Counted from the first letter of the stretch, positions 1 through 64,000 are shown. The stretch is DNA of 64,000 nucleotides from an uncultured Candidatus Binatia bacterium (GCA_965242525.1 OZ251459.1:3232001-3296000); one strand, 5' to 3'. A program made the numbers and translations. The notes: generated by a model not told the origin, from the sequence alone.

Positions 1-164
1 AGGACCACCTCCGGGAACCCCTGCCGCAAGGCCCGATGGTGATCCACCTTGGCGAAACCGAGGTCCTCGAAGGGCAGGTGCTGCAACCGCTTCAGGGCCT
101 GCTCCACCGTGACCGCGCCGCGTCGGACCTCTTCCAGGAGTTGCGCGAGCTTCTCCTCGTCCAT
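1..164 (-). CDS. larB: Nickel pincer cofactor biosynthesis protein LarB (5' part; runs off the window)
   Basis: Manual translation from ATG at 164: [54 protein letters not shown], the typical LarB N-terminus. Confidence 0.85.
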
Positions 165-166
165 GG

Positions 167-1309
167 TCACCGCCTGCCGGAGGCCTCGGGCATGGCCCGC
201 GCCTTCACGCGCCCCTCGAGGAACCTCCGGTCCATGGGGACGGAGGGCATGGGCGGGTCCTTCGCCCCCGCTTGGCTGCGCTCGGGACGAACCGGACGGG
301 AGGGTGCGGCCCGGGCGTCCGGGGGTTGCCTGAAGTGGTCATAGCCCGCCGCCGCGAGCGGGATCCGTTCGCCCCGGGGGTCCACCAGCACAAGGCCGCG
401 CTTCCTGGGCACGCACTCCCCGATGCGGGTGATGGGGACGCCGGTGCGCCGGGCCACGCCCTCCACTCCCTCGCGCGCGCCGCTGGCCGCGGTGAAGAGC
501 AGTTCGTAGTCCTCGCCCCCGGCCAGCGCGCAGGCCGCGTCCCGGGGCTCCGCGACCCGGACGAAAGCGGGCGACAGGGGCACGCGCTGCTGGCGCACCA
601 CCGCGCCGATGCCGCTGGCCCGGCAGAGGTGTCCCAGGTCCTGGGCGAGGCCGTCGCTCACGTCCATCATGGCCCGGGCCAGCCCTTCCCTGGCCAGTTG
701 CATGCCGGTCTCCACCCGCGCCGTGGGTCGGTGGTGCCGCCGGACCAGGTAGTTCCGGTCCCTTGCCGACACCCCGGGCCGGGGCTCGGAAAGCAGCGAC
801 AGGCCCAGGGCCGAGTCCCCCAGGGCGCCGGTCACGTAGATGTCATCCCCCACCTCGGCGCCGGACCGGGTGACCGCGCCGTAGGGCGCGTACCCGGCCA
901 GGAACACGTCGATGACGAGGCGGTCCGCGGCGCAGGTGTCGCCTCCCACCAGCGCCACCCGGTGCTCGGCGGCGAGGGCGTGGACGCCGCGGACCAGCGC
1001 GGCCGCCCGCCGGGCGTCCATGTCGGGCAGGGCCAGCGACAGCAGGAAATAGGCAGGCCGGCCGCCCATGGCGGCGATGTCGCTGAGGCTTGCGGTCAGG
1101 GACTTGCGTCCGAGGTCCGGCATCGAGATCCGGTCCGGGTCGAAGTGGACCCCTTCGACGAGCAGGTCCGAGGTGAACAGGAGGGAGTCCTCCGCGGTGG
1201 AGACCCAGGCGGCGTCGTCGCCGATCCCCAGCCGTACTCCGGTCCCGGGGGGCGTCTTCCTCCGGATCAGGTCGATGAGCCCGAACTCTCCCAGGTCCCG
1301 AAGTTTCAT
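167..1309 (-). CDS. thiL: Thiamine-monophosphate kinase with a repeat-derived C-terminal extension
   Basis: Distal part of ORF 167..3892: [53 protein letters not shown]. Confidence 0.95.
220..330. mobile_element. Degenerate copy of the family-A REP-carrying MITE inside the thiL 3' end
   Basis: gtccttcgcccccgcttggctgcgctcgggacgaaccgg (about 257-295) resembles the family-A repeat. It is flanked by TIR-like ggaacctccgg (220) and ccgggggttgcc (ending 330). Confidence 0.6.
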
Positions 1310-1356
1310 GGGCGTATCAGAACCGGCCCGCGGGTCCGGCTCGGCGCGCGGGCGGC

Positions 1357-3837
<2,481 letters not shown>

Positions 3838-3905
3838 TCGTTACCCTTGCGACCTGGCTGGCCCGGCGGGAGGCTCCGCCGGTGCGCCGCAAAGCGGCGC
3901 GCAGG

Positions 3906-5021
3906 TCAGTCGAACAGTTCCTTTACCTTCTCGAAGAACCCTTTGGCAATAGGCTGGGCTTCCTCGCCGCCTTCTTCGGCGAACTCCTTGAGCAGCCGCT
4001 TCTGGCGCGCGTTGAGCCGTGTGGGGGTCTCCACCAGCACGCGCACGTGCTCGTCGCCCCGGCGCCCCCCGTGCACGTCCCTGATGCCCTTGCCCTTCAG
4101 CCGGAAGACCGCGTTGGATTGCGTGCCGGCGGGGATCTTCATCTTCACCCTCCCCTCCAGCGTGGGCACCTCGATCTCGGCCCCGAGGGTGGCGTTGACG
4201 AAGCTGACGGGCATCTCGCAGATCACGTCCGAGCCGTCCCGGGCGAAGATGGCGTGGTCCTGGACGATGATGACCACGTACAGGTCCCCGGGCGGGCCGC
4301 CCCGGGCGCCGTTCTCGCCCTCGCCCCGCAGCTTCAGCCGGGAGCCGGTATCGACGCCTGCCGGGATCTTGACGTTGATGGTGTGGAACTTCCGTGACAG
4401 CCCCGCTCCGTTGCACGACCGGCAGGGGTGGGCGATGATCCGGCCCTGGCCGCCGCACTGGTTGCAGGTCCGGGACACGGTGAAGAAGCCCTGCTGGAAG
4501 GCGGTCTGGCCGGAGCCCTTGCAGGCGGGGCAGGTCTGCGGCGACGTCCCCTTTTCGGCGCCAGCGCCCTCGCACTCCTCGCAGGGTCCGTGGCGCGGGA
4601 TCTTGATCTTCTTCTCGACGCCGAAGGCGGCCTGCTCGAAGCTGATCTCCAGGTTGTAGCGCAGGTCCTCGCCCCGCTGGGCCCGGGCCCTGCCTCGGCC
4701 CCGGGCGGCGCCTCCGAAGAACTCCCCGAAGATGTCGCCGAATATGTCCTCGAAGCCGTGGGAGAAGTCGAACCCCCCCGCGAACGGGCCGGTCTCCCCG
4801 AAGGCGGCGTGGCCGAACTGGTCGTACTTGGCCCGTTTCTCCGGGTCGGCGAGCACCTGGTAGGCTTCGGACAACTCCTTGAACTTCTCCTCCGCCTGCT
4901 TGTCCCCCGGGTTCCGGTCGGGATGGTATTGCAGCGCCAGCTTGCGGTACGCCTTCTTGATCTCGTCCTCGCCGGCGTTGCGGCTCAAGCCGAGGACTTC
5001 GTAGTAGTCCTTCTTGTCCAA
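3906..5021 (-). CDS. dnaJ: Chaperone DnaJ
   Basis: J-domain HPD, G/F region, four CxxCxGxG repeats. Confidence 0.98.
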
Positions 5022-5030
5022 TGGCGGGTC

Positions 5031-6950
<1,920 letters not shown>

Positions 6951-6980
6951 CTCGTGGTCTCCTTGTCGTTTTTCACTTTC

Positions 6981-7116
6981 GGAAGCTCCGAACGATTCCG
7001 GGTTGAACCCATCTTCCCGCGGGAAAGCGCGTCCTTCGGCTTCGCTACGCTCAGGATGAATGGGGATCCCGCTTCGCCACGCTCAGGACGAACGGGAACA
7101 ACCGTTCCGGGTTTCC
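6981..7116. repeat. Family-A REP/MITE remnant between grpE and dnaK (two hairpin units)
   Basis: cgtccttcggcttcgctacgctcaggatgaatgg and gcttcgccacgctcaggacgaacgg, with TIR-like ends ggaagctccgaac and gttccgggtttcc. Confidence 0.75.
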
Positions 7117-7234
7117 TTTCGTGTGAATCTGGACCCTGTAACATTCACTCTGTCAGCAGGGATACAGCGCGAGACATGTTTGCCGTGCATGATGGGGTCT
7201 TCCACGCCAGCGACTTGGTCACCGTTACAGGATA

Positions 7235-7885
7235 CTAGTCATCGGGCGGGTCGCCTTCGACCGCGCCGTCTTGCCGCAAGGTCGCGGACTTGGCGACGCT
7301 CACGAGGGACGCGCGCAGCAGCCGGTCCGCCAGGTAGTAACCGCGGCGAACCTCGTCCATGACCATGTTGGCTTCGTACTCGTCGGTCTCGACATGCGCG
7401 TAGGCCTCGTGCTTTTCCGGGTCGAAGGGCTGTCCCTTGGCCGTGACCCGGGTCACGCCGTGCTTCTGGAGCGCTTCGAGGCAGCCCTTGAGCACCAGCT
7501 CGATGCCGTCCCGCAGCGCCCCCGCGTCGCCCTCGCCCCGGGCGTGCTCTACCGCCCGCTCCAGGTCGTCGATGACCGGCAGCAGGTCGCGCACCAGCGC
7601 CTCGTTGGCGTACCGTATGGCGTCCTGCTTCTCGCGGGCGACGCGCTTCTTGTAGTTCTCCGTCTCCGCGGCTTCCCGCAGCATCTGGTCGTAGTTGCGT
7701 CGGGCTTCCTCCCTCGCCGCCTCCAACTCCACCCTCAGCCCCTCGACCTCCGACGGCTCCGGGGCAGGGTCCCGCCCCTCCCCCTGCTCCGGTTCGGGGA
7801 CCTCCGGCGGAGTCGCCGCGGCCTCGTCCCGTGGAGCCTCCTCCTGCGGAGCCTCGTTCTCCGGATCTCTGGTCTCTTCCGCCAT
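7235..7885 (-). CDS. grpE: Nucleotide exchange factor GrpE
   Basis: AETENYKKR, LLPVIDDLERA, FDPEKHEA, GYYLADRLLRASLVSV; lies directly upstream of dnaK. Confidence 0.97.
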   Translation of the reverse strand: MAEETRDPENEAPQEEAPRDEAAATPPEVPEPEQGEGRDPAPEPSEVEGLRVELEAAREEARRNYDQMLREAAETENYKKRVAREKQDAIRYANEALVRDLLPVIDDLERAVEHARGEGDAGALRDGIELVLKGCLEALQKHGVTRVTAKGQPFDPEKHEAYAHVETDEYEANMVMDEVRRGYYLADRLLRASLVSVAKSATLRQDGAVEGDPPDD

Positions 7886-7914
7886 CCCCTCGTCTCACCC
7901 CAAACGGTCGAGGA

Positions 7915-7943
7915 AAGCTAATCATCGCCCCTTGCCTTGTCAA
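7915..7943 (-). promoter_or_regulatory. Sigma70-type promoter for grpE-dnaK-dnaJ
   Basis: Minus strand TTGACA-N17-TAGCTT, about 30 nt upstream of the grpE start. Confidence 0.6.
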
Positions 7944-8036
7944 GGTAGGCAAAACCGCCGAAACCGGGACCCTCCCACGCCCGGAAAGCGGGCCGACAGC
8001 GGGTTGAGGAAAAGGACTTTCCGGGAGGATTTTCCT

Positions 8037-8110
8037 GGGAACGCGGGCATCCTGCCCGCATTCCGCGGTCGCAGCCCTTGCCTGCGTGCGGGCAAGCTCC
8101 CCGTTCTCTC
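8037..8110. repeat. REP-like doublet of a third family (GCGGGCATCCTGCCCGC type)
   Basis: gggaacgcgggcatcctgcccgc followed by a degenerate inverted partner gcgggcaagctccccgttc. Confidence 0.5.
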
Positions 8111-8140
8111 AGGGTTCAGGACCGTTGCGGAGAGCGTGGT

Positions 8141-9034
8141 TCAACCGGTCCCCGTCTTGCCGAGAGGCTCCAGCTTGTTCCGCAACTCTCGTTCGAAGGT
8201 CTCGCGTTGAACCGTGGCCGCGGCAAGCAGTTTTTCACAGGTCTGCTCCAGTGTGAGTACTTCCCAGTGCCCTCGTGAGAGTCGATATTGCCCCTCGAAA
8301 CTGCACGTAAGTTCAGGAACCAACCAGATGACGTCGCCTTCGTTGAGATCCTGGCTGGGGGCAAGACTGGGACCGCCGATGGACTCGAAGAACGGTCGGT
8401 CAACCGCAACGGCTATCTTCGATCCCCAGCGCCGGAGAGTAGGAACCTTGATCTGCAACTGCGGCATAAGGCGTTTTGCGCTCGAAGAGCGCCAATCTGG
8501 ACGGCGGACCGCATCGGGAAAAGGCGGTGTTGGTTGATCGTCATTCCGCAGGTTCGTGAACTCGGATTGCATGGAGCTGCCCGAGAAGTAAACGGCCTGG
8601 ATTTCCAACCCGTACCACCTGACCTCACCATCGGAAGCCTTCGCGACGACAAGGTCGATTTTCCCTGCCGGTTTTCCCGTGCTTGTCCCCTGCATGAACG
8701 GCACCTCACGGGCTACCTTTGCCTCCTCCGGCCTGAACCCGACGATTTCCGCAAGCCAGCGTACCAACAACTCCGATTCTTCGAACCTGGCCGGACAAAC
8801 TATGGCGGGGTCACCTTCGGGCGGACCGAGGCGTCCGTTGTCACCCTGCTCGTAACGATGGAGAGAGCAGACGCCCCCGGGCTTCCGGCACGGTGGCCGG
8901 GACTTCTGGAACGGACACGGCAGGGCGCCGCGGCCTCTTCGTAGCGCAGATTCCGCCGACCGACGACGCTCGTTTACGGAAAGACCGAGAAGTGGTCTCC
9001 CGTACCATTCCGCAATGCCGTAACGAGCGGTCAA
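8141..9034 (-). CDS. NotI-family restriction endonuclease
   Basis: IAEWYG, Cys4 cluster (CPF...C.K.GGVCS...CPARF), LEIQAVYFSG, RRPDWRSSSAKRLMPQL. Confidence 0.85.
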   Translation of the reverse strand: MTARYGIAEWYGRPLLGLSVNERRRSAESALRRGRGALPCPFQKSRPPCRKPGGVCSLHRYEQGDNGRLGPPEGDPAIVCPARFEESELLVRWLAEIVGFRPEEAKVAREVPFMQGTSTGKPAGKIDLVVAKASDGEVRWYGLEIQAVYFSGSSMQSEFTNLRNDDQPTPPFPDAVRRPDWRSSSAKRLMPQLQIKVPTLRRWGSKIAVAVDRPFFESIGGPSLAPSQDLNEGDVIWLVPELTCSFEGQYRLSRGHWEVLTLEQTCEKLLAAATVQRETFERELRNKLEPLGKTGTG

Positions 9035-9960
9035 TCGACGAACACCTCACGCGGGGTAATGACGAGTTCCGGTATGCGAGCGTGATGCGTGTTCTTCATC
9101 AAGACCTGGACGGCGTGGAAACGGTGTTTTCGGATCAAGGATTCGATCTCTTGCGCCCGGTTATAGGTCATGAGGAAGTCCGCGCCGCTGTCGGCAAGCA
9201 TTGCGAAGAGGCGGGAATGGTCCAGTTCGTTGCAGGCATAGAGTCGTTTGCCGGCTCGCTTGCCGCCCGCGGTATAAGGCGGGTCCACGAAAACAACCGA
9301 TCCAGGAACCCCCGACAGCGCCTTCAGCAGCGACTCTAGCAGCTTCATCCCCTCGGTCTCACAGAAACCGATCCGGTCCGCGTGCCGGGTGATGTCTTGC
9401 AGGCGTTTCGTGAGCGTCTCCGGATACCATCGGGACGCGACCCCCTTTCCATTCTCTCCCAGGCGGCTCAAGGACGCGCCTTCCGCGAGGATGCCGCCTC
9501 GGCGCGTGCGGTTCAACACGAGCGTGCGGAAGCCGTGGTCGACTACGTTTTGCGGACGTCTGCGCGATAGCCCGTTTACCGCCTCTCGCGTGGGATCGAA
9601 GACCGCGACCTTCTCGCGCAGTTGAGGGCCGTGGTTCAGCGCCGCATGCCAGAAGGCCGCTACGTCGTGGTCCAGTTCGGCCATGAGGCACCGCTCCGCC
9701 AACCCTTCCATGACCGCGGTCAGGGAAACGATCCCGCCGCCGCCGAATGGCTCGATCAGGAGACCGGGGCGAGGGTTGACGTCCTCGAGCCAGAGACGGA
9801 TATGGGGGATCAGCCACGTCTTCCCTCCCGGATAGCGCAAGGGACTGCGCTGCGGCACCGCGGCGACGTTCACCGCCGGAATCGGCGATACCCTGATGGG
9901 GTCCGGTCTCAGCAACCCGGCCATCGTGGTTTGCTTCGGTGTCCGTGTCTGGTTTCCCAT
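9031..9960 (-). CDS. Dam/D12-class N6-adenine DNA methyltransferase
   Basis: SPLRYPGGKTWL, EPFGGGG, FVDPPY; 4-nt overlap with the NotI-like gene. Confidence 0.9.
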   Translation of the reverse strand: MGNQTRTPKQTTMAGLLRPDPIRVSPIPAVNVAAVPQRSPLRYPGGKTWLIPHIRLWLEDVNPRPGLLIEPFGGGGIVSLTAVMEGLAERCLMAELDHDVAAFWHAALNHGPQLREKVAVFDPTREAVNGLSRRRPQNVVDHGFRTLVLNRTRRGGILAEGASLSRLGENGKGVASRWYPETLTKRLQDITRHADRIGFCETEGMKLLESLLKALSGVPGSVVFVDPPYTAGGKRAGKRLYACNELDHSRLFAMLADSGADFLMTYNRAQEIESLIRKHRFHAVQVLMKNTHHARIPELVITPREVFVD

Positions 9961-10122
9961 GGCCGTTCAGCGGTCGCTATTTCCTTGGCCGGCGGGAAAC
10001 GGACGATGGTCGGGACGCTGTGGAGCGTCGTCATCGGTTTCATGGCGCCCATTGTTACCGAGCGCGGCCCGGTGTGCAAGCCTGATGGCGCTCAGGCGTG
10101 GCAAATGCATGGGTCGAGGTTA

Positions 10123-10138
10123 AGCAAATCCGGTGCCA
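10123..10138 (-). promoter_or_regulatory. Putative sigma54 (-24/-12) promoter facing the MTase-REase operon
   Basis: Minus strand TGGCAC-CGGAT-TTGCT, an exact consensus match, intergenic. Confidence 0.5.
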
Positions 10139-10228
10139 TCTGTCTTCAAGGCGCGCCACGGGTTCTTCATGGTATAGCTGATGGCATATTGGCTGGATGG
10201 GTCCTGTGCGAAGGGGAAAGTGGGCCGC

Positions 10229-10495
10229 TCATGCCCGGCAGCCTGTGATGGCGTTCACTGAGTGTACGAAAGCAAGCAAAACCTGCTCGTCCGGCAGATC
10301 GTTGTAGATGGGGAAATCAGCCGGAAAGGCACCTGGATGGCCCTGCGAACCGCACCGGACCACATTCAAGTAACGACGGGTTCCCGCCCAATCCTTCTCT
10401 CGGGTCCTGTGCTGCACCCATGCACGCTTGTATATGCCTTCAGCTTGTTCCCATTCAATATATGGCTGCCCGTAGTTGTCTTCCTCTATCTTCAT
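10229..10495 (-). CDS. Small hypothetical protein (88 aa)
   Basis: GAAGGAGG RBS before ATG of MKIEEDNYGQPYIEW, within ORF 10229..10639. Confidence 0.55.
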   Translation of the reverse strand: MKIEEDNYGQPYIEWEQAEGIYKRAWVQHRTREKDWAGTRRYLNVVRCGSQGHPGAFPADFPIYNDLPDEQVLLAFVHSVNAITGCRA

Positions 10496-10735
10496 CTGAT
10501 CCTCCTTCATCTGTTCGACCGGCGGCCGGCCCAGGCCAACCGTCGCCTTGGCGAACTTCTCGGGCCAGCCGTCCCTGGAAAGGTCCGGCGCGGCGTCCCG
10601 ATCAAAATCGCGGGCCGTAGAGCGTTCGTTCCCGTTCATTGGCTTTCCTCATGCTGATGATCTGCTGCGCGCTTGGCCGCGTCGAACTCGACCGGCATAA
10701 TTCATGTTACAACATTAAGTCCCTACGGGAAAGCG

Positions 10736-10774
10736 CGTCCTTCGACTCCGCTTCGCTACGCTCAGGACGAACGG
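10736..10774. repeat. Family-A REP-like repeat
   Basis: cgtccttcgactccgcttcgctacgctcaggacgaacgg. Confidence 0.85.
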
Positions 10775-10964
10775 GGATAGGACGGGGAGCGTTCCCCCCT
10801 TTCCGTGCCGGTGTCCGGAAGCCGCGGGTTCCCCGCAACCGCCGACCCTTTGGTACGCGTGACTTTCTCGGTTCCGGGTCTTCATGTATATCTGACAGGG
10901 TATGGGCGAGACGGGTCCCGGGCGGAGGGCGCACGGTCCGCCGGCGTCGCGGGGGGCTTGAGCA

Positions 10965-11801
10965 GTGCCGAAGATACGGTCGAGCCCGGCCATCGTGCTG
11001 CGGTCCTGGGCCTACGGCGAATCGGACAAGATCGTCTCCTTCCTGACGCGGGACTTCGGCAAGGTCCGGGGCATCGCCAAGGGGGCGAAGCGGTCCCGCA
11101 GACGGTTCCTGAACGTTCTGGAGCCGTTCACCCTCGTCCAGTTGCGGTTCCAGGAGCGCCCCCACAGCCCGCTGGCGTTCATCCATGCCTGCGACTGGGT
11201 GTACGTGTTCCGGGACCTTGCCCGGACCCTGGCCAAGATCGCACACGCCTTCTATCTCGTGGAAATCACGGACGAATTGACCCGGGAGGGCGACGACAGC
11301 CTGCTGCTGTTCGACCATTTGCGAAGCGGCCTGCACTTCCTGGAGAGGGGCCGCGAATCGGTGGAGTTCCTGGTGGCGTTCGAGTTGACGTTGCTGCGGC
11401 TGGCCGGGTACCAGCCCGCACTGGACCGTTGCCAGCGCTGCGGCGACAGGCCCCCTTCGGGGGATCCCGGACGCGGCAACGGCCGGTGGGGGTTCAGCCC
11501 CCGGGACGGCGGCGTACTGTGCCGCGGCTGCTGCGGCTTCCGCCGGGAGACGGTGCCGGTGTCGCCCGAGGCGTTGGGCATCCTGACCTACTTCCAGAAG
11601 CACGGCTGGCAGGGCGGGGAGACGCCGCGGTTCTCCCTGCCCGCGCTCCGGGAGACCCGCGGCGTCATGCCCTTGTTTATCCAGTACCAGATTAGTAAGA
11701 AACTCAAGTCCGCGGCCTTCCTGGAGGGTTCGTCCCGCCGGGACCCCGGGGAGCCGCGGCCCGCATCCCGGCGGCAGACAGGAGAACCGGAACACCCATG
11801 A
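10965..11801 (+). CDS. recO: DNA repair protein RecO
   Basis: [40 protein letters not shown], zinc-binding CxxC pairs. Confidence 0.95.
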
Positions 11802-13113
11802 ACGAACGCGCGACGATGGAAAAGGTCGTCAACCTTTGCAAACGGAGGGGCTTCATCTTCCCGTCCAGCGAGATCTACGGAGGACTCGGGAGCACCTGGG
11901 ACTACGGTCCCGTGGGAGTCGAGCTCAAACGCAACGTCAAGGAGGCGTGGTGGAAGGCTGTGGTGACCGGGCGCAGCGACACCGTGGGCCTGGACGCCTC
12001 GATCCTCATGCACCCGAGGGTGTGGGAGGCGTCCGGCCACGTGGCCGGCTTCTCCGATCCGTTGGTGGAGTGCAAGGAGTGCCACCTGCGCTTCCGGGAA
12101 GACCACGTGGAGGAAGGCCGGTGCCCCGAGTGCGGCGGCGAACTCACGCAGCCGCGGCAGTTCAACCTCATGTTCAAGACCTTCATGGGTCCGGTGGAGG
12201 ATACCGCGAGCACGGTGTTCCTGAGGCCCGAGACGGCCCAGGGGATCTTCGTCAACTTCCCCAACGTGCTGGACACCGCCCGCCGGAAGGTCCCCTTCGG
12301 CATCGCGCAGATCGGCAAGAGCTTCCGCAACGAGATCACGCCCGGCAACTTCATCTTCCGCACCCGCGAGTTCGAGCAGATGGAGATCGAGTACTTCGTC
12401 AAGCCCGGGGAGGACGAGGAAGCCTTCCGGTCCTGGCAGGAGGACCGCTTCCGCTGGTACGTGGACAACGGGGTCCGCGCCGAAAACCTCCGCATCCGCC
12501 CCCACGGCAGCGACGAACTGGCGCACTACGCCAAGGCCTGCGTGGACGTGGAGTACGAGTTCCCGTTCGGCTGGTCGGAGCTCGAAGGCATCGCCAACCG
12601 CGGCGACTTCGACCTGAGGCGGCACATGGAGTATAGCGGCAAGGACATGACCTACTTCGACGAGGCCGACCGGAGCCGCTACGTCCCCTACGTCATCGAG
12701 CCCTCCGCGGGGGTCGATCGCCCGCTGCTGGCGTTCCTGGTGGACGCCTACGACGAGGAGGAAGTGGAAGGGGAGCGGCGCATCGTGCTGCGCCTCGACC
12801 CGCGGCTGGCGCCGTTCAAGGCGGGGGTCTATCCGCTGCTTCGGAAGGACGGACAGCCGGAACGGGCCCAGGAGGTCCGGGACATCCTGAAGGAGCATTT
12901 CCCCGTGGTCTATGACCAGGCCGGGTCCATCGGCCGGCGTTACCGCCGACAGGACGAGATCGGCACGCCCTACGGCGTCACGGTGGACCACGAGACCATG
13001 AAGGACCGGACGGTGACGCTGCGGGACCGCGACGCCATGACCCAGGTGAGGGTTCCTGTGGACCGTCTCGTGGACGAGATCCGCGCCCGCATGGACCCGC
13101 GCACGAGGGCGCG

Positions 13114-13117
<4 letters not shown>
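11798..13117 (+). CDS. glyQS: Glycine--tRNA ligase (homodimeric alpha2 type)
   Basis: [57 protein letters not shown]. Confidence 0.97.
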
Positions 13118-15843
<2,726 letters not shown>

Positions 15844-15877
15844 GCAACGAGTCCCTCGTCCCCAGCGAAAGAACCCG

Positions 15878-16621
15878 ATGGCCGAGTTGCAGGAAATGCC
15901 GTCGCTGCGCATTCCCCGAACGATCCTTGCCGAATGGGGCGCGAAATGGTCGGGCAGCGAGGGAAGCCCGGACAGCGTTGGCGCCCCGACGCGAAAAAAG
16001 CCAAACCGCTTCGACAAGAAGCAGGGAATGGAGTTCGGCCGCATCTTCGACCAGGCGTTTGGCGAGGCTTTGGCCGAGATGCTCGGCGGCGTCCCTGTCG
16101 TTACGCCCAACGCAAACGCCCTGACGCCAGCGAAACCGGATTGCGTGGAAGTGGGGACGACCCGGGTCATTGGCGGAATCCGGCCCCAGAACTACGACGT
16201 AGCCTACCGCCCGGATGGCCCCCGAGTCGTTTTCGACAGCAAGACGTTGAACGATGCGGGGAGCATCCGCAAGAATTGGCAGAACATGATCAACGACCTT
16301 GCCTCCGAAGCGGCAACGGTCCACACCCGCTTTCCCTTCTGCATCGTCGCGTTCATCGTCGTTTTGCCCCTGCCCGCGTTGTTTGCGGCACAGCGTCGTG
16401 CGATACTCAGTACTCTGGAGCGTCTTGGTTCGAGAAAGGACGAACTGGATCAGCACCACTTGGCCGAGGCGATTTCCCTGGTGCTCTGGAAACCGGAAGA
16501 CGGTGGAATGGATGAGACTTTGCAGGACGAGGCGCCCTCGATCCACCTGCGGGCAATGAGCGAACGTATTCATGCCGCGTATGTCGATCGATACCAACAT
16601 CTCCCGCCGCACACGACGTGA
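15878..16621 (+). CDS. Putative type II restriction endonuclease (PD-(D/E)xK fold)
   Basis: QNYDVAY...VFDSKTL catalytic-like motif; directly upstream of a DNA methyltransferase. Confidence 0.6.
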   Translation: MAELQEMPSLRIPRTILAEWGAKWSGSEGSPDSVGAPTRKKPNRFDKKQGMEFGRIFDQAFGEALAEMLGGVPVVTPNANALTPAKPDCVEVGTTRVIGGIRPQNYDVAYRPDGPRVVFDSKTLNDAGSIRKNWQNMINDLASEAATVHTRFPFCIVAFIVVLPLPALFAAQRRAILSTLERLGSRKDELDQHHLAEAISLVLWKPEDGGMDETLQDEAPSIHLRAMSERIHAAYVDRYQHLPPHTT

Positions 16622-18317
16622 CGACGTGCTTCTGAAAAGCCGCATGCCCGCCTTCCGGACCAACAAGCAATCGCCTACCTCACAGAAGCTGCGGGGAGGA
16701 TACTATACGCCCCGGGCCTTGGCCGAATACATGTGCCGGTGGGCTGTGCGCAGCCCATCGGAGCGGGTGATCGAACCGAGTTGCGGCGATGGCAGCTTCG
16801 TTTCCGCCGCCGCCCGCCTCCTGGACGGCAAGGGCCTGATAACCGCGGTGGAGATCGTGCCCGGGGAGATCGAGAAAGCCCGGGAATCCGTGGATGGCGC
16901 GCAGGTGCGGATGGACTGGAGATGCGGCAGCTTCTTCGACGCGGCTCCGGCGCTCCTGGAGGGGCGTCCCTACGACGTGGTCGTCGGCAACCCTCCTTTC
17001 ATAAGGTTCCAGTACTTCGACAAGGAGGAGCGCGAGCGGGCGTTTCGACTCGTCAAGTCGTCCGGCTACAAACCCACCGGCCTTGCCAACGCATGGACCG
17101 CGTTCGTCCAATTGTCCGCTGAATTGCTGCGCGAAGGCGGGCGCTTGGCAATGGTCGTTCCCGCCGAGTTGTTGCAGGTCAAGTACGCGGCTGAACTTCG
17201 TTGCCGTCTGCCGATGTTGTTCGAGGACGTCCATATCGTTGCTTTCGACGAATTGGTCTTTCCGCAGATACAACAGGAAGTGGTGCTGTTGCTGGGCGAG
17301 GGCCGGCGCCGCTATTCGGGAATCTGCGGCCGGCTGCACACCAAGCAGGTGGCCAACGGCGAGGCCCTCCTGGCCGAATCCACCATGTCCGAGGCCGTGT
17401 CCCACCTGCCGGAGCGGCACACGCACGGCGACATGAAATGGACGTCGCTTTTCCTGGAGGAGGAGGAGTTCCAGGTACTCAAGGAATGTGACGGCAACGG
17501 TTCCCTCGACCGGTTGGGGCGTCTGGCGGAAGTGGACGTCGGCATCGTAACCGGCCGCAACAGTTTCTTCGTCGTCAGCGAGGACCACGCGCGGAACCTG
17601 GGCGTTCGTGACTACGCGCTGGACGTGATCGGCCGGACCTCCGCGTTGCGGTCGGTTCGTTTTACCCGGCAGGATATGTTGTCCTACGCGAAATCGAACC
17701 GGTCCAAATTGCTCAACCTGAGCGGACTGGACCGCCGCCTGTTTCCCCGGGCGCTCGAAGAGTATATCCGACTGGGTGAGGCCCAGGGCGTGAGTTGGGG
17801 TTACAAGTGCCGCATTCGCAACCGGTGGTTCGACGTTCCGTCGGTTTCGGCGCCCGACGCCTTCCTGTTCCGGCAGATTCACCGGGCTCCCCTGCTGGTC
17901 GCGAACCATGCGGGGGCGACGGCGACGGATACGATCCATCGCGTAAGGGTGCACCGCAACGTGGACTGTGCGGCTTTGTGCGGTTCGATGGTGAACTCCC
18001 TTACTTTTGCATTGTCGGAGGTTTGTGGACGCAGCTATGGGGGTGGGGTTCTCGAGCTGGAGCCGCGCGAAGCGGAGAGCCTTCTGCTGCCGTACGATTT
18101 TGCCGACGGCCTGGACCTGGAGTACGTCGATGACCGTTTACGGGCTGGAGACCTGGAAGCGGCCCTGGACCACGGCGACGACGTCCTGCTGCGGCAGGGC
18201 TGCGGATTGTCGAAGGCTGACGTGGCGCGGGCGCGGGGGGCGTGGAACCGGCTGCGTCAGCGCCGGCAGAGGCGGAGACATGGCGCCCGACACAGGCAGC
18301 CCCGTGCGGATGGCTGA
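16572..18317 (+). CDS. N6-adenine DNA methyltransferase (gamma class); true start probably 16626-16644
   Basis: GGYYTP, IEPSCGDGSF, VVGNPPFIR, GRSYGGGVLELEP. Confidence 0.9.
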   Translation: MPRMSIDTNISRRTRRDDVLLKSRMPAFRTNKQSPTSQKLRGGYYTPRALAEYMCRWAVRSPSERVIEPSCGDGSFVSAAARLLDGKGLITAVEIVPGEIEKARESVDGAQVRMDWRCGSFFDAAPALLEGRPYDVVVGNPPFIRFQYFDKEERERAFRLVKSSGYKPTGLANAWTAFVQLSAELLREGGRLAMVVPAELLQVKYAAELRCRLPMLFEDVHIVAFDELVFPQIQQEVVLLLGEGRRRYSGICGRLHTKQVANGEALLAESTMSEAVSHLPERHTHGDMKWTSLFLEEEEFQVLKECDGNGSLDRLGRLAEVDVGIVTGRNSFFVVSEDHARNLGVRDYALDVIGRTSALRSVRFTRQDMLSYAKSNRSKLLNLSGLDRRLFPRALEEYIRLGEAQGVSWGYKCRIRNRWFDVPSVSAPDAFLFRQIHRAPLLVANHAGATATDTIHRVRVHRNVDCAALCGSMVNSLTFALSEVCGRSYGGGVLELEPREAESLLLPYDFADGLDLEYVDDRLRAGDLEAALDHGDDVLLRQGCGLSKADVARARGAWNRLRQRRQRRRHGARHRQPRADG

Positions 18318-18338
18318 CGACCGGAAGGGACGAACCCC

Positions 18339-19079
18339 ATGAGTGAACCGGACCATCAGTACGACGCCATTGCGGAGGCCTACAGGGACTCCAAGCAACT
18401 GTCGTTTCGGAAGTACGTCGAAGAGTACACGCTCTTCGAGATGCTGGGGGACGTCCGCGGGGCGGCGGTCCTGGACCTGGCTTGCGGCGAGGGGTTCTAT
18501 ACCCGCAAGATCCGGCAGGCGGGGGCGCGGGACGTCACCGGCGTGGACATTTCCGCGGCCATGATCGAGTTGGCCTTGCAGGAGGAACGCGCCCGTCCGT
18601 TGGGGTGCAGGTACCTGCAAATGGACGCGGCCCGGGTCGAGCTGTCCCAAGAGGTCGATGTGGTGGTGGCCATGTACCTCCTGAACTACGCCAGGACGGG
18701 GGACGATCTCCTCGGGTTCGTCCGCGCGGCCTACCGGAGCCTGCGGCCGGGGGGACGGTTCCTCGGGTTCAACGACAACGTCCGGAACGTTCCCAAAGGC
18801 GTCCAGGACTTTTCCCGGTACGGGTTCCGCAAGGAGTGCTCGGACGTCCCCGAAGAGGGTGACGCCATCGTGTACCGGATAACCAACGACGACGGGACCC
18901 GGTTCGAGTTCGAGAACTACTTCCTCCGTCCGGAGACCTATGGATGGGCCTTCCGGGAAGCCGGGTTCTCCGATTTCCGGTGGGTCGGCCCCCACCTGAA
19001 TCCGTCCCGGCGCAACGACCCCTTCTGGGACGACTTCATGGCCCGTCCCCCATTGATCGGGTTCAGCGCCTCGAAGTGA
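18339..19079 (+). CDS. Class I SAM-dependent small-molecule methyltransferase
   Basis: VLDLACGEG, GVDISAAMI, SLRPGGRF. Confidence 0.9.
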   Translation: MSEPDHQYDAIAEAYRDSKQLSFRKYVEEYTLFEMLGDVRGAAVLDLACGEGFYTRKIRQAGARDVTGVDISAAMIELALQEERARPLGCRYLQMDAARVELSQEVDVVVAMYLLNYARTGDDLLGFVRAAYRSLRPGGRFLGFNDNVRNVPKGVQDFSRYGFRKECSDVPEEGDAIVYRITNDDGTRFEFENYFLRPETYGWAFREAGFSDFRWVGPHLNPSRRNDPFWDDFMARPPLIGFSASK

Positions 19080-19101
19080 CGAGCGTCTTCGGTCTGCCCG
19101 T

Positions 19102-20232
19102 ATGCGAAACGACTTCCACCCCTGCACTTTCGCCCCTCCCCTGGTGTGGGCGCGCCTCATCCTCCGGAACCGGGGGGTGGCCAGGCCGTACTGGGGCAAG
19201 CTCGCGCGGGTCCTGGCCGTCACCGCCCTGGCCGCGCCCTTGCGCCTCGCCGAAGGGCTGCTCTATTCCCGGCAGCTCGCCAGGACCTCCATCGATCCGT
19301 CCCCGTTGTTCATCCTGGGTTTCGGACGTTCCGGCACCACCCACTTGCAGAACCTGATGACGCAGGACCCCGGTTACGGATACCTGGACGCCTTCCAGAT
19401 GGTGCTGCCGACCTTTTCCCTGGTCGGCCGGGGATGGTTGAGGCGGCTGATGGAAAAGGGCATGGGGGAGCAGACCCGCCCGATGGACGAAGTCAAGATC
19501 TCCATGGATGCGCCCCAGGAGGAAGAGGTGGCCCTCGCCAACTCGAGCCACCGGTCCTTCGTCCACCAACTCTCCTTTCCGCAGCAGGGCCGGCGGTTGT
19601 TCGACAAGTACGTGCTGATGGGGGCGGATCCGGACGGCGAGCCCCTGACCGAGAAGGAGCTGCGCCGGTGGGAGCGGGAGTGGCTCCGGGTCCTGCGCAA
19701 GATGACGCTCCACGCCGGCGGCCGACCCCTCCTGCTGAGAAGCACGACCCACATCGGCCGGGTCGATCATCTCTTGCGCCTGTTCCCCCAAGCGAAGTTC
19801 ATCCACATCGTCCGCAACCCGTACCACGTCTTCCCGTCGCTCCTGCACCTGTACCGCACGATGCTTCCCCTGTACCAGTTGGACCACTACGACTGGACGG
19901 AAGTGGAGGAGTTCCTCACCGCCGAGGCGTATCCGCGCGTGATGCGCAAGTACTTGGCGGACCGGGACCGGATTCCGGACGGCCACCTTGCGGAAGTGCG
20001 TTACGAGGACCTCGAACGGGACCCCCTGGGCGAGTTGGAGCGGCTCTACGCCGCCCTGGGCCTGCCCGGCTGGGAGGAGGCCCGGCCGCGCGTGGACGCC
20101 TACATACGGACCTTGGCCGGGTATCGCAAGAACGAATTCCGCATCGACCGTGCGGTCATCGACCGGGTGAACGACCAATGGGGGTTCGCGGTGGACGCCT
20201 GGAACTACCGGCTGCCGGAGGACGGAGCCTGA
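19102..20232 (+). CDS. Sulfotransferase (Stf3-like)
   Basis: PAPS-binding GFGRSGTT, RPMD...PQEEE, FPQAKFIHIVRNPY, VRYEDL. Confidence 0.9.
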   Translation: MRNDFHPCTFAPPLVWARLILRNRGVARPYWGKLARVLAVTALAAPLRLAEGLLYSRQLARTSIDPSPLFILGFGRSGTTHLQNLMTQDPGYGYLDAFQMVLPTFSLVGRGWLRRLMEKGMGEQTRPMDEVKISMDAPQEEEVALANSSHRSFVHQLSFPQQGRRLFDKYVLMGADPDGEPLTEKELRRWEREWLRVLRKMTLHAGGRPLLLRSTTHIGRVDHLLRLFPQAKFIHIVRNPYHVFPSLLHLYRTMLPLYQLDHYDWTEVEEFLTAEAYPRVMRKYLADRDRIPDGHLAEVRYEDLERDPLGELERLYAALGLPGWEEARPRVDAYIRTLAGYRKNEFRIDRAVIDRVNDQWGFAVDAWNYRLPEDGA

Positions 20233-20234
20233 AC

Positions 20235-22220
20235 ATGGCGCTGCGGTTTGCCGAAGAGCTGCTCCTCCTGCTCCTGAACGAGGAAACGGGTGACTTGGCC
20301 GCGGTGCCCGAGACGCTCCTGGACCACACCCTGGCGGGCGCGGTGCTCATGGACTTGGCGCTGGAGAACCGTATCGACACGGACCCCGAAAAACTGGTCC
20401 TGCTCGACCCGACCCCGCTCCGGGACGACCTGCTGGACCCGCCGCTGGCGCGGATCGCGCAGGACGGGGGCACGCACGACGCCGAGCACTGGGTGCGCCG
20501 TATCGCAGGGGAAGGCGAACGGATCCGCGCCGCGGCGCTGTCCCGTCTGCTGCAAGCCGGCATCCTGGACTCCGCGGAGGAGGGCTCCATGTCCCTGTCC
20601 CACGGGGTGTCCCGGGCGCGCCGGTATCCCGCGGTGGACGGCAAGGCCCAGCGGGAGGTCCGGCTGCGGATCATGGGCGTGCTGTTCCGGGACGACATCC
20701 CCGAACCGCGCGACATCGTGCTCATCTGCCTGGCCGACGCCTGCGGCATGTTCGAGAAGATCCTGACCCGGGCCGAGCTGGAACAGGTGGGCGACCGTAT
20801 CGCCCTGGTCCGGCGCATGGACCTGATCGGGCAGGCGGTGGCCAGCGCCGTCCGCGATTCCGGGCAGGAGGCGGCGCCCGAGCAGAAACGGGTTCGCTTC
20901 AGGGAGATCCCCGTGGTCAAGGGGCTGCCCATCCTGGGGAGCGCCCGGGAGGCCGCTACGGACTTCGCCGCTTTCCTGACGTCCCGGTACCTGGAATTGG
21001 GGCCGGTGTTCCAGATCCGCCTCCTCCATCGGAAGCTGCTGGTGCTCGCCGGCCCGGAAGCCAACCGGTGGGTCAACCGGAAGGGTCGCTACCATCTCAG
21101 GTCGTACGAATCCTTCCGGGGGTTCGCCGAGGGGCTCGACGCGGTGTGGGCGATGCTCAACATGGACGGCAGGGAGCATGTCCGCTACCGCCAGGCTTTT
21201 GCCCCCGCGCTCTCCCGGGCGCGGTTCCAGGACCACCTGGGCCTCGCCGCGGACATTACCCGGCGCCACGTGGCGGCATGGCCGGTGGATCGACCGCTCC
21301 AACCGCTGCACGCGGTCCAGCGTGTCGTCGCCGACCAGATGGGCGTCATCCTGGCGGGCGCGTCCGCGGCCGACTACCTGGAGGACATGGTCTTCTTCCT
21401 GGAGACGCTCCTGACCACCGCGGTTGCGAAGCAGCTTCCCGCGTTCCTGTTCGCCCGCAGGTTCCGAAAGGCGCGCGCACGGCTGGAAGAGCTGGCCCGC
21501 AAGACGCTGGATGCCCATGGGCCCGGCGGGCCGCACCACCAATCCGGCGACTTGATCGACGACCTGATCGAGCTCCACCGCTCCGACCCGCAGCTCATGC
21601 CCGAGACCGACTTGACGGCCATGACGCTGGCGCCCTACCTGCTGGGGATCGAGACGGTGGCCAACACCATCGCGTTCACGCTTTACCCTATCCTGAAGCA
21701 CCCGGACCTGATGGAACGGATGACGGCCGAGGCCGACGCGCTCTTTGCCGAGGGCCCCCTGACGGTGGAAGGCCTGGGCCGGCTCGACGTGACCCACCGG
21801 GTGGTGCTGGAATCGTTGCGCCGTTACACCGTGACCCCGGTGGTCTTCCGCACCGTGGCCAACGGCTTCGAGTTTGCCGGCTGCCGCATCCCTGCCGGCG
21901 CGCCGGTCATCGTCGCCACCACGGTCACCCACCACCTGCCGGAGTTCTTCCCCGAGCCGGAACGCTTCGACATCGACCGCTACCTGCCCGGGCGCGCGGA
22001 GCACAGGCAGACGGACGCCTACGTGCCCTTCGGCGTCGGCACGCACCGGTGCCTGGGCGCCGGTTTCGCCGAGGCGGAGGTCCTGCTGACGCTGGCGGCC
22101 ATGCTGCACGGGGCCGAGCTCGCGCTGGACCCCCCCGGATACGAGTTGAAGATGACCACCGCTCCGACGCCGCGTCCGTCGAAGAGGTTCAAGTTCCGGG
22201 TCGTGCGGCGGCGCGGATGA
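20235..22220 (+). CDS. GPP34 (GOLPH3-like) domain fused to cytochrome P450 (661 aa)
   Basis: ATG at 20235. N-terminal FAEELLLLLL...LAGAVLMDLALENRI...DDLLD (GPP34). C-terminal LGIETV I-helix, ESLR, FDIDR and FGVGTHRCLG heme motif. Confidence 0.88.
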   Translation: MALRFAEELLLLLLNEETGDLAAVPETLLDHTLAGAVLMDLALENRIDTDPEKLVLLDPTPLRDDLLDPPLARIAQDGGTHDAEHWVRRIAGEGERIRAAALSRLLQAGILDSAEEGSMSLSHGVSRARRYPAVDGKAQREVRLRIMGVLFRDDIPEPRDIVLICLADACGMFEKILTRAELEQVGDRIALVRRMDLIGQAVASAVRDSGQEAAPEQKRVRFREIPVVKGLPILGSAREAATDFAAFLTSRYLELGPVFQIRLLHRKLLVLAGPEANRWVNRKGRYHLRSYESFRGFAEGLDAVWAMLNMDGREHVRYRQAFAPALSRARFQDHLGLAADITRRHVAAWPVDRPLQPLHAVQRVVADQMGVILAGASAADYLEDMVFFLETLLTTAVAKQLPAFLFARRFRKARARLEELARKTLDAHGPGGPHHQSGDLIDDLIELHRSDPQLMPETDLTAMTLAPYLLGIETVANTIAFTLYPILKHPDLMERMTAEADALFAEGPLTVEGLGRLDVTHRVVLESLRRYTVTPVVFRTVANGFEFAGCRIPAGAPVIVATTVTHHLPEFFPEPERFDIDRYLPGRAEHRQTDAYVPFGVGTHRCLGAGFAEAEVLLTLAAMLHGAELALDPPGYELKMTTAPTPRPSKRFKFRVVRRRG

Positions 22221-22264
22221 CTGGCCTTCACGCCGAAAGCGGCCGCCGCAGGCCACGACAGAGT

Positions 22265-22370
22265 GGATTCCCGCTTTCGCGGGAATGACGGAGGTGGGGC
22301 GTTCGCGGTAATACGGGGCGGCGTCTGCGGGAATGACGGGTGTGTGGCTTTCGCAGGAATCACGGAGGTG
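22265..22370. repeat. Family-B (ATTCCC-N8-GGGAAT type) repeat cluster
   Basis: ggattcccgctttcgcgggaatgacg followed by degenerate gcgggaatgacg units. Confidence 0.8.
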
Positions 22371-22446
22371 GGCCATCGTGAAAATGGCGGGTGTGGGCGT
22401 CTGCGGAAATTCCATTCTCGTGTCAAGGACACTCTGAACGACCATC

Positions 22447-22486
22447 CCCGTTCGTCCTGAGCGTAGCGAAGCGAAGTCGAAGGGCG
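22447..22486. repeat. Family-A REP-like repeat
   Basis: cccgttcgtcctgagcgtagcgaagcgaagtcgaagggcg, preceded by TIR-like ggacactctgaac. Confidence 0.85.
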
Positions 22487-22518
22487 CGCTTTCCCCCAGG
22501 TAGAAGGAACAAGGCGCC

Positions 22519-25331
22519 GTGAGGCTTTCCTGGAACGAGGTTCGGGCGCGGGCTGCGGACTTCGCCCGTGAGTGGGCGGACGCGGCCTACGAGAAGGGCG
22601 AGACCCACAGCTTCTACAACGACTTCTTCGAGATCTTCGGCGTCAAGCGGCGCACTGTGGCGCGCTACGAAGAGCACGTCCGACGCCTCGACGACACCCG
22701 CGGCTTCATCGACCTGTTCTGGCCGGGGGTGCTCCTGGTGGAGCAGAAGAGCGCCGGCCGCGGCCTTGCCGCGGCGCGGGAGCAGGCTGGCGCCTACTTC
22801 GACGCGCTCCCCGAGCGGGACCGTCCCCGCTACCAGCTCCTCTGCGACTTTCGGACGTTCGAGCTCCTCGACCGGGACGAGGGCGAGGAATGCCGTTTCG
22901 CCCTGGCCGACCTGCCCGCGCACGTGGAGAAGTTCGGCTTCATCCTCGGGGTGCAGCGGCGCACGTTCCGGGACCAGGACCCGGTGAACGTCGAAGCGTC
23001 CGAGTTGGTGGCGCGGCTGCACGACGCCCTCAAGGCATCGGGTTACGACGGCCACGACCTGGAACTGTTCCTGGTGCGCACGGTCTTCTGCCTCTTCGCC
23101 GACGACACCGGCATCTTCGAGCCCCGGGACATCTTCCTCGACTTCGTGGAGGAACGGACGGCTGCGGACGGCAGCGACCTCGGCCCCTGGCTGTCCCGTC
23201 TGTTCCAGGTGTTGCACACGCCGGAGGACCGGCGGCAGGCGAAGCTGGACGAGGACCTGGCCCGCTTCCCTTACGTCAACGGCGACCTTTTCGCCGAGCC
23301 GCTCCGCATCCCGGACTTCGACGCCGCCATGCGCCAGGCCCTGCTCGACGCCGGTGGGTTCGACTGGTCCGCCATCTCTCCGGCCATCTTCGGGGCGCTG
23401 TTCCAGTCGGTGATGGAGCCAGTGGAGCGCCGTGCGGCAGGGGCGCACTACACCACGGAGAAGAACATCCTGAAGGTGATCGAGCCGTTGTTCCTGGACG
23501 ACCTGCGGGCGGAGTTCGCGCAACTCAAGGCAAGACGCGACAGCCGCCGGGTTCCCGACCTCCACGCCTTCCAGCGGAAGCTCGGCGCGCTGCGGTTCTT
23601 CGACCCCGCGTGCGGCTGCGGCAACTTCCTCATCATCGCCTACCGGGAGTTGCGCGCCCTGGAGATCGAAGTGCTGCGGGAACTGAATCCGGGGCAGCGC
23701 CAGTTCGAGATGCTGGCGGACGTGCTGTCGGTGGTGAATGTCGATCAGTTCCACGGCATCGAGATCGGGGAGTTCCCTGCCCGCATCGCTTCCACTGCGC
23801 TGTGGATGATGGACCACATCATGAACAACCGGTTGAGCCTGGAGTTCGGACGGACCTATGCGCGGATACCCATCGAGAAGTCGCCGAACATCCGCAACGC
23901 GGACGCGTTGGAGACGGACTGGGCGGGGTGCTGCCGCCGGAGGAGTGTTCGTACGTGTTCGGCAACCCGCCCTTTGGCGGGTCCAAGTACCAATCGCCGA
24001 AGCAACGGGCGCAGGTGCGGCGCATCGCGGCTCTGGGCGGCAGCGGGGGCACCCTCGACTACGTGGCGGCGTGGTTCATCCGCGCCGGCGAGTACGTCCG
24101 GCGCGTGGAGCCGGGAAGGCCCTCTCCCCGCATCGGCTTCGTGGCCACCAACTCGATCACGCAGGGCGAACAGGCGGCGCAGCTCTGGCCGATCCTGTTC
24201 GATCGCCATGGCCTGGAGGTCGCCTTCGCCCACCGCACCTTCGCCTGGGGTTCGGACGCCCGGGGCATGGCGCACGTCCACGTGACGATCATCGGCCTGG
24301 ACGCCGCGGAACGCGGGTCAACCCAAAAGCGCCTCTTTTCCTACGAGGACGTGAAGGGCGAACCGCTCGAAAGCCGCCACGCGGTGGTCACGCCGTACCT
24401 GTTCGACGGCGGCGGACTGGCGAACCCGCACTTGGTGGTGCGGGAGGAAGGACGGCCGGTCAACAGGCTGCCGCGGCTCGTCATCGGATCGAAACCGATC
24501 GACGGCGGCCACTACATACTGGACGCCAAGGCGCGCGTTGCGCTGCTCGACGCCTGCCCGGCCGCGGAACCGTACGTCCGTCCCTACGTCGGCGCCTATG
24601 AATACATCAACGGCAAGAACCGCTGGATCCTGTGGCTCGGGGATGCGCCGCCGGAATTGCTGCGGCGCGAGCCGGCGCTCCGCGAACGCGTGGCCGCGGT
24701 GCGCGGGTTGCGCCAACGGAGCAAGAGCGCGCCCACCCGCGCCCTGGCGGAGACCCCGACGCTGTACCACGTCAACGTCATCCCCGACGCCCCGTTCCTG
24801 GTCATCCCCAAGGTCAGTTCCGAACGGCGCGAGTACGTTCCCATTGGCTGGTTGCAACCGCCGACCATTCCCAGCGACCTCGTTTTCGTCCTCGAAGGCG
24901 CCACCAAGTCGACGTTCGCCCTCCTGACCTCCGCCATGCACATGGCGTGGCTGCGGCACATCGGCGGACGCCTGGAAAGCCGCTACCGCTATTCCATCGG
25001 ACTCGTCTATAACACCTTCCCGCTCCCGTCCGTTCCGGAAGCGGACCTCGAAGCCCTGACGCCCCACGCGGACGCCGTACTCGCCGCACGCGCCAACCAT
25101 CCCGGCGCCGCACCGGCCGACCTCTACGCCCCGGACCTGACGCCGCCCGACCTTCGCCGCGCCCACCGCCAACTCGACCGCGCGGTCGATCGCCTCTACC
25201 GCAGAGCCGCGTTCGCCTCCGAACGGGAGCGAGTCGAGCACCTCTTCACTCTCTACGAGCGTCTCCAGGCCCCCCTTGTCGCAGAAGCCGCCAAGCGACC
25301 CAAGCGCAAACGCCGCGGCACGGGGCCATGA
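22519..25331 (+). pseudogene. MmeI-like type IIL restriction-modification enzyme split by a 1-nt deletion at about 23925-23928
   Basis: Frame 1 has IDLFWPG, EQKS, GAHYT, DPACGCGNFL up to ETDWAG. It continues in another frame as VLPPEECSYVFGNPPF...GGRLESRYRYS. One extra G in the G4 run would join them. Confidence 0.8.
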
Positions 25332-25426
25332 GGCCCGGCAAACGTTCCCCGATGCCTACGGAACGTCCAGCCCGTTCCGGCTCGATTTCCCTCTCCACAT
25401 GGGAAAGCGCGTCCTTCGGAAAACGG

Positions 25427-25464
25427 GTCCTTCGACTTCGCTTCGCTACGCTCAGGACGAACGG
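25427..25464. repeat. Family-A REP-like repeat
   Basis: gtccttcgacttcgcttcgctacgctcaggacgaacgg. Confidence 0.85.
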
Positions 25465-25542
25465 GGGCGGTCGCTCCGCCTTTCCATCCAGTTCGATGGT
25501 TGTTCCGCCCTTCCAGCTTGGTGGTTGCTCCGTCCTTCTCCA

Positions 25543-25815
25543 GTAAGGTAGAAGGCGAAGGGGGAGCAAAAAGGAGCAGCGGTCATTGCTCCGCAGACGC
25601 CTGCCCCGTCATTCCCGCGAAAGCATGTCCTCGCGGAAGCGGGGGCGGGAATCCATCCACTTTCCTCGCTCTTGTTGTAGAAACCTCTCATACGGGGCGC
25701 TATGGGGTTTGCTCGCAGGGTCTGGATTCCCGCTTTCGCGGGAATGACGAGACGGGGCTTTCGCGGGGATGACGGGATGGGAAGTGTCGCAACCCACACG
25801 AATTCCTGAAGCGCC
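25543..25815. mobile_element. Family-B MITE, inverted and one-ended copy of the 42773-43191 element
   Basis: Shares internal sequence with the 42.8-43.2 kb element and ends in acccacacgaattcctgaagcgcc. Confidence 0.7.
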
Positions 25816-25858
25816 CTTTTCTCTCCGGATAGCGCCCTTCCGGGTTGTCCGGGACCGC

Positions 25859-27103
25859 TCAGAGCACGCGCCACCAGGGGGCGGCGAGCACGTCCGGGGC
25901 CAGCCACTCGACCGCGGCCCCGGTGTGCAGCAACAGGCCCGCCCTGGCGGCGTTGCCGTACTCGGCGCGAAAGGCTCGCAGGTGGGCCGCGTCACGGAGA
26001 CGCGGGCGTCGCGTCGCCTTGACTTCGATGGGCAGCAGCCGGTTCCCGGCCTCGACCACGAAGTCCACCTCCTCGCCCGCCGCGGTGCGCCAGTAGAGGA
26101 CCTCGGCCCGGTCGAGCCGCGAGTCGCGCCAAGCCAGGATGTCGTGCAGCACGAGGTTCTCCAGGAAGGCGCCCGCGGGTTCCGCCTCCTGGGCGAGATG
26201 CAGGGCCACTCCGGTGTCGCCCCAGTACAGCTTGGGAGACTTGATCAGACGCTTGGTGCGGTTGACCGCATAGGCGGGAAGCCGCACGAGCAGGTACGAG
26301 GTTTCGAGCAGGTTGAGGTAGCGGCTCACGGTGGGTTGAGGCAGCGCGGCGTCGCGGCCAAGCTCCGTCTGGTTGACGAGTTGGCCCACGCGGAGACAGG
26401 CCGCCCGCATCAGCCGGCGGAAGTCGGGCAGTGACGAGATGGCGGAGAGGTTCCGCAGGTCGCGCTCCAGGTAGGTGCGCACGTAGCCGTCGAACCAGAC
26501 CGCTCGGTCGTGGTGCGTCCCGAGTTGGAGGGTCGGCGACGGGAAGCCCCCGCGCCGCGCCGTCTCGCGCCAGTCCTCCGGTTCTCCGGGCTGCGCGGCC
26601 ACCAAGTCGAGCCATTCCTCGTCGCGGGTTTCGAGGAGCTCCTCCCAGACGCCTCCTCGCCCCAGGCCGCGCTGCTCCCGTTGCGTCATCGGCCAGAGCG
26701 TCACGTAGCTTGCCCGGCCGGCGAGCGACTCGGAGATGCGGTGCATGAGGAGCAGGTTGGCCGACCCGGTGAGCAGGAATCGCCCCGGCTGGCGCTTCCG
26801 GTCGATGGCGCGCTTCACTGCGTGCAGGAGGTCCGGCACGCGCTGCACTTCGTCGAGGGTCACGGGCTGGACGCCGCCCAGCAGCGCCTCGGGGTCGCGC
26901 CGCGCCGCGTCCGCCACGTCGAGGTCGTCCAGCGAGAGGAACCGCCGACGGCTCCCCGGCGTCAAACGCTGCGCCAGCGTGCTCTTTCCGGTCTGGCGGG
27001 CGCCCGTCAGCACCACCGCGGGCATGACGCGGAGACGGTCTTCGAGGCTCGATGCAGCCAGACGCGGAAGGGCAGGATCATTCATGCGGTGAATGATAAT
27101 CAT
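25859..27103 (-). CDS. AAA_14/DUF4143 family ATP-binding protein (start may be 27085)
   Basis: GARQTGKST, LDEVQRVP, LTGSA, ESLAGR, GGFP, KSPKLYWGDTG, EVDFVV...PIEVK. Confidence 0.9.
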   Translation of the reverse strand: MIIIHRMNDPALPRLAASSLEDRLRVMPAVVLTGARQTGKSTLAQRLTPGSRRRFLSLDDLDVADAARRDPEALLGGVQPVTLDEVQRVPDLLHAVKRAIDRKRQPGRFLLTGSANLLLMHRISESLAGRASYVTLWPMTQREQRGLGRGGVWEELLETRDEEWLDLVAAQPGEPEDWRETARRGGFPSPTLQLGTHHDRAVWFDGYVRTYLERDLRNLSAISSLPDFRRLMRAACLRVGQLVNQTELGRDAALPQPTVSRYLNLLETSYLLVRLPAYAVNRTKRLIKSPKLYWGDTGVALHLAQEAEPAGAFLENLVLHDILAWRDSRLDRAEVLYWRTAAGEEVDFVVEAGNRLLPIEVKATRRPRLRDAAHLRAFRAEYGNAARAGLLLHTGAAVEWLAPDVLAAPWWRVL

Positions 27104-27118
27104 TCACGGCATGAATGA
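27078..27118. promoter_or_regulatory. 41-bp near-perfect palindrome with a Fur-box-like core
   Basis: tcattcatgcggtgaatgat-a-atcattcacggcatgaatga. Confidence 0.6.
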
Positions 27119-27195
27119 CAATGCCAAACGGGAACGCGCCGAATCGAGGTCTGCGACGCGGCGGCTCCCTTGCGGAGTTCGAGGAGGAGAGTCAG

Positions 27196-27340
27196 GGAAA
27201 CCCTGAACAATCGAGACATCCAGGACGGATTCCCGCTTCCCTCGCCATGACGCCCCTATCCCCGTTCGTCCTGAGCGTAGCGAAGCGAAGTCGAAGGACG
27301 CGCTCTTCCCCCCTGTCTGTCTCGATTGTTCAGGGTTTCC
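27196..27340. mobile_element. 145-bp MITE with perfect 23-bp TIRs and TCAG target duplication, carrying a family-A repeat
   Basis: tcag|ggaaaccctgaacaatcgagaca ... tgtctcgattgttcagggtttcc|tcag. Confidence 0.88.
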
Positions 27341-27377
27341 TCAGTCGAGTGTGGGAGTTTTCCTGCCCGCGGGGCGC

Positions 27378-30300
27378 CTACCAGCGCCAGCGGGTATAGA
27401 GGGTGAGGCTGTTGGTCCTGCCGCCGCCGGCCCGTGTCTCGTGTTGGCCCTCCAGGTCCATGGCCATGGCCTTCCCCAACTTCATCCGGCTGCCCAGACG
27501 GTAGCCTCGGCGCCCCGGTCCGCTGATGGACACGCCGCCGTAGGGGGTCAGCAGGCCCGCGCCTTGGTGCGTCACCACTCCGTAGCCCACGTCCAGGTCC
27601 AGGCGCTGCGCGGATAGCCCCCGCGCCGCGTCATCGGGGTCCACGCCGGCCCGCAACCCCGACGGGCCGCGCCACATCTCCTCCAGTCGGCTCCCCTGTG
27701 CGCCCCACACCGGCGCCATGGTGAACCACAGACCTCCGCCGAACTCTCCCGGGTCCAGCCGCAGGGTCACGCTCGCGCCCCATTCGTCGAAGGACGACTC
27801 CTCGTGGAGCAGCAGGTACCGGCCCCGGGCCTCGACACTCAAGCCCAACTCCGTGTCCGCGAACTCCAGGCCGCCCCCCAACTCCGCGCCCAGACCCGTC
27901 TCCGCGTCGCCGCGGTCCCACCGGCCCCCGATCTCCAGGAACGGCGTCACCTGCGAGACCTCCGAGACCGGCCACGCGGTCCGGCCTTCCAGCATCAGCC
28001 GCATCCGTTGGGCATCGCCCGAGGCCTTCGGCAGCCCCTGTGCGGCGCCGACCTCCAGTCCGGCCAGGAAGGCGTCGGCCTTCATCGCCAAGTCGATCTT
28101 CCGCCAGGTGAACAACTCCTGCCGGGCGCCCACCGAGGCCAACAGCATCTCCAGGTCGGAATCCGCCTTCCCGGCCTCGTCCTCCAGGTCGGTATCGCCC
28201 CAGCCCGCACCCAGCAGACCCCACACGCCCAAGCCGGAGCGCGGGGTCCAGTGCACGTAGGGCAGCACGCTGGTCAGGCCCACGTCCACCTTGCCCCTGG
28301 TCACTCCGGTGGTCTCGTAGTCCACGTCGCCCCAGCTTTGGGCCAGCGCCATGCCCAGCAACACGTCCCGGCGCATGCGGTAGTCGAGGCCCACGTAGCC
28401 GGTGAACACGTCGCCGTCCATGGTGAAGCCGTCCACGGGCCGACCGCCGAACCCGTTGGCCGTGCCCCGGCCCCACAATGTCCAGCCCGTGGTCCGGCCC
28501 CGGGACTCCCGGTCGCTCAACGGCAGCTCGAACCGGCTCCCGGCCAGTATCCCCGCCGCGGACACCTGCCGCCGGCGCCACGTCCGTCCGTCCCTCCCGG
28601 CCCACGGGCCGGCCGCGGCATCGAAGTCGCGCCAGACCGTGGAAGCAGGCGGACCCGCAGGGTCGTCCCACGCGCCGTTGCCTGCCGCGGACGAGTGGAC
28701 CTCCACGCCCAGGACCCGCGCCATGCCGAAGACCATGTCCGCGGCGCCGTCGCGCCCCCCGGGGTCCAGCCGCAGCCGCTGCCCGCCCACGACCGCCTGC
28801 GCCTCCGAAGGCGCACCCGTGAACCGCCCGCCGATGACATCCACCGCGTCCGTCGCCAGCGTGCGGCCCACTCCCGCCAGCACCATGTGCAGCGCCCGAT
28901 GGCGCGCGCCCTCCGTGTCGTCGTCCGTGATCGTCACCGTTCCCGAAGCCGCCTGCGGGTCCGGCTCGGCGTTGGTGGCCTCCGTCAGCCGCACCCGGAA
29001 CGTCTCCGGGGGCTCCACCCGCAGGTCGTCCAGGGTCTCCACCCGCAACGTCTTCTCCCGGTCGCCCGGCCGGAACGTCAGGCGCCCGTCCGCAGCGCGG
29101 TAGTCCTCCCCCGCCTCGGCCGTACCGTCCTCCGTGGCCCACCTCACCGTCACCAGGACTTCGGAGGGCTCGTCCAGCACCACCCGCAGCTCCGCAACTT
29201 CGCCTTCCACCGCGGCGGCGGCCCCTGCGGCCCCTATCGTCGAGGCCCTCGTGACCGACGCGACGGCCTTGCGGTAGGGCGTGCCGGTAACCTCGGCGTA
29301 TTCGTCGCCGTGGCCGTTGGCGAACATGGGGGTGACGCGCACGGTGTACATGACGCCGGGGTCGAGGTCCTCGATGGTGTAGGTGACCCGGTTGGCCTCG
29401 GCGTAGGGGGTAGCCCGGACCGAGGAGATGGAACGCAGGGCGCTGGCGCGGTCGTCTTCGACGGAGATGCAGGTCCGCCCTTCGGGGACGCATCTGTCTT
29501 CCCGGTCCGGGTCGCCGCCGTACTCCTGTGCGTCGGACCTCCACTGTACGCGGTAACCGGTCGCGTCGGGGACCCTCAGCCACGATACGTCCAGGCTCGC
29601 CGCTCCCGGCGTCACGGACGCGGTGATCTGGTCCAGCGGCGCGCCGGTGGCCTCGGCAGAGGGGGCGCCGGCGTAAAAGGTCCCGAAGTCCGGCTTGACC
29701 CGCACCGTGTACGCGACGCCGGGGGTGAGGCCGGGAATCGTGTAGCTCCTCGTGTTCACGCCGCTCACCACGCGGTGCCGGTCCATGCCGGGGACGTCGG
29801 CGTAGTCCGCCGCGTACTTGTAGGTCACGGTGTCGCTCCAGTGTTGCGCGCCGGACCTCCACTGCACCTTGTAGCCCTGGGGTTTGGTGCGCGTCTTCGA
29901 GTTCTCGGCGTCCGGCAAAGGGTCCCAGGCGACCGTCAGTTGTCCCGGCCCGGGCGTTACCCTCACGTTCTGCACCTGCCATTGCCGCGCCTGCTCCACG
30001 TCTCCTCCCCACACCGTGACGCCCCTTCCTCGAAGGGTCGCGATATGGCCGGCGGCGTCGGCGTTCAGGGTCGTAACGTCGTCCAGCGAGACGATGTCCC
30101 CGGAACTCAATCCCGAGTTGAGGACCAGCGGCGAGATGTCTTCGACGCCGATGGCGTCGAGATCGAAATAGTAGATGCTGGTCATGCCGCTCAACGGCGA
30201 GAGGTCGCGGAGTCGATAGTTTTCCTGGAGTGTCAGGCGGGTCAGGGACGTCATCCCCCGGAGCGGCTCGATGTTCGTGATCCGGTTGCCGGCGAGGGTC

Positions 30301-31094
30301 AGCCGATCCAGGCCGGTGAGGCCGGCGAGGGGGGTGAGGTCCGAGATCCGGTTGTCGCTGAGGTATAGCCGGGTCAGGCCGGTGAGGCCGGCAAGGGGGC
30401 TGAGGTCCGAGATCCGGTTCACGGTGAGGCTTAGCTGCCTCAGGTTGGTGAGGCCGGCAAGGGGGGTGAGGTCCGAGATCCGATGGCTCTCGGGGAGTTG
30501 CAGGATTTGCAGGTTGGTGAGACCGGCGATCGGCGTGAGGTCCTGGAGGTCGGCATGTATGAGCGTCAGCTCGGTCAGGGAAGTCAGGCCGGCGAGGGGG
30601 GCGAGGTCCGAGATGGGATGATACCGGAGCCGCACGCGGGTCAGCCCGGTGGCGTGCTCCAGCCCCGTCAGATCGTGGATGCGGCCGGCCACGTTGAACT
30701 GGTCCGAGAAGGGGCCCACGAGCTGCAGGCAGCCGGTGGGGTCCGCATAGATGCAGGTCCTCAGCCCCGCCATGTCCGCGTGGGTGATGGTCGCTCCGCT
30801 GGCCTTGTTCAGCGCCGCCTCCACCTTCGCCCGCAAGTTGGCGTCGGGGATGTGCACCGGGTCGGTGGGCTGGGCCCCCGCGCCGGTATGCGCCGCAGCC
30901 TCATGCGCGGGCGCCGCGAACGAGACCACGACCGCAACGGCCCACAGCGCGAGCAGGACGCGAAGGGAACGCCCGGGGTTTCGACCCGCGGCGGCGCAAC
31001 CCCTTATCGGGGGGGGGGGGGGGGGGGCAGTGCATTCGGAAATCCCTTGCATGGTCGTCATGGCGTCCTCGGCTTGCCGGAGGTTGGTATCCAT
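27378..31094 (-). CDS. Autotransporter-like surface protein: internalin-type LRRs, FN3 domains, Calx-beta, C-terminal beta-barrel
   Basis: GGAGAGGAG RBS before ATG 31094; signal-like hydrophobic stretch; IPDANLR cap; 22-aa ISDLTPLAGLTNL repeats; LTVAW..GYKVQW..YTIPGLTPGVAYTVRV; TEDGTAEAGEDY..ETFRVRL; ends TRWRW. Confidence 0.88.
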   Translation of the reverse strand: MDTNLRQAEDAMTTMQGISECTAPPPPPPIRGCAAAGRNPGRSLRVLLALWAVAVVVSFAAPAHEAAAHTGAGAQPTDPVHIPDANLRAKVEAALNKASGATITHADMAGLRTCIYADPTGCLQLVGPFSDQFNVAGRIHDLTGLEHATGLTRVRLRYHPISDLAPLAGLTSLTELTLIHADLQDLTPIAGLTNLQILQLPESHRISDLTPLAGLTNLRQLSLTVNRISDLSPLAGLTGLTRLYLSDNRISDLTPLAGLTGLDRLTLAGNRITNIEPLRGMTSLTRLTLQENYRLRDLSPLSGMTSIYYFDLDAIGVEDISPLVLNSGLSSGDIVSLDDVTTLNADAAGHIATLRGRGVTVWGGDVEQARQWQVQNVRVTPGPGQLTVAWDPLPDAENSKTRTKPQGYKVQWRSGAQHWSDTVTYKYAADYADVPGMDRHRVVSGVNTRSYTIPGLTPGVAYTVRVKPDFGTFYAGAPSAEATGAPLDQITASVTPGAASLDVSWLRVPDATGYRVQWRSDAQEYGGDPDREDRCVPEGRTCISVEDDRASALRSISSVRATPYAEANRVTYTIEDLDPGVMYTVRVTPMFANGHGDEYAEVTGTPYRKAVASVTRASTIGAAGAAAAVEGEVAELRVVLDEPSEVLVTVRWATEDGTAEAGEDYRAADGRLTFRPGDREKTLRVETLDDLRVEPPETFRVRLTEATNAEPDPQAASGTVTITDDDTEGARHRALHMVLAGVGRTLATDAVDVIGGRFTGAPSEAQAVVGGQRLRLDPGGRDGAADMVFGMARVLGVEVHSSAAGNGAWDDPAGPPASTVWRDFDAAAGPWAGRDGRTWRRRQVSAAGILAGSRFELPLSDRESRGRTTGWTLWGRGTANGFGGRPVDGFTMDGDVFTGYVGLDYRMRRDVLLGMALAQSWGDVDYETTGVTRGKVDVGLTSVLPYVHWTPRSGLGVWGLLGAGWGDTDLEDEAGKADSDLEMLLASVGARQELFTWRKIDLAMKADAFLAGLEVGAAQGLPKASGDAQRMRLMLEGRTAWPVSEVSQVTPFLEIGGRWDRGDAETGLGAELGGGLEFADTELGLSVEARGRYLLLHEESSFDEWGASVTLRLDPGEFGGGLWFTMAPVWGAQGSRLEEMWRGPSGLRAGVDPDDAARGLSAQRLDLDVGYGVVTHQGAGLLTPYGGVSISGPGRRGYRLGSRMKLGKAMAMDLEGQHETRAGGGRTNSLTLYTRWRW
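30270..30620 (-). repeat. 66-bp coding tandem repeats (LRR units)
   Basis: Recurring gaggccggc(a/g)aggggg(g/c)tgaggtccgagat at 66-nt period. Confidence 0.85.
31009..31027 (-). repeat. 19-nt homopolymer (C19 on the coding strand) in the autotransporter leader
   Basis: G run 31009-31027 encoding APPPPPP. Confidence 0.9.
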
Positions 31095-31174
31095 CGGGTT
31101 TGCTCCTCTCCGGTCCGCCTTGGCCTTCGTCCACCCCGGAACCGGCCGCGAGTCGATGACGGAAAGGGAGACGG

Positions 31175-31203
31175 AACATAAGGACAACTCTTCATCTTGT
31201 CAA
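31175..31203 (-). promoter_or_regulatory. Sigma70-type promoter for the autotransporter
   Basis: Minus strand TTGACA-N17-TATGTT. Confidence 0.6.
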
Positions 31204-31309
31204 GGCCGAAACGCCGCCGCGCCGCCCGGACCCTATAGTTTTCCGGCCGCCGGCCGATCAGTCAGTTTTCAAGGGGTCGAAAAGGGGGAACCTCGTCGGA
31301 GCAAGGCGT

Positions 31310-33025
31310 ATGGAACGGTCCATGGGAGAGATCCTGGTTCGCGCAGGGGTCATCACCCGCGAGGAGCAGGAGAGGGCGGCAGCGGTGCAGCGGCGAACCG
31401 GCGCCAACTTGGTGGCGGCCCTGGTCCGGGACGGCGCCGCGGACGAGGACCGGCTCATGGCGTTCGTGGCCGAACGGTTCGGCCTCGACGAGACGGACCT
31501 GGGGCCGGCCGACATCGACGATGCGGCCCTCGGCCTGCTGCCGCTCCCCCTCATACAGAAGCGCCGCATGATCCCCTTCGCGCGCGCGGGTTCGGTGCTC
31601 CACATGGCCATGAGCGACCCCACGGACCTTGCGGCCATGGACGAGGTGCGGTTCCTGACGGGCTGTGACGTGCGGGTGAGGTTGGCGCGTCCGTCCACCA
31701 TCCAGAACGTCCTCAACGACCGCTTCGGCTCCCTGAGCTACGACGCGGTGCTGCGCAACGTGGCGCCGGAGAAGTCCGGCGAGGACCCCGCGGGAGAAGA
31801 GGGCCGGGCCGCCGCGGCCTCCGCCGAGGCCGCCGCGGAGACGCCGGTGGTGGCCCTGGTGGACGCGCTGATGAAGGACGGGGTCATGCGCCGCGCCAGC
31901 GACATCCACGTGGAGCCCTACGAAGAGAGCGTCCGCATCCGCTTCCGGATCGACGGGGTGCTGCAGGAGATCATGACCCCGCCGCCCGCGCTGAAGCAGG
32001 CTTTGACCTCGCGCATCAAGGTCCTGGCGGGTCTCGACATCGCCGAGCACCGCTTGCCCCAGGACGGACGGCTGAAGCTGACGGCCGACGGGCGCGAAGT
32101 GGATATACGGGTCTCGGTGCTGCCGACCCTGTTCGGGGAGAAGGTGGTCCTGCGGCTCCTGGACCGGTCCGACCTCGTGACGAGCCTCGCCGGGCTGGAC
32201 CTGGAAGCGCGGGACCGGGAGCGCTTCGTGGAGGCCATGCACAAGACCGCGGGCATGATCCTGCTCACGGGGCCTACCGGAAGCGGCAAGTCCACCACCC
32301 TCTACGGCATGTTGTCGGAGCTCAACCGGCCGGGGGTGAACATCTCCACCGCGGAGGACCCCATCGAGTACCACCTCGCGGGCATCAACCAGGTCCAGAC
32401 CCACGGGGAGATCGGCCTCTCCTTCGCCGCCTGCCTGCGGGCGTTCCTGCGCCAGGACCCGGACGTCATCATGGTGGGCGAGATCCGGGACGCCGAGACC
32501 GCCCGGATCGCGGTCAACGCCGCCCTCACGGGCCATCGGGTGCTCACCACCCTGCACACCAACGACGCGCCGTCCAGCGTGCACCGGCTCACGGACATGG
32601 GCGTGGAGCCCTACCTCATCGCGTCGTCCGTCACCATGGTCGCGGCCCAGCGCCTGCTGCGGCGGGTGTGCGACCGGTGCAGGGTGCGCGAGGACTACCA
32701 GCCGGGGATGCTCACGGCGCCGGGCCGTCGAGCGGAAGACGTGCGCGACGTGGCGGGGTTCCGCGGCGAAGGCTGCCCCGAATGCCACCACACCGGCTAC
32801 CGGGGCCGGGTCGCCATCTACGAGATCATGCCCCTGTGCGACGACCTCAAGAGGATGATCCTCGGCGGCGGCGGCGCCGCGGAGCTCAAGTCCGCGGCCA
32901 TGGGGAAGGGCATGCTGACCCTGCGCCAGGCGGCGCTGGAAAAGGTGCGGCGAGGGGTCACCACCATCGAGGAGGCCCTGCGGGTGACGGAGCCGGACCC
33001 CGCCGGCGCAAGCGGCCGGCCATGA
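31310..33025 (+). CDS. pilB: Type IV pilus assembly ATPase PilB
   Basis: ASDIHVEP, RIDG, LPQDGR, GPTGSGKSTT, LRQDPDVIMVGEIRD, Cys4 motif. Confidence 0.92.
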   Translation: MERSMGEILVRAGVITREEQERAAAVQRRTGANLVAALVRDGAADEDRLMAFVAERFGLDETDLGPADIDDAALGLLPLPLIQKRRMIPFARAGSVLHMAMSDPTDLAAMDEVRFLTGCDVRVRLARPSTIQNVLNDRFGSLSYDAVLRNVAPEKSGEDPAGEEGRAAAASAEAAAETPVVALVDALMKDGVMRRASDIHVEPYEESVRIRFRIDGVLQEIMTPPPALKQALTSRIKVLAGLDIAEHRLPQDGRLKLTADGREVDIRVSVLPTLFGEKVVLRLLDRSDLVTSLAGLDLEARDRERFVEAMHKTAGMILLTGPTGSGKSTTLYGMLSELNRPGVNISTAEDPIEYHLAGINQVQTHGEIGLSFAACLRAFLRQDPDVIMVGEIRDAETARIAVNAALTGHRVLTTLHTNDAPSSVHRLTDMGVEPYLIASSVTMVAAQRLLRRVCDRCRVREDYQPGMLTAPGRRAEDVRDVAGFRGEGCPECHHTGYRGRVAIYEIMPLCDDLKRMILGGGGAAELKSAAMGKGMLTLRQAALEKVRRGVTTIEEALRVTEPDPAGASGRP

Positions 33026-33115
33026 ACGGAAGGCGCTCCATTCCCCGTTCGCGGCCCGCGGGTCCCGGAAAAGCCGGAGGCGGCCGCGGCTTCCCGTCCT
33101 TGGCGGACTGATCCC

Positions 33116-34327
33116 ATGGCGCTCTACAGGTGGCAGGGCAGGAACCGGCAGGGACGGCTGCTCCGGGGGGAGATGGAGGCCGCGGACCGAGCCGCGGTGC
33201 TGGCCGAACTGCGCCGGCGCAGGATCCGGCCGCGGCCGTCGAGCATACGGGAGAAGGGCGCGGGACTCCGGCGGGAGCTCGCGTTCGCGCCCAGGGTCGG
33301 CGCCGACGACATCGTGGTGTTGACGCGGAACTTCGGCGTGATGATCGAGGCCGGGGTGCCCATCGTCGAATGCCTCCAGGTCCTCACCGACCAGACCGGG
33401 AACCCGGCGGTCAGGCAGGCGGTCCAGAAGGTCCGGCTCGACGTGTCCAACGGCATGGCCCTGGCCGCGGCCCTGTCGAAGCATCCAAGGCTGTTCGACA
33501 CCGTGTTCGTCCGCATGGTGGCGGCCGGCGAGGCGGGGGGCGTCCTGCCGCAGATCCTCGCCCGCCTGGCCCTCTTCATCGAGCGGTCGGCCCGGCTCAA
33601 GCGGACGGTGAAGACCGCCATGATCTATCCCTCCACCGTCGTCCTGACGGCCGTCCTGGTGGTGGCGGTGCTCCTCCTCTACGTGATCCCGGTGTTCGCG
33701 GAAGTCTATGAGGGCATGGGCAAGACGCTCCCGCCCCTGACCGAGGCGACCGTGGCCCTGAGCCGCTGGCTGTACGACTACTGCCTGTGGCTCCTCGGGG
33801 GCCTGCTCGCGGTCGCCGCCGCCGCCTGGAGCGCGTTTCGCACCGAGGGCGGCCTTCGGGCCCTCCACGGGTGGCTGTTGCGGCTTCCGCTGGTGGGGGA
33901 GGTCCTGCGCAAGGCCGCCATCGCCCGCTTCGGGCACAACACGGGCCTCCTGCTGCAGTCCGGGGTGACGCTGCTGGACAGCCTGGGCATCACCGCGGGG
34001 ACCACCGGCAACAAGGTCCTGGAGCAGGCGGTCATGGAGACCCGGGAAGGCCTCGAACGAGGGATGCCCCTGGCCGAGCTCCTGGCCGCCAGCGGGCTGT
34101 TCCCGGCGCTGGTGTGCCACATGGTCGCGGTCGGGGAAAGCATCGGCGCCCTGGACACGATGCTCAACCGGGTAGCGGCTTTCTACGAGGAAGAAGTCGA
34201 TCGTACGGTGGCCCGGCTCACCGCGCTCATGGAGCCGGTCCTCATGATCGTCCTGGGGACCGTGCTCGGGGGCATCGTCATCTCCATGTACCTTCCGATC
34301 TTCCAGATCAGCAACCTGGTTCCATAG
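33116..34327 (+). CDS. pilC: Type IV pilus platform protein PilC (T2SS F family)
   Basis: AGEAGGVL, AMIYP, VGESIGALD, ALMEP, MYLPIF. Confidence 0.92.
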   Translation: MALYRWQGRNRQGRLLRGEMEAADRAAVLAELRRRRIRPRPSSIREKGAGLRRELAFAPRVGADDIVVLTRNFGVMIEAGVPIVECLQVLTDQTGNPAVRQAVQKVRLDVSNGMALAAALSKHPRLFDTVFVRMVAAGEAGGVLPQILARLALFIERSARLKRTVKTAMIYPSTVVLTAVLVVAVLLLYVIPVFAEVYEGMGKTLPPLTEATVALSRWLYDYCLWLLGGLLAVAAAAWSAFRTEGGLRALHGWLLRLPLVGEVLRKAAIARFGHNTGLLLQSGVTLLDSLGITAGTTGNKVLEQAVMETREGLERGMPLAELLAASGLFPALVCHMVAVGESIGALDTMLNRVAAFYEEEVDRTVARLTALMEPVLMIVLGTVLGGIVISMYLPIFQISNLVP

Positions 34328-34338
34328 GAGTTCGGCCC

Positions 34339-34806
34339 ATGAGGACCACGATACGCATCCCCGACGAGGCCCGGGAGACCGGCGCATCCGTTGACGCAGG
34401 GGCGTCCTCCGCCCATGTCCGCAAGAGGGCCGGGACGGCCGGCTTCACCTTGATCGAGTTGCTGGTGGTCATCGCGGTCATCGGGATCCTCGCGTCCATC
34501 GCCATCCCGCAGTTCGATTCCTACCGCCGCAAGGGCTTCGACGCCGACGTCCAGGCCAACGCGAGGAACATGGCCATCTCCCAGGAGGCGTACTTCGTGG
34601 ACAACAACACCTACACGAAGAACGTCCCCGACCTGAAAAACTTCGGCTACGTAGAGAGCTCGAACGTGAAAGCGGAGATCCCGACGGGAAACGCCACCAC
34701 GTTCGAGGTCAAGGCATCGGCGAAAACCGGATGCAAGACGAAAACCGGGGTCGCCACCTACGACCAGTCCACCGGCCAGATCACCCTGGTGAAGTGCGCG
34801 CCGTAG
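34339..34806 (+). CDS. pilA: Type IV prepilin with a long leader
   Basis: AGGAG RBS; G|FTLIELLVVIAVIGILASIAIPQF cleavage/methylation motif; C-terminal Cys pair. Confidence 0.85.
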   Translation: MRTTIRIPDEARETGASVDAGASSAHVRKRAGTAGFTLIELLVVIAVIGILASIAIPQFDSYRRKGFDADVQANARNMAISQEAYFVDNNTYTKNVPDLKNFGYVESSNVKAEIPTGNATTFEVKASAKTGCKTKTGVATYDQSTGQITLVKCAP

Positions 34807-34823
34807 GGAGTGGACGGAGCGGG

Positions 34824-35051
34824 CTATCCGGCCGGCTCGTCGACCGGCGTCGGGAGGGGGTTCTTGTCTTCCTTGATGAAGTCGAAGAGCAGCCTCGGGA
34901 CCGCGTTGCATTGGATGCAGCGCGGGGATTTGGGCCGGTTCCCGTCCGGGTAGAGCATGTTCTTCAGGTAGAAGGGCTTCTCGGTGCCGACGTAACCTTC
35001 GTAGTAGAACGCCAGCTTGCCGCACTCGCTGCACTCCAGGTACTTCGCCAT
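34824..35051 (-). CDS. Small zinc-ribbon-like hypothetical protein (75 aa)
   Basis: MAKYLECSECGK...CIQC; GAAGGA RBS; follows the dioxygenase. Confidence 0.65.
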   Translation of the reverse strand: MAKYLECSECGKLAFYYEGYVGTEKPFYLKNMLYPDGNRPKSPRCIQCNAVPRLLFDFIKEDKNPLPTPVDEPAG

Positions 35052-35062
35052 GCTTCGTCCTT

Positions 35063-36133
35063 CTAGGCTTCGAAGACCGTGGTGATCTCCTGATGGCCGT
35101 GGTTTTCCGTATAGCCTTCCTCGCGGTAGAGGCCAAGGGCCTTCATCACCGGGGCGTCGTGGATGGCGAACAGGATGGCCTCGTCGTCGGTCTCGTTGGC
35201 GTGCTCGTGCCAACTCCAGGGGGGCGCCACGAAGAAGTCCCCCTGCTCCCAGTCGAAGCGCCGGCCGTCGATCACCGAGTAGCCCCGGCCCGCGAAGGCC
35301 AGATAGACCGAGCTCTGGACCTGCCGGTGGGCGCGGGTGCGGACTCCGGGCCGGATCATCTGCACGGTGCAGCTCATGGTGGGCAGGACCGGGCCTCCGG
35401 TCCGGGGGTTCAGGTACTCGAAACAGACGTCGTCGTGGGGGCTTGCCGCGCCTTCCCCGATCCGCTTCAGGGCGTCGTAGGTGGGCTCCCACTTGAAGTT
35501 CAGCAGCGGGGAGCGGTCTTCCCGCGTTTCCTCCCAGGTGGGGCGAAGGTGGGCCGCGCCGAACTTCCGCTCCGATTCGTTCACGTGGGCCACCGCGAAC
35601 CGGTGGTCCGGGTACGGCTCGAAGAACGCGGCGTCCAGGTCGCCCACCAGCGGCAGGTCGAGCCCGTCCATCCAGATCATGGGAGCGTCGGATTCGCAGC
35701 CGTGGTCGTGCCAGTCCCAACTCGGCGTGAGCACCAAGTCCCCCCGGCTCATGACGCACTTGTCGCCGTTGACGTTGGTGTAGGTGCGGTCGCCCTCGAT
35801 GACGAAGCGGATGGCCGACGGGGAATGCCGGTGGCAGGGAGCGACCTCTCCCGGCTTGACGATCTGCACCGCGGCCCACAGGGTCCGGGTGGCCGCGGGC
35901 TTGCCCCCCAGCCCCGGGTTGACCAGCCCCAGGACCCGGCGTTCTCCCCCCCGCTCGATGGGAACGAGGTCCCCGGCCCGGAAGGCCAGCCGGCGAAGGT
36001 CGGCCCAGCGCCACAGGTGCGCCTCGACCGGGGTCCGCGGCTCTGCGGGCAGCAGGTCCCGGGTCACGTTCCACAGGGGCACGAGATGCTTCTCATCGAC
36101 TTCCCGGTAGAATGTCTCGGCGTCCGTGTTCAT
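35063..36133 (-). CDS. Gentisate 1,2-dioxygenase family bicupin
   Basis: ERRVLGLVNPG, HRHSPSAIRFVIEG, GDLVLTPSWDWHDH, WMDGLDLP. Confidence 0.9.
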   Translation of the reverse strand: MNTDAETFYREVDEKHLVPLWNVTRDLLPAEPRTPVEAHLWRWADLRRLAFRAGDLVPIERGGERRVLGLVNPGLGGKPAATRTLWAAVQIVKPGEVAPCHRHSPSAIRFVIEGDRTYTNVNGDKCVMSRGDLVLTPSWDWHDHGCESDAPMIWMDGLDLPLVGDLDAAFFEPYPDHRFAVAHVNESERKFGAAHLRPTWEETREDRSPLLNFKWEPTYDALKRIGEGAASPHDDVCFEYLNPRTGGPVLPTMSCTVQMIRPGVRTRAHRQVQSSVYLAFAGRGYSVIDGRRFDWEQGDFFVAPPWSWHEHANETDDEAILFAIHDAPVMKALGLYREEGYTENHGHQEITTVFEA

Positions 36134-36278
36134 GCGGATAGCCCTCGCGGTGGAGCACTGGGTCGAAGCACTGAGGCTCACTTTAGACGCAAGGGCGTCA
36201 GGCAGTCAAAGGGGGAGGGCATGGCCGGAGTAACGGGCGCATGCCTCGCCTCGGGGCCGTGCGAGCTTCGAGCGCCTG

Positions 36279-37133
36279 TCATTCGCCTTCCACCGTGACG
36301 TAAGGCGCGATCTTCTCGAGTTTCTTCGGACCGATTCCGCGGACCTTGAGCAGGTCTCGCGTGGTCCTGTAGGGCCGGCCGGCGATGATCCTCTTGGCGG
36401 TCGCCGGGCCGATGCCGGAAATCCGTTGCAGTTGCTTGCCGGAGGCGGTGTTGAGGTCGATGGGCCGTTCGAGGCCGGCGGTCTTCTCCAGGCTCTTGCG
36501 AAGCGCGGTCTTCCGGCCGGCTTCCTCCCGTTGCTGCCGGCGCAGCGCGACCATGCGCTCCGGGTCACTGGACCGCCACATCCCCGCGCGCTTCAGCATC
36601 GCCATGTCGCGCAAGTCCCGGAGCTCGTGCAGCATGGCCTTGCTCGGCGTTCCGCCGGGTCCTGTCCGGGTCTTGCCGTGGATCCGGGCCAGACCGTGGG
36701 CCACCAGCAGGCCGCCGAGGTCACGGCCGTCATGGGTCTCGACGAACGCGTAGTAACGGCCCATGGCCGAGCGCCCCGGCGCCATGGCGTAGCCGGTATG
36801 GACGGTGAACGGCTCGGACAACGCCTGCTTCGTGAACTCGGCGGCCGCTTCCCCGTACTCCAGCACGGCTTGCGGATCCGCGAGGCCGAAGTGGCGCTGT
36901 TGCTCGATGATCCGATCGACTTCGCTGTTGGAGCCGGCAGCGGTCTCCAGGCAATCCACGTAATAGAGCCGCAGGTGGAGCCTGCGCCCCCCGGCATCCA
37001 CCACGAAGCTGTCGCCGTCGTTGGAGTCCGATTCGACCAGCGTGGCCCCCGGTATGGAGGCCAGCTCTGCCGCGGATACGGGAAACGCCGTAAAGCAGAG
37101 CAGGAACAGGGCGAGGCCCAGGCGCCTTCTCAT
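36279..37133 (-). CDS. Secreted thermonuclease (SNase-like) fused to a ComEA-type helix-hairpin-helix domain; start uncertain (37133-37196)
   Basis: Signal peptide; DGDSF, LRLYYVDCLET, GRYYAFV, LVAHGLAR; IDLNTAS..LQRISGIGPATAKRII..VRGIGPK. Confidence 0.82.
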   Translation of the reverse strand: MRRRLGLALFLLCFTAFPVSAAELASIPGATLVESDSNDGDSFVVDAGGRRLHLRLYYVDCLETAAGSNSEVDRIIEQQRHFGLADPQAVLEYGEAAAEFTKQALSEPFTVHTGYAMAPGRSAMGRYYAFVETHDGRDLGGLLVAHGLARIHGKTRTGPGGTPSKAMLHELRDLRDMAMLKRAGMWRSSDPERMVALRRQQREEAGRKTALRKSLEKTAGLERPIDLNTASGKQLQRISGIGPATAKRIIAGRPYRTTRDLLKVRGIGPKKLEKIAPYVTVEGE

Positions 37134-37192
37134 GGCGGAGGCGTTCCCGGACCGGGCTTCGATCTGTGGCGGATACCAGTTCATGGGGACCT

Positions 37193-39535
37193 TCAAAAGC
37201 CGGAAGAGCCTCTTTCTTCTACCGGCGCCAGGCTCGACGCGATAACGGTTTCATACTTCCCGCAGAGTTCGGCCGTGTAATCCTGAAGCGCGGTTGCCGC
37301 CGGAATCTTTACCGGAGCCAGCCTTTCAGGGGTGATCTTCCTTCCGTAGTTGTAACGCCAACGCTCGCCCCGGATTGCCGACGCAACGAGGAAAAGCTCG
37401 CTTACGGCCATGTCGTGTCTCGGAAGCAGCACCAGGCAATCGGAATTGGGGGCGCATGGCTCCAGTTGGACGAAAGCCTCGCCTATGCTTCCGGTCCGCG
37501 CCACCGTGATGAACGGCGGCTGCAAGACCCTGTGGAATTCGAGCCATCCGTAGCAGCCATTGTAACCTTCCCGCGGTGAAATGATGAGTGTTTTGCCCGG
37601 AGGGATGTCGTTTCTCGACTCGATCTCGCTGAGTCCGTAGTAGATGTCGAAATCCCTCCCTACCTCGCCGGAGGCTCCGCGTATGCCCATTGCGTTCCGT
37701 CTCTTTATGGGGCTCACGATGTCTCGATAGGAAACCTGTTCGATCTCTCCCGCCTCGATTGCCCGGCGTTGACCGATGATCTCCGGCGCATACCGAGTAT
37801 AGAACGCCGCCAAACGCCTCACCAGGACATCCACGGCCTGTTTCAGTTCCTTTTCCGTCTGCTCTGCGGGTTCGATGTACGCACCTGCCCCCCACTCCAT
37901 TCCCGGTCGTATGCGAGCCGTTCCGGAAAAACCAGGTTGGTCCGCCGGGTTCAGCAGCACGTCGAGGACCCGAGGAACCTGGTTGGGGCCGCGTTCCACT
38001 CGTACATTCTTGTGCAGGGAAAAACCGTCGTGCGACAACCGCACGAACGTCGTCTTGCGTTGCGGATTGTGGGGAACGCCTTTTTCCAGAAGGACGAAGG
38101 AAGTGGTGGCCGATGCGAACGGCTGGAACAGCTCGTCCGGCAGTTGGCACAATGCGTGGAGGGTATGCTTCTCCAGCAGGCCGTCACGCCAAGTGCTTGG
38201 TTTGACAAGTAGGCCGGTAGGCAGAATCACCGCCAGTTTGCCTCGCGCCTCGAGGCCCTCCAGCGCCCTATCGACGAAAGCCTCTATCGGCGTGTCCGTT
38301 TTCTTGTGGGGAAACGGGGGGTTCATCAGTCCGATGGAGGCCGTGTCGAAAGGAAACTCCCGCGAGGTCAGGCAGTCGGCCTTTGTAATGCCCGTTGACC
38401 CGTCGCCGCGAAAGATCATGTTCGCCACGCATAGGGCGGCCGTGATCGGCTCGTCTTCGAATCCGAGCAGATGGGTCTTCACGAAGTCGATCATTCGGGT
38501 CCGGGAAGCGTGCGTTTCCCGCAAAATGCGATCCATGCATGCTACCAGAAAGCCGCCGCTGCCGCAGGCCGGATCGAGTACAACATCCCTCTCCGAGACT
38601 TCACAGACATCAACCATGAGTCGAGCGATATGGCGAGGGGTGAAGTATTGGCCAATCGAGTTCCCGCCGGTATAGCGGAAGAAGGTCTCGTAAAGTTGCC
38701 CAAGGTAGTCATGTTCGGCCGTGAGCACCGTAACGTTGAGACGTTCCAGTATCATGGCTATCCGCCGGACCTTCTGCTTCAGGGCATTGTTCGCTTCATC
38801 GACCCTGATGCTTTGGGCAAGCTCCGGCTTGTCGGCTTTGAGGTAGGCGTCCTGACAGGAATCGTTGATGTCGCGGAGGATGTAGCGCGGATCGCGTCGA
38901 ATTGCGCCCCTGGAATGCCAAAGGGCCAGCATCGTGGCTGCAACGACCGCGGGACGATACTCGTCTTTCACCCGCGCTTCACGGAGAAGGCGGTTGATCT
39001 CGTCCGCCCTCTGGGCCAATACGTCGATGGGTGGAATCGTCGGACGTACTTCGGCAGGTCCGGCAGCAACGGCCAAAAGGCGGAGATCCGTCTGGTTCGG
39101 TATCCAGTTGATCGGATGGCCGTCATACGTCACGGGCGCCCAATCGTCGCCGGTCCATTTCCATACCTGAAGGTCGAATTCCGATTCATCGGTTCCGGCT
39201 ATGCCAACGGCGACGGGACAGAATCCTGCGGAAAGCAGGGCGCCGCCATAACCCCTGGCTTCCGATACGGCGTCCCCGATTGCAGTCATGTTTGCCTTCG
39301 CCTCGATCACGGCAAGGGGCATGCCGTTTTCCGTATCGACGAGGATCGCTTCCGGTACGCCATGTGCGCTACCGCTCTTGCTGGCTGCGGACAAGGCATC
39401 GAAAAGATCAGGGGCGTCTCTGTACTCGTTCTGGACATAGAGGTTGCCGAGAGGAGGTTTGCGCTCGTCCCATCCCTGGGACTTGAGGAAGTCGCCCAAC
39501 AGCCTCTCCGTCCGTCGTTCCGATTGCCTTCTCAT
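37193..39535 (-). CDS. Single-chain type IIG-like restriction-modification enzyme (nuclease, N6-MTase, TRD)
   Basis: PEAIL..VIEAKA, GQYFTPRHI, DPACGSGGFL, MNPPF, C-terminal HsdS-like TVARTGSIGEAFVQ..RYNYGRK. Confidence 0.8.
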   Translation of the reverse strand: MRRQSERRTERLLGDFLKSQGWDERKPPLGNLYVQNEYRDAPDLFDALSAASKSGSAHGVPEAILVDTENGMPLAVIEAKANMTAIGDAVSEARGYGGALLSAGFCPVAVGIAGTDESEFDLQVWKWTGDDWAPVTYDGHPINWIPNQTDLRLLAVAAGPAEVRPTIPPIDVLAQRADEINRLLREARVKDEYRPAVVAATMLALWHSRGAIRRDPRYILRDINDSCQDAYLKADKPELAQSIRVDEANNALKQKVRRIAMILERLNVTVLTAEHDYLGQLYETFFRYTGGNSIGQYFTPRHIARLMVDVCEVSERDVVLDPACGSGGFLVACMDRILRETHASRTRMIDFVKTHLLGFEDEPITAALCVANMIFRGDGSTGITKADCLTSREFPFDTASIGLMNPPFPHKKTDTPIEAFVDRALEGLEARGKLAVILPTGLLVKPSTWRDGLLEKHTLHALCQLPDELFQPFASATTSFVLLEKGVPHNPQRKTTFVRLSHDGFSLHKNVRVERGPNQVPRVLDVLLNPADQPGFSGTARIRPGMEWGAGAYIEPAEQTEKELKQAVDVLVRRLAAFYTRYAPEIIGQRRAIEAGEIEQVSYRDIVSPIKRRNAMGIRGASGEVGRDFDIYYGLSEIESRNDIPPGKTLIISPREGYNGCYGWLEFHRVLQPPFITVARTGSIGEAFVQLEPCAPNSDCLVLLPRHDMAVSELFLVASAIRGERWRYNYGRKITPERLAPVKIPAATALQDYTAELCGKYETVIASSLAPVEERGSSGF

Positions 39536-39780
39536 GTGACTTCCCTGCATCGGGCGCCGCTGCCGGGTCCGATGACGCAAGGGCTTCCCGGCTATCCCCG
39601 CAAGACGGCGGCCATATCCTCCAACGCAACCCCTCGAACCACCGGCGCGCCGCTCCCCCATCGGGAACCAACCCTCCCAACCCGATGAGCCGGGACCTCT
39701 GCATGACGCGCCAACGGTCTCAAGGGTATCAAAAATCGAGGATTTACACACTAGACAGGCAGCCTGCCTCCGGATGAGAG

Positions 39781-39819
39781 CGTCCTTCGACTTCGCTTCG
39801 CTACGCTCAGGACGAACGG
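39781..39819. repeat. Family-A REP-like repeat
   Basis: cgtccttcgacttcgcttcgctacgctcaggacgaacgg. Confidence 0.85.
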
Positions 39820-39872
39820 AGATAGAGGCTCTTCGGGACGAATGGGGTAGAGGCTCCTCATGACGGATAGGG

Positions 39873-40024
39873 GTAAAGCTCCCGCACGGCGTCCGGGGAA
39901 CCGGCGGTGGCGGTGATCGTGCTTCTCTCGTGGATGTAAAGCTCCCGCATGGCGTCCGGGGAATGGGGAGCCGCGGGGATGCAGGAGCACGTGGATGATG
40001 GCTTCCCGCACGGCGTCCGGCGCA
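39873..40024. repeat. Three spaced direct repeats (about 28 nt, period about 62 nt)
   Basis: gtaaagctcccgca(c/t)ggcgtccggggaa at 39873 and 39936, degenerate copy at about 39997. Confidence 0.7.
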
Positions 40025-40065
40025 TGGAGGGGACAACATGACCAACAGGCCCTTGGGAAACTCTA

Positions 40066-40170
40066 GGAACCTCTGAACAATTGAGAAATCCGGGATGGAT
40101 TCCCGATTCCCTCACCCTGACGCCCCTATCCCCGTTCGTCCTGAGCGTAGCGAAGCGAAGTCGAAGGACG
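40066..40170. mobile_element. One-ended family-A MITE copy
   Basis: ggaacctctgaacaattgaga TIR followed by the MITE interior and the family-A repeat (40131-40170). Confidence 0.7.
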
Positions 40171-40316
40171 CTCTTTCCCATAGGGAGGATCGCCTCAAGC
40201 CGGGATTGATCGGAGGTCGGTCCCCTTGCACGACAGGCCTCCCGCACCGCGTCCCGGGAATGCGGAAGGTCGGGGAGGCGGTTGACGCACGGACGGGGAA
40301 GGTCTAAGGAGACGCC

Positions 40317-41096
40317 ATGCCCTACTGTGCGGTCAACGGGGTCCGCATCCATTACGACGTGTCGGGGGAGGGCCTGCCCTTGGTGCTGGTCCACGCCAAC
40401 CCGTTCGACCGGCGGCTGTGGATGTACCAAGCGGCGCATTTCTCCACCTGGTTCAGGGTGGTCAACGTGGACATCCGGGGCTACGGTTACTCCGACAAGC
40501 CGGAGACCGGGACTTCCATGGAAGAGATGAGCGAAGAGGTGGCGGCGGTGTGCCGGCAGGAAGGGGTCCGGGAAGCCGTGGTCGCGGGCATCAGCGTGGG
40601 CGGCGTGATGGCGCTCCAGTTGGGGCTCGACCACCCCGAGCTGTCCGGGGCGCTCATCCTGGTGGGTTGCAGCAGCCGGCCTTCGGACGTTTACCGGCAC
40701 AGGATCGACGGATATACGCGGGGGGTCGCGGGGTTCCATCGGGAACACCTGGAGGACCTGGTGTCCCCGGAGTTCGCCGGGAGCAGGCTCGGCGGCTACC
40801 TGCTCGACCGTTTCACCGACTGGGACCCCAGGCTGAGCGGCGCCGCCATCGTGCAGGTCTTCAAGGCCCTGCAGGACCGGGACCAGACCCCGCGGCTGGG
40901 CGAGTTGCGCATGCCCGTGCTGGTGGTGAACGGCGAGTTCGACAACTCCCGCAAGCGCAGCGAAGAGATGGCCCGCAGGATCGACGGCGCAGTCCACCGG
41001 GTGGTTCCGGGCACGGGCCACGCCTGCTGCCTGGAGGACCCGGCGACCTTCGACGGCCACGTTCGCGAGTTCCTCGCGCAGCACGGCTATCTGTAG
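40317..41096 (+). CDS. Alpha/beta-fold hydrolase
   Basis: LVLVHA, DIRGYGYSD, GISVGG nucleophile elbow, GEFD, GH. Confidence 0.9.
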   Translation: MPYCAVNGVRIHYDVSGEGLPLVLVHANPFDRRLWMYQAAHFSTWFRVVNVDIRGYGYSDKPETGTSMEEMSEEVAAVCRQEGVREAVVAGISVGGVMALQLGLDHPELSGALILVGCSSRPSDVYRHRIDGYTRGVAGFHREHLEDLVSPEFAGSRLGGYLLDRFTDWDPRLSGAAIVQVFKALQDRDQTPRLGELRMPVLVVNGEFDNSRKRSEEMARRIDGAVHRVVPGTGHACCLEDPATFDGHVREFLAQHGYL

Positions 41097-41236
41097 GAAC
41101 CTCTGAACAATCGGGACAGAGAGCATGAGCACGTCCTTCGACTCCGCTTCGCTACGCTCAGGACGAACGGGAATGGGGGCGTCAGGGTGAGGGAATCGGG
41201 AATCCATCCCGGATGTCCCGTTCGTTCAGGGGTTCC
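41096..41236. mobile_element. 141-bp family-A MITE with TGTA target duplication
   Basis: tgta|ggaacctctgaacaatcgggaca ... tgtcccgttcgttcaggggttcc|tgta. Confidence 0.85.
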
Positions 41237-41242
41237 TGTAAA

Positions 41243-41336
41243 GGAAACCCTGAACGAACGCCCCCGTTCGTCCCGAGCATGGCAAAGTGAAGTCCCCCCG
41301 TTCGTCCTGAGCGTAGCGAAGCGGAGTCGAAGGACG
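41243..41336. repeat. Adjacent one-ended family-A MITE/REP
   Basis: ggaaaccctgaac TIR plus repeat at 41297-41336. Confidence 0.7.
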
Positions 41337-41413
41337 CTTTCCCACAGGCAGAGGGAGTTCGAGCCGGAAGTGATCCGAGGTTCCCGAACGAAACGACACA
41401 AGGAGGCAACGCC

Positions 41414-42001
41414 ATGGCAACCAGACTGTTCAACTCCAAGTTTTCGATGTTCTGCGAGAAGATCCGCATCGTCCTGGCCATGAAGAAGGTCCCCTACGAA
41501 GAGGTGGACGTCAAGGCGGACGACCGGAAGTCGCTGATCGAGTTCTCCCGCCAGAGGAAGGTCCCGACCATGGACTTCGACGGCCGCTGCATCCAGGACT
41601 CCACGGACTTGGCCAAGCACCTGGAGGACCTCTATCCCGAGCCGAGCATCTACCCGGACGCCCCCTCGGACAAGGGGCTGTGCCTGATGCTGGAGGACTG
41701 GGCCGACGAGGACCTGAACGGGGCGGTCATGCGCATCCGCCGGTCCGAGAAGGACGAGGACGTGAAGCGGGCCGAAGCGGAACTGGAGGTCCATCTCGGC
41801 AACCTGGACCTGCTATACGGCGGCAAGGACTACGTGTTCGGCAGGATGACGCTGGCGGACATCTCGATATACGCCCAGCTCCACTTCCTCTACACGGTCA
41901 TGGACCGGGAGATCGCCCCGAAGTACGCCAACGTCCACGCTTTCATGGCCCGGATGCTGAAGGCCACGGGGGCGGCGTCCCTCAAGGACGTGGCGGCGTA
42001 G
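41414..42001 (+). CDS. Glutathione S-transferase family protein
   Basis: SMFCEKIRIVL, KVPT, IQDSTDL, FGRMTLADI; AAGGAGG RBS. Confidence 0.88.
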   Translation: MATRLFNSKFSMFCEKIRIVLAMKKVPYEEVDVKADDRKSLIEFSRQRKVPTMDFDGRCIQDSTDLAKHLEDLYPEPSIYPDAPSDKGLCLMLEDWADEDLNGAVMRIRRSEKDEDVKRAEAELEVHLGNLDLLYGGKDYVFGRMTLADISIYAQLHFLYTVMDREIAPKYANVHAFMARMLKATGAASLKDVAA

Positions 42002-42054
42002 GAGCGCGAGCCGCCCGGGCCGTGGCGCCCGCAGCCCTCCACGACGTCCCTGTC

Positions 42055-42222
42055 GATGTGGCTGGCGGTCGCCGCCGGGCCGTGCGCGCCTTGGCCCTGG
42101 CGTGTGCTGCCGCGGCGGACGATGTGGCTGGCCATCACCGCCGGGCCATGCGCACCGATGAACCGGACGACGCCGTCGGCCACGATGATGCGGCTGGCCA
42201 TCGCCTCCGGGCCGTGTGCGCC
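42055..42222. CRISPR. Candidate orphan degenerate CRISPR-like mini-array (3 x 36-nt repeats, 2 x 30-nt unique spacers)
   Basis: Repeats at 42055, 42121 and 42187, consensus GATGTGGCTGGCCATCGCCGCCGGGCCGTGCGCGCC. No cas genes in the window. Confidence 0.4.
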
Positions 42223-42301
42223 CGCGGCCCTCGATCCTGCCCCGGGCGATGTACTCGTGTCCCCGGCCCCGCCGGTCACCGTCACAGCCAAGCGGCCATC
42301 C

Positions 42302-42721
42302 TCAGACCCTGCCCCAGGCGATGCACCGGAGCGCCCGGATCTGGATCACCGGCCTCCGGTCCAGGGCCATCTCCCGGTACTGCGGGTACTTCCGGCGCAG
42401 CAGCCGGACGGCCTTTCGGTGGGTCTCGCCGCGCACGAGGACCCGGGCCCTGCCCTGAATGACCACGTGGGCCAACCGGGACCAGTCCTCGTCGTCGTAG
42501 CGGTGCACCACCACCGACACCCGCGGGTTCGCCCGGATGTTGCGGATCCTCTTGAGGTCCCGGGGCGCGGCCGACTTGGGCTTCTCGTCGATGGGCGAGT
42601 ACAGCGACTCCCCGTCGAAGGCAAAGCAGAAGGGCAGGTTCAGCGGCTGCCCTTCCTCGTCCACCGTCGCCAGATGGCCCACCCGCGCCCGGCGCACGAA
42701 CGCCGCCTCCCTGCGGGTCAC
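42302..42721 (-). CDS. PPOX-class putative F420-dependent oxidoreductase (TIGR03668-like)
   Basis: RARVGHLATVD, YSPIDEKPK, LKRIRNIRANPRVS, YDDEDWSRL, KYPQY. Confidence 0.85.
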   Translation of the reverse strand: MTRREAAFVRRARVGHLATVDEEGQPLNLPFCFAFDGESLYSPIDEKPKSAAPRDLKRIRNIRANPRVSVVVHRYDDEDWSRLAHVVIQGRARVLVRGETHRKAVRLLRRKYPQYREMALDRRPVIQIRALRCIAWGRV

Positions 42722-42772
42722 GGCCGCACCGCCCGAACCAGCCGCCGCATGTCCGCTGAGGCAACTCCGAAC

Positions 42773-43191
42773 GGCGCTTTCGGAATTCGTGTGGGTTGCG
42801 ACACTCCCTATCCCGTCATCCCGCGAAAGCCATCCCTCGTCATTCCCGCGAAAACCCCGCCTCGTCATTTCACCGCAGCCGCCCACCCCTCGTCATTCCC
42901 GCGAAAGCGGGAATCCAGACCTTGCGAGCAAACCCAGAGTGCCCTGTATGAGAGGTTTGTACAACGAGAGCGAGGAAAACCGGATGGATTCCCGCTTTCG
43001 CGGGAATGACGAGGTGCGGGCGTCTGCGGGAATGACGGGAGTGGGCGTCTGCGGGCGAGGTGCGGGCGTCTGCGGGAATGACGAGGAGTGGGCGGCTGCG
43101 GAGCAATGATGGCGTGACCCCAGCAATGATGGCGTGATCCCTTTCGCTCCCCTTTCCCTCCTGACTTACCCACACGAAAGCCTGAAGATCC
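42773..43191. mobile_element. Family-B MITE (419 bp) with 24-bp imperfect TIRs and internal ATTCCC-N8-GGGAAT hairpins
   Basis: ggcgctttcggaattcgtgtgggt ... acccacacgaaagcctgaagatcc; flanks ctccgaac / ctctgaaa match at 6 of 8 positions. Confidence 0.72.
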
Positions 43192-43224
43192 CTCTGAAAG
43201 CCATCCGGACAATCGAGTCTTCTC

Positions 43225-43293
43225 CCCGTTCGTCCTGAGCGTTCGCCCCTCTCCCCGTTCGTCCTGAGCGTAGCGTAGCGAAGTCGAAGGACG
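43225..43293. repeat. Family-A REP-like repeat (partial plus full copy)
   Basis: cccgttcgtcctgagcg twice; the second is complete. Confidence 0.8.
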
Positions 43294-43329
43294 CGCTCTC
43301 GACCGGACGTTCCCTGATTCGAACAGGCG

Positions 43330-44325
43330 TCAGAGCTTGTACTCGTCCACCAGCGTAGGCGCGAACAGTTCGTCCACCGCGGGGGTCCGGTCTCCCAGCA
43401 GGCCCTGCTCTCCCATGTAGCGGATCAGCGCCTCGATGACGTGGCGGTTGGGCTCGATGCCGTAAGGCCACCAGTCTTCGCCGAAGACCTCCCGGAGGAG
43501 TGCGACCTCCGCCTGGAGCCAGGGCAGGGTGCTGGCCATGGTGTTGTCGATGTCCATGCGCGCGATGGCGTCGGCCTTGGACTGGCGGAACGCGGTGTAC
43601 AGGCTCCGGGCAACCCACGGGTTGGCCTCGTACACGTCGTTGCGGATGACGATGGTGTGCATGATGGGGAAGATCTTCGTGCGCCGGTAGTAGTCGATCT
43701 CCACGGCCTTGAAGTCCGGGAACAGGCGGCGGACGTGCGGCGCCCCCGCGGCGAAGCACGAGGGGATGCGGGCGGTGACCAGGGCGTCGATCTCCCCCTG
43801 CTCCAGCATGGAGTTCAGGGTCCGGTCCTGGGGGATGGGCTGCACCTTGATCTCCGGCGGCAGCCTCAGTTCGATGCGCTCCTTCCGCCCCGGCGCTTCC
43901 TGGCCGCCCACGAACCAGTCCACGTCCCTGGCGGCGACTCCGTGGTCGTCGCTCAGGAAACCGCGTATCCACACCGCCGCGGTGATGGAGTACTCCGGCA
44001 GGCCCACGCGCTTGCCGTGCAGGTCCTCGGGTTTGTCCAGGCCCCCGCGGGTGTTGATGAACACGCACGAGTGGCGGAAGTAGCGCGACGGGAAGATGGG
44101 GATGGCGATGAACGGGCTGACGCCCCGTGAGGTCCACGTGATGTAGTTCGCCAGGGACATCTCGGAGGCGTGGAACTCCCGGTGGTTCCCCATGCGCCAG
44201 AATATCTCCTCGGCCTGCATGGGCAGGTAGTTGAGGGAGACGCCGTCGGGCTCGAGCGAACCGTCCTGCAGCGTCTTGGTGCGGTCGTAGTCGCCGCATG
44301 CCAACGTCATGTGCAACTTTGCCAT
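43330..44325 (-). CDS. 4,5-dihydroxyphthalate decarboxylase family / NMT1-like solute-binding-fold protein
   Basis: LACGDYDRT, IPIFPSRYFRHS, GKRVGLPEY, IFPIMH, WPYGIEPNR. Confidence 0.85.
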   Translation of the reverse strand: MAKLHMTLACGDYDRTKTLQDGSLEPDGVSLNYLPMQAEEIFWRMGNHREFHASEMSLANYITWTSRGVSPFIAIPIFPSRYFRHSCVFINTRGGLDKPEDLHGKRVGLPEYSITAAVWIRGFLSDDHGVAARDVDWFVGGQEAPGRKERIELRLPPEIKVQPIPQDRTLNSMLEQGEIDALVTARIPSCFAAGAPHVRRLFPDFKAVEIDYYRRTKIFPIMHTIVIRNDVYEANPWVARSLYTAFRQSKADAIARMDIDNTMASTLPWLQAEVALLREVFGEDWWPYGIEPNRHVIEALIRYMGEQGLLGDRTPAVDELFAPTLVDEYKL

Positions 44326-44339
44326 GGCAATGCTCCTTG

Positions 44340-44393
44340 CTTGCGCGCGGGCCGGGCGGACGCAGCCCCGGTCCCGCCCGTTCCGCGCGCGAG
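44340..44393. other. GC-rich intergenic stem-loop
   Basis: cttgcgcgcgg..cgggcgg ... ccgcccg..ccgcgcgcgag inverted repeat; no U-tract. Confidence 0.5.
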
Positions 44394-44397
44394 TCTG

Positions 44398-45702
44398 CTA
44401 ACCCTCCACCTTGTGGATCACCAGCCCCGTGACCAGCTTGGGGAAGAAGTAGGTGGACTTCTGGGGCATCTTGTCCCCCTTGAGGGAGACTTCCATCATC
44501 TCGCGGGCGCTCGGCGGGTTCAGGAGGAAGGCGGCTCGGCAGCCGCCCCTTTCCGCTTGGTCCAGGGCGTCTTCGGCGTCGTGGGTGTAGGCCACGGCGT
44601 CGGTGTTGACCGCGTCCCGGGTGGACACGCCGAGGACGTGCTCCATGAGCAGCACGTGCAGGGTGGTGACGTCCAGGCCGCGCAGCTCGGGACCCATGCC
44701 GGGCGCCAGCCGTTGCAGGGTCTTCCGGTTCCTGAGCCGCAGCACGAGGTAGCGCGGGTCTCCCTCGAAGCACGCGCCGATGAGGCGCTGGCCGCGCTTG
44801 GGACCGCGCAGCGTCGCGAGGAACTGCCGGCGTCCGTCACGGTTCCTGGGGAACGGCTCCACGTGGAAGTACTGCTGCAAGCGCTCCTCCAGATCCCGGA
44901 ACGGCAACCGGGGCATTTCCCGCACCAGCCGGTGCGTGGGCAGTATGACCACGCCTTCCTCCTCGAGGTTGGCGAAGTACATCATCACCCGGTCGAACCC
45001 CCGGTTCCCGGAACCGCCGCGTCCTTCCGCCAGGCGTCGGTTGCGGTAGCCGGAGGCGGCTTCGTAGCGGTGGTGCCCGTCGGCGATGAAGACCGCCCGC
45101 TCGCTCATGGCGTCCTGCGCCATGGCGATGAGGCCGGGGTCGGTGACCGCCCAGAGCCTGGACACGCCGTACTCGCCCAACCGGGCTTCCGCCTTGGGCT
45201 TGCGGGAGGCTGCGTGCTCGCTCAGCGCCCGGGTCAGCGCGGGCTTCTTGTCCGTATAGACGGACAGGATAGAACTGAACTGGGCGTCGCACGCGAGCAT
45301 CAGCTTCAGGCGGTCTTCCCGGGGCTCGGCCAGGGTAGCCTCGTGGCCGTGGATGCCGCCGCTGCCGAAGTCCTCGATGGCGGCCAGCGCGATGAAGCCG
45401 CGCCGCTCCCTCGGAACCCCGTCCTCCAGCCGGTACTCCTGGCTCAGGTAGTAGATGGCCGGGGCCTCTTCCGGCACGAGGACGCCCTGGTCCTGCCACT
45501 CCCGGAACCGCCGCGGCACCGCCTCGTAAGGGTCGGCGTCGCGGCAGAAGTCCAGGCGCACCACGTTGTGCGGCGAGCGGTCGTAGAGTTCTTGCTGCTG
45601 CTCCGGCGAGATGACGTCGTAGGGCGGGGCCACCACCCGGGAGAGGTCGCGGACCTTCCGCTGGTCGTAGGCGAGGCCCCGGAAGGGAAAGATCCTGGCC
45701 AT
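44398..45702 (-). CDS. DUF1015 family protein
   Basis: [41 protein letters not shown]. Confidence 0.92.
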
Positions 45703-45729
45703 GTGCGCCCTTCTCCGATGCGCGCAGGT

Positions 45730-46242
45730 TCAGGACTTCAGGCTGTCCTGGAGCTGCCGGTCCTTGGCCTCGACCCCCGCGGCCATCTCTTCCTTGAAAC
45801 GGACGAGCTTTTCCGCCAACTCGGGGTCCTTGCGGGCGATGATCTGGGCCGCGAAGATGCCCGCGTTGGCGGCCCCGCCCTTGCCGATGGCCATGGTGGC
45901 CACCGGGACCCCCGCGGGCATCTGCACCGTGGCCAGGAGCGCGTCCATGCCGTCAAGGGCGGACGCGTTCAGCGGCACGCCGATGACCGGGAGCGTGGTC
46001 ACGCCCGCCACCACCCCCGCCAGATGGGCGGCGGCGCCGGCGCCCACGATGAACGCCTCAATGCCCCGGTCGGCGGCTCCCTTGGCGTAGTCATGGGTCC
46101 GGGCGGGAGAGCGGTGCGCCGACGATATGTGCATCTCGTAGGGGATGCCGAAGGATTCGAGCCGCGCCGCGGCCTCCTTCATCACCGGGACGTCGGAATC
46201 GCTGCCCATGAGGATCGCTACTTTCGGGGTCTGCTGCGGCAC
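45730..46242 (-). CDS. purE: N5-CAIR mutase
   Basis: [31 protein letters not shown]. Confidence 0.97.
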
Positions 46243-46262
46243 GATGTGCTCCTTCCTTTGCT

Positions 46263-46368
46263 GGAATCTCCGAACAATTCGACCATCCTATCCCCGTTCG
46301 TCCTGAGCGTAGCGAAGCGAAGTCGAAGGACGCGCTCATGCCCCCTGTCCCGATTGTTCCGAGGTTCC
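46263..46368. mobile_element. Family-A MITE (internally shortened) between purD and purE
   Basis: ggaatctccgaacaatt ... gattgttccgaggttcc around repeat 46293-46332. Confidence 0.75.
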
Positions 46369-46373
46369 GTGTT

Positions 46374-47657
46374 TCAATTCGTTCCTTCGCCGCGCTCCAC
46401 CGCGCGCCGGGCGATGTCCCGGCGGTAGTGCATACCGTCCCAGCCGAGCTTGCCCACGCCGTCGTAGGCCTCCCGGGCGGCAGCGGCGATGGTGTCGCCC
46501 ACCGCGGTGACTCCCAGGACGCGGCCGCCCCGGGTGAACCAGCGGCCGCCCTCGAAGGCGGTCCCGGCGTGGAACGCGACCCCCCGGGGCCAGGAGCCGA
46601 GCCGGTCGAGTCCGGTGATCTCCGCGCCGGTCCGGTACTCCCCGGGATAGCCCCCGGAGGCGAGCACGACGCAGACCGCGGCCGAGTCCAGCCACTCGAC
46701 TTCCGCCTCCCGGAGCCTGCCCTCGGCCACGGCCAAGAGCAGCGGGACCAGGTCCGTCTTGAGACGCATCATCAGGGGCTGGCATTCGGGGTCGCCGAAC
46801 CGGACGTTGAACTCCAGCACCTTGGGTCCGTCCTCAGTGACCATGAGCCCGGCGTAGAGGACGCCCCGATAGACCAAGCCGCGGCGCGCGAGTCCGGCCG
46901 CCAAGGGCTTCAGCACCCGTTGGACCACTGCGTCGTGCACCGCGTCGTCCACCACCGGGGCCGGGGAATAGGCGCCCATGCCGCCGGTGTTGGGTCCCTC
47001 GTCGTGGTCGAACACGCGCTTGTGGTCCTGAGCCGACGCCAGCGGGAGGAACTCGTCGCCGTCCACCAGCGCGGTGAAGGAGGCTTCCTCGCCCACGAGC
47101 CTCTCCTCGATGACCACCCGGTCGCCGGCAGCGCCGAATACCCTTCGACCCATGATGGCGTCGAGGGCGGCCCGGGCTTCCGCCCTGCCGGAACACACCG
47201 CCACCCCCTTGCCCGCGGCCAAACCGTCCGCCTTGACCACGCAGGGCCGGTCCCGGTCCACGTACTTCCCGGCCTCGTCCGGGTCCGTGAAGACCTCACA
47301 GGCCGCGGTGGGGATGCCGTTCTCCAGCATCAGTTCCTTGGCGAACGCCTTGCTGCCCTCCAGCCGGGCGGCCTCGCGGTTGGGTCCGAACAGCTTGAGG
47401 CCCCTGCCCTCGAACAGGTCGCCGATGCCCAGGACCAGCGGCAACTCCGGCCCCACCACCGTGAGGTCGATGGCCTCCCGGGCGGCGAAGTCCGCCAGCT
47501 TCTCGACCTCCGCGGCGCCGATGTCCACGAGCGTCGCCTCCCGGCGGATGCCGGCGCTGCCCGGAGCGCAGTACACCCGGTCCACCAGCGGGCTTTGGCG
47601 GAGCTTCCACGCCAGCGCATGTTCCCGCCCCCCACTGCCAATGACCAGGACCTTCAT
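46374..47657 (-). CDS. purD: Phosphoribosylamine--glycine ligase
   Basis: GSGGREHAL, LEGSK, KADGLAAGKGV, GPNTGGMGAYSP, RFGDPE. Confidence 0.98.
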   Translation of the reverse strand: MKVLVIGSGGREHALAWKLRQSPLVDRVYCAPGSAGIRREATLVDIGAAEVEKLADFAAREAIDLTVVGPELPLVLGIGDLFEGRGLKLFGPNREAARLEGSKAFAKELMLENGIPTAACEVFTDPDEAGKYVDRDRPCVVKADGLAAGKGVAVCSGRAEARAALDAIMGRRVFGAAGDRVVIEERLVGEEASFTALVDGDEFLPLASAQDHKRVFDHDEGPNTGGMGAYSPAPVVDDAVHDAVVQRVLKPLAAGLARRGLVYRGVLYAGLMVTEDGPKVLEFNVRFGDPECQPLMMRLKTDLVPLLLAVAEGRLREAEVEWLDSAAVCVVLASGGYPGEYRTGAEITGLDRLGSWPRGVAFHAGTAFEGGRWFTRGGRVLGVTAVGDTIAAAAREAYDGVGKLGWDGMHYRRDIARRAVERGEGTN

Positions 47658-47675
47658 GCTTCCCTTGGGAAAACC

Positions 47676-47878
47676 CGTCCTTCGACTTCGCTTCGCTACG
47701 CTCAGGACGAACGGTGTGGTTGCTCAGGGCTCCCTGTGGAACCGCTGAACAACCGAGACATCCAGGACAGCTTCCCGATTCCCTCGCCCTGACACTCCTA
47801 TCCCCGTTCGTCCTGAGCGTAGCGAAGCGAAGTCGAAGGACGCGCTCATGCCCCCTGTGCCGGTTGTCCGGGGTTTCC
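47676..47878. mobile_element. Two back-to-back family-A elements between purH and purD
   Basis: Repeats at 47676-47714 and 47803-47842; MITE 47738-47878 with TIRs ggaaccgctgaacaa / ttgtccggggtttcc. Confidence 0.78.
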
Positions 47879-49452
47879 TAGTGCCTGAAATGCCGGATGC
47901 CGGTGAAGATCATGGCGAGGCCGTGTTCGTCGGCTGCGGCGATGACCTCCGGGTCGCGGATGGAGCCTCCCGGTTGTATGACCGCGCGCGCGCCTGCGGC
48001 CGCGGCTGCGTCCACCCCGTCGCGAAAGGGGTAGAAGGCGTCGGAGGCCACCGCGGACCCCGCCAGGTCCAGCCCGTGGGTCCCGGCCCGGGTGACCGCG
48101 AGGTTGGCGGAATCCACCCGGCTCATCTGGCCTGCGCCCACCCCGAGCAACTGGTCCCGCGACGCGAACACGATGGCGTTGGACTTCACGTGGCGGCACA
48201 CCCGCCAGGCGAACCCCAGCGCCCGGTACTCGTCCTCCGTGGGCCGCCGCTCGGTGACCACCTTGCACTCCCTCACGTCCAGAGGCCGGTGGTCCCAGTC
48301 CTGGACCAGCACCCCGCCGCGGACCCGGCGCAGGTCCCGGGCGCCGTCCTCGGCCGGCGTCATGTCGATCTCCAGCAGGCGGACGTTGAGGAGCCGCTTG
48401 GCGGACGACAGCACCTCCCTGGCTTCCGGCGTGAACGACGGGGCGATGACGATCTCCAGGAAGATCTCCTTCAACTCGCGGGCCGTCTCCGCGTCCACCG
48501 GACGGTTCAGGGCGATGACGCCGCCGAAGATGGACACCGGGTCCCCGTCCCGGGCCTTGCGGAAGGCGTCCGCCAGGGAGACGTCGGAAGTGGCCAGGCC
48601 GCAGGGGTTGGTGTGCTTGACGGCCACCGCCGCGGTCTCCGGGAAGTCCAGCACCGCGCCCAGGGCGGCGTCCGCGTCAAGGATGTTGTTGAACGAGAGC
48701 TGCTTGCCCTGGACCTGCTTCGCACGGGCCACCGAAGGGCCTTGGGCGTCGGAGGACGCGTAGAACGCCGCGCCCTGGTGCGGGTTCTCCCCGTAGCGCA
48801 GTTCCTGGAGCCTGGAGAGCTGGAGGTTCAGTTTTTCGCCCCAGGCCCCCGCCTTCTTCTCCCGGTCGAGCCGGCCCAGGTAGTTGGAGACGGCGCCGTC
48901 GTAACGCGCCGTGTAGTGGAAGGCTTGGCGCGCTAGGCGAAACCGGGTGTCCCTCGACAACTCGCCGCGGCCGGCCGCGAGTTCTTCGGCCACCGGGGCG
49001 TAGTCCGACGGGTCCACCACCACCGCCACGTGCGCATGGTTCTTGGCCGCGGCGCGGATCATCGCGGGGCCGCCGATGTCGATCTGCTCGATGACTTCGT
49101 CGAAGGGCGCCCCGCTGGCCGCGGTGGCCTCGAACGGATAGAGGTTCGCCACCACCAGGTCGATGGGGCCGATGCCCAGTTCCTCCATGGCGGCCCGGTG
49201 CCCGGGCCGGTCCCGGAGGGCCAGGATGCCGCCGTGGATCTTGGGGTGGAGGGTCTTGACCCGGCCGTCCATGATCTCCGGGAAGCCGGTGGCGTCCGCG
49301 ACCTCGGTGACTTCCACCCGGTTGTCCCGCAGCAGCGCCGCGGTGCCGCCGGTGGACAGGATCTCGACGCCCAGCCCCGCCAGCGTCCGGGCGAAATCCA
49401 CGAGGCCGTCCTTGTCGGATACGCTCAGCAACGCCCTTTCAACCTTGCCCAA
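47878..49452 (-). CDS. purH: Bifunctional AICAR transformylase/IMP cyclohydrolase (probable TTG start)
   Basis: [47 protein letters not shown]. Confidence 0.97.
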
Positions 49453-50608
49453 GGGTGCCCCGTCCCTCCTTCTGCCGGATGTAGGCGCGTGGAATGCCCG
49501 GACTGATGGATGTGAGGACCTCGTAGGAGATCGTGTCCGCCCAGCCGGCCATCTCTTCCGCGGAGATGGCCTCGCCGCCCTGCGCCCCCAGCAGGACGAC
49601 CTCGTCCCCGGACTGGACACCGCCTATATCGGTAACGTCCACCATTGTCAAATCCATGGTCACGCGGCCCAGCACCGGCGCCCGCCGCCCCCGCACCAGC
49701 ACCGCGGCCTTGTTGGAGAGGGACCGTTTGTAGCCGGCCGCATAGCCCACGGGCAGGGCGGCGATGAGGCTCTCGCGCCGGGTCACGAAGGTTCCGCCGT
49801 AGCTCACCCGGAAGTTCCTGGGCACTTTCTTGAGTTGCAGCACGCGGGTCTTCCACGTGAGCACGGGGGTGAGGCGAATGCGCCCCGCCAGGGGCGGATG
49901 CGAGTATATGCCGTAGAGCATCCCGCCCGGGCGGACCGCGTCGAAGTGCGCTTCCGGCAGCCCGACCACGGCCGCGCTGTTGGCCATGTGGGCGAAGGCG
50001 GGCGCGTGGCCCTCGGCCCGGAGCCGCGCGAGGATGCGCCGGAAGGCGGCCAGTTGCCCGCGGCACGACGGCGAGTCGGGTTCCTCGGACTCGGCGAAGT
50101 GGGACATGATCCCGTGCAATTCCACCGCCCGGAGTCCGCGCAGCTCGGGCAGCCATTCCTCCACGCGGTCCGCCAGGAGTCCCAGGCGCCCCATGCCGGT
50201 ATCCACCTTGAGGTGGCACGCGATGCGCACCCCGCGTTGGGCGCCGAAGGCTTCCAGGCCCCGCAGGACCGGCAGGTTCGAGATGACGGGGGTCAGGGAA
50301 TGTTCGATGAGCGCGGCCGCGTCGTCCGGGTAGAGGCTGCCGAGGACCACCACGTCCGCGGCGAGGCCAGACCGCCTCAAGCGCGCGCCTTCCGCGATGT
50401 TGGCGACGCCGAAGCGCCGGACTCCGTGCCCGGCCAGCGCCCGGGCGGTCTCCACCGCGCCGTGGCCGTATGCGTCGTCCTTCACCACGGCCAGGACCTC
50501 CACCGCGGGTCCCACCCGGCCCCGAAGGGCGTCGAGGTTCGCACACAGGGCGGAAAGGTCCACCTGGCAGAAAGTATGTGCAGATTCGCTCGAAGGATTC
50601 TCGGTCAC
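49439..50608 (-). CDS. alr: Alanine racemase
   Basis: AVVKDDAYGHG, HLKVDTGMGRLG, VSYG, GRVTMD, TISYE. Confidence 0.96.
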   Translation of the reverse strand: MTENPSSESAHTFCQVDLSALCANLDALRGRVGPAVEVLAVVKDDAYGHGAVETARALAGHGVRRFGVANIAEGARLRRSGLAADVVVLGSLYPDDAAALIEHSLTPVISNLPVLRGLEAFGAQRGVRIACHLKVDTGMGRLGLLADRVEEWLPELRGLRAVELHGIMSHFAESEEPDSPSCRGQLAAFRRILARLRAEGHAPAFAHMANSAAVVGLPEAHFDAVRPGGMLYGIYSHPPLAGRIRLTPVLTWKTRVLQLKKVPRNFRVSYGGTFVTRRESLIAALPVGYAAGYKRSLSNKAAVLVRGRRAPVLGRVTMDLTMVDVTDIGGVQSGDEVVLLGAQGGEAISAEEMAGWADTISYEVLTSISPGIPRAYIRQKEGRGTLGQG

Positions 50609-50644
50609 AGGCGCGGGACGAAGTCTTTCCGGGATCTCTCTCGT

Positions 50645-50757
50645 GGAAACTCTGGACGATCTCGTGGAAGCTCTGGACGATTACCCCCGTTCATCCTGAG
50701 CGTAGGAAACGAAGCCCCCCGTTCGTCCTGAGCGTAGCGAAGCGAAGTCGAAGGACG
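50645..50757. repeat. Family-A repeat with duplicated TIR-like heads
   Basis: ggaa(a/g)ctctggacgat twice, partial repeat at about 50686 and full repeat at 50718-50757. Confidence 0.75.
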
Positions 50758-50852
50758 CGCTTTCACCAACTCGTCCGCAGGATAACAGAACCCCGCACGC
50801 CGGGCCAACGAATCCCCATGCTCCAGGGGGATCTGCGTTGTCCGCACGGACC

Positions 50853-50895
50853 TTGACTTGCCAAAGGCCATCGGCTACTAATCATACTCATTACT
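50853..50895 (+). promoter_or_regulatory. Sigma70 promoter overlapped by a Fur/PerR-type operator
   Basis: TTGACT-N17-TACTAA; overlapping actaatcatactcattact (TAAT-N7-ATTA), upstream of rubrerythrin. Confidence 0.6.
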
Positions 50896-50912
50896 GATAA
50901 GGAGGCTACCTT

Positions 50913-51359
<447 letters not shown>

Positions 51360-51379
51360 TTCGCCGGTCCGAAGGCGGT

Positions 51380-51431
51380 CTTCGCGCCCGGCCCCCGCGA
51401 GAGGCGTCTCGTGCGGGGCCGGGGCGCGAAG
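51380..51431 (+). other. Strong intergenic hairpin after rbr
   Basis: cttcgcgcccggcccccgcgaga-ggcg-tctcgtgcggggccggggcgcgaag. Confidence 0.55.
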
Positions 51432-51451
51432 GCCCGCAAACCGACGCCCAC

Positions 51452-52030
51452 ATGGACAAGGTCAGCCTGAACGACATCATCGGGGCCGACGCCTACGAGG
51501 AGAAACGCGACTCCTTCCGGCGCGAGATCATCGAGCTCAAGAAGCATCGGCGGGTGGCGGTGGGGGACAAGGTCTCGCTGGTGTTCGAGAACCGGGCCAC
51601 GGTGATCTTCCAGATACAGGAGATGCTGCGGGCCGAGAGGATCCGCGACCTGGACAAGATCCGCGAGGAGATCGAGGTCTATAACGAGCTCATCCCGGAC
51701 CCCGGGGAGCTCAGGGCCACCCTGTTCCTGGAGATCGAGGACCAGACCCACCTGCGCCAGGAGTTGCTGAAGTTCCTGGGGATCGACGAGCGGGTCTTCC
51801 TCATGATCGGCGCCGACCACTCGGTGCGCGCCCGGTTCGAGGAAGGCCGCAGCAAGGAAGACAAGATCAGCGCGGTGCAGTACATCGCCTTTCGCCTCGC
51901 CCCCGAGGAGGCCGAAGCCCTGCGGGACCGGGACGCCAGGGTGGTGGTGGACCATGAGAACTACCGGGCGGAGGCGTTGCTGACGGACGCCGCCAAGGCG
52001 GAGCTGCTCCGCGACCTCGCCGCGGGATGA
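51452..52030 (+). CDS. DUF3501 family protein
   Basis: [48 protein letters not shown]. Confidence 0.88.
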
Positions 52031-52070
52031 CCCGCCGGACCCGCCCGGGGACAGGGTTCCGGGAACGCCC

Positions 52071-52445
52071 ATGACTACGAGACGCACCCGACAGCTCGAA
52101 GTGGTATGGGAGGCGCTGAAGGACGACGCCTCGCACCCCACCGCAGGCCAGATCTACGACCGGGTGCGCAAGGACCTTCCCAACATCAGCCTCGGCACGG
52201 TCTATCGCAACCTCCAGAAGCTCGCCGCGGACGGCAAGCTCCAAGTCCTCAACATCGAGCGCACCCGACACTTCGACCCGATCCTGGAAGAGCATCCGCA
52301 TTTCATTTGCGAAAGCTGTGGAAGGGTCTATGATGTGGCCTTGGAGACTCGGGAAGGAGCCGAGACCCCGCTCTTGCCCGACACGGGGTTCATGGTGACC
52401 GGCCAGCGGCTTTCCCTTTACGGGACTTGCGAGGTCTGTTCATGA
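52071..52445 (+). CDS. Fur/PerR family transcriptional regulator
   Basis: [32 protein letters not shown]. Confidence 0.93.
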
Positions 52446-52487
52446 CGCCCTGAGGTATTTCGGTCGCGCCTGACCCGGGAGGGGGTT

Positions 52488-53321
52488 ATGACAAGATGGA
52501 GCGCCGCAAGTATCGTGCTCGGTCTCGCCGTCCTGCTGGGCGCCCGGTCGGCGGACGCCATTTGCAACCCCAACCTGGTCCGGTCCCTCGACCTGGGTCC
52601 CGACCTGGTGCGGGTCCAGGGCGCCAGGCTCGGTGAGTACCGCCTGCGCTGGTTCGGCCACTCGAGCTTCGCCATCCTTTCCGGCACCGGCACCCGGGTG
52701 GTTGCCGACCCCAACTTCGACGTGACCCCGGGGATCACCGCGGACGCGGTGACGGTGAGCAACAACCACTACACCCACAACAACGTGGAGGTGGTCCAGG
52801 GCAGTCCGCTGGTGCTGCGGGGCATCACCCTGGACCAGCGCTGGAACCCGGTGCGGAAGAAGGTGAAGGACATCCTGGTGGTGAACCTTCCCAGCAAGCG
52901 CAACTACGACTTCAGCCGCATCGCCAACTCCATCTTCGTCTATGAGTTGGGCAGCCTCTGCATCGCCCACATGGGCAACATCGGGCACCTGCTCACCGAC
53001 AAGCAACGGAAACTGCTGCGCCGGGTGGACATCATGATGATCCCCATCGACGCCCGCAACAACCTCGACTTCGCGGACCTGGTGAAGGTCATCGCCCAGG
53101 TCAACCCGCCCATCGTGATCCCCATGCACTACGACGACCCGCACCAGGCCCAGTACTTCGCCTCGTTCCTCGACGAACGCTACCCGGTCCGCTGGAAACT
53201 CGACTCCCGCCTCGTCCTCACCCGCAAGATGCTCCCCCGGAACACCGAAGTCTTCGTCCTGACCCACCCCAACCCGTATGCGGGAAGGGGGCGGTGGTCG
53301 GATTGGGATGAGGAGAATTGA
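52488..53321 (+). CDS. Exported MBL-fold metallohydrolase
   Basis: Signal peptide, WFGHSSF, SNNHYTHN, HMGN, IPMHY. Confidence 0.85.
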   Translation: MTRWSAASIVLGLAVLLGARSADAICNPNLVRSLDLGPDLVRVQGARLGEYRLRWFGHSSFAILSGTGTRVVADPNFDVTPGITADAVTVSNNHYTHNNVEVVQGSPLVLRGITLDQRWNPVRKKVKDILVVNLPSKRNYDFSRIANSIFVYELGSLCIAHMGNIGHLLTDKQRKLLRRVDIMMIPIDARNNLDFADLVKVIAQVNPPIVIPMHYDDPHQAQYFASFLDERYPVRWKLDSRLVLTRKMLPRNTEVFVLTHPNPYAGRGRWSDWDEEN

Positions 53322-53347
53322 GGGGGGGGCTATTTTTCGCCTACATG

Positions 53348-53428
53348 GATTCCCGCTTTCGCGGGAATGACGCGGGGTGGGCGTCTGCGGGAATGACGGG
53401 GCAGGCGTCTGTGGAGCAATGACGGCGT
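53348..53428. repeat. Family-B repeat fragment
   Basis: ggattcccgctttcgcgggaatgacg...ggcgtctgcgggaatgacg...ggagcaatgacggcgtga. Confidence 0.8.
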
Positions 53429-53497
53429 GAGATCTTTCGACCCCACCGGGACAACATCTGAGGGTGTGGTGGACGACGCAGGACAAGGAGGTTGGTA

Positions 53498-54445
53498 ATG
53501 GCAACGTTTGTGGTGAAGACCGTGTACCAAGGAGTGCCGATTGACGGCGTTTTCGATGAATTGAAGGCTGGCAAGGCAAGAATCGGCTGGTCGAACGACG
53601 ACAAGCTGGATCTGCGGAAGATCAAACACAAACTGGAAGCAGGGTCGCCACTTGACGCAGATGAAGCGGCCGCGAAGAGATGCCTTGGCTTTCTGACTCG
53701 TGTAGAAAAAGGTGATACGCTACTTTATCCCCATCAGCCAGCGAGAGGGCAGTTTGCAGGGGTCGAAGTGACTGGCGACTACGAGTACTCTGACAAAGAC
53801 AATGCTATCTCGGGCGATTTCCGTTCGGTTAGGTCCTGCACCTTCAAGACGATCAAGACGAGCACATCAATGTACGATGACTCGGTTCCCTCCCAGTTGC
53901 GCTATCAGATGCAAAAACCTGGAAGATTCTACAGGATCTACGATGAGCGACCTTTGCATGAGTTCTTGGACCCCGAGGCCGGTACCATTCCATTGGAGAG
54001 AATCTACAAGCAGATGCGCAAGTGCCTTCCCGATGCTATCCGGAGACAATACAACGGAAAGGATCTTTCGAGGAAGTTCTTACCTGTGCTCTTCGAGCGC
54101 ATAGGCTACAGTTCCGATGTCCAGGAAGGGCCGAGCGAGGCCGGGGCTGATTTGGTAGTCTCCTTGGACAGCCCACTGCTACCCGAGAACAGGGAAATCC
54201 GGATCGGAGTGCAAGCGTTTGCATACGAAGGCAATGTTGCGACGAAAGAACTACAACGAAAGCTCGACCAGCTTCTTGAGGGCTGGGAGCAGAACAGGCT
54301 CGACTACGGTGTCCTGTTGACGACCGGAAACTGTGGCGAGGATGGGCGAAATCTAGTGGCTGCCCACAATGAGCAAAGACCGAACAGACCGGTGCGTCTG
54401 ATAGACGGGCCAGAACTGGCCTACCTGTTTCTCAAATACTTCTAG
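53498..54445 (+). CDS. Mrr-like restriction endonuclease with an N-terminal putative DNA-reader domain
   Basis: AAGGAGG RBS; RIGWS..DLR, KGDTLLYP; C-terminal EAGADLVV..IGVQAF..GVLLTTG..RLIDGPEL. Confidence 0.7.
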   Translation: MATFVVKTVYQGVPIDGVFDELKAGKARIGWSNDDKLDLRKIKHKLEAGSPLDADEAAAKRCLGFLTRVEKGDTLLYPHQPARGQFAGVEVTGDYEYSDKDNAISGDFRSVRSCTFKTIKTSTSMYDDSVPSQLRYQMQKPGRFYRIYDERPLHEFLDPEAGTIPLERIYKQMRKCLPDAIRRQYNGKDLSRKFLPVLFERIGYSSDVQEGPSEAGADLVVSLDSPLLPENREIRIGVQAFAYEGNVATKELQRKLDQLLEGWEQNRLDYGVLLTTGNCGEDGRNLVAAHNEQRPNRPVRLIDGPELAYLFLKYF

Positions 54446-54609
54446 GCTACTTCATCCATCTCTCTGAGCAAAGGAACATGCAATCGCTATTCGAGGCATT
54501 GACCTGAGACCTTGGAACGCCCGGAGAGGCGAGCGACAGAACAGGACGCCGGAACGACCGGCGCGGCAGCAGACCGGGAGCCGGCCCCGGAGTAGGAGAC
54601 AATCGCTTC

Positions 54610-55542
54610 ATGGGCCACACATCGACGCGGGACCGTTTTCGCGGTTGCCTCCTGGGGTTGGCGACGGGGGACGCCTTGGGGGCGCCGCTGGAGTTCAAAC
54701 GGCCCGACACGTTCCAGCCCATCGACGACATGGTGGGCGGCGGCTGCCACAACCTGAAGCCGGGTCAGTGGACGGACGATACTTCCATGGCCCTGTGCCT
54801 AGCCACGAGCTTGGTGGAATGCGGCGGGTTCGACGCCCGGGACCAGATGGAGCGCTACGTGCGCTGGTGGCGCAAGGGCTACCTATCCTCAACCGGACGG
54901 TGCTTCGACATCGGCAACACCACCATCGAATCCTTGAAACGCTTTGAGGAGACCGGAGACCCCCTCGCCGGAACCTCCGATCCCATGACCGCGGGAAACG
55001 GCTCGCTCATGCGCCTTGCGCCGGTCCCCATGTTCTTCGTCCGTGACGCCGCAGAGGCCATCGAGCAAAGCGCGGACAGCTCGAAAACGACCCACGGAGC
55101 CGCGGAAGCTGTGGATGCCTGCCGCTACTTCGCCGGCCTGCTCGTCGGCGCATTGCAGGGCGTGGACAAGGATACCCTCCTATCCGACCGCTATTGCCCG
55201 TTGGGCGGCTACTGGCAAAGGAACCGGCTGACAAGCAAGATCGACGCGGTCGCCGCGGGCTCCTTCAAGGACAAGGAACCGCCGGACATCAAAGGCGCCG
55301 GCTTCGTGGTCCTCTCCCTGGAGGCGGCGCTGTGGGCCTTCCACAACTCCACCGACTTCCGCCACGGGGCGCTGAAGGCCGTCAACCTGGGGGACGACGC
55401 CGACACCACCGGGACCATCTACGGACAGATCGCCGGGGCGTACTACGGCGCCGAGGCCATTCCCGAAAGTTGGCGACGGAAGAAACTGGCCATGCTGGAC
55501 AAGATCGAGTCCCTGGCGGATCGGCTATATGACCGAACGTGA
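54610..55542 (+). CDS. ADP-ribosylglycohydrolase (DraG/ARH family)
   Basis: [32 protein letters not shown]. Confidence 0.95.
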
Positions 55543-55552
55543 GCGAACGACC

Positions 55553-56095
55553 CTACACAGGTCTTATACCCTTGACGTACTGCTCCTGCTCGGCTGTTTC
55601 TATCGCTCCGCAACGGACACGGCGTACCTCGCAGATCGCGTCTTCCGGACGAGCGCCGAATTCGACCAGTAGGCAGGCGGCCACGGTGCCGGCTCGGCCG
55701 AGGCCCCCCTTGCAATGGATGAGCACGTTGCGGCCTGACCGCAATAAGCATCTAACGTCAGGGCCATAGCGTTTCCAGGCGCTTTCGAAGGTATTTCCCG
55801 GCGAATGGCCGTCCTGAATCGGCAGATGCAGCCACTCCATACCGCGTTCCTTGACCTCTTTGCCGAGATCACGGACCGAGAGGAGCTCGAGTTCGTCCTC
55901 CGTAATCAGGCTGACGACCGCAGCAGCGCCCCACTTCCGAACCACATCGAGATCGACGGCTAGGCAGCGTTCCTGGGGACCGTATCTCGCGTGAGGATCC
56001 TTCTTGCCGGGACATAGGGTGATGCCAATGAGGCCGTAGTCAGACCGTGGCCGCACCTCGGCAATGCGTAGTGGATCGTTCTCGCTGGTGTGCAT
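55553..56095 (-). CDS. CDKN3-like dual-specificity/tyrosine phosphatase
   Basis: CPGKKD, WLHLPIQD, HCKGGLGRAG (Cx5R), GAIET. Confidence 0.9.
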   Translation of the reverse strand: MHTSENDPLRIAEVRPRSDYGLIGITLCPGKKDPHARYGPQERCLAVDLDVVRKWGAAAVVSLITEDELELLSVRDLGKEVKERGMEWLHLPIQDGHSPGNTFESAWKRYGPDVRCLLRSGRNVLIHCKGGLGRAGTVAACLLVEFGARPEDAICEVRRVRCGAIETAEQEQYVKGIRPV

Positions 56096-56110
56096 GAATC
56101 TGTCCCTTCT

Positions 56111-56134
56111 GGTGCTTCAGGAAGTCGTGTGGGT
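56111..56134 (+). repeat. 24-bp motif identical in type to the family-B MITE end
   Basis: ggtgcttcaggaagtcgtgtgggt. Confidence 0.75.
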
Positions 56135-56217
56135 CAGGGGAGAACCTGAAGACGCCGCCCTGAAGGATCCTAAGCAGGGTCTCGCGGGTCAGGGCTGGCT
56201 AGGGACTGGCAGGGGTC

Positions 56218-57162
56218 CTATTTCTTTGCCCAAGGCTGCTTGTCAGCCCAATCAACCAGTTCTTGCGCCAATGCCCTCATTTCATCAAAGGATTCCGCGA
56301 AAGTATAACAACGCTTAAGCACTTGCGGATAGTGAGTCGTACATCCAGCTTTAACGGCACTCCCCAAAACTTTGAGTCTAACCATCCTGTCTTTGAGCCA
56401 ATCAAGGTTGCGGCGTTTCCGGAATACCTGCACATCTGGTTTTTTGAAGTCATACGCTGCAACGATGACGACATCGATTTTGCTGCAAGCGTTCGACTCC
56501 TTTGGGTTAGGGGCTGATGTTCCACATTTTATAAATGCTTTTTCCAAACCCCTTAGTATTCCCTGGAAGGTGTTGTTTTCATCCGCCGCCACTGTGTTCC
56601 CGCAAGCAACACCGAAGTGGACATCATGCCAATGGGTATCAGTTGCGAACGACATTCCCGCGTCCGAATAGCACATTGTTTGTTCTCTATGCTGATGGTA
56701 GAGAATTTGAACCTTTTCCCCTTGAGCCTCGCATCCATCAGCAAGACTTTCCGCTTTACGCACTGTATCTTTGCACCACACACCATACTTGATGTTTTTG
56801 GCAAGTGCATTTTTACGTTTAGCGGCCCAAGTTCGGCATTCGTTGGCGACCCACCTTTTATTGTCGTTCCACAGTCTGTCTAGTCCTTCCTTTCGACGCT
56901 GACGTTGACTAAGATAGCCGTGGGTGGAATCACAATCCAGAGTCTCTCGCCTGAACCTTGATTTGTTCCTATCGTCCGCATAGAAACTTTTCAAACCATC
57001 ACAAATCAAATAGTCACTTTGGTTGACCGTGGCAATGGCTTCGTCGCAATCGGAAATCTCCGTCGCATTCTGGACGGTTACATCATGGGCCAATGCGGTA
57101 TGCCCAACCGCAAGCAGCCCAGCGACCGCGACCGCCAGCAACGCCAGGATAGTTCCTTTCAT
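56218..57162 (-). CDS. Secreted cysteine-rich hypothetical protein
   Basis: Signal peptide MKGTILALLAVAVAG..ALA; many Cys; AGGAGG RBS; visibly lower GC. Confidence 0.75.
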   Translation of the reverse strand: MKGTILALLAVAVAGLLAVGHTALAHDVTVQNATEISDCDEAIATVNQSDYLICDGLKSFYADDRNKSRFRRETLDCDSTHGYLSQRQRRKEGLDRLWNDNKRWVANECRTWAAKRKNALAKNIKYGVWCKDTVRKAESLADGCEAQGEKVQILYHQHREQTMCYSDAGMSFATDTHWHDVHFGVACGNTVAADENNTFQGILRGLEKAFIKCGTSAPNPKESNACSKIDVVIVAAYDFKKPDVQVFRKRRNLDWLKDRMVRLKVLGSAVKAGCTTHYPQVLKRCYTFAESFDEMRALAQELVDWADKQPWAKK

Positions 57163-57236
57163 TCCGTCCCTCCTGTTAGTCAGGCTCTACAAGCCCTACT
57201 GCCTACCATCCTGCCAAGCGTGGACAAGATGGCCTA

Positions 57237-57683
57237 TCAGCATATGATTCGCTTTAGTTCTTTCTCTACGCCAAAGAAATTCTGTATATCGCTCACAAGC
57301 CCTAAATAATCCAAGGTGCTAACTCGTAGGACGAGAACTTTATTATCATTTGCATATGCGTCAAAGCCAGGGGCAAATCTCTTGGTGGCCCCACTAATCA
57401 ACAGGATGCCCTTAGATGCTTTGTCCTTTCTCTTATAGTTCACTACTTGCTTGACCGCCCTTTTGGGCAGAGGGCTTTTAGGATAATGCTTGCATTCAAT
57501 GACGTAGCGCTTTCCGCCTGGTCTCCTTTCGGAGATAAGAATGTCCATCCTCCCCTTAATCCTCCTGAGAATACCCTGGGAACGGACGCGGTAATGGTCA
57601 TTAGGAAAACACCTTTTAACCAATTCCTCGCAAACCCGTTCAAAGTCTCTCCATTTCATTGGTTTCTGTTGAAGCAATCCCAT
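57237..57683 (-). CDS. Stand-alone Mrr_cat-like PD-(D/E)xK nuclease
   Basis: WRDFERVCEEL, GRMDIL, VIECKHY, VKQV, KGILLIS. Confidence 0.75.
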   Translation of the reverse strand: MGLLQQKPMKWRDFERVCEELVKRCFPNDHYRVRSQGILRRIKGRMDILISERRPGGKRYVIECKHYPKSPLPKRAVKQVVNYKRKDKASKGILLISGATKRFAPGFDAYANDNKVLVLRVSTLDYLGLVSDIQNFFGVEKELKRIIC

Positions 57684-57715
57684 TGTTCCTCCCTTTGGGG
57701 TCGAACACTGGAAGG

Positions 57716-59197
57716 CTACCGGCTACCGCCAAAGGCAGCCGTCAAGTCGGTACGTTGGAGAGTACCACCCATCGACTGATAAGTTCTTCCGTAAAAGCTC
57801 CCCGTCACCGCACCGCTGGAAGTGTTCGGAATGCCCCGGCCGGTAAATCCCGTATCGGCATTATTGAATTCGGTCCCATCAATTCTGACCTTGTAAGCCA
57901 ATTCACCGGCTACGGGTTCGCCGGTTCCTGTCCACAAGGCAGCATCAGGATTGGGTGTTGTCCTATCCCAATAACGAATATCGTCAAACGACAAGTCATG
58001 CCTGCCGCTATAAACACTGGACAGATCGACGGTAAGGTCAACATCGCCAATCACTCTGCGGTTAGCACTATAGCCAATCATTGCGCCATCCCATGTAGCC
58101 GTTCCTGCACGTCCTACACTGTCCGGGAGGTTCCCCGATGGAGTTCGCCCATATGCCCAAGGGTAGTAATGCGAATTATCCCACGTGACTCCGAAGAATG
58201 TCTCGCCATTCGTCTCTCCGATCAAGTGTTGACGGGTAGTATTCCAAATCCCTGAATACGGACTATACAATGCTTGAAGCGCCGCCAAATCATCACGCGA
58301 CATTATACGCACGGGATTTGTCACTCCCGCATGTGGCTTGAGCGCTGAAGTAGGGAAAGAAATCCTCGATACATGCCCACGAAAACCTAGCACGTGCAGA
58401 ATCTCATGAACCGCCGTAATAGAACCGCCGGCCGTGCTATCAATACCCTCTGGCACAAGAATCATTCCCGCGTGCATATGGGTCCCCGAAGGCGATGGGA
58501 TTTGATAGGCCAAACCCAAGGTGTTACTTCCAACAAATGAGTCCCAAGTTGCTCTATCCAATTGAAATGCTACTATAGTGCCCTCGCGGGCAGGATCAAG
58601 CAACCAATTGTAAACGCTGTCCACTCCTTCCCCAACTGGCATTGCATCATCCCTGACAACTCGCATCTTCCTGTTTGCAGGCAATGCTTCATTCACCAAC
58701 CGAACAGCATCAAATGCAAACTCGATAACCCTGTCCGAATACAGTTCACGATTATTCAAACTCCCATAATGTCGCCATGTAGGTCGAACCCTGAAAGGCA
58801 ACATCGACTGATCTCTCGAACCTGTATCCTGATAGCTGGGGTTTTGAACCTGATACTGGTACACCCCTAGCCGTGTTGAAAGAATGCCATCGTTCGCATC
58901 CCCACCGAAAATCGTCACCCCATCCGAACGTCTCTGACGAACAATCAATGAACTCAAATCAATCCCTTGAGCGGCCAATCCCACGTTGGTTAGCCCTCCG
59001 CTCGTATAGACAGGTGACAAGTTCTCCAACCTGACCGCACCCGGATTTCCTCTCGTCGGTGTTGGCGCCGGCGTTGGAGCCGGCACCGGTGGCGTTACCC
59101 TTGATGGTGGCCCACTGCTCATAGTAGCGGTCTTGCTACCGCCGCTGCACCCGGCCAGCATCAACACTACCGCCAACGCCAAGATCGTTCCCTTCAT
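57716..59197 (-). CDS. Lipoprotein with a zincin-like HExxH motif and a C-terminal TbpB-like beta-barrel
   Basis: Lipobox LAGC, PT/PA linker, HEILHVLGFRGH, C-terminal VTGSFYG..MGGTL..AAFGG. Confidence 0.75.
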   Translation of the reverse strand: MKGTILALAVVLMLAGCSGGSKTATMSSGPPSRVTPPVPAPTPAPTPTRGNPGAVRLENLSPVYTSGGLTNVGLAAQGIDLSSLIVRQRRSDGVTIFGGDANDGILSTRLGVYQYQVQNPSYQDTGSRDQSMLPFRVRPTWRHYGSLNNRELYSDRVIEFAFDAVRLVNEALPANRKMRVVRDDAMPVGEGVDSVYNWLLDPAREGTIVAFQLDRATWDSFVGSNTLGLAYQIPSPSGTHMHAGMILVPEGIDSTAGGSITAVHEILHVLGFRGHVSRISFPTSALKPHAGVTNPVRIMSRDDLAALQALYSPYSGIWNTTRQHLIGETNGETFFGVTWDNSHYYPWAYGRTPSGNLPDSVGRAGTATWDGAMIGYSANRRVIGDVDLTVDLSSVYSGRHDLSFDDIRYWDRTTPNPDAALWTGTGEPVAGELAYKVRIDGTEFNNADTGFTGRGIPNTSSGAVTGSFYGRTYQSMGGTLQRTDLTAAFGGSR

Positions 59198-59215
59198 TTT
59201 ATCCCTCCTGTTAGT

Positions 59216-59239
59216 GGTGCTTCAGGATTTCGTGGGATC
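59216..59239 (+). repeat. 24-bp motif (family-B end type)
   Basis: ggtgcttcaggatttcgtgggatc. Confidence 0.65.
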
Positions 59240-59342
59240 AGCGGTGATCGAGCGACACCGTCCACTACAGATCGCCTCCCGTCTCCACACCGACCCTCGA
59301 ACACCCATGAGACCCCAACCATTCACCCCTTCAACTCGCCTC

Positions 59343-60692
59343 CTATGCGTTGATCCACCCGAGCCGGTGGTTCTGGATTTGGTGGGAGACCACGAAAGGG
59401 CTGACCTTGTAGTGTTGCGCCAATTGGTCGATTTCAGCAGGTGACACTTGGTCGCCGATATGCTTGGCTATGTTCGCCGCGGGCGCCAGGAGTTCGGCTG
59501 CGAAGGCGCGGGACGCGCGTTGCTCGGCGGTGTACGCCTTGGTGACGATCCGACGACCTTCTCGATTGCTGCCGAAGTGCCGCAGGAAGGCGGCCCTGGC
59601 CAGTCTGAACCTGTTGCCGGCGGCGTCTTCATTGTAGGCCACGGCCACCGAACCGCCATCCTCACTGCGCTCCAACACCGCTTCCAACTGCCCTTTCGGT
59701 TGTACGTCCACGGTTCGAGAAGGAGATTGCGCCCAGCCAAGGCGATGCAAAACGTCATCCATATCTCCTACAGGTTCCTGTCCGTCCGATTCGGAGAGAT
59801 ACTGTCGCGTTGCTTGCGCACAGGCGTAGCCTAATTCGTGGGCGGTTCTTGCGTCCGTTGCCCTCGTTAGCCGGGCTTCCGCTGCTATCGGCGCCCCGGC
59901 GTCCAGCGCTGCGGAATGCGCCTTGTCCAGCCACTCCAGGTCCTCTTGCAGGCTCAAGGGTTGGCCTGCGTCAAGCAAGTCGTCCCTGATCGAGCCTTCG
60001 AGGCCGGAGATACGCTCGGACAGCATGTCGGCCACTTTTTCCGTGAGCTCATGGGCGTTGTACGGGTCCAAACCGAGGCGGGCCGACCACTCGCAAAGCT
60101 CCCTTTCGCTTTGCATGGACGCTAAAACCGCTGCCCACTCTTCTTGAAGGGCCTTGGCATCCGGGGCCTCGATCCCTGCAAGCCGCTCCAGGACTTCCCT
60201 GACCAGTTCCGACAGACCGCGTTCGGCCTCCGCCGGGTCCATCTGTACCTCGCCTGACCCGGTAAAGCGCAGGAACGGGTGGATCGAATCCTCGTGGTCC
60301 GGCGTCCAACGTGCAACGACGGCTCGGTCATCCCGAAAGATCATCAGGTCGGGCAGCGCTCCGCCTTCCCTGGCGGCCAGCAGGCTGTGCCGTTGAACCC
60401 AAGGCCGATCGGTCGGGCTCTTCGCCAGTTCTCGGGCGGCGTGAGGACCAGGGAACCGGTAGGACTCGTTCAGGAGAAACCACCAGTTCTCCAGGATCCA
60501 TTGGCATAGCGGCAAGACAGACCCGTAAACGCCCCCGCGCAGGCTCTCGGATCGGAGGTCAACCGCCTGGGTCACCAGCCGACCGCCTGCCTCGATGACC
60601 AAACGCCCCCAGGTACGGGCCAGCACGCCGACACGAACCCCCGGCGCTTCCTGCCATTCGATGCGGAACCGCAGCATTATGGTTTCCTCCAA
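59343..60692 (-). CDS. ImmA/IrrE (DUF955)-like protein lacking the HExxH motif
   Basis: RFRLARA where RFTLAHE is expected; QRASRAFAAELLAP; LAQHYKVSPFVVSHQIQN. Confidence 0.75.
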   Translation of the reverse strand: MEETIMLRFRIEWQEAPGVRVGVLARTWGRLVIEAGGRLVTQAVDLRSESLRGGVYGSVLPLCQWILENWWFLLNESYRFPGPHAARELAKSPTDRPWVQRHSLLAAREGGALPDLMIFRDDRAVVARWTPDHEDSIHPFLRFTGSGEVQMDPAEAERGLSELVREVLERLAGIEAPDAKALQEEWAAVLASMQSERELCEWSARLGLDPYNAHELTEKVADMLSERISGLEGSIRDDLLDAGQPLSLQEDLEWLDKAHSAALDAGAPIAAEARLTRATDARTAHELGYACAQATRQYLSESDGQEPVGDMDDVLHRLGWAQSPSRTVDVQPKGQLEAVLERSEDGGSVAVAYNEDAAGNRFRLARAAFLRHFGSNREGRRIVTKAYTAEQRASRAFAAELLAPAANIAKHIGDQVSPAEIDQLAQHYKVSPFVVSHQIQNHRLGWINA

Positions 60693-61078
60693 TTCAGCCG
60701 GTTTTCAGGGTCGGTTGGGTACTCGGCTTCCTCGATTTCATAACCCTTGTAAGTCCCCGCCGGTCCGTTGATGTGCCGCGCCTCGTAAAGCCGGCCGTCA
60801 ATCCAACCCCAAACGTATTTGGGAAAGCCCTGCTCGAAGACGCTGCTCACGCAGCGACGGCGAATCGCCTCTTGCAGCGCAGTCTGAATGGCCGCAACGG
60901 GGATTTGCGGGTCGCAGGGCGTCGCATCCGAGCGCAGTGCGGGAGGCCCTGTTGAAGTGGGGTACGCTTTATGCTCCGTACTCCCGATGTACCGGGCGCC
61001 TGACGCAACGACCTCTGGAGGATGCTGTTGAGACGGCCAAGCGCCGATCGTTCGCCGTTTGGTTCGGTAGTGTCTCAC
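60677..61078 (-). CDS. Small hypothetical protein coupled to the IrrE-like gene
   Basis: YIGSTEHK, GFPKYVW, YEARHIN, TYKGY; overlaps the downstream gene start. Confidence 0.7.
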   Translation of the reverse strand: MRHYRTKRRTIGAWPSQQHPPEVVASGARYIGSTEHKAYPTSTGPPALRSDATPCDPQIPVAAIQTALQEAIRRRCVSSVFEQGFPKYVWGWIDGRLYEARHINGPAGTYKGYEIEEAEYPTDPENRLNWRKP

Positions 61079-61113
61079 GCGGTAGCCTCTAATGTGGATC
61101 TTGTCTAATTCCC

Positions 61114-61137
61114 GGCGCTTCAGGAATTCGTATGGGT
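61114..61137 (+). repeat. 24-bp motif (family-B end type)
   Basis: ggcgcttcaggaattcgtatgggt, one mismatch from the reverse complement of 25792-25815. Confidence 0.8.
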
Positions 61138-61235
61138 AAGTGGTCTTCGTGCGACACCATTGGGGTAGACATCAAGACCACCGAAATGAAATCATCCCGA
61201 CCGACACGGCTTGCACGGCCATTTCCTATGAGGCT

Positions 61236-62000
61236 TTAGGTGTTTCCGCTTCCAGGTTCGCTACCCGGAGTTGTCCCCTGGCTCCCGCGATAGTCGCGAT
61301 AGTTCAAGAGTCTCTGTGCCCAACGGAAGTCGGTGGATTTCGGCTCGTCATCCGTATCTGCCACGTCTTCATCCGCGGTTTGCTCGATCAGAAGCTCTGC
61401 CTTCATCAACCTCAGCACTTCATCGATAGTAATCAGGCGACGGGTTTTTCCAGCGTTGTCAGGCATTCGGAGTGGTCGAAAGACCTCGTCGTATTGCGTG
61501 TGCTGTTCCTTCGTGACTTCAGTTGCCAAACCAAAGACTTGAAGCTGTAGAACGAACCGGCAGAGCAATTGCCCCAAGTTCAAATCCCTGATGTGATGTG
61601 TTTGTTGCGCGGGAATCCCCATTGTCGGCCTCGAAAGAAGCGTGATGGTCATCGCGAGTTCTTCCATCTGTCCCAATTCATCCCTGTCAAGCTGGCCGTC
61701 CATGGCAGACTTGGTATAGCTCGATATGAATTTTTGGAATAGCTCGAGCTTTTTGTTGAATATCGCAGTCTTGTTTGCTGTCGCACGCTCCTCTGCCTGC
61801 TCGACGTTTCCCTGTTGCCTTATCAACAACATGGTTATCATCACGGTTATGATTGATCCCAGGAGGGCCGCAAGTATCTCTGTTGCGAGGTTGCTCGGGT
61901 TGGTGTCGTAGAAAGACTTGAAGAACAGGAAAACCCCGATTCCCAAGAGTACGATCATGAAAACGAGAAACAGTTGGTTTCGAAGTCGATTCATCGTCAT
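61236..62000 (-). CDS. Hypothetical membrane protein (two N-terminal TM helices)
   Basis: LFLVFMIVLLGIGVFLFF and ILAALLGSIITVMITMLLI; GGAG RBS. Confidence 0.75.
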   Translation of the reverse strand: MTMNRLRNQLFLVFMIVLLGIGVFLFFKSFYDTNPSNLATEILAALLGSIITVMITMLLIRQQGNVEQAEERATANKTAIFNKKLELFQKFISSYTKSAMDGQLDRDELGQMEELAMTITLLSRPTMGIPAQQTHHIRDLNLGQLLCRFVLQLQVFGLATEVTKEQHTQYDEVFRPLRMPDNAGKTRRLITIDEVLRLMKAELLIEQTADEDVADTDDEPKSTDFRWAQRLLNYRDYRGSQGTTPGSEPGSGNT

Positions 62001-62098
62001 GGTCGCATCTCCAAGGGTTGTTGGTTACTTGCGCCTCGTGCGGCCGTCTGGATCCTCTGGTGCAGCGGTACTGCCATCAAGGCGCTTCGGTACCGGCA

Positions 62099-62494
62099 TC
62101 ATTTCGTGGTCAGGAGCGCCTTTCGGAACGCTTCGGCCTCGTTTGTGGAGACATGGGAGAGCGAGTAGGACTCGGAGCGGGTTTCAATGGTTATTACGCA
62201 CCAGCCGAATATCTTGCCCAACAGGGATCGGTCCAGCTTCACGTTGTCGATGGCCGAGATCGGCACGAGGTCATCGTCTTTTACGAACCAGCGCCCATGT
62301 TCACACGTGATACTATTGGAGCCGGTTTCGAAAAGGATCCTGTTGCGGTTGACGACAGCCCTTTTGTACCAGAACAGCGGAAGCAGGACTATGAGAATCA
62401 GCGGCTCGCCAGTCTGCATAACGGCGGCTACCGGGATAATGCTCCAGGAGATCCAGAAGAAAAAGCTGTAGGAACTGGCCACGCCGACTTTCAT
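62099..62494 (-). CDS. Membrane protein with a bacterial PH (bPH_2-like) domain
   Basis: GAGGT RBS; two TM segments; VPISAIDNVKLDRSLLGKIFGWCVITIET. Confidence 0.75.
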   Translation of the reverse strand: MKVGVASSYSFFFWISWSIIPVAAVMQTGEPLILIVLLPLFWYKRAVVNRNRILFETGSNSITCEHGRWFVKDDDLVPISAIDNVKLDRSLLGKIFGWCVITIETRSESYSLSHVSTNEAEAFRKALLTTK

Positions 62495-62634
62495 GGTGAC
62501 ACCTCGTTTCCTCGTTGAGTTGGGCAGGAATCGTGCGGGCGGCTTCTTCTTCGCCCTCTCCTGCCTCCCCGCCCGCGTACTGCCATCCACTGCACCGTAC
62601 CGCGAATACCCCTGTTCCCGCAATCACCCACTCT

Positions 62635-63630
62635 TCACCGCGCCGCACCCGCATGATGCGCCGCCAGCGACGCGCACAGCTTGGCCAGACGCCGGCGGAG
62701 ACGGGCGGGCTTCTCCACCGTGACGCTGTTCCCCCAGGTGAACAGGTGCCAGCACATCTCGTCGAGGCCGCCCGCCTCGAAGCGCACCGTCAGCGAGCCG
62801 TCGTCGTTTTCCCGGACGGTCTGGTCCGGATGGAAGAGGAACGCCGAGGCGTCCCGCGCCGCCCTCGCATCGAAGCGCAGCGCCACCTTGACCGGCTTCT
62901 CCTGGAACGTGCCGAACGAACGCTCGGCGTAGCGCTGCAAGTCGAAGGCCGGGTCCCGCTCGAACGTCTCGCCGGTGGTCCGGGCCTCGCTCACGTTGGC
63001 GAGGCGCCACAGCCGCGGCTCCCGGGACCAGTCGGTCCACCCCACCAGGAACGCGCGGTTCCCGTAGAGCAGGCCGCCGGGCCGGACCTGCTGCCGACTC
63101 CGCCGCCCGGTCGATTGGGAGAAATAGCGGAACTCCACCACCCGGCAGGCGGCGATGGCTTCGCGCATGAGGGCGAGCAGGCCCCTGTCCAGGCGCTGCC
63201 TCGGACCGGGGCGCATGGCCAGGCCCTCGGCCTGCATGAGCATTTCGAGGTCGGACTCCACCCGCGCCTGCGTTTCTTCGTGCAGCGTGGCCCGCAGCTT
63301 CGCGGCCAAGTCCCGGAGCAGGGCCGCGCGTTCCTCCAGGCCGGCCCGGTCCAGGGCCGCGGCCGCAGTCTCGACCTCCGCCAACTCCTTGGCCGAGACG
63401 GAGACGAGGCGGCGCAAGGCGCCCGAGCGCAACCGCCAATATACTTTCCTCTCGTCCCTGTCCACGGTGTCCAGCGGCCCGAAGGCCGCATCTACCGCGG
63501 CGCGCCAACGCTCGGCCGTGCGCCGGCTGATGGAAAACTCGGCCTGGATGTCGTCCAGGGTCCATCCGCCGAGGGCCGCCTGGAGACGAACGGCCAAGTC
63601 CAAGATGTCCTTCAGGCGTTCGTAGCGCAT
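62635..63630 (-). CDS. WYL-domain transcriptional regulator (HTH-WYL-WCX)
   Basis: HTH TLDDIQAEFSISRRTAER; VEFRY..RQQVRPGGLLYGNRAFLVG..RLWRLANV; FHPDQ; WGNSVTVEKP. Confidence 0.93.
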   Translation of the reverse strand: MRYERLKDILDLAVRLQAALGGWTLDDIQAEFSISRRTAERWRAAVDAAFGPLDTVDRDERKVYWRLRSGALRRLVSVSAKELAEVETAAAALDRAGLEERAALLRDLAAKLRATLHEETQARVESDLEMLMQAEGLAMRPGPRQRLDRGLLALMREAIAACRVVEFRYFSQSTGRRSRQQVRPGGLLYGNRAFLVGWTDWSREPRLWRLANVSEARTTGETFERDPAFDLQRYAERSFGTFQEKPVKVALRFDARAARDASAFLFHPDQTVRENDDGSLTVRFEAGGLDEMCWHLFTWGNSVTVEKPARLRRRLAKLCASLAAHHAGAAR

Positions 63631-63655
63631 GCCGCGGTCCTCCCTGGTCCATTGG

Positions 63656-63694
63656 CGTCCTTCGACTTCGCTACGCTACGCTCAGGACGAACGG
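63656..63694. repeat. Family-A REP-like repeat
   Basis: cgtccttcgacttcgctacgctacgctcaggacgaacgg. Confidence 0.85.
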
Positions 63695-63824
63695 AGGGGG
63701 ATTTTCTCCTTGCTCGCCACAGGTTTATTGCTCACTGCATGTGGTCTCTTGCTCGCTGCACGACTACAGAAAGTTTAGTACACGAAACCCCGCAAACGCC
63801 ATCCCGCCCCGGAGGGGCTGGCCG

Positions 63825-64000
63825 CTAGGGCCGCAGGCCGATGGTGCGGGGGCGGTCCGGCTTGGCGTCGCACTCGGCGCGCAGCATGGCGGCCAGGGTC
63901 TCCGGCTCCCGCAGGCAGTCCAGGACTTCGGCCTTCCGGCGCACCACCGCGAAGTCGCCGGGGGTCAGGACCCCGAGGGCCGCGACTTCCGCCGGGGGAG
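63825..64000 (-). CDS. C-terminus of a probable AAA-family ATPase (partial)
   Basis: Manual translation PPAEVAALGVLTPGDFAVVRRKAEVL...LRAECDAKPDRPRTIGLRP*; LTPGDFA and terminal IG(F/L) are typical. Confidence 0.65.
   Translation of the reverse strand, partial: PPAEVAALGVLTPGDFAVVRRKAEVLDCLREPETLAAMLRAECDAKPDRPRTIGLRP

What the first reader, a model, noticed from the sequence alone, without database searches (positions are those of the whole stretch)
55553..63830. WYL-headed array of co-oriented gene modules delimited by a recurring 24-bp element-end motif: candidate cassette-capture system
Seen: nine genes, all on the minus strand: WYL, PH protein, membrane protein | small protein + IrrE-like | lipoprotein, nuclease, secreted protein | phosphatase. 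Each boundary carries the same motif in the same orientation (61114, 59216, 56111), only 15-35 nt upstream of the next start codon. Base composition visibly differs between modules. The motif is the terminal repeat of the family-B MITE. A possible decayed opposite end lies at about 63777-63800. No integrase, attC or transposase is in view. Inference: an integron-like stack of cassettes built by repeated insertion at or by IS-end sites, expressed under a nucleic-acid-sensing WYL regulator.
Basis: partly seen in the sequence, partly recalled or inferred. Interest (0 to 1): 0.78.

Follow-up and report, generated by a model that had tools for sequence, protein, structure and literature searches.

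The report
Insertion-sequence scars in a variable island
The recurring 23-base motif is the worn-down end of an ISL3-type jumping gene, and the supposed cassette array is a strain-variable gene island patched together around such scars, not a new gene-capture system.

Summary
Nine co-oriented genes sit at 55553-63630. A 23-nt motif lies at 61114, 59216 and 56111 on the minus strand, 35, 18 and 15 nt before the next start codon, and GC content steps at those points.

The motif is the right inverted repeat (IRR) of an ISL3-family insertion sequence. The transposase stop codon lies inside it. Intact relatives of about 1.33 kb in other MAGs carry the same ends. The derived MITEs show 8-bp target duplications. 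The family has about 167 ends here, about 164 in the closest relative G023, and 0-5 in each of 26 other genomes of the genus. No intact transposase remains in this genome.

Two of the three locus copies keep a piece of the transposase 3' end.

In G023 the WYL gene is directly followed by the phosphatase, and homology to this genome stops at the IRR tip. At three other remnant-bearing IRRs the tip also coincides with a G000/G023 breakpoint. Other breakpoints in the locus lack the motif.

No integrase lies nearby, the junctions form no attC-like hairpin, and no duplications bracket the modules. The WYL gene's conserved partner is an upstream AAA ATPase, and its downstream genes differ in every relative.

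Verdict: an IS-scarred mosaic island. An IS26-like stacking mechanism is not excluded.

The parts
63825..64000 (-). 3' end of a 740-aa double-AAA ATPase gene that runs off the window. It is the conserved upstream neighbour of the WYL gene.
   Evidence: Pfam AAA, 1.7e-31. A 686-764-aa ORF lies directly upstream of WYL relatives in 4 metagenome loci. The one tested (L030) is also an AAA ATPase.
63642..63795 (.). REP-bearing insertion of about 125-145 nt between the ATPase and WYL genes. It is absent from G023.
   Evidence: (families D4/D8)
62635..63630 (-). wHTH-WYL-WCX regulator gene, 94% identical in nucleotides to G023's copy
62099..62497 (-). bPH_2 (bacterial PH domain) gene. It is 82% identical in nucleotides to a G023 gene that follows a WYL 3' fragment there.
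61236..62000 (-). 254-aa predicted membrane protein with no family. It is unrelated to the 393-aa gene that follows PH in G023.
61137..61191 (-). Remnant of the 3' end of an ISL3 transposase gene. It reads ...FHFGGLDVYPNGVARRPLTHTNS and its stop codon lies in the motif.
   Evidence: local alignment score 55; the 99th percentile of 3000 random segments is 23
61114..61136 (-). ISL3 right inverted repeat (IRR), 1 mismatch to the consensus, tip 35 nt before the next start codon
60677..61078 (-). 133-aa protein of unknown family. It is the conserved partner of the next gene, and its stop overlaps that gene's start (TAATG).
   Evidence: (partner present at 11 of 11 loci)
59343..60677 (-). 444-aa protein whose C-terminal part matches the second half of Peptidase_M78 (ImmA/IrrE)
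59216..59267 (-). Eroded IRR (59216-59238, one base deleted) plus about 30 nt of the transposase 3' end
   Evidence: 18 of 30 in-register identities; 0.1% of random 30-mers reach 16 or more
57716..59197 (-). 493-aa lipoprotein with an HExxH motif (seen by eye). It has a weak, sub-threshold match to the C-terminus of Slam-dependent surface lipoproteins.
   Evidence: (29.1 bits against a cut-off of 80)
57237..57683 (-). 148-aa Mrr_cat restriction-endonuclease-fold protein
57139..57180 (-). 5' leader plus the first codons (MKGTILAL) of the secreted-protein gene. It is an 86% copy of 59174-59215. The two mature proteins are unrelated.
   Evidence: (D20)
56218..57162 (-). 314-aa secreted protein with no family
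56111..56133 (-). Solo IRR with 2 mismatches and no detectable transposase remnant. Its tip lies 15 nt before the phosphatase start. Homology to G023 ends here.
   Evidence: 10 of 30, background level
55553..56095 (-). DSP-PTPase (PTP-SAK / Tc-R-P type) phosphatase. In G023 it directly follows the WYL gene.
54610..55542 (+). ADP-ribosylglycohydrolase gene, inverted relative to its G023 counterpart
53492..54445 (+). 317-aa Mrr_cat-type protein with weak PADLOC PDC-S02 hits. It has no counterpart in the G023 locus.
53345..53425 (.). MITE-interior-type repeats at the left edge of the island. Homology of the conserved flank to G023 ends at 53328.
   Evidence: (D6/D7)

Best explanation
The motif is the right terminal inverted repeat (IRR) of a now-extinct ISL3-family insertion sequence and of the MITEs derived from it.

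Window 53329-62637 is a strain-variable island. It lies between a conserved MBL-fold gene and a conserved AAA-ATPase/WYL gene pair.

Shown:
- ISL3 copies were once in this island. Three ends remain, all in one orientation.
- In this lineage, ISL3 ends mark places where unrelated DNA has been joined.

Inferred:
- IS copies landed in A/T-rich 8-mers just upstream of genes.
- Recombination between IS copies, or IS-associated insertions and deletions, then placed unrelated gene groups next to one another. These groups are PH+membrane; small+IrrE-like; lipoprotein+nuclease+secreted; and phosphatase.
- The IS bodies were later deleted down to the IRR plus 55, about 30, and 0-7 nt of the transposase gene.

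The array is therefore a by-product of ordinary IS-driven genome plasticity in a conflict- or defence-type island. It is not a dedicated capture machine, and nothing shows that the WYL protein controls it.
For: Identity of the motif:
- The reading frame ...FRDAIYFHFGGLDVYP...THTNS ends with a stop codon inside the motif.
- The fragments match Pfam DDE_Tnp_ISL3.
- Four of five relatives whose ORFs were printed have 421-429-aa open frames (the fifth, 365 aa), in elements of about 1.33 kb with ends 1-6 mismatches from our two consensus ends. The one run through Pfam (L057) has Zn_ribbon_ISL3+HTH_Tnp_ISL3+DDE_Tnp_ISL3.
- Of 209 ends, 59 form pairs. Fifty-five of the pairs span 111-559 bp. The 8-nt flanks are identical in 9 of 59 pairs and differ at one base in 7 of 59.
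- The family is specific to one lineage: 167 hits in G000, 164 in G023, 0-5 in each of 26 other genomes, and 0 for the reversed control pattern.
- No intact transposase gene exists in this genome.

Locus:
- A transposase remnant lies next to 2 of the 3 copies.
- In G023 the order is WYL, a solo left end plus a REP, then the phosphatase. Homology to this genome stops at 56110, the IRR tip.
- At the three other remnant-bearing IRRs examined, the tip also coincides with a G000/G023 breakpoint. These are L099 and L100 in G000 and L054 in G023.
- The nine perfect target duplications are 62.5% A+T (45 of 72 bases, counted by hand) in a genome of 33% A+T. The 8-mers outside the three locus tips hold 5, 5 and 4 A/T. 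This can explain landing next to ribosome-binding regions.
- A published survey reports ISL3 over-represented between co-oriented genes and within 50 bp of neighbouring genes, and describes IS hotspots (PMC9208149, passages read).

Against a dedicated system.
Against: - Three solo IRRs in one orientation within 5 kb occur nowhere else in the genome.
- All three lie 15-35 nt before a start codon, whereas only 13 of 101 IRR-type ends genome-wide have a co-oriented start within -30..+60 nt (the gene calls are crude).
- All three are cut down to 23-78 nt of an element of about 1.33 kb. Random deletion end-points would rarely give this.
- By eye, from the sequences printed, the copies at 59216 and 56111 share two changes from the family consensus. 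They flank the lipoprotein-nuclease-secreted group as direct repeats. End-directed insertion would produce this pattern.
- Only one close relative exists, so the order of events cannot be reconstructed. The two inner boundaries (61114, 59216) have no homologous counterpart to test.
Confidence: 0.75

Rival explanations
1. IS-end-directed stacking. Each module entered as a circular unit carrying one ISL3 copy and was joined next to a resident copy, either by the transposase or by homologous recombination (a cointegrate). This gives directly oriented IS copies between modules, as IS26 does with translocatable units. The IS bodies decayed later.
For: - All three ends have the same orientation and are IRR-type.
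- Two sister-like IRRs flank the lipoprotein-to-secreted group as direct repeats (by eye).
- No target duplications bracket the modules, as expected for conservative or homologous joining.
- IRR tips coincide with joins to foreign or translocated DNA at all 4 sites that could be compared.
- IS26 behaviour is taken from PMC4196232 and PMC7885326 (search listing and start of abstract only).
Against: - The enzyme is ISL3, not IS6/IS26 family. To my knowledge no targeted conservative mode is described for ISL3 (recalled, not searched).
- No intact IS or left end remains in the locus.
- Three co-oriented ends arise by chance 1 time in 4.
- The small+IrrE-like pair is found elsewhere without the motif (0 of 11 loci).
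Confidence: 0.12
2. The IRR stubs are kept because they now serve the downstream genes as an outward promoter, leader or operator, for example a site for the WYL protein. This would explain why only the last 23-78 nt survive, right in front of start codons. This reading does not exclude the best explanation.
For: - The tips lie 35, 18 and 15 nt upstream of start codons.
- Every copy is trimmed to the tip-proximal part.
- ISL3 is reported within proximal promoter regions of neighbouring genes (PMC9208149, passages).
Against: - There is no sigma-70-like site at any IRR: 5 sites in the region against 3.2 +/- 2.2 in shuffles, none at the motifs.
- There is no Rfam match and no unusual fold.
- Genome-wide, only about 10% of ends lie near a co-oriented start.
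- No RNA data were available.
Confidence: 0.1
3. One reading: an integron-like cassette-capture system with the motif as its recombination site, headed and controlled by the WYL regulator.
For: - The array is co-oriented, the motif recurs at boundaries, and GC content steps there.
- One G000/G023 breakpoint lies at a motif tip.
Against: - The motif is an ISL3 inverted repeat with about 167 genomic copies.
- The nearest of the 3 tyrosine-recombinase matches is about 0.5 Mb away.
- No attC-like structure is present.
- Breakpoints at 62098/62099 and at 55450-55560 lack the motif.
- The genes downstream of WYL differ in all 16 metagenome loci, and none of those loci has the motif.
Confidence: 0.02

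Closest known systems
ISL3-family insertion sequences and their MITE derivatives
   Same: - DDE_Tnp_ISL3 transposase whose 3' end runs into the right inverted repeat.
- 23-nt terminal inverted repeats beginning GGC(T/G)CTTC.
- 8-bp A/T-rich target duplications.
- Non-autonomous derivatives of 111-559 bp.

   Different: - No intact copy is left in this genome.
- The expansion is confined to the G000/G023 lineage within the genus.
- Three one-sided stubs are clustered in one island.
IS26 pseudo-compound transposons / translocatable units (PMC4196232, PMC7885326; listing and abstract starts only)
   Same: Gene groups are interspersed with directly oriented copies of one IS end, and no duplications bracket the individual groups.
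   Different: - The IS family is different (ISL3, not IS6).
- Only eroded right ends remain.
- No evidence shows that the transposase targets resident ends.
- The cargo is conflict- or defence-type genes in an uncultured bacterium, not resistance genes.
Integron gene-cassette arrays (recalled knowledge)
   Same: A co-oriented stack of compositionally distinct gene units has a recurring boundary sequence close to each next start codon.
   Different: - No IntI is present and there is no attI.
- The boundary sequence is not an attC hairpin but an IS inverted repeat.
- Some boundaries lack it.

BrxR / CapW wHTH-WYL-WCX regulators beside defence islands (PMC9122601, PMC11662680, bioRxiv 10.1101/2022.01.04.474952; listing and abstract starts only)
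   Same: - The domain make-up is the same: HTH, WYL, WCX.
- The neighbours are nuclease, phosphatase and ADP-ribosylglycohydrolase genes typical of conflict islands.
   Different: - No known defence system is recognised downstream by PADLOC.
- The conserved partner is an upstream AAA ATPase, while the downstream genes vary.
- Regulation was not tested.

Membership tests
ISL3-family IS (the motif as its end) | DDE_Tnp_ISL3 transposase encoded between the ends | tested here: met
   PF01610 matches fragments that abut the motif. An intact 429-aa relative (L057) has Zn_ribbon_ISL3+HTH_Tnp_ISL3+DDE_Tnp_ISL3 and the same ends.
ISL3-family IS (the motif as its end) | Terminal inverted repeats of roughly 15-39 bp (range recalled) | tested here: met
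   23-nt ends occur in inverted pairs: 59 pairs among 209 ends.
ISL3-family IS (the motif as its end) | 8-bp target-site duplication (recalled as typical of ISL3) | tested here: met
   The 8-nt flanks are identical in 9 of 59 pairs and differ at one base in 7 of 59. About 0.02 pairs are expected by chance (the expectation is my own calculation).
ISL3-family IS (the motif as its end) | Autonomous, intact copy in this genome | tested here: not met
   tblastn and PF01610 find only fragments. The family is extinct here, so the locus copies are relics.
MITE | Short non-coding element with the parent IS's inverted repeats and target duplication, in many copies | tested here: met
   55 of 59 pairs span 111-559 bp. 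There are 167 hits in G000.
Integron | IntI tyrosine recombinase adjacent to the array | tested here: not met
   PF00589 has 3 matches in the genome, at C1 1.32, 2.38 and 2.78 Mb. The locus is at 3.29 Mb.
Integron | attC sites (imperfect palindromes that fold as hairpins) at cassette boundaries | tested here: not met
   The junctions, folded as single-stranded DNA, give z -0.10, -0.46 and -0.86 against shuffles. The boundary sequence is an IS inverted repeat.
IS26-type pseudo-compound transposon | IS6/IS26-family transposase | tested here: not met
   The transposase remnants are ISL3.
IS26-type pseudo-compound transposon | Directly oriented IS copies between cargo segments | tested here: inconclusive
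   Three right-end stubs lie in one orientation. No whole IS or left end remains, so the orientation of the full copies is inferred.
wHTH-WYL-WCX regulators (BrxR/CapW type) | N-terminal HTH, WYL domain, C-terminal WCX domain | tested here: met
   Pfam WCX 1.2e-14 and WYL 1.5e-09. HTH_23 and HTH_28 score below their cut-offs. PADLOC WYL 4e-25.
wHTH-WYL-WCX regulators (BrxR/CapW type) | Represses an adjacent defence system | not testable with these tools
   No expression or binding data are available. The downstream genes are not conserved in relatives.

The most novel reading that the evidence does not exclude
ISL3 ends act here as reusable docking sites. Each gene group arrived as a circle carrying one ISL3 copy. 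It was joined, by the transposase or by recombination, beside the resident right end. This built a co-oriented stack whose genes are read from the retained IRR stubs. That would be IS26-like 'translocatable unit' behaviour in a different IS family and in an uncultured symbiont's conflict island.
Probability: 0.1. Interest if true: 0.6.

Novelty: new member of a known kind. Interest (0 to 1): 0.25.

Why it matters
The result replaces a tempting 'new integron-like system' reading with a tested one. The boundary motif is an ISL3 end, and such ends mark the joints of a mosaic island.

This is useful in three practical ways:
- It gives a recipe for recognising IS scars: look for a transposase stop codon inside the repeat, 8-bp duplications, and breakpoints at the tip.
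- It corrects the IS-family assignment of an abundant MITE family in this genome lineage.
- It documents a lineage-specific burst of about 165 ends followed by extinction of the transposase.

Near-identical ends and transposases 73-77% identical occur in many copies in MAGs titled Spirochaetia, and once each in two titled Dehalococcoidia. This hints at IS exchange across phyla. None of this is conceptually new.

Tried and rejected
1. Public read data. Only Logan contigs were available. Run X6, probably the source, covers the locus with no differences in every long piece listed; one 94-letter piece shows 10. Run X9 holds identical short pieces. Run X10 holds the lipoprotein-to-secreted part identically (56599-59176) and shows one joint, 59212 to 63671. 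Its shorter side is only 27 letters and lies in a multi-copy REP, so I draw nothing from it. No circular junctions could be sought. Run X1, labelled a sponge metagenome, holds 95-99% pieces only. I make no habitat claim.

2. The tip variant GAAGCACC shared by the copies at 59216 and 56111. In G023, all 7 fetched copies of this variant sit in one larger repeat with a different interior. It therefore gives no link to our locus.

3. A second same-strand triple of ends at C1 2.125-2.131 Mb. One member is a chance match inside a gene and the GC content is normal, so it is not analogous.

4. An ancestral complete IS between WYL and the phosphatase (G023's solo left end plus our right end). The outer 8-mers do not match: 2 of 8, by eye. 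Not supported.

5. Target duplications bracketing modules: none found.

6. Lipoprotein relatives in genome contigs: none. ESM Atlas for the small protein: only unnamed clusters. NCBIfam: nothing above its cut-offs.

7. The ISL3 copy in G016 is a different subfamily with different ends.

8. Promoter and terminator scan, Rfam and tRNA search: nothing at the motifs.

9. Local alignment of the upstream regions of 59216 and 56111 against one reference remnant was not significant (scores 16 and 12). Only the in-register test supports a remnant at 59216.

Full report
**What is there**

The nine minus-strand ORFs exist as described. Pfam gives the following assignments:
- HTH+WYL+WCX for 62635-63630.
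- bPH_2 for 62099-62497.
- The second half of Peptidase_M78 for 59343-60677.
- Mrr_cat for 57237-57683.
- DSP-PTPase families (PTP-SAK, Tc-R-P, CDKN3) for 55553-56095.
- Nothing for the membrane protein, the small protein, the lipoprotein or the secreted protein.

PADLOC recognises only the WYL protein, plus weak capP/RmrA and PDC-S02 hits. NCBIfam gives nothing above its cut-offs.

GC content steps between the groups:

| Group | GC |
|---|---|
| WYL | 0.69-0.73 |
| PH + membrane | 0.49-0.56 |
| small + IrrE-like | 0.61-0.64 |
| lipoprotein to secreted | 0.45-0.53 |
| phosphatase | 0.59-0.62 |

The motif is 23 nt long. It lies at 61114-61136, at 59216-59238 (one base missing) and at 56111-56133, always on the minus strand. 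Its tip is 35, 18 and 15 nt upstream of the next start codon. It is far more frequent than chance allows. The core gives 7 hits in the window against 0.95 expected. The genome holds 173 copies at <=5 mismatches, against 1-6 for five scrambled motifs.

**What the motif is**

Many copies form inverted pairs a few hundred bases apart. One pair member ends ...AAAGCCGGAAGAGCC and the other ...AATTCCTGAAGCGCC.

Three copies, including the one at 61136, share further upstream sequence. That sequence translates to ...FRDAIYFHFGGLDVYPNGVARRPLTHTNS, and the stop codon lies inside the motif. The same C-terminus closes the genome's DDE_Tnp_ISL3 fragments. The motif is therefore the right inverted repeat (IRR) of an ISL3-family insertion sequence. 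The other variant is the left repeat.

The closest relatives were retrieved from other MAGs. Their transposases are 73-77% identical over the 180-aa query. Four of the five whose ORFs were printed have 421-429-aa open frames; the fifth has 365 aa. The elements span about 1.33 kb and their ends lie 1-6 mismatches from our consensus ends. The one run through Pfam has the full Zn_ribbon_ISL3+HTH_Tnp_ISL3+DDE_Tnp_ISL3 architecture.

Of 209 ends at <=4 mismatches, 59 form pairs. Fifty-five of these pairs span 111-559 bp. The flanking 8-mers are identical in 9 pairs and differ at one base in 7. This is the 8-bp duplication expected of ISL3; that expectation is recalled, not looked up. Ninety-one ends are solo, and 40 of those are IRR-type.

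This genome has no intact transposase. Within the genus the family is confined to two genomes: 167 hits in G000, 164 in G023, 0-5 in each of the other 26, and 0 for the reversed control.

Earlier notes of this scan (e1-1206667, e1-781926) call this genome's MITEs 'IS5-type'. For the family that bears this motif, my tests say ISL3. I did not check whether those notes concern the same family.

**The three locus copies**

| Copy | Upstream transposase remnant | Evidence |
|---|---|---|
| 61114 | 55 nt | score 55; 99th percentile of 3000 random segments is 23 |
| 59216 | about 30 nt, once the one-base deletion in the motif is allowed for | 18 of 30 in-register identities; 0.1% of 20,000 random 30-mers reach 16 |
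| 56111 | none detectable | 10 of 30, the level seen at other ends |

By eye, the copies at 59216 and 56111 share two departures from the consensus.

This is the only uninterrupted run of three same-strand IRR-type ends within 6 kb in the genome. The one other same-strand triple is not comparable.

**Comparison with relatives**

A 12-kb query was searched against 41 genomes, counting G000. Only G023 is close, at 93-94% identity in the flanks. No listed match covers window 56134-62098; the only listed match between 56111 and 62098 is the IRR stub at 61113-61191. The listing was truncated by 135 rows.

In G023 the gene order is:
1. AAA ATPase.
2. WYL, 94% identical.
3. A solo left end plus a REP.
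4. Phosphatase, 83% identical.
5. ADP-ribosylglycohydrolase, in the opposite orientation to ours.
6. A 350-aa gene.
7. A 3' fragment of a WYL gene.
8. PH, 82% identical.
9. A 393-aa gene unrelated to our membrane protein.

Homology upstream of the phosphatase stops at 56110, which is the IRR tip. Two other breakpoints carry no motif: 62098/62099 at the PH stop codon, and 55450-55560.

Our genome instead has a REP-bearing insertion of about 125-145 nt there.

I examined three other remnant-bearing IRRs. In each, the tip coincides with a G000/G023 difference:
- L099 in G000. A 2.5-kb block of nested IS debris, specific to G000, ends 3 nt beyond the IRR.
- L100 in G000. Sequence that in G023 lies about 0.44 Mb from the homologues of the flanks starts at the base after the IRR.
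- L054 in G023. The stub separates blocks that lie about 0.45 Mb apart in G000.

**Are the modules units, and does WYL head them?**

The small protein and the IrrE-like protein form a genuine pair. Nineteen of 28 genomes of the genus (counting G000) hold relatives at 25-37% identity. At 11 of 11 loci examined, the small gene lies directly upstream. At 0 of 11 is the motif present within the roughly 1.5-kb flanks.

The lipoprotein and the secreted protein share only their leader and first 8-11 residues.

WYL relatives were found in 16 metagenome loci at 38-74% identity (tblastn). None is followed by any other gene of our locus, and none has the motif. Four of them have a 686-764-aa ORF directly upstream. 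The one tested is a double-AAA ATPase like ours.

WYL therefore looks like the last gene of a conserved ATPase-WYL pair that borders a variable region. In one relative, the WYL gene itself is split by an IS256-type transposase.

**Tests of the capture-system reading**

- The three tyrosine-recombinase matches in the genome lie at least 0.5 Mb away.
- The junctions do not fold better than shuffles.
- No 8-mer duplications bracket any module.
- No promoter-like site falls on the stubs.
- No Rfam family and no tRNA gene is at the locus.
- Genome-wide, only 22 of 209 ends have a co-oriented start within -30..+60 nt, against 133 of 2000 random intergenic points. The gene calls are crude and composition-based.

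**Most likely mechanism**

Shown: the motif is an ISL3 end, and in this lineage such ends sit at joints between unrelated DNA.

Inferred:
- ISL3 copies landed in A/T-rich 8-mers close to ribosome-binding regions. The nine perfect duplications are 62.5% A+T by hand count. The locus outer 8-mers hold 5, 5 and 4 A/T.
- Recombination between dispersed copies, or IS-associated insertion and deletion, brought unrelated gene groups together.
- Deletion then removed the dead IS bodies.

A published survey reports IS hotspots and ISL3 lying between co-oriented genes close to their starts (PMC9208149, passages read).

What this does not explain well: the common orientation, the uniformly short stubs, and their constant position just before start codons. 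These features keep alive two minority readings. One is IS26-like end-directed stacking (PMC4196232 and PMC7885326, listing and abstract starts only). The other is stubs retained as expression signals.

**Verdict**

The locus is an IS-scarred mosaic island with conflict- or defence-type content next to a BrxR/CapW-type regulator gene (PMC9122601 and others, listing only). It is a new member of a known kind, of modest interest. No supplementary files were consulted.

Noticed in passing
L056-L081: ISL3 relatives with near-identical ends and transposases 65-78% identical (most 72-77%) occur in many copies in MAGs whose record titles say Spirochaetia. At least 10 loci come from one record. Single loci come from two MAGs titled Dehalococcoidia. 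The 90-94% identical fragments come from a MAG titled Candidatus Binatia. This suggests exchange of the IS across phyla.
   Followed up: partly
window 59343-61078; L019-L029: The small protein plus the 444-aa IrrE-like protein form a multi-copy two-gene module in the genus (1-6 matches per genome in 18 of 27 other genomes). The start and stop codons overlap (TAATG). By eye, the IrrE-like domain lacks a clear HExxH motif. Function is unknown.
   Followed up: partly
window 57139-57180 and 59174-59215; G000 C1:2377823: A leader plus first-codons block of about 42-56 nt (MKGTILAL...) is shared by otherwise unrelated secreted or lipoprotein genes. A third copy lies elsewhere in the genome, near ISL3 debris at C1 2.379 Mb.
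   Followed up: partly
L017 8154-8400; L037-L040; L038 3803-6018: 3' fragments of WYL genes recur in relatives: in G023 and in loci L037, L039 and L040. In L038 the WYL gene is split by a frameshifted IS256/Mutator-family transposase. The WYL gene seems to be a frequent recombination or insertion target.
   Followed up: partly
L046 826-7845 (G000 C1:3295825-3302844): Upstream of WYL lie a 740-aa double-AAA ATPase gene and three further large co-oriented ORFs (692, 576 and 424 aa; the first two overlap in different frames, so not all need be genes) without Pfam matches. They may form a conserved system with WYL.
   Followed up: no
window 53492-55542: An Mrr_cat-type 317-aa gene has weak PDC-S02 (candidate defence) hits. 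An ADP-ribosylglycohydrolase gene converges on the PTP-SAK phosphatase gene. In G023 the glycohydrolase and the phosphatase are co-oriented neighbours. They may form a functional pair.
   Followed up: no
window 63642-63700 and many other sites: The abundant hairpin repeat (families D1-D4) is, according to earlier notes of this scan, the CGTC-tagged REP / neisserial dRS3 type. One copy lies in the insertion between the ATPase and WYL genes that G023 lacks.
   Followed up: no
window 30235-30617 and 42052-42222: Tandem 66-nt periodic repeats (families D5 and D12). Not examined.
   Followed up: no
L099 4890-6680 (G000 C1:796889-798679): Another multi-copy element (4 copies at 83% identity in G023) is nested with the ISL3 stub in a G000-specific 2.5-kb block of IS debris.
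   Followed up: no
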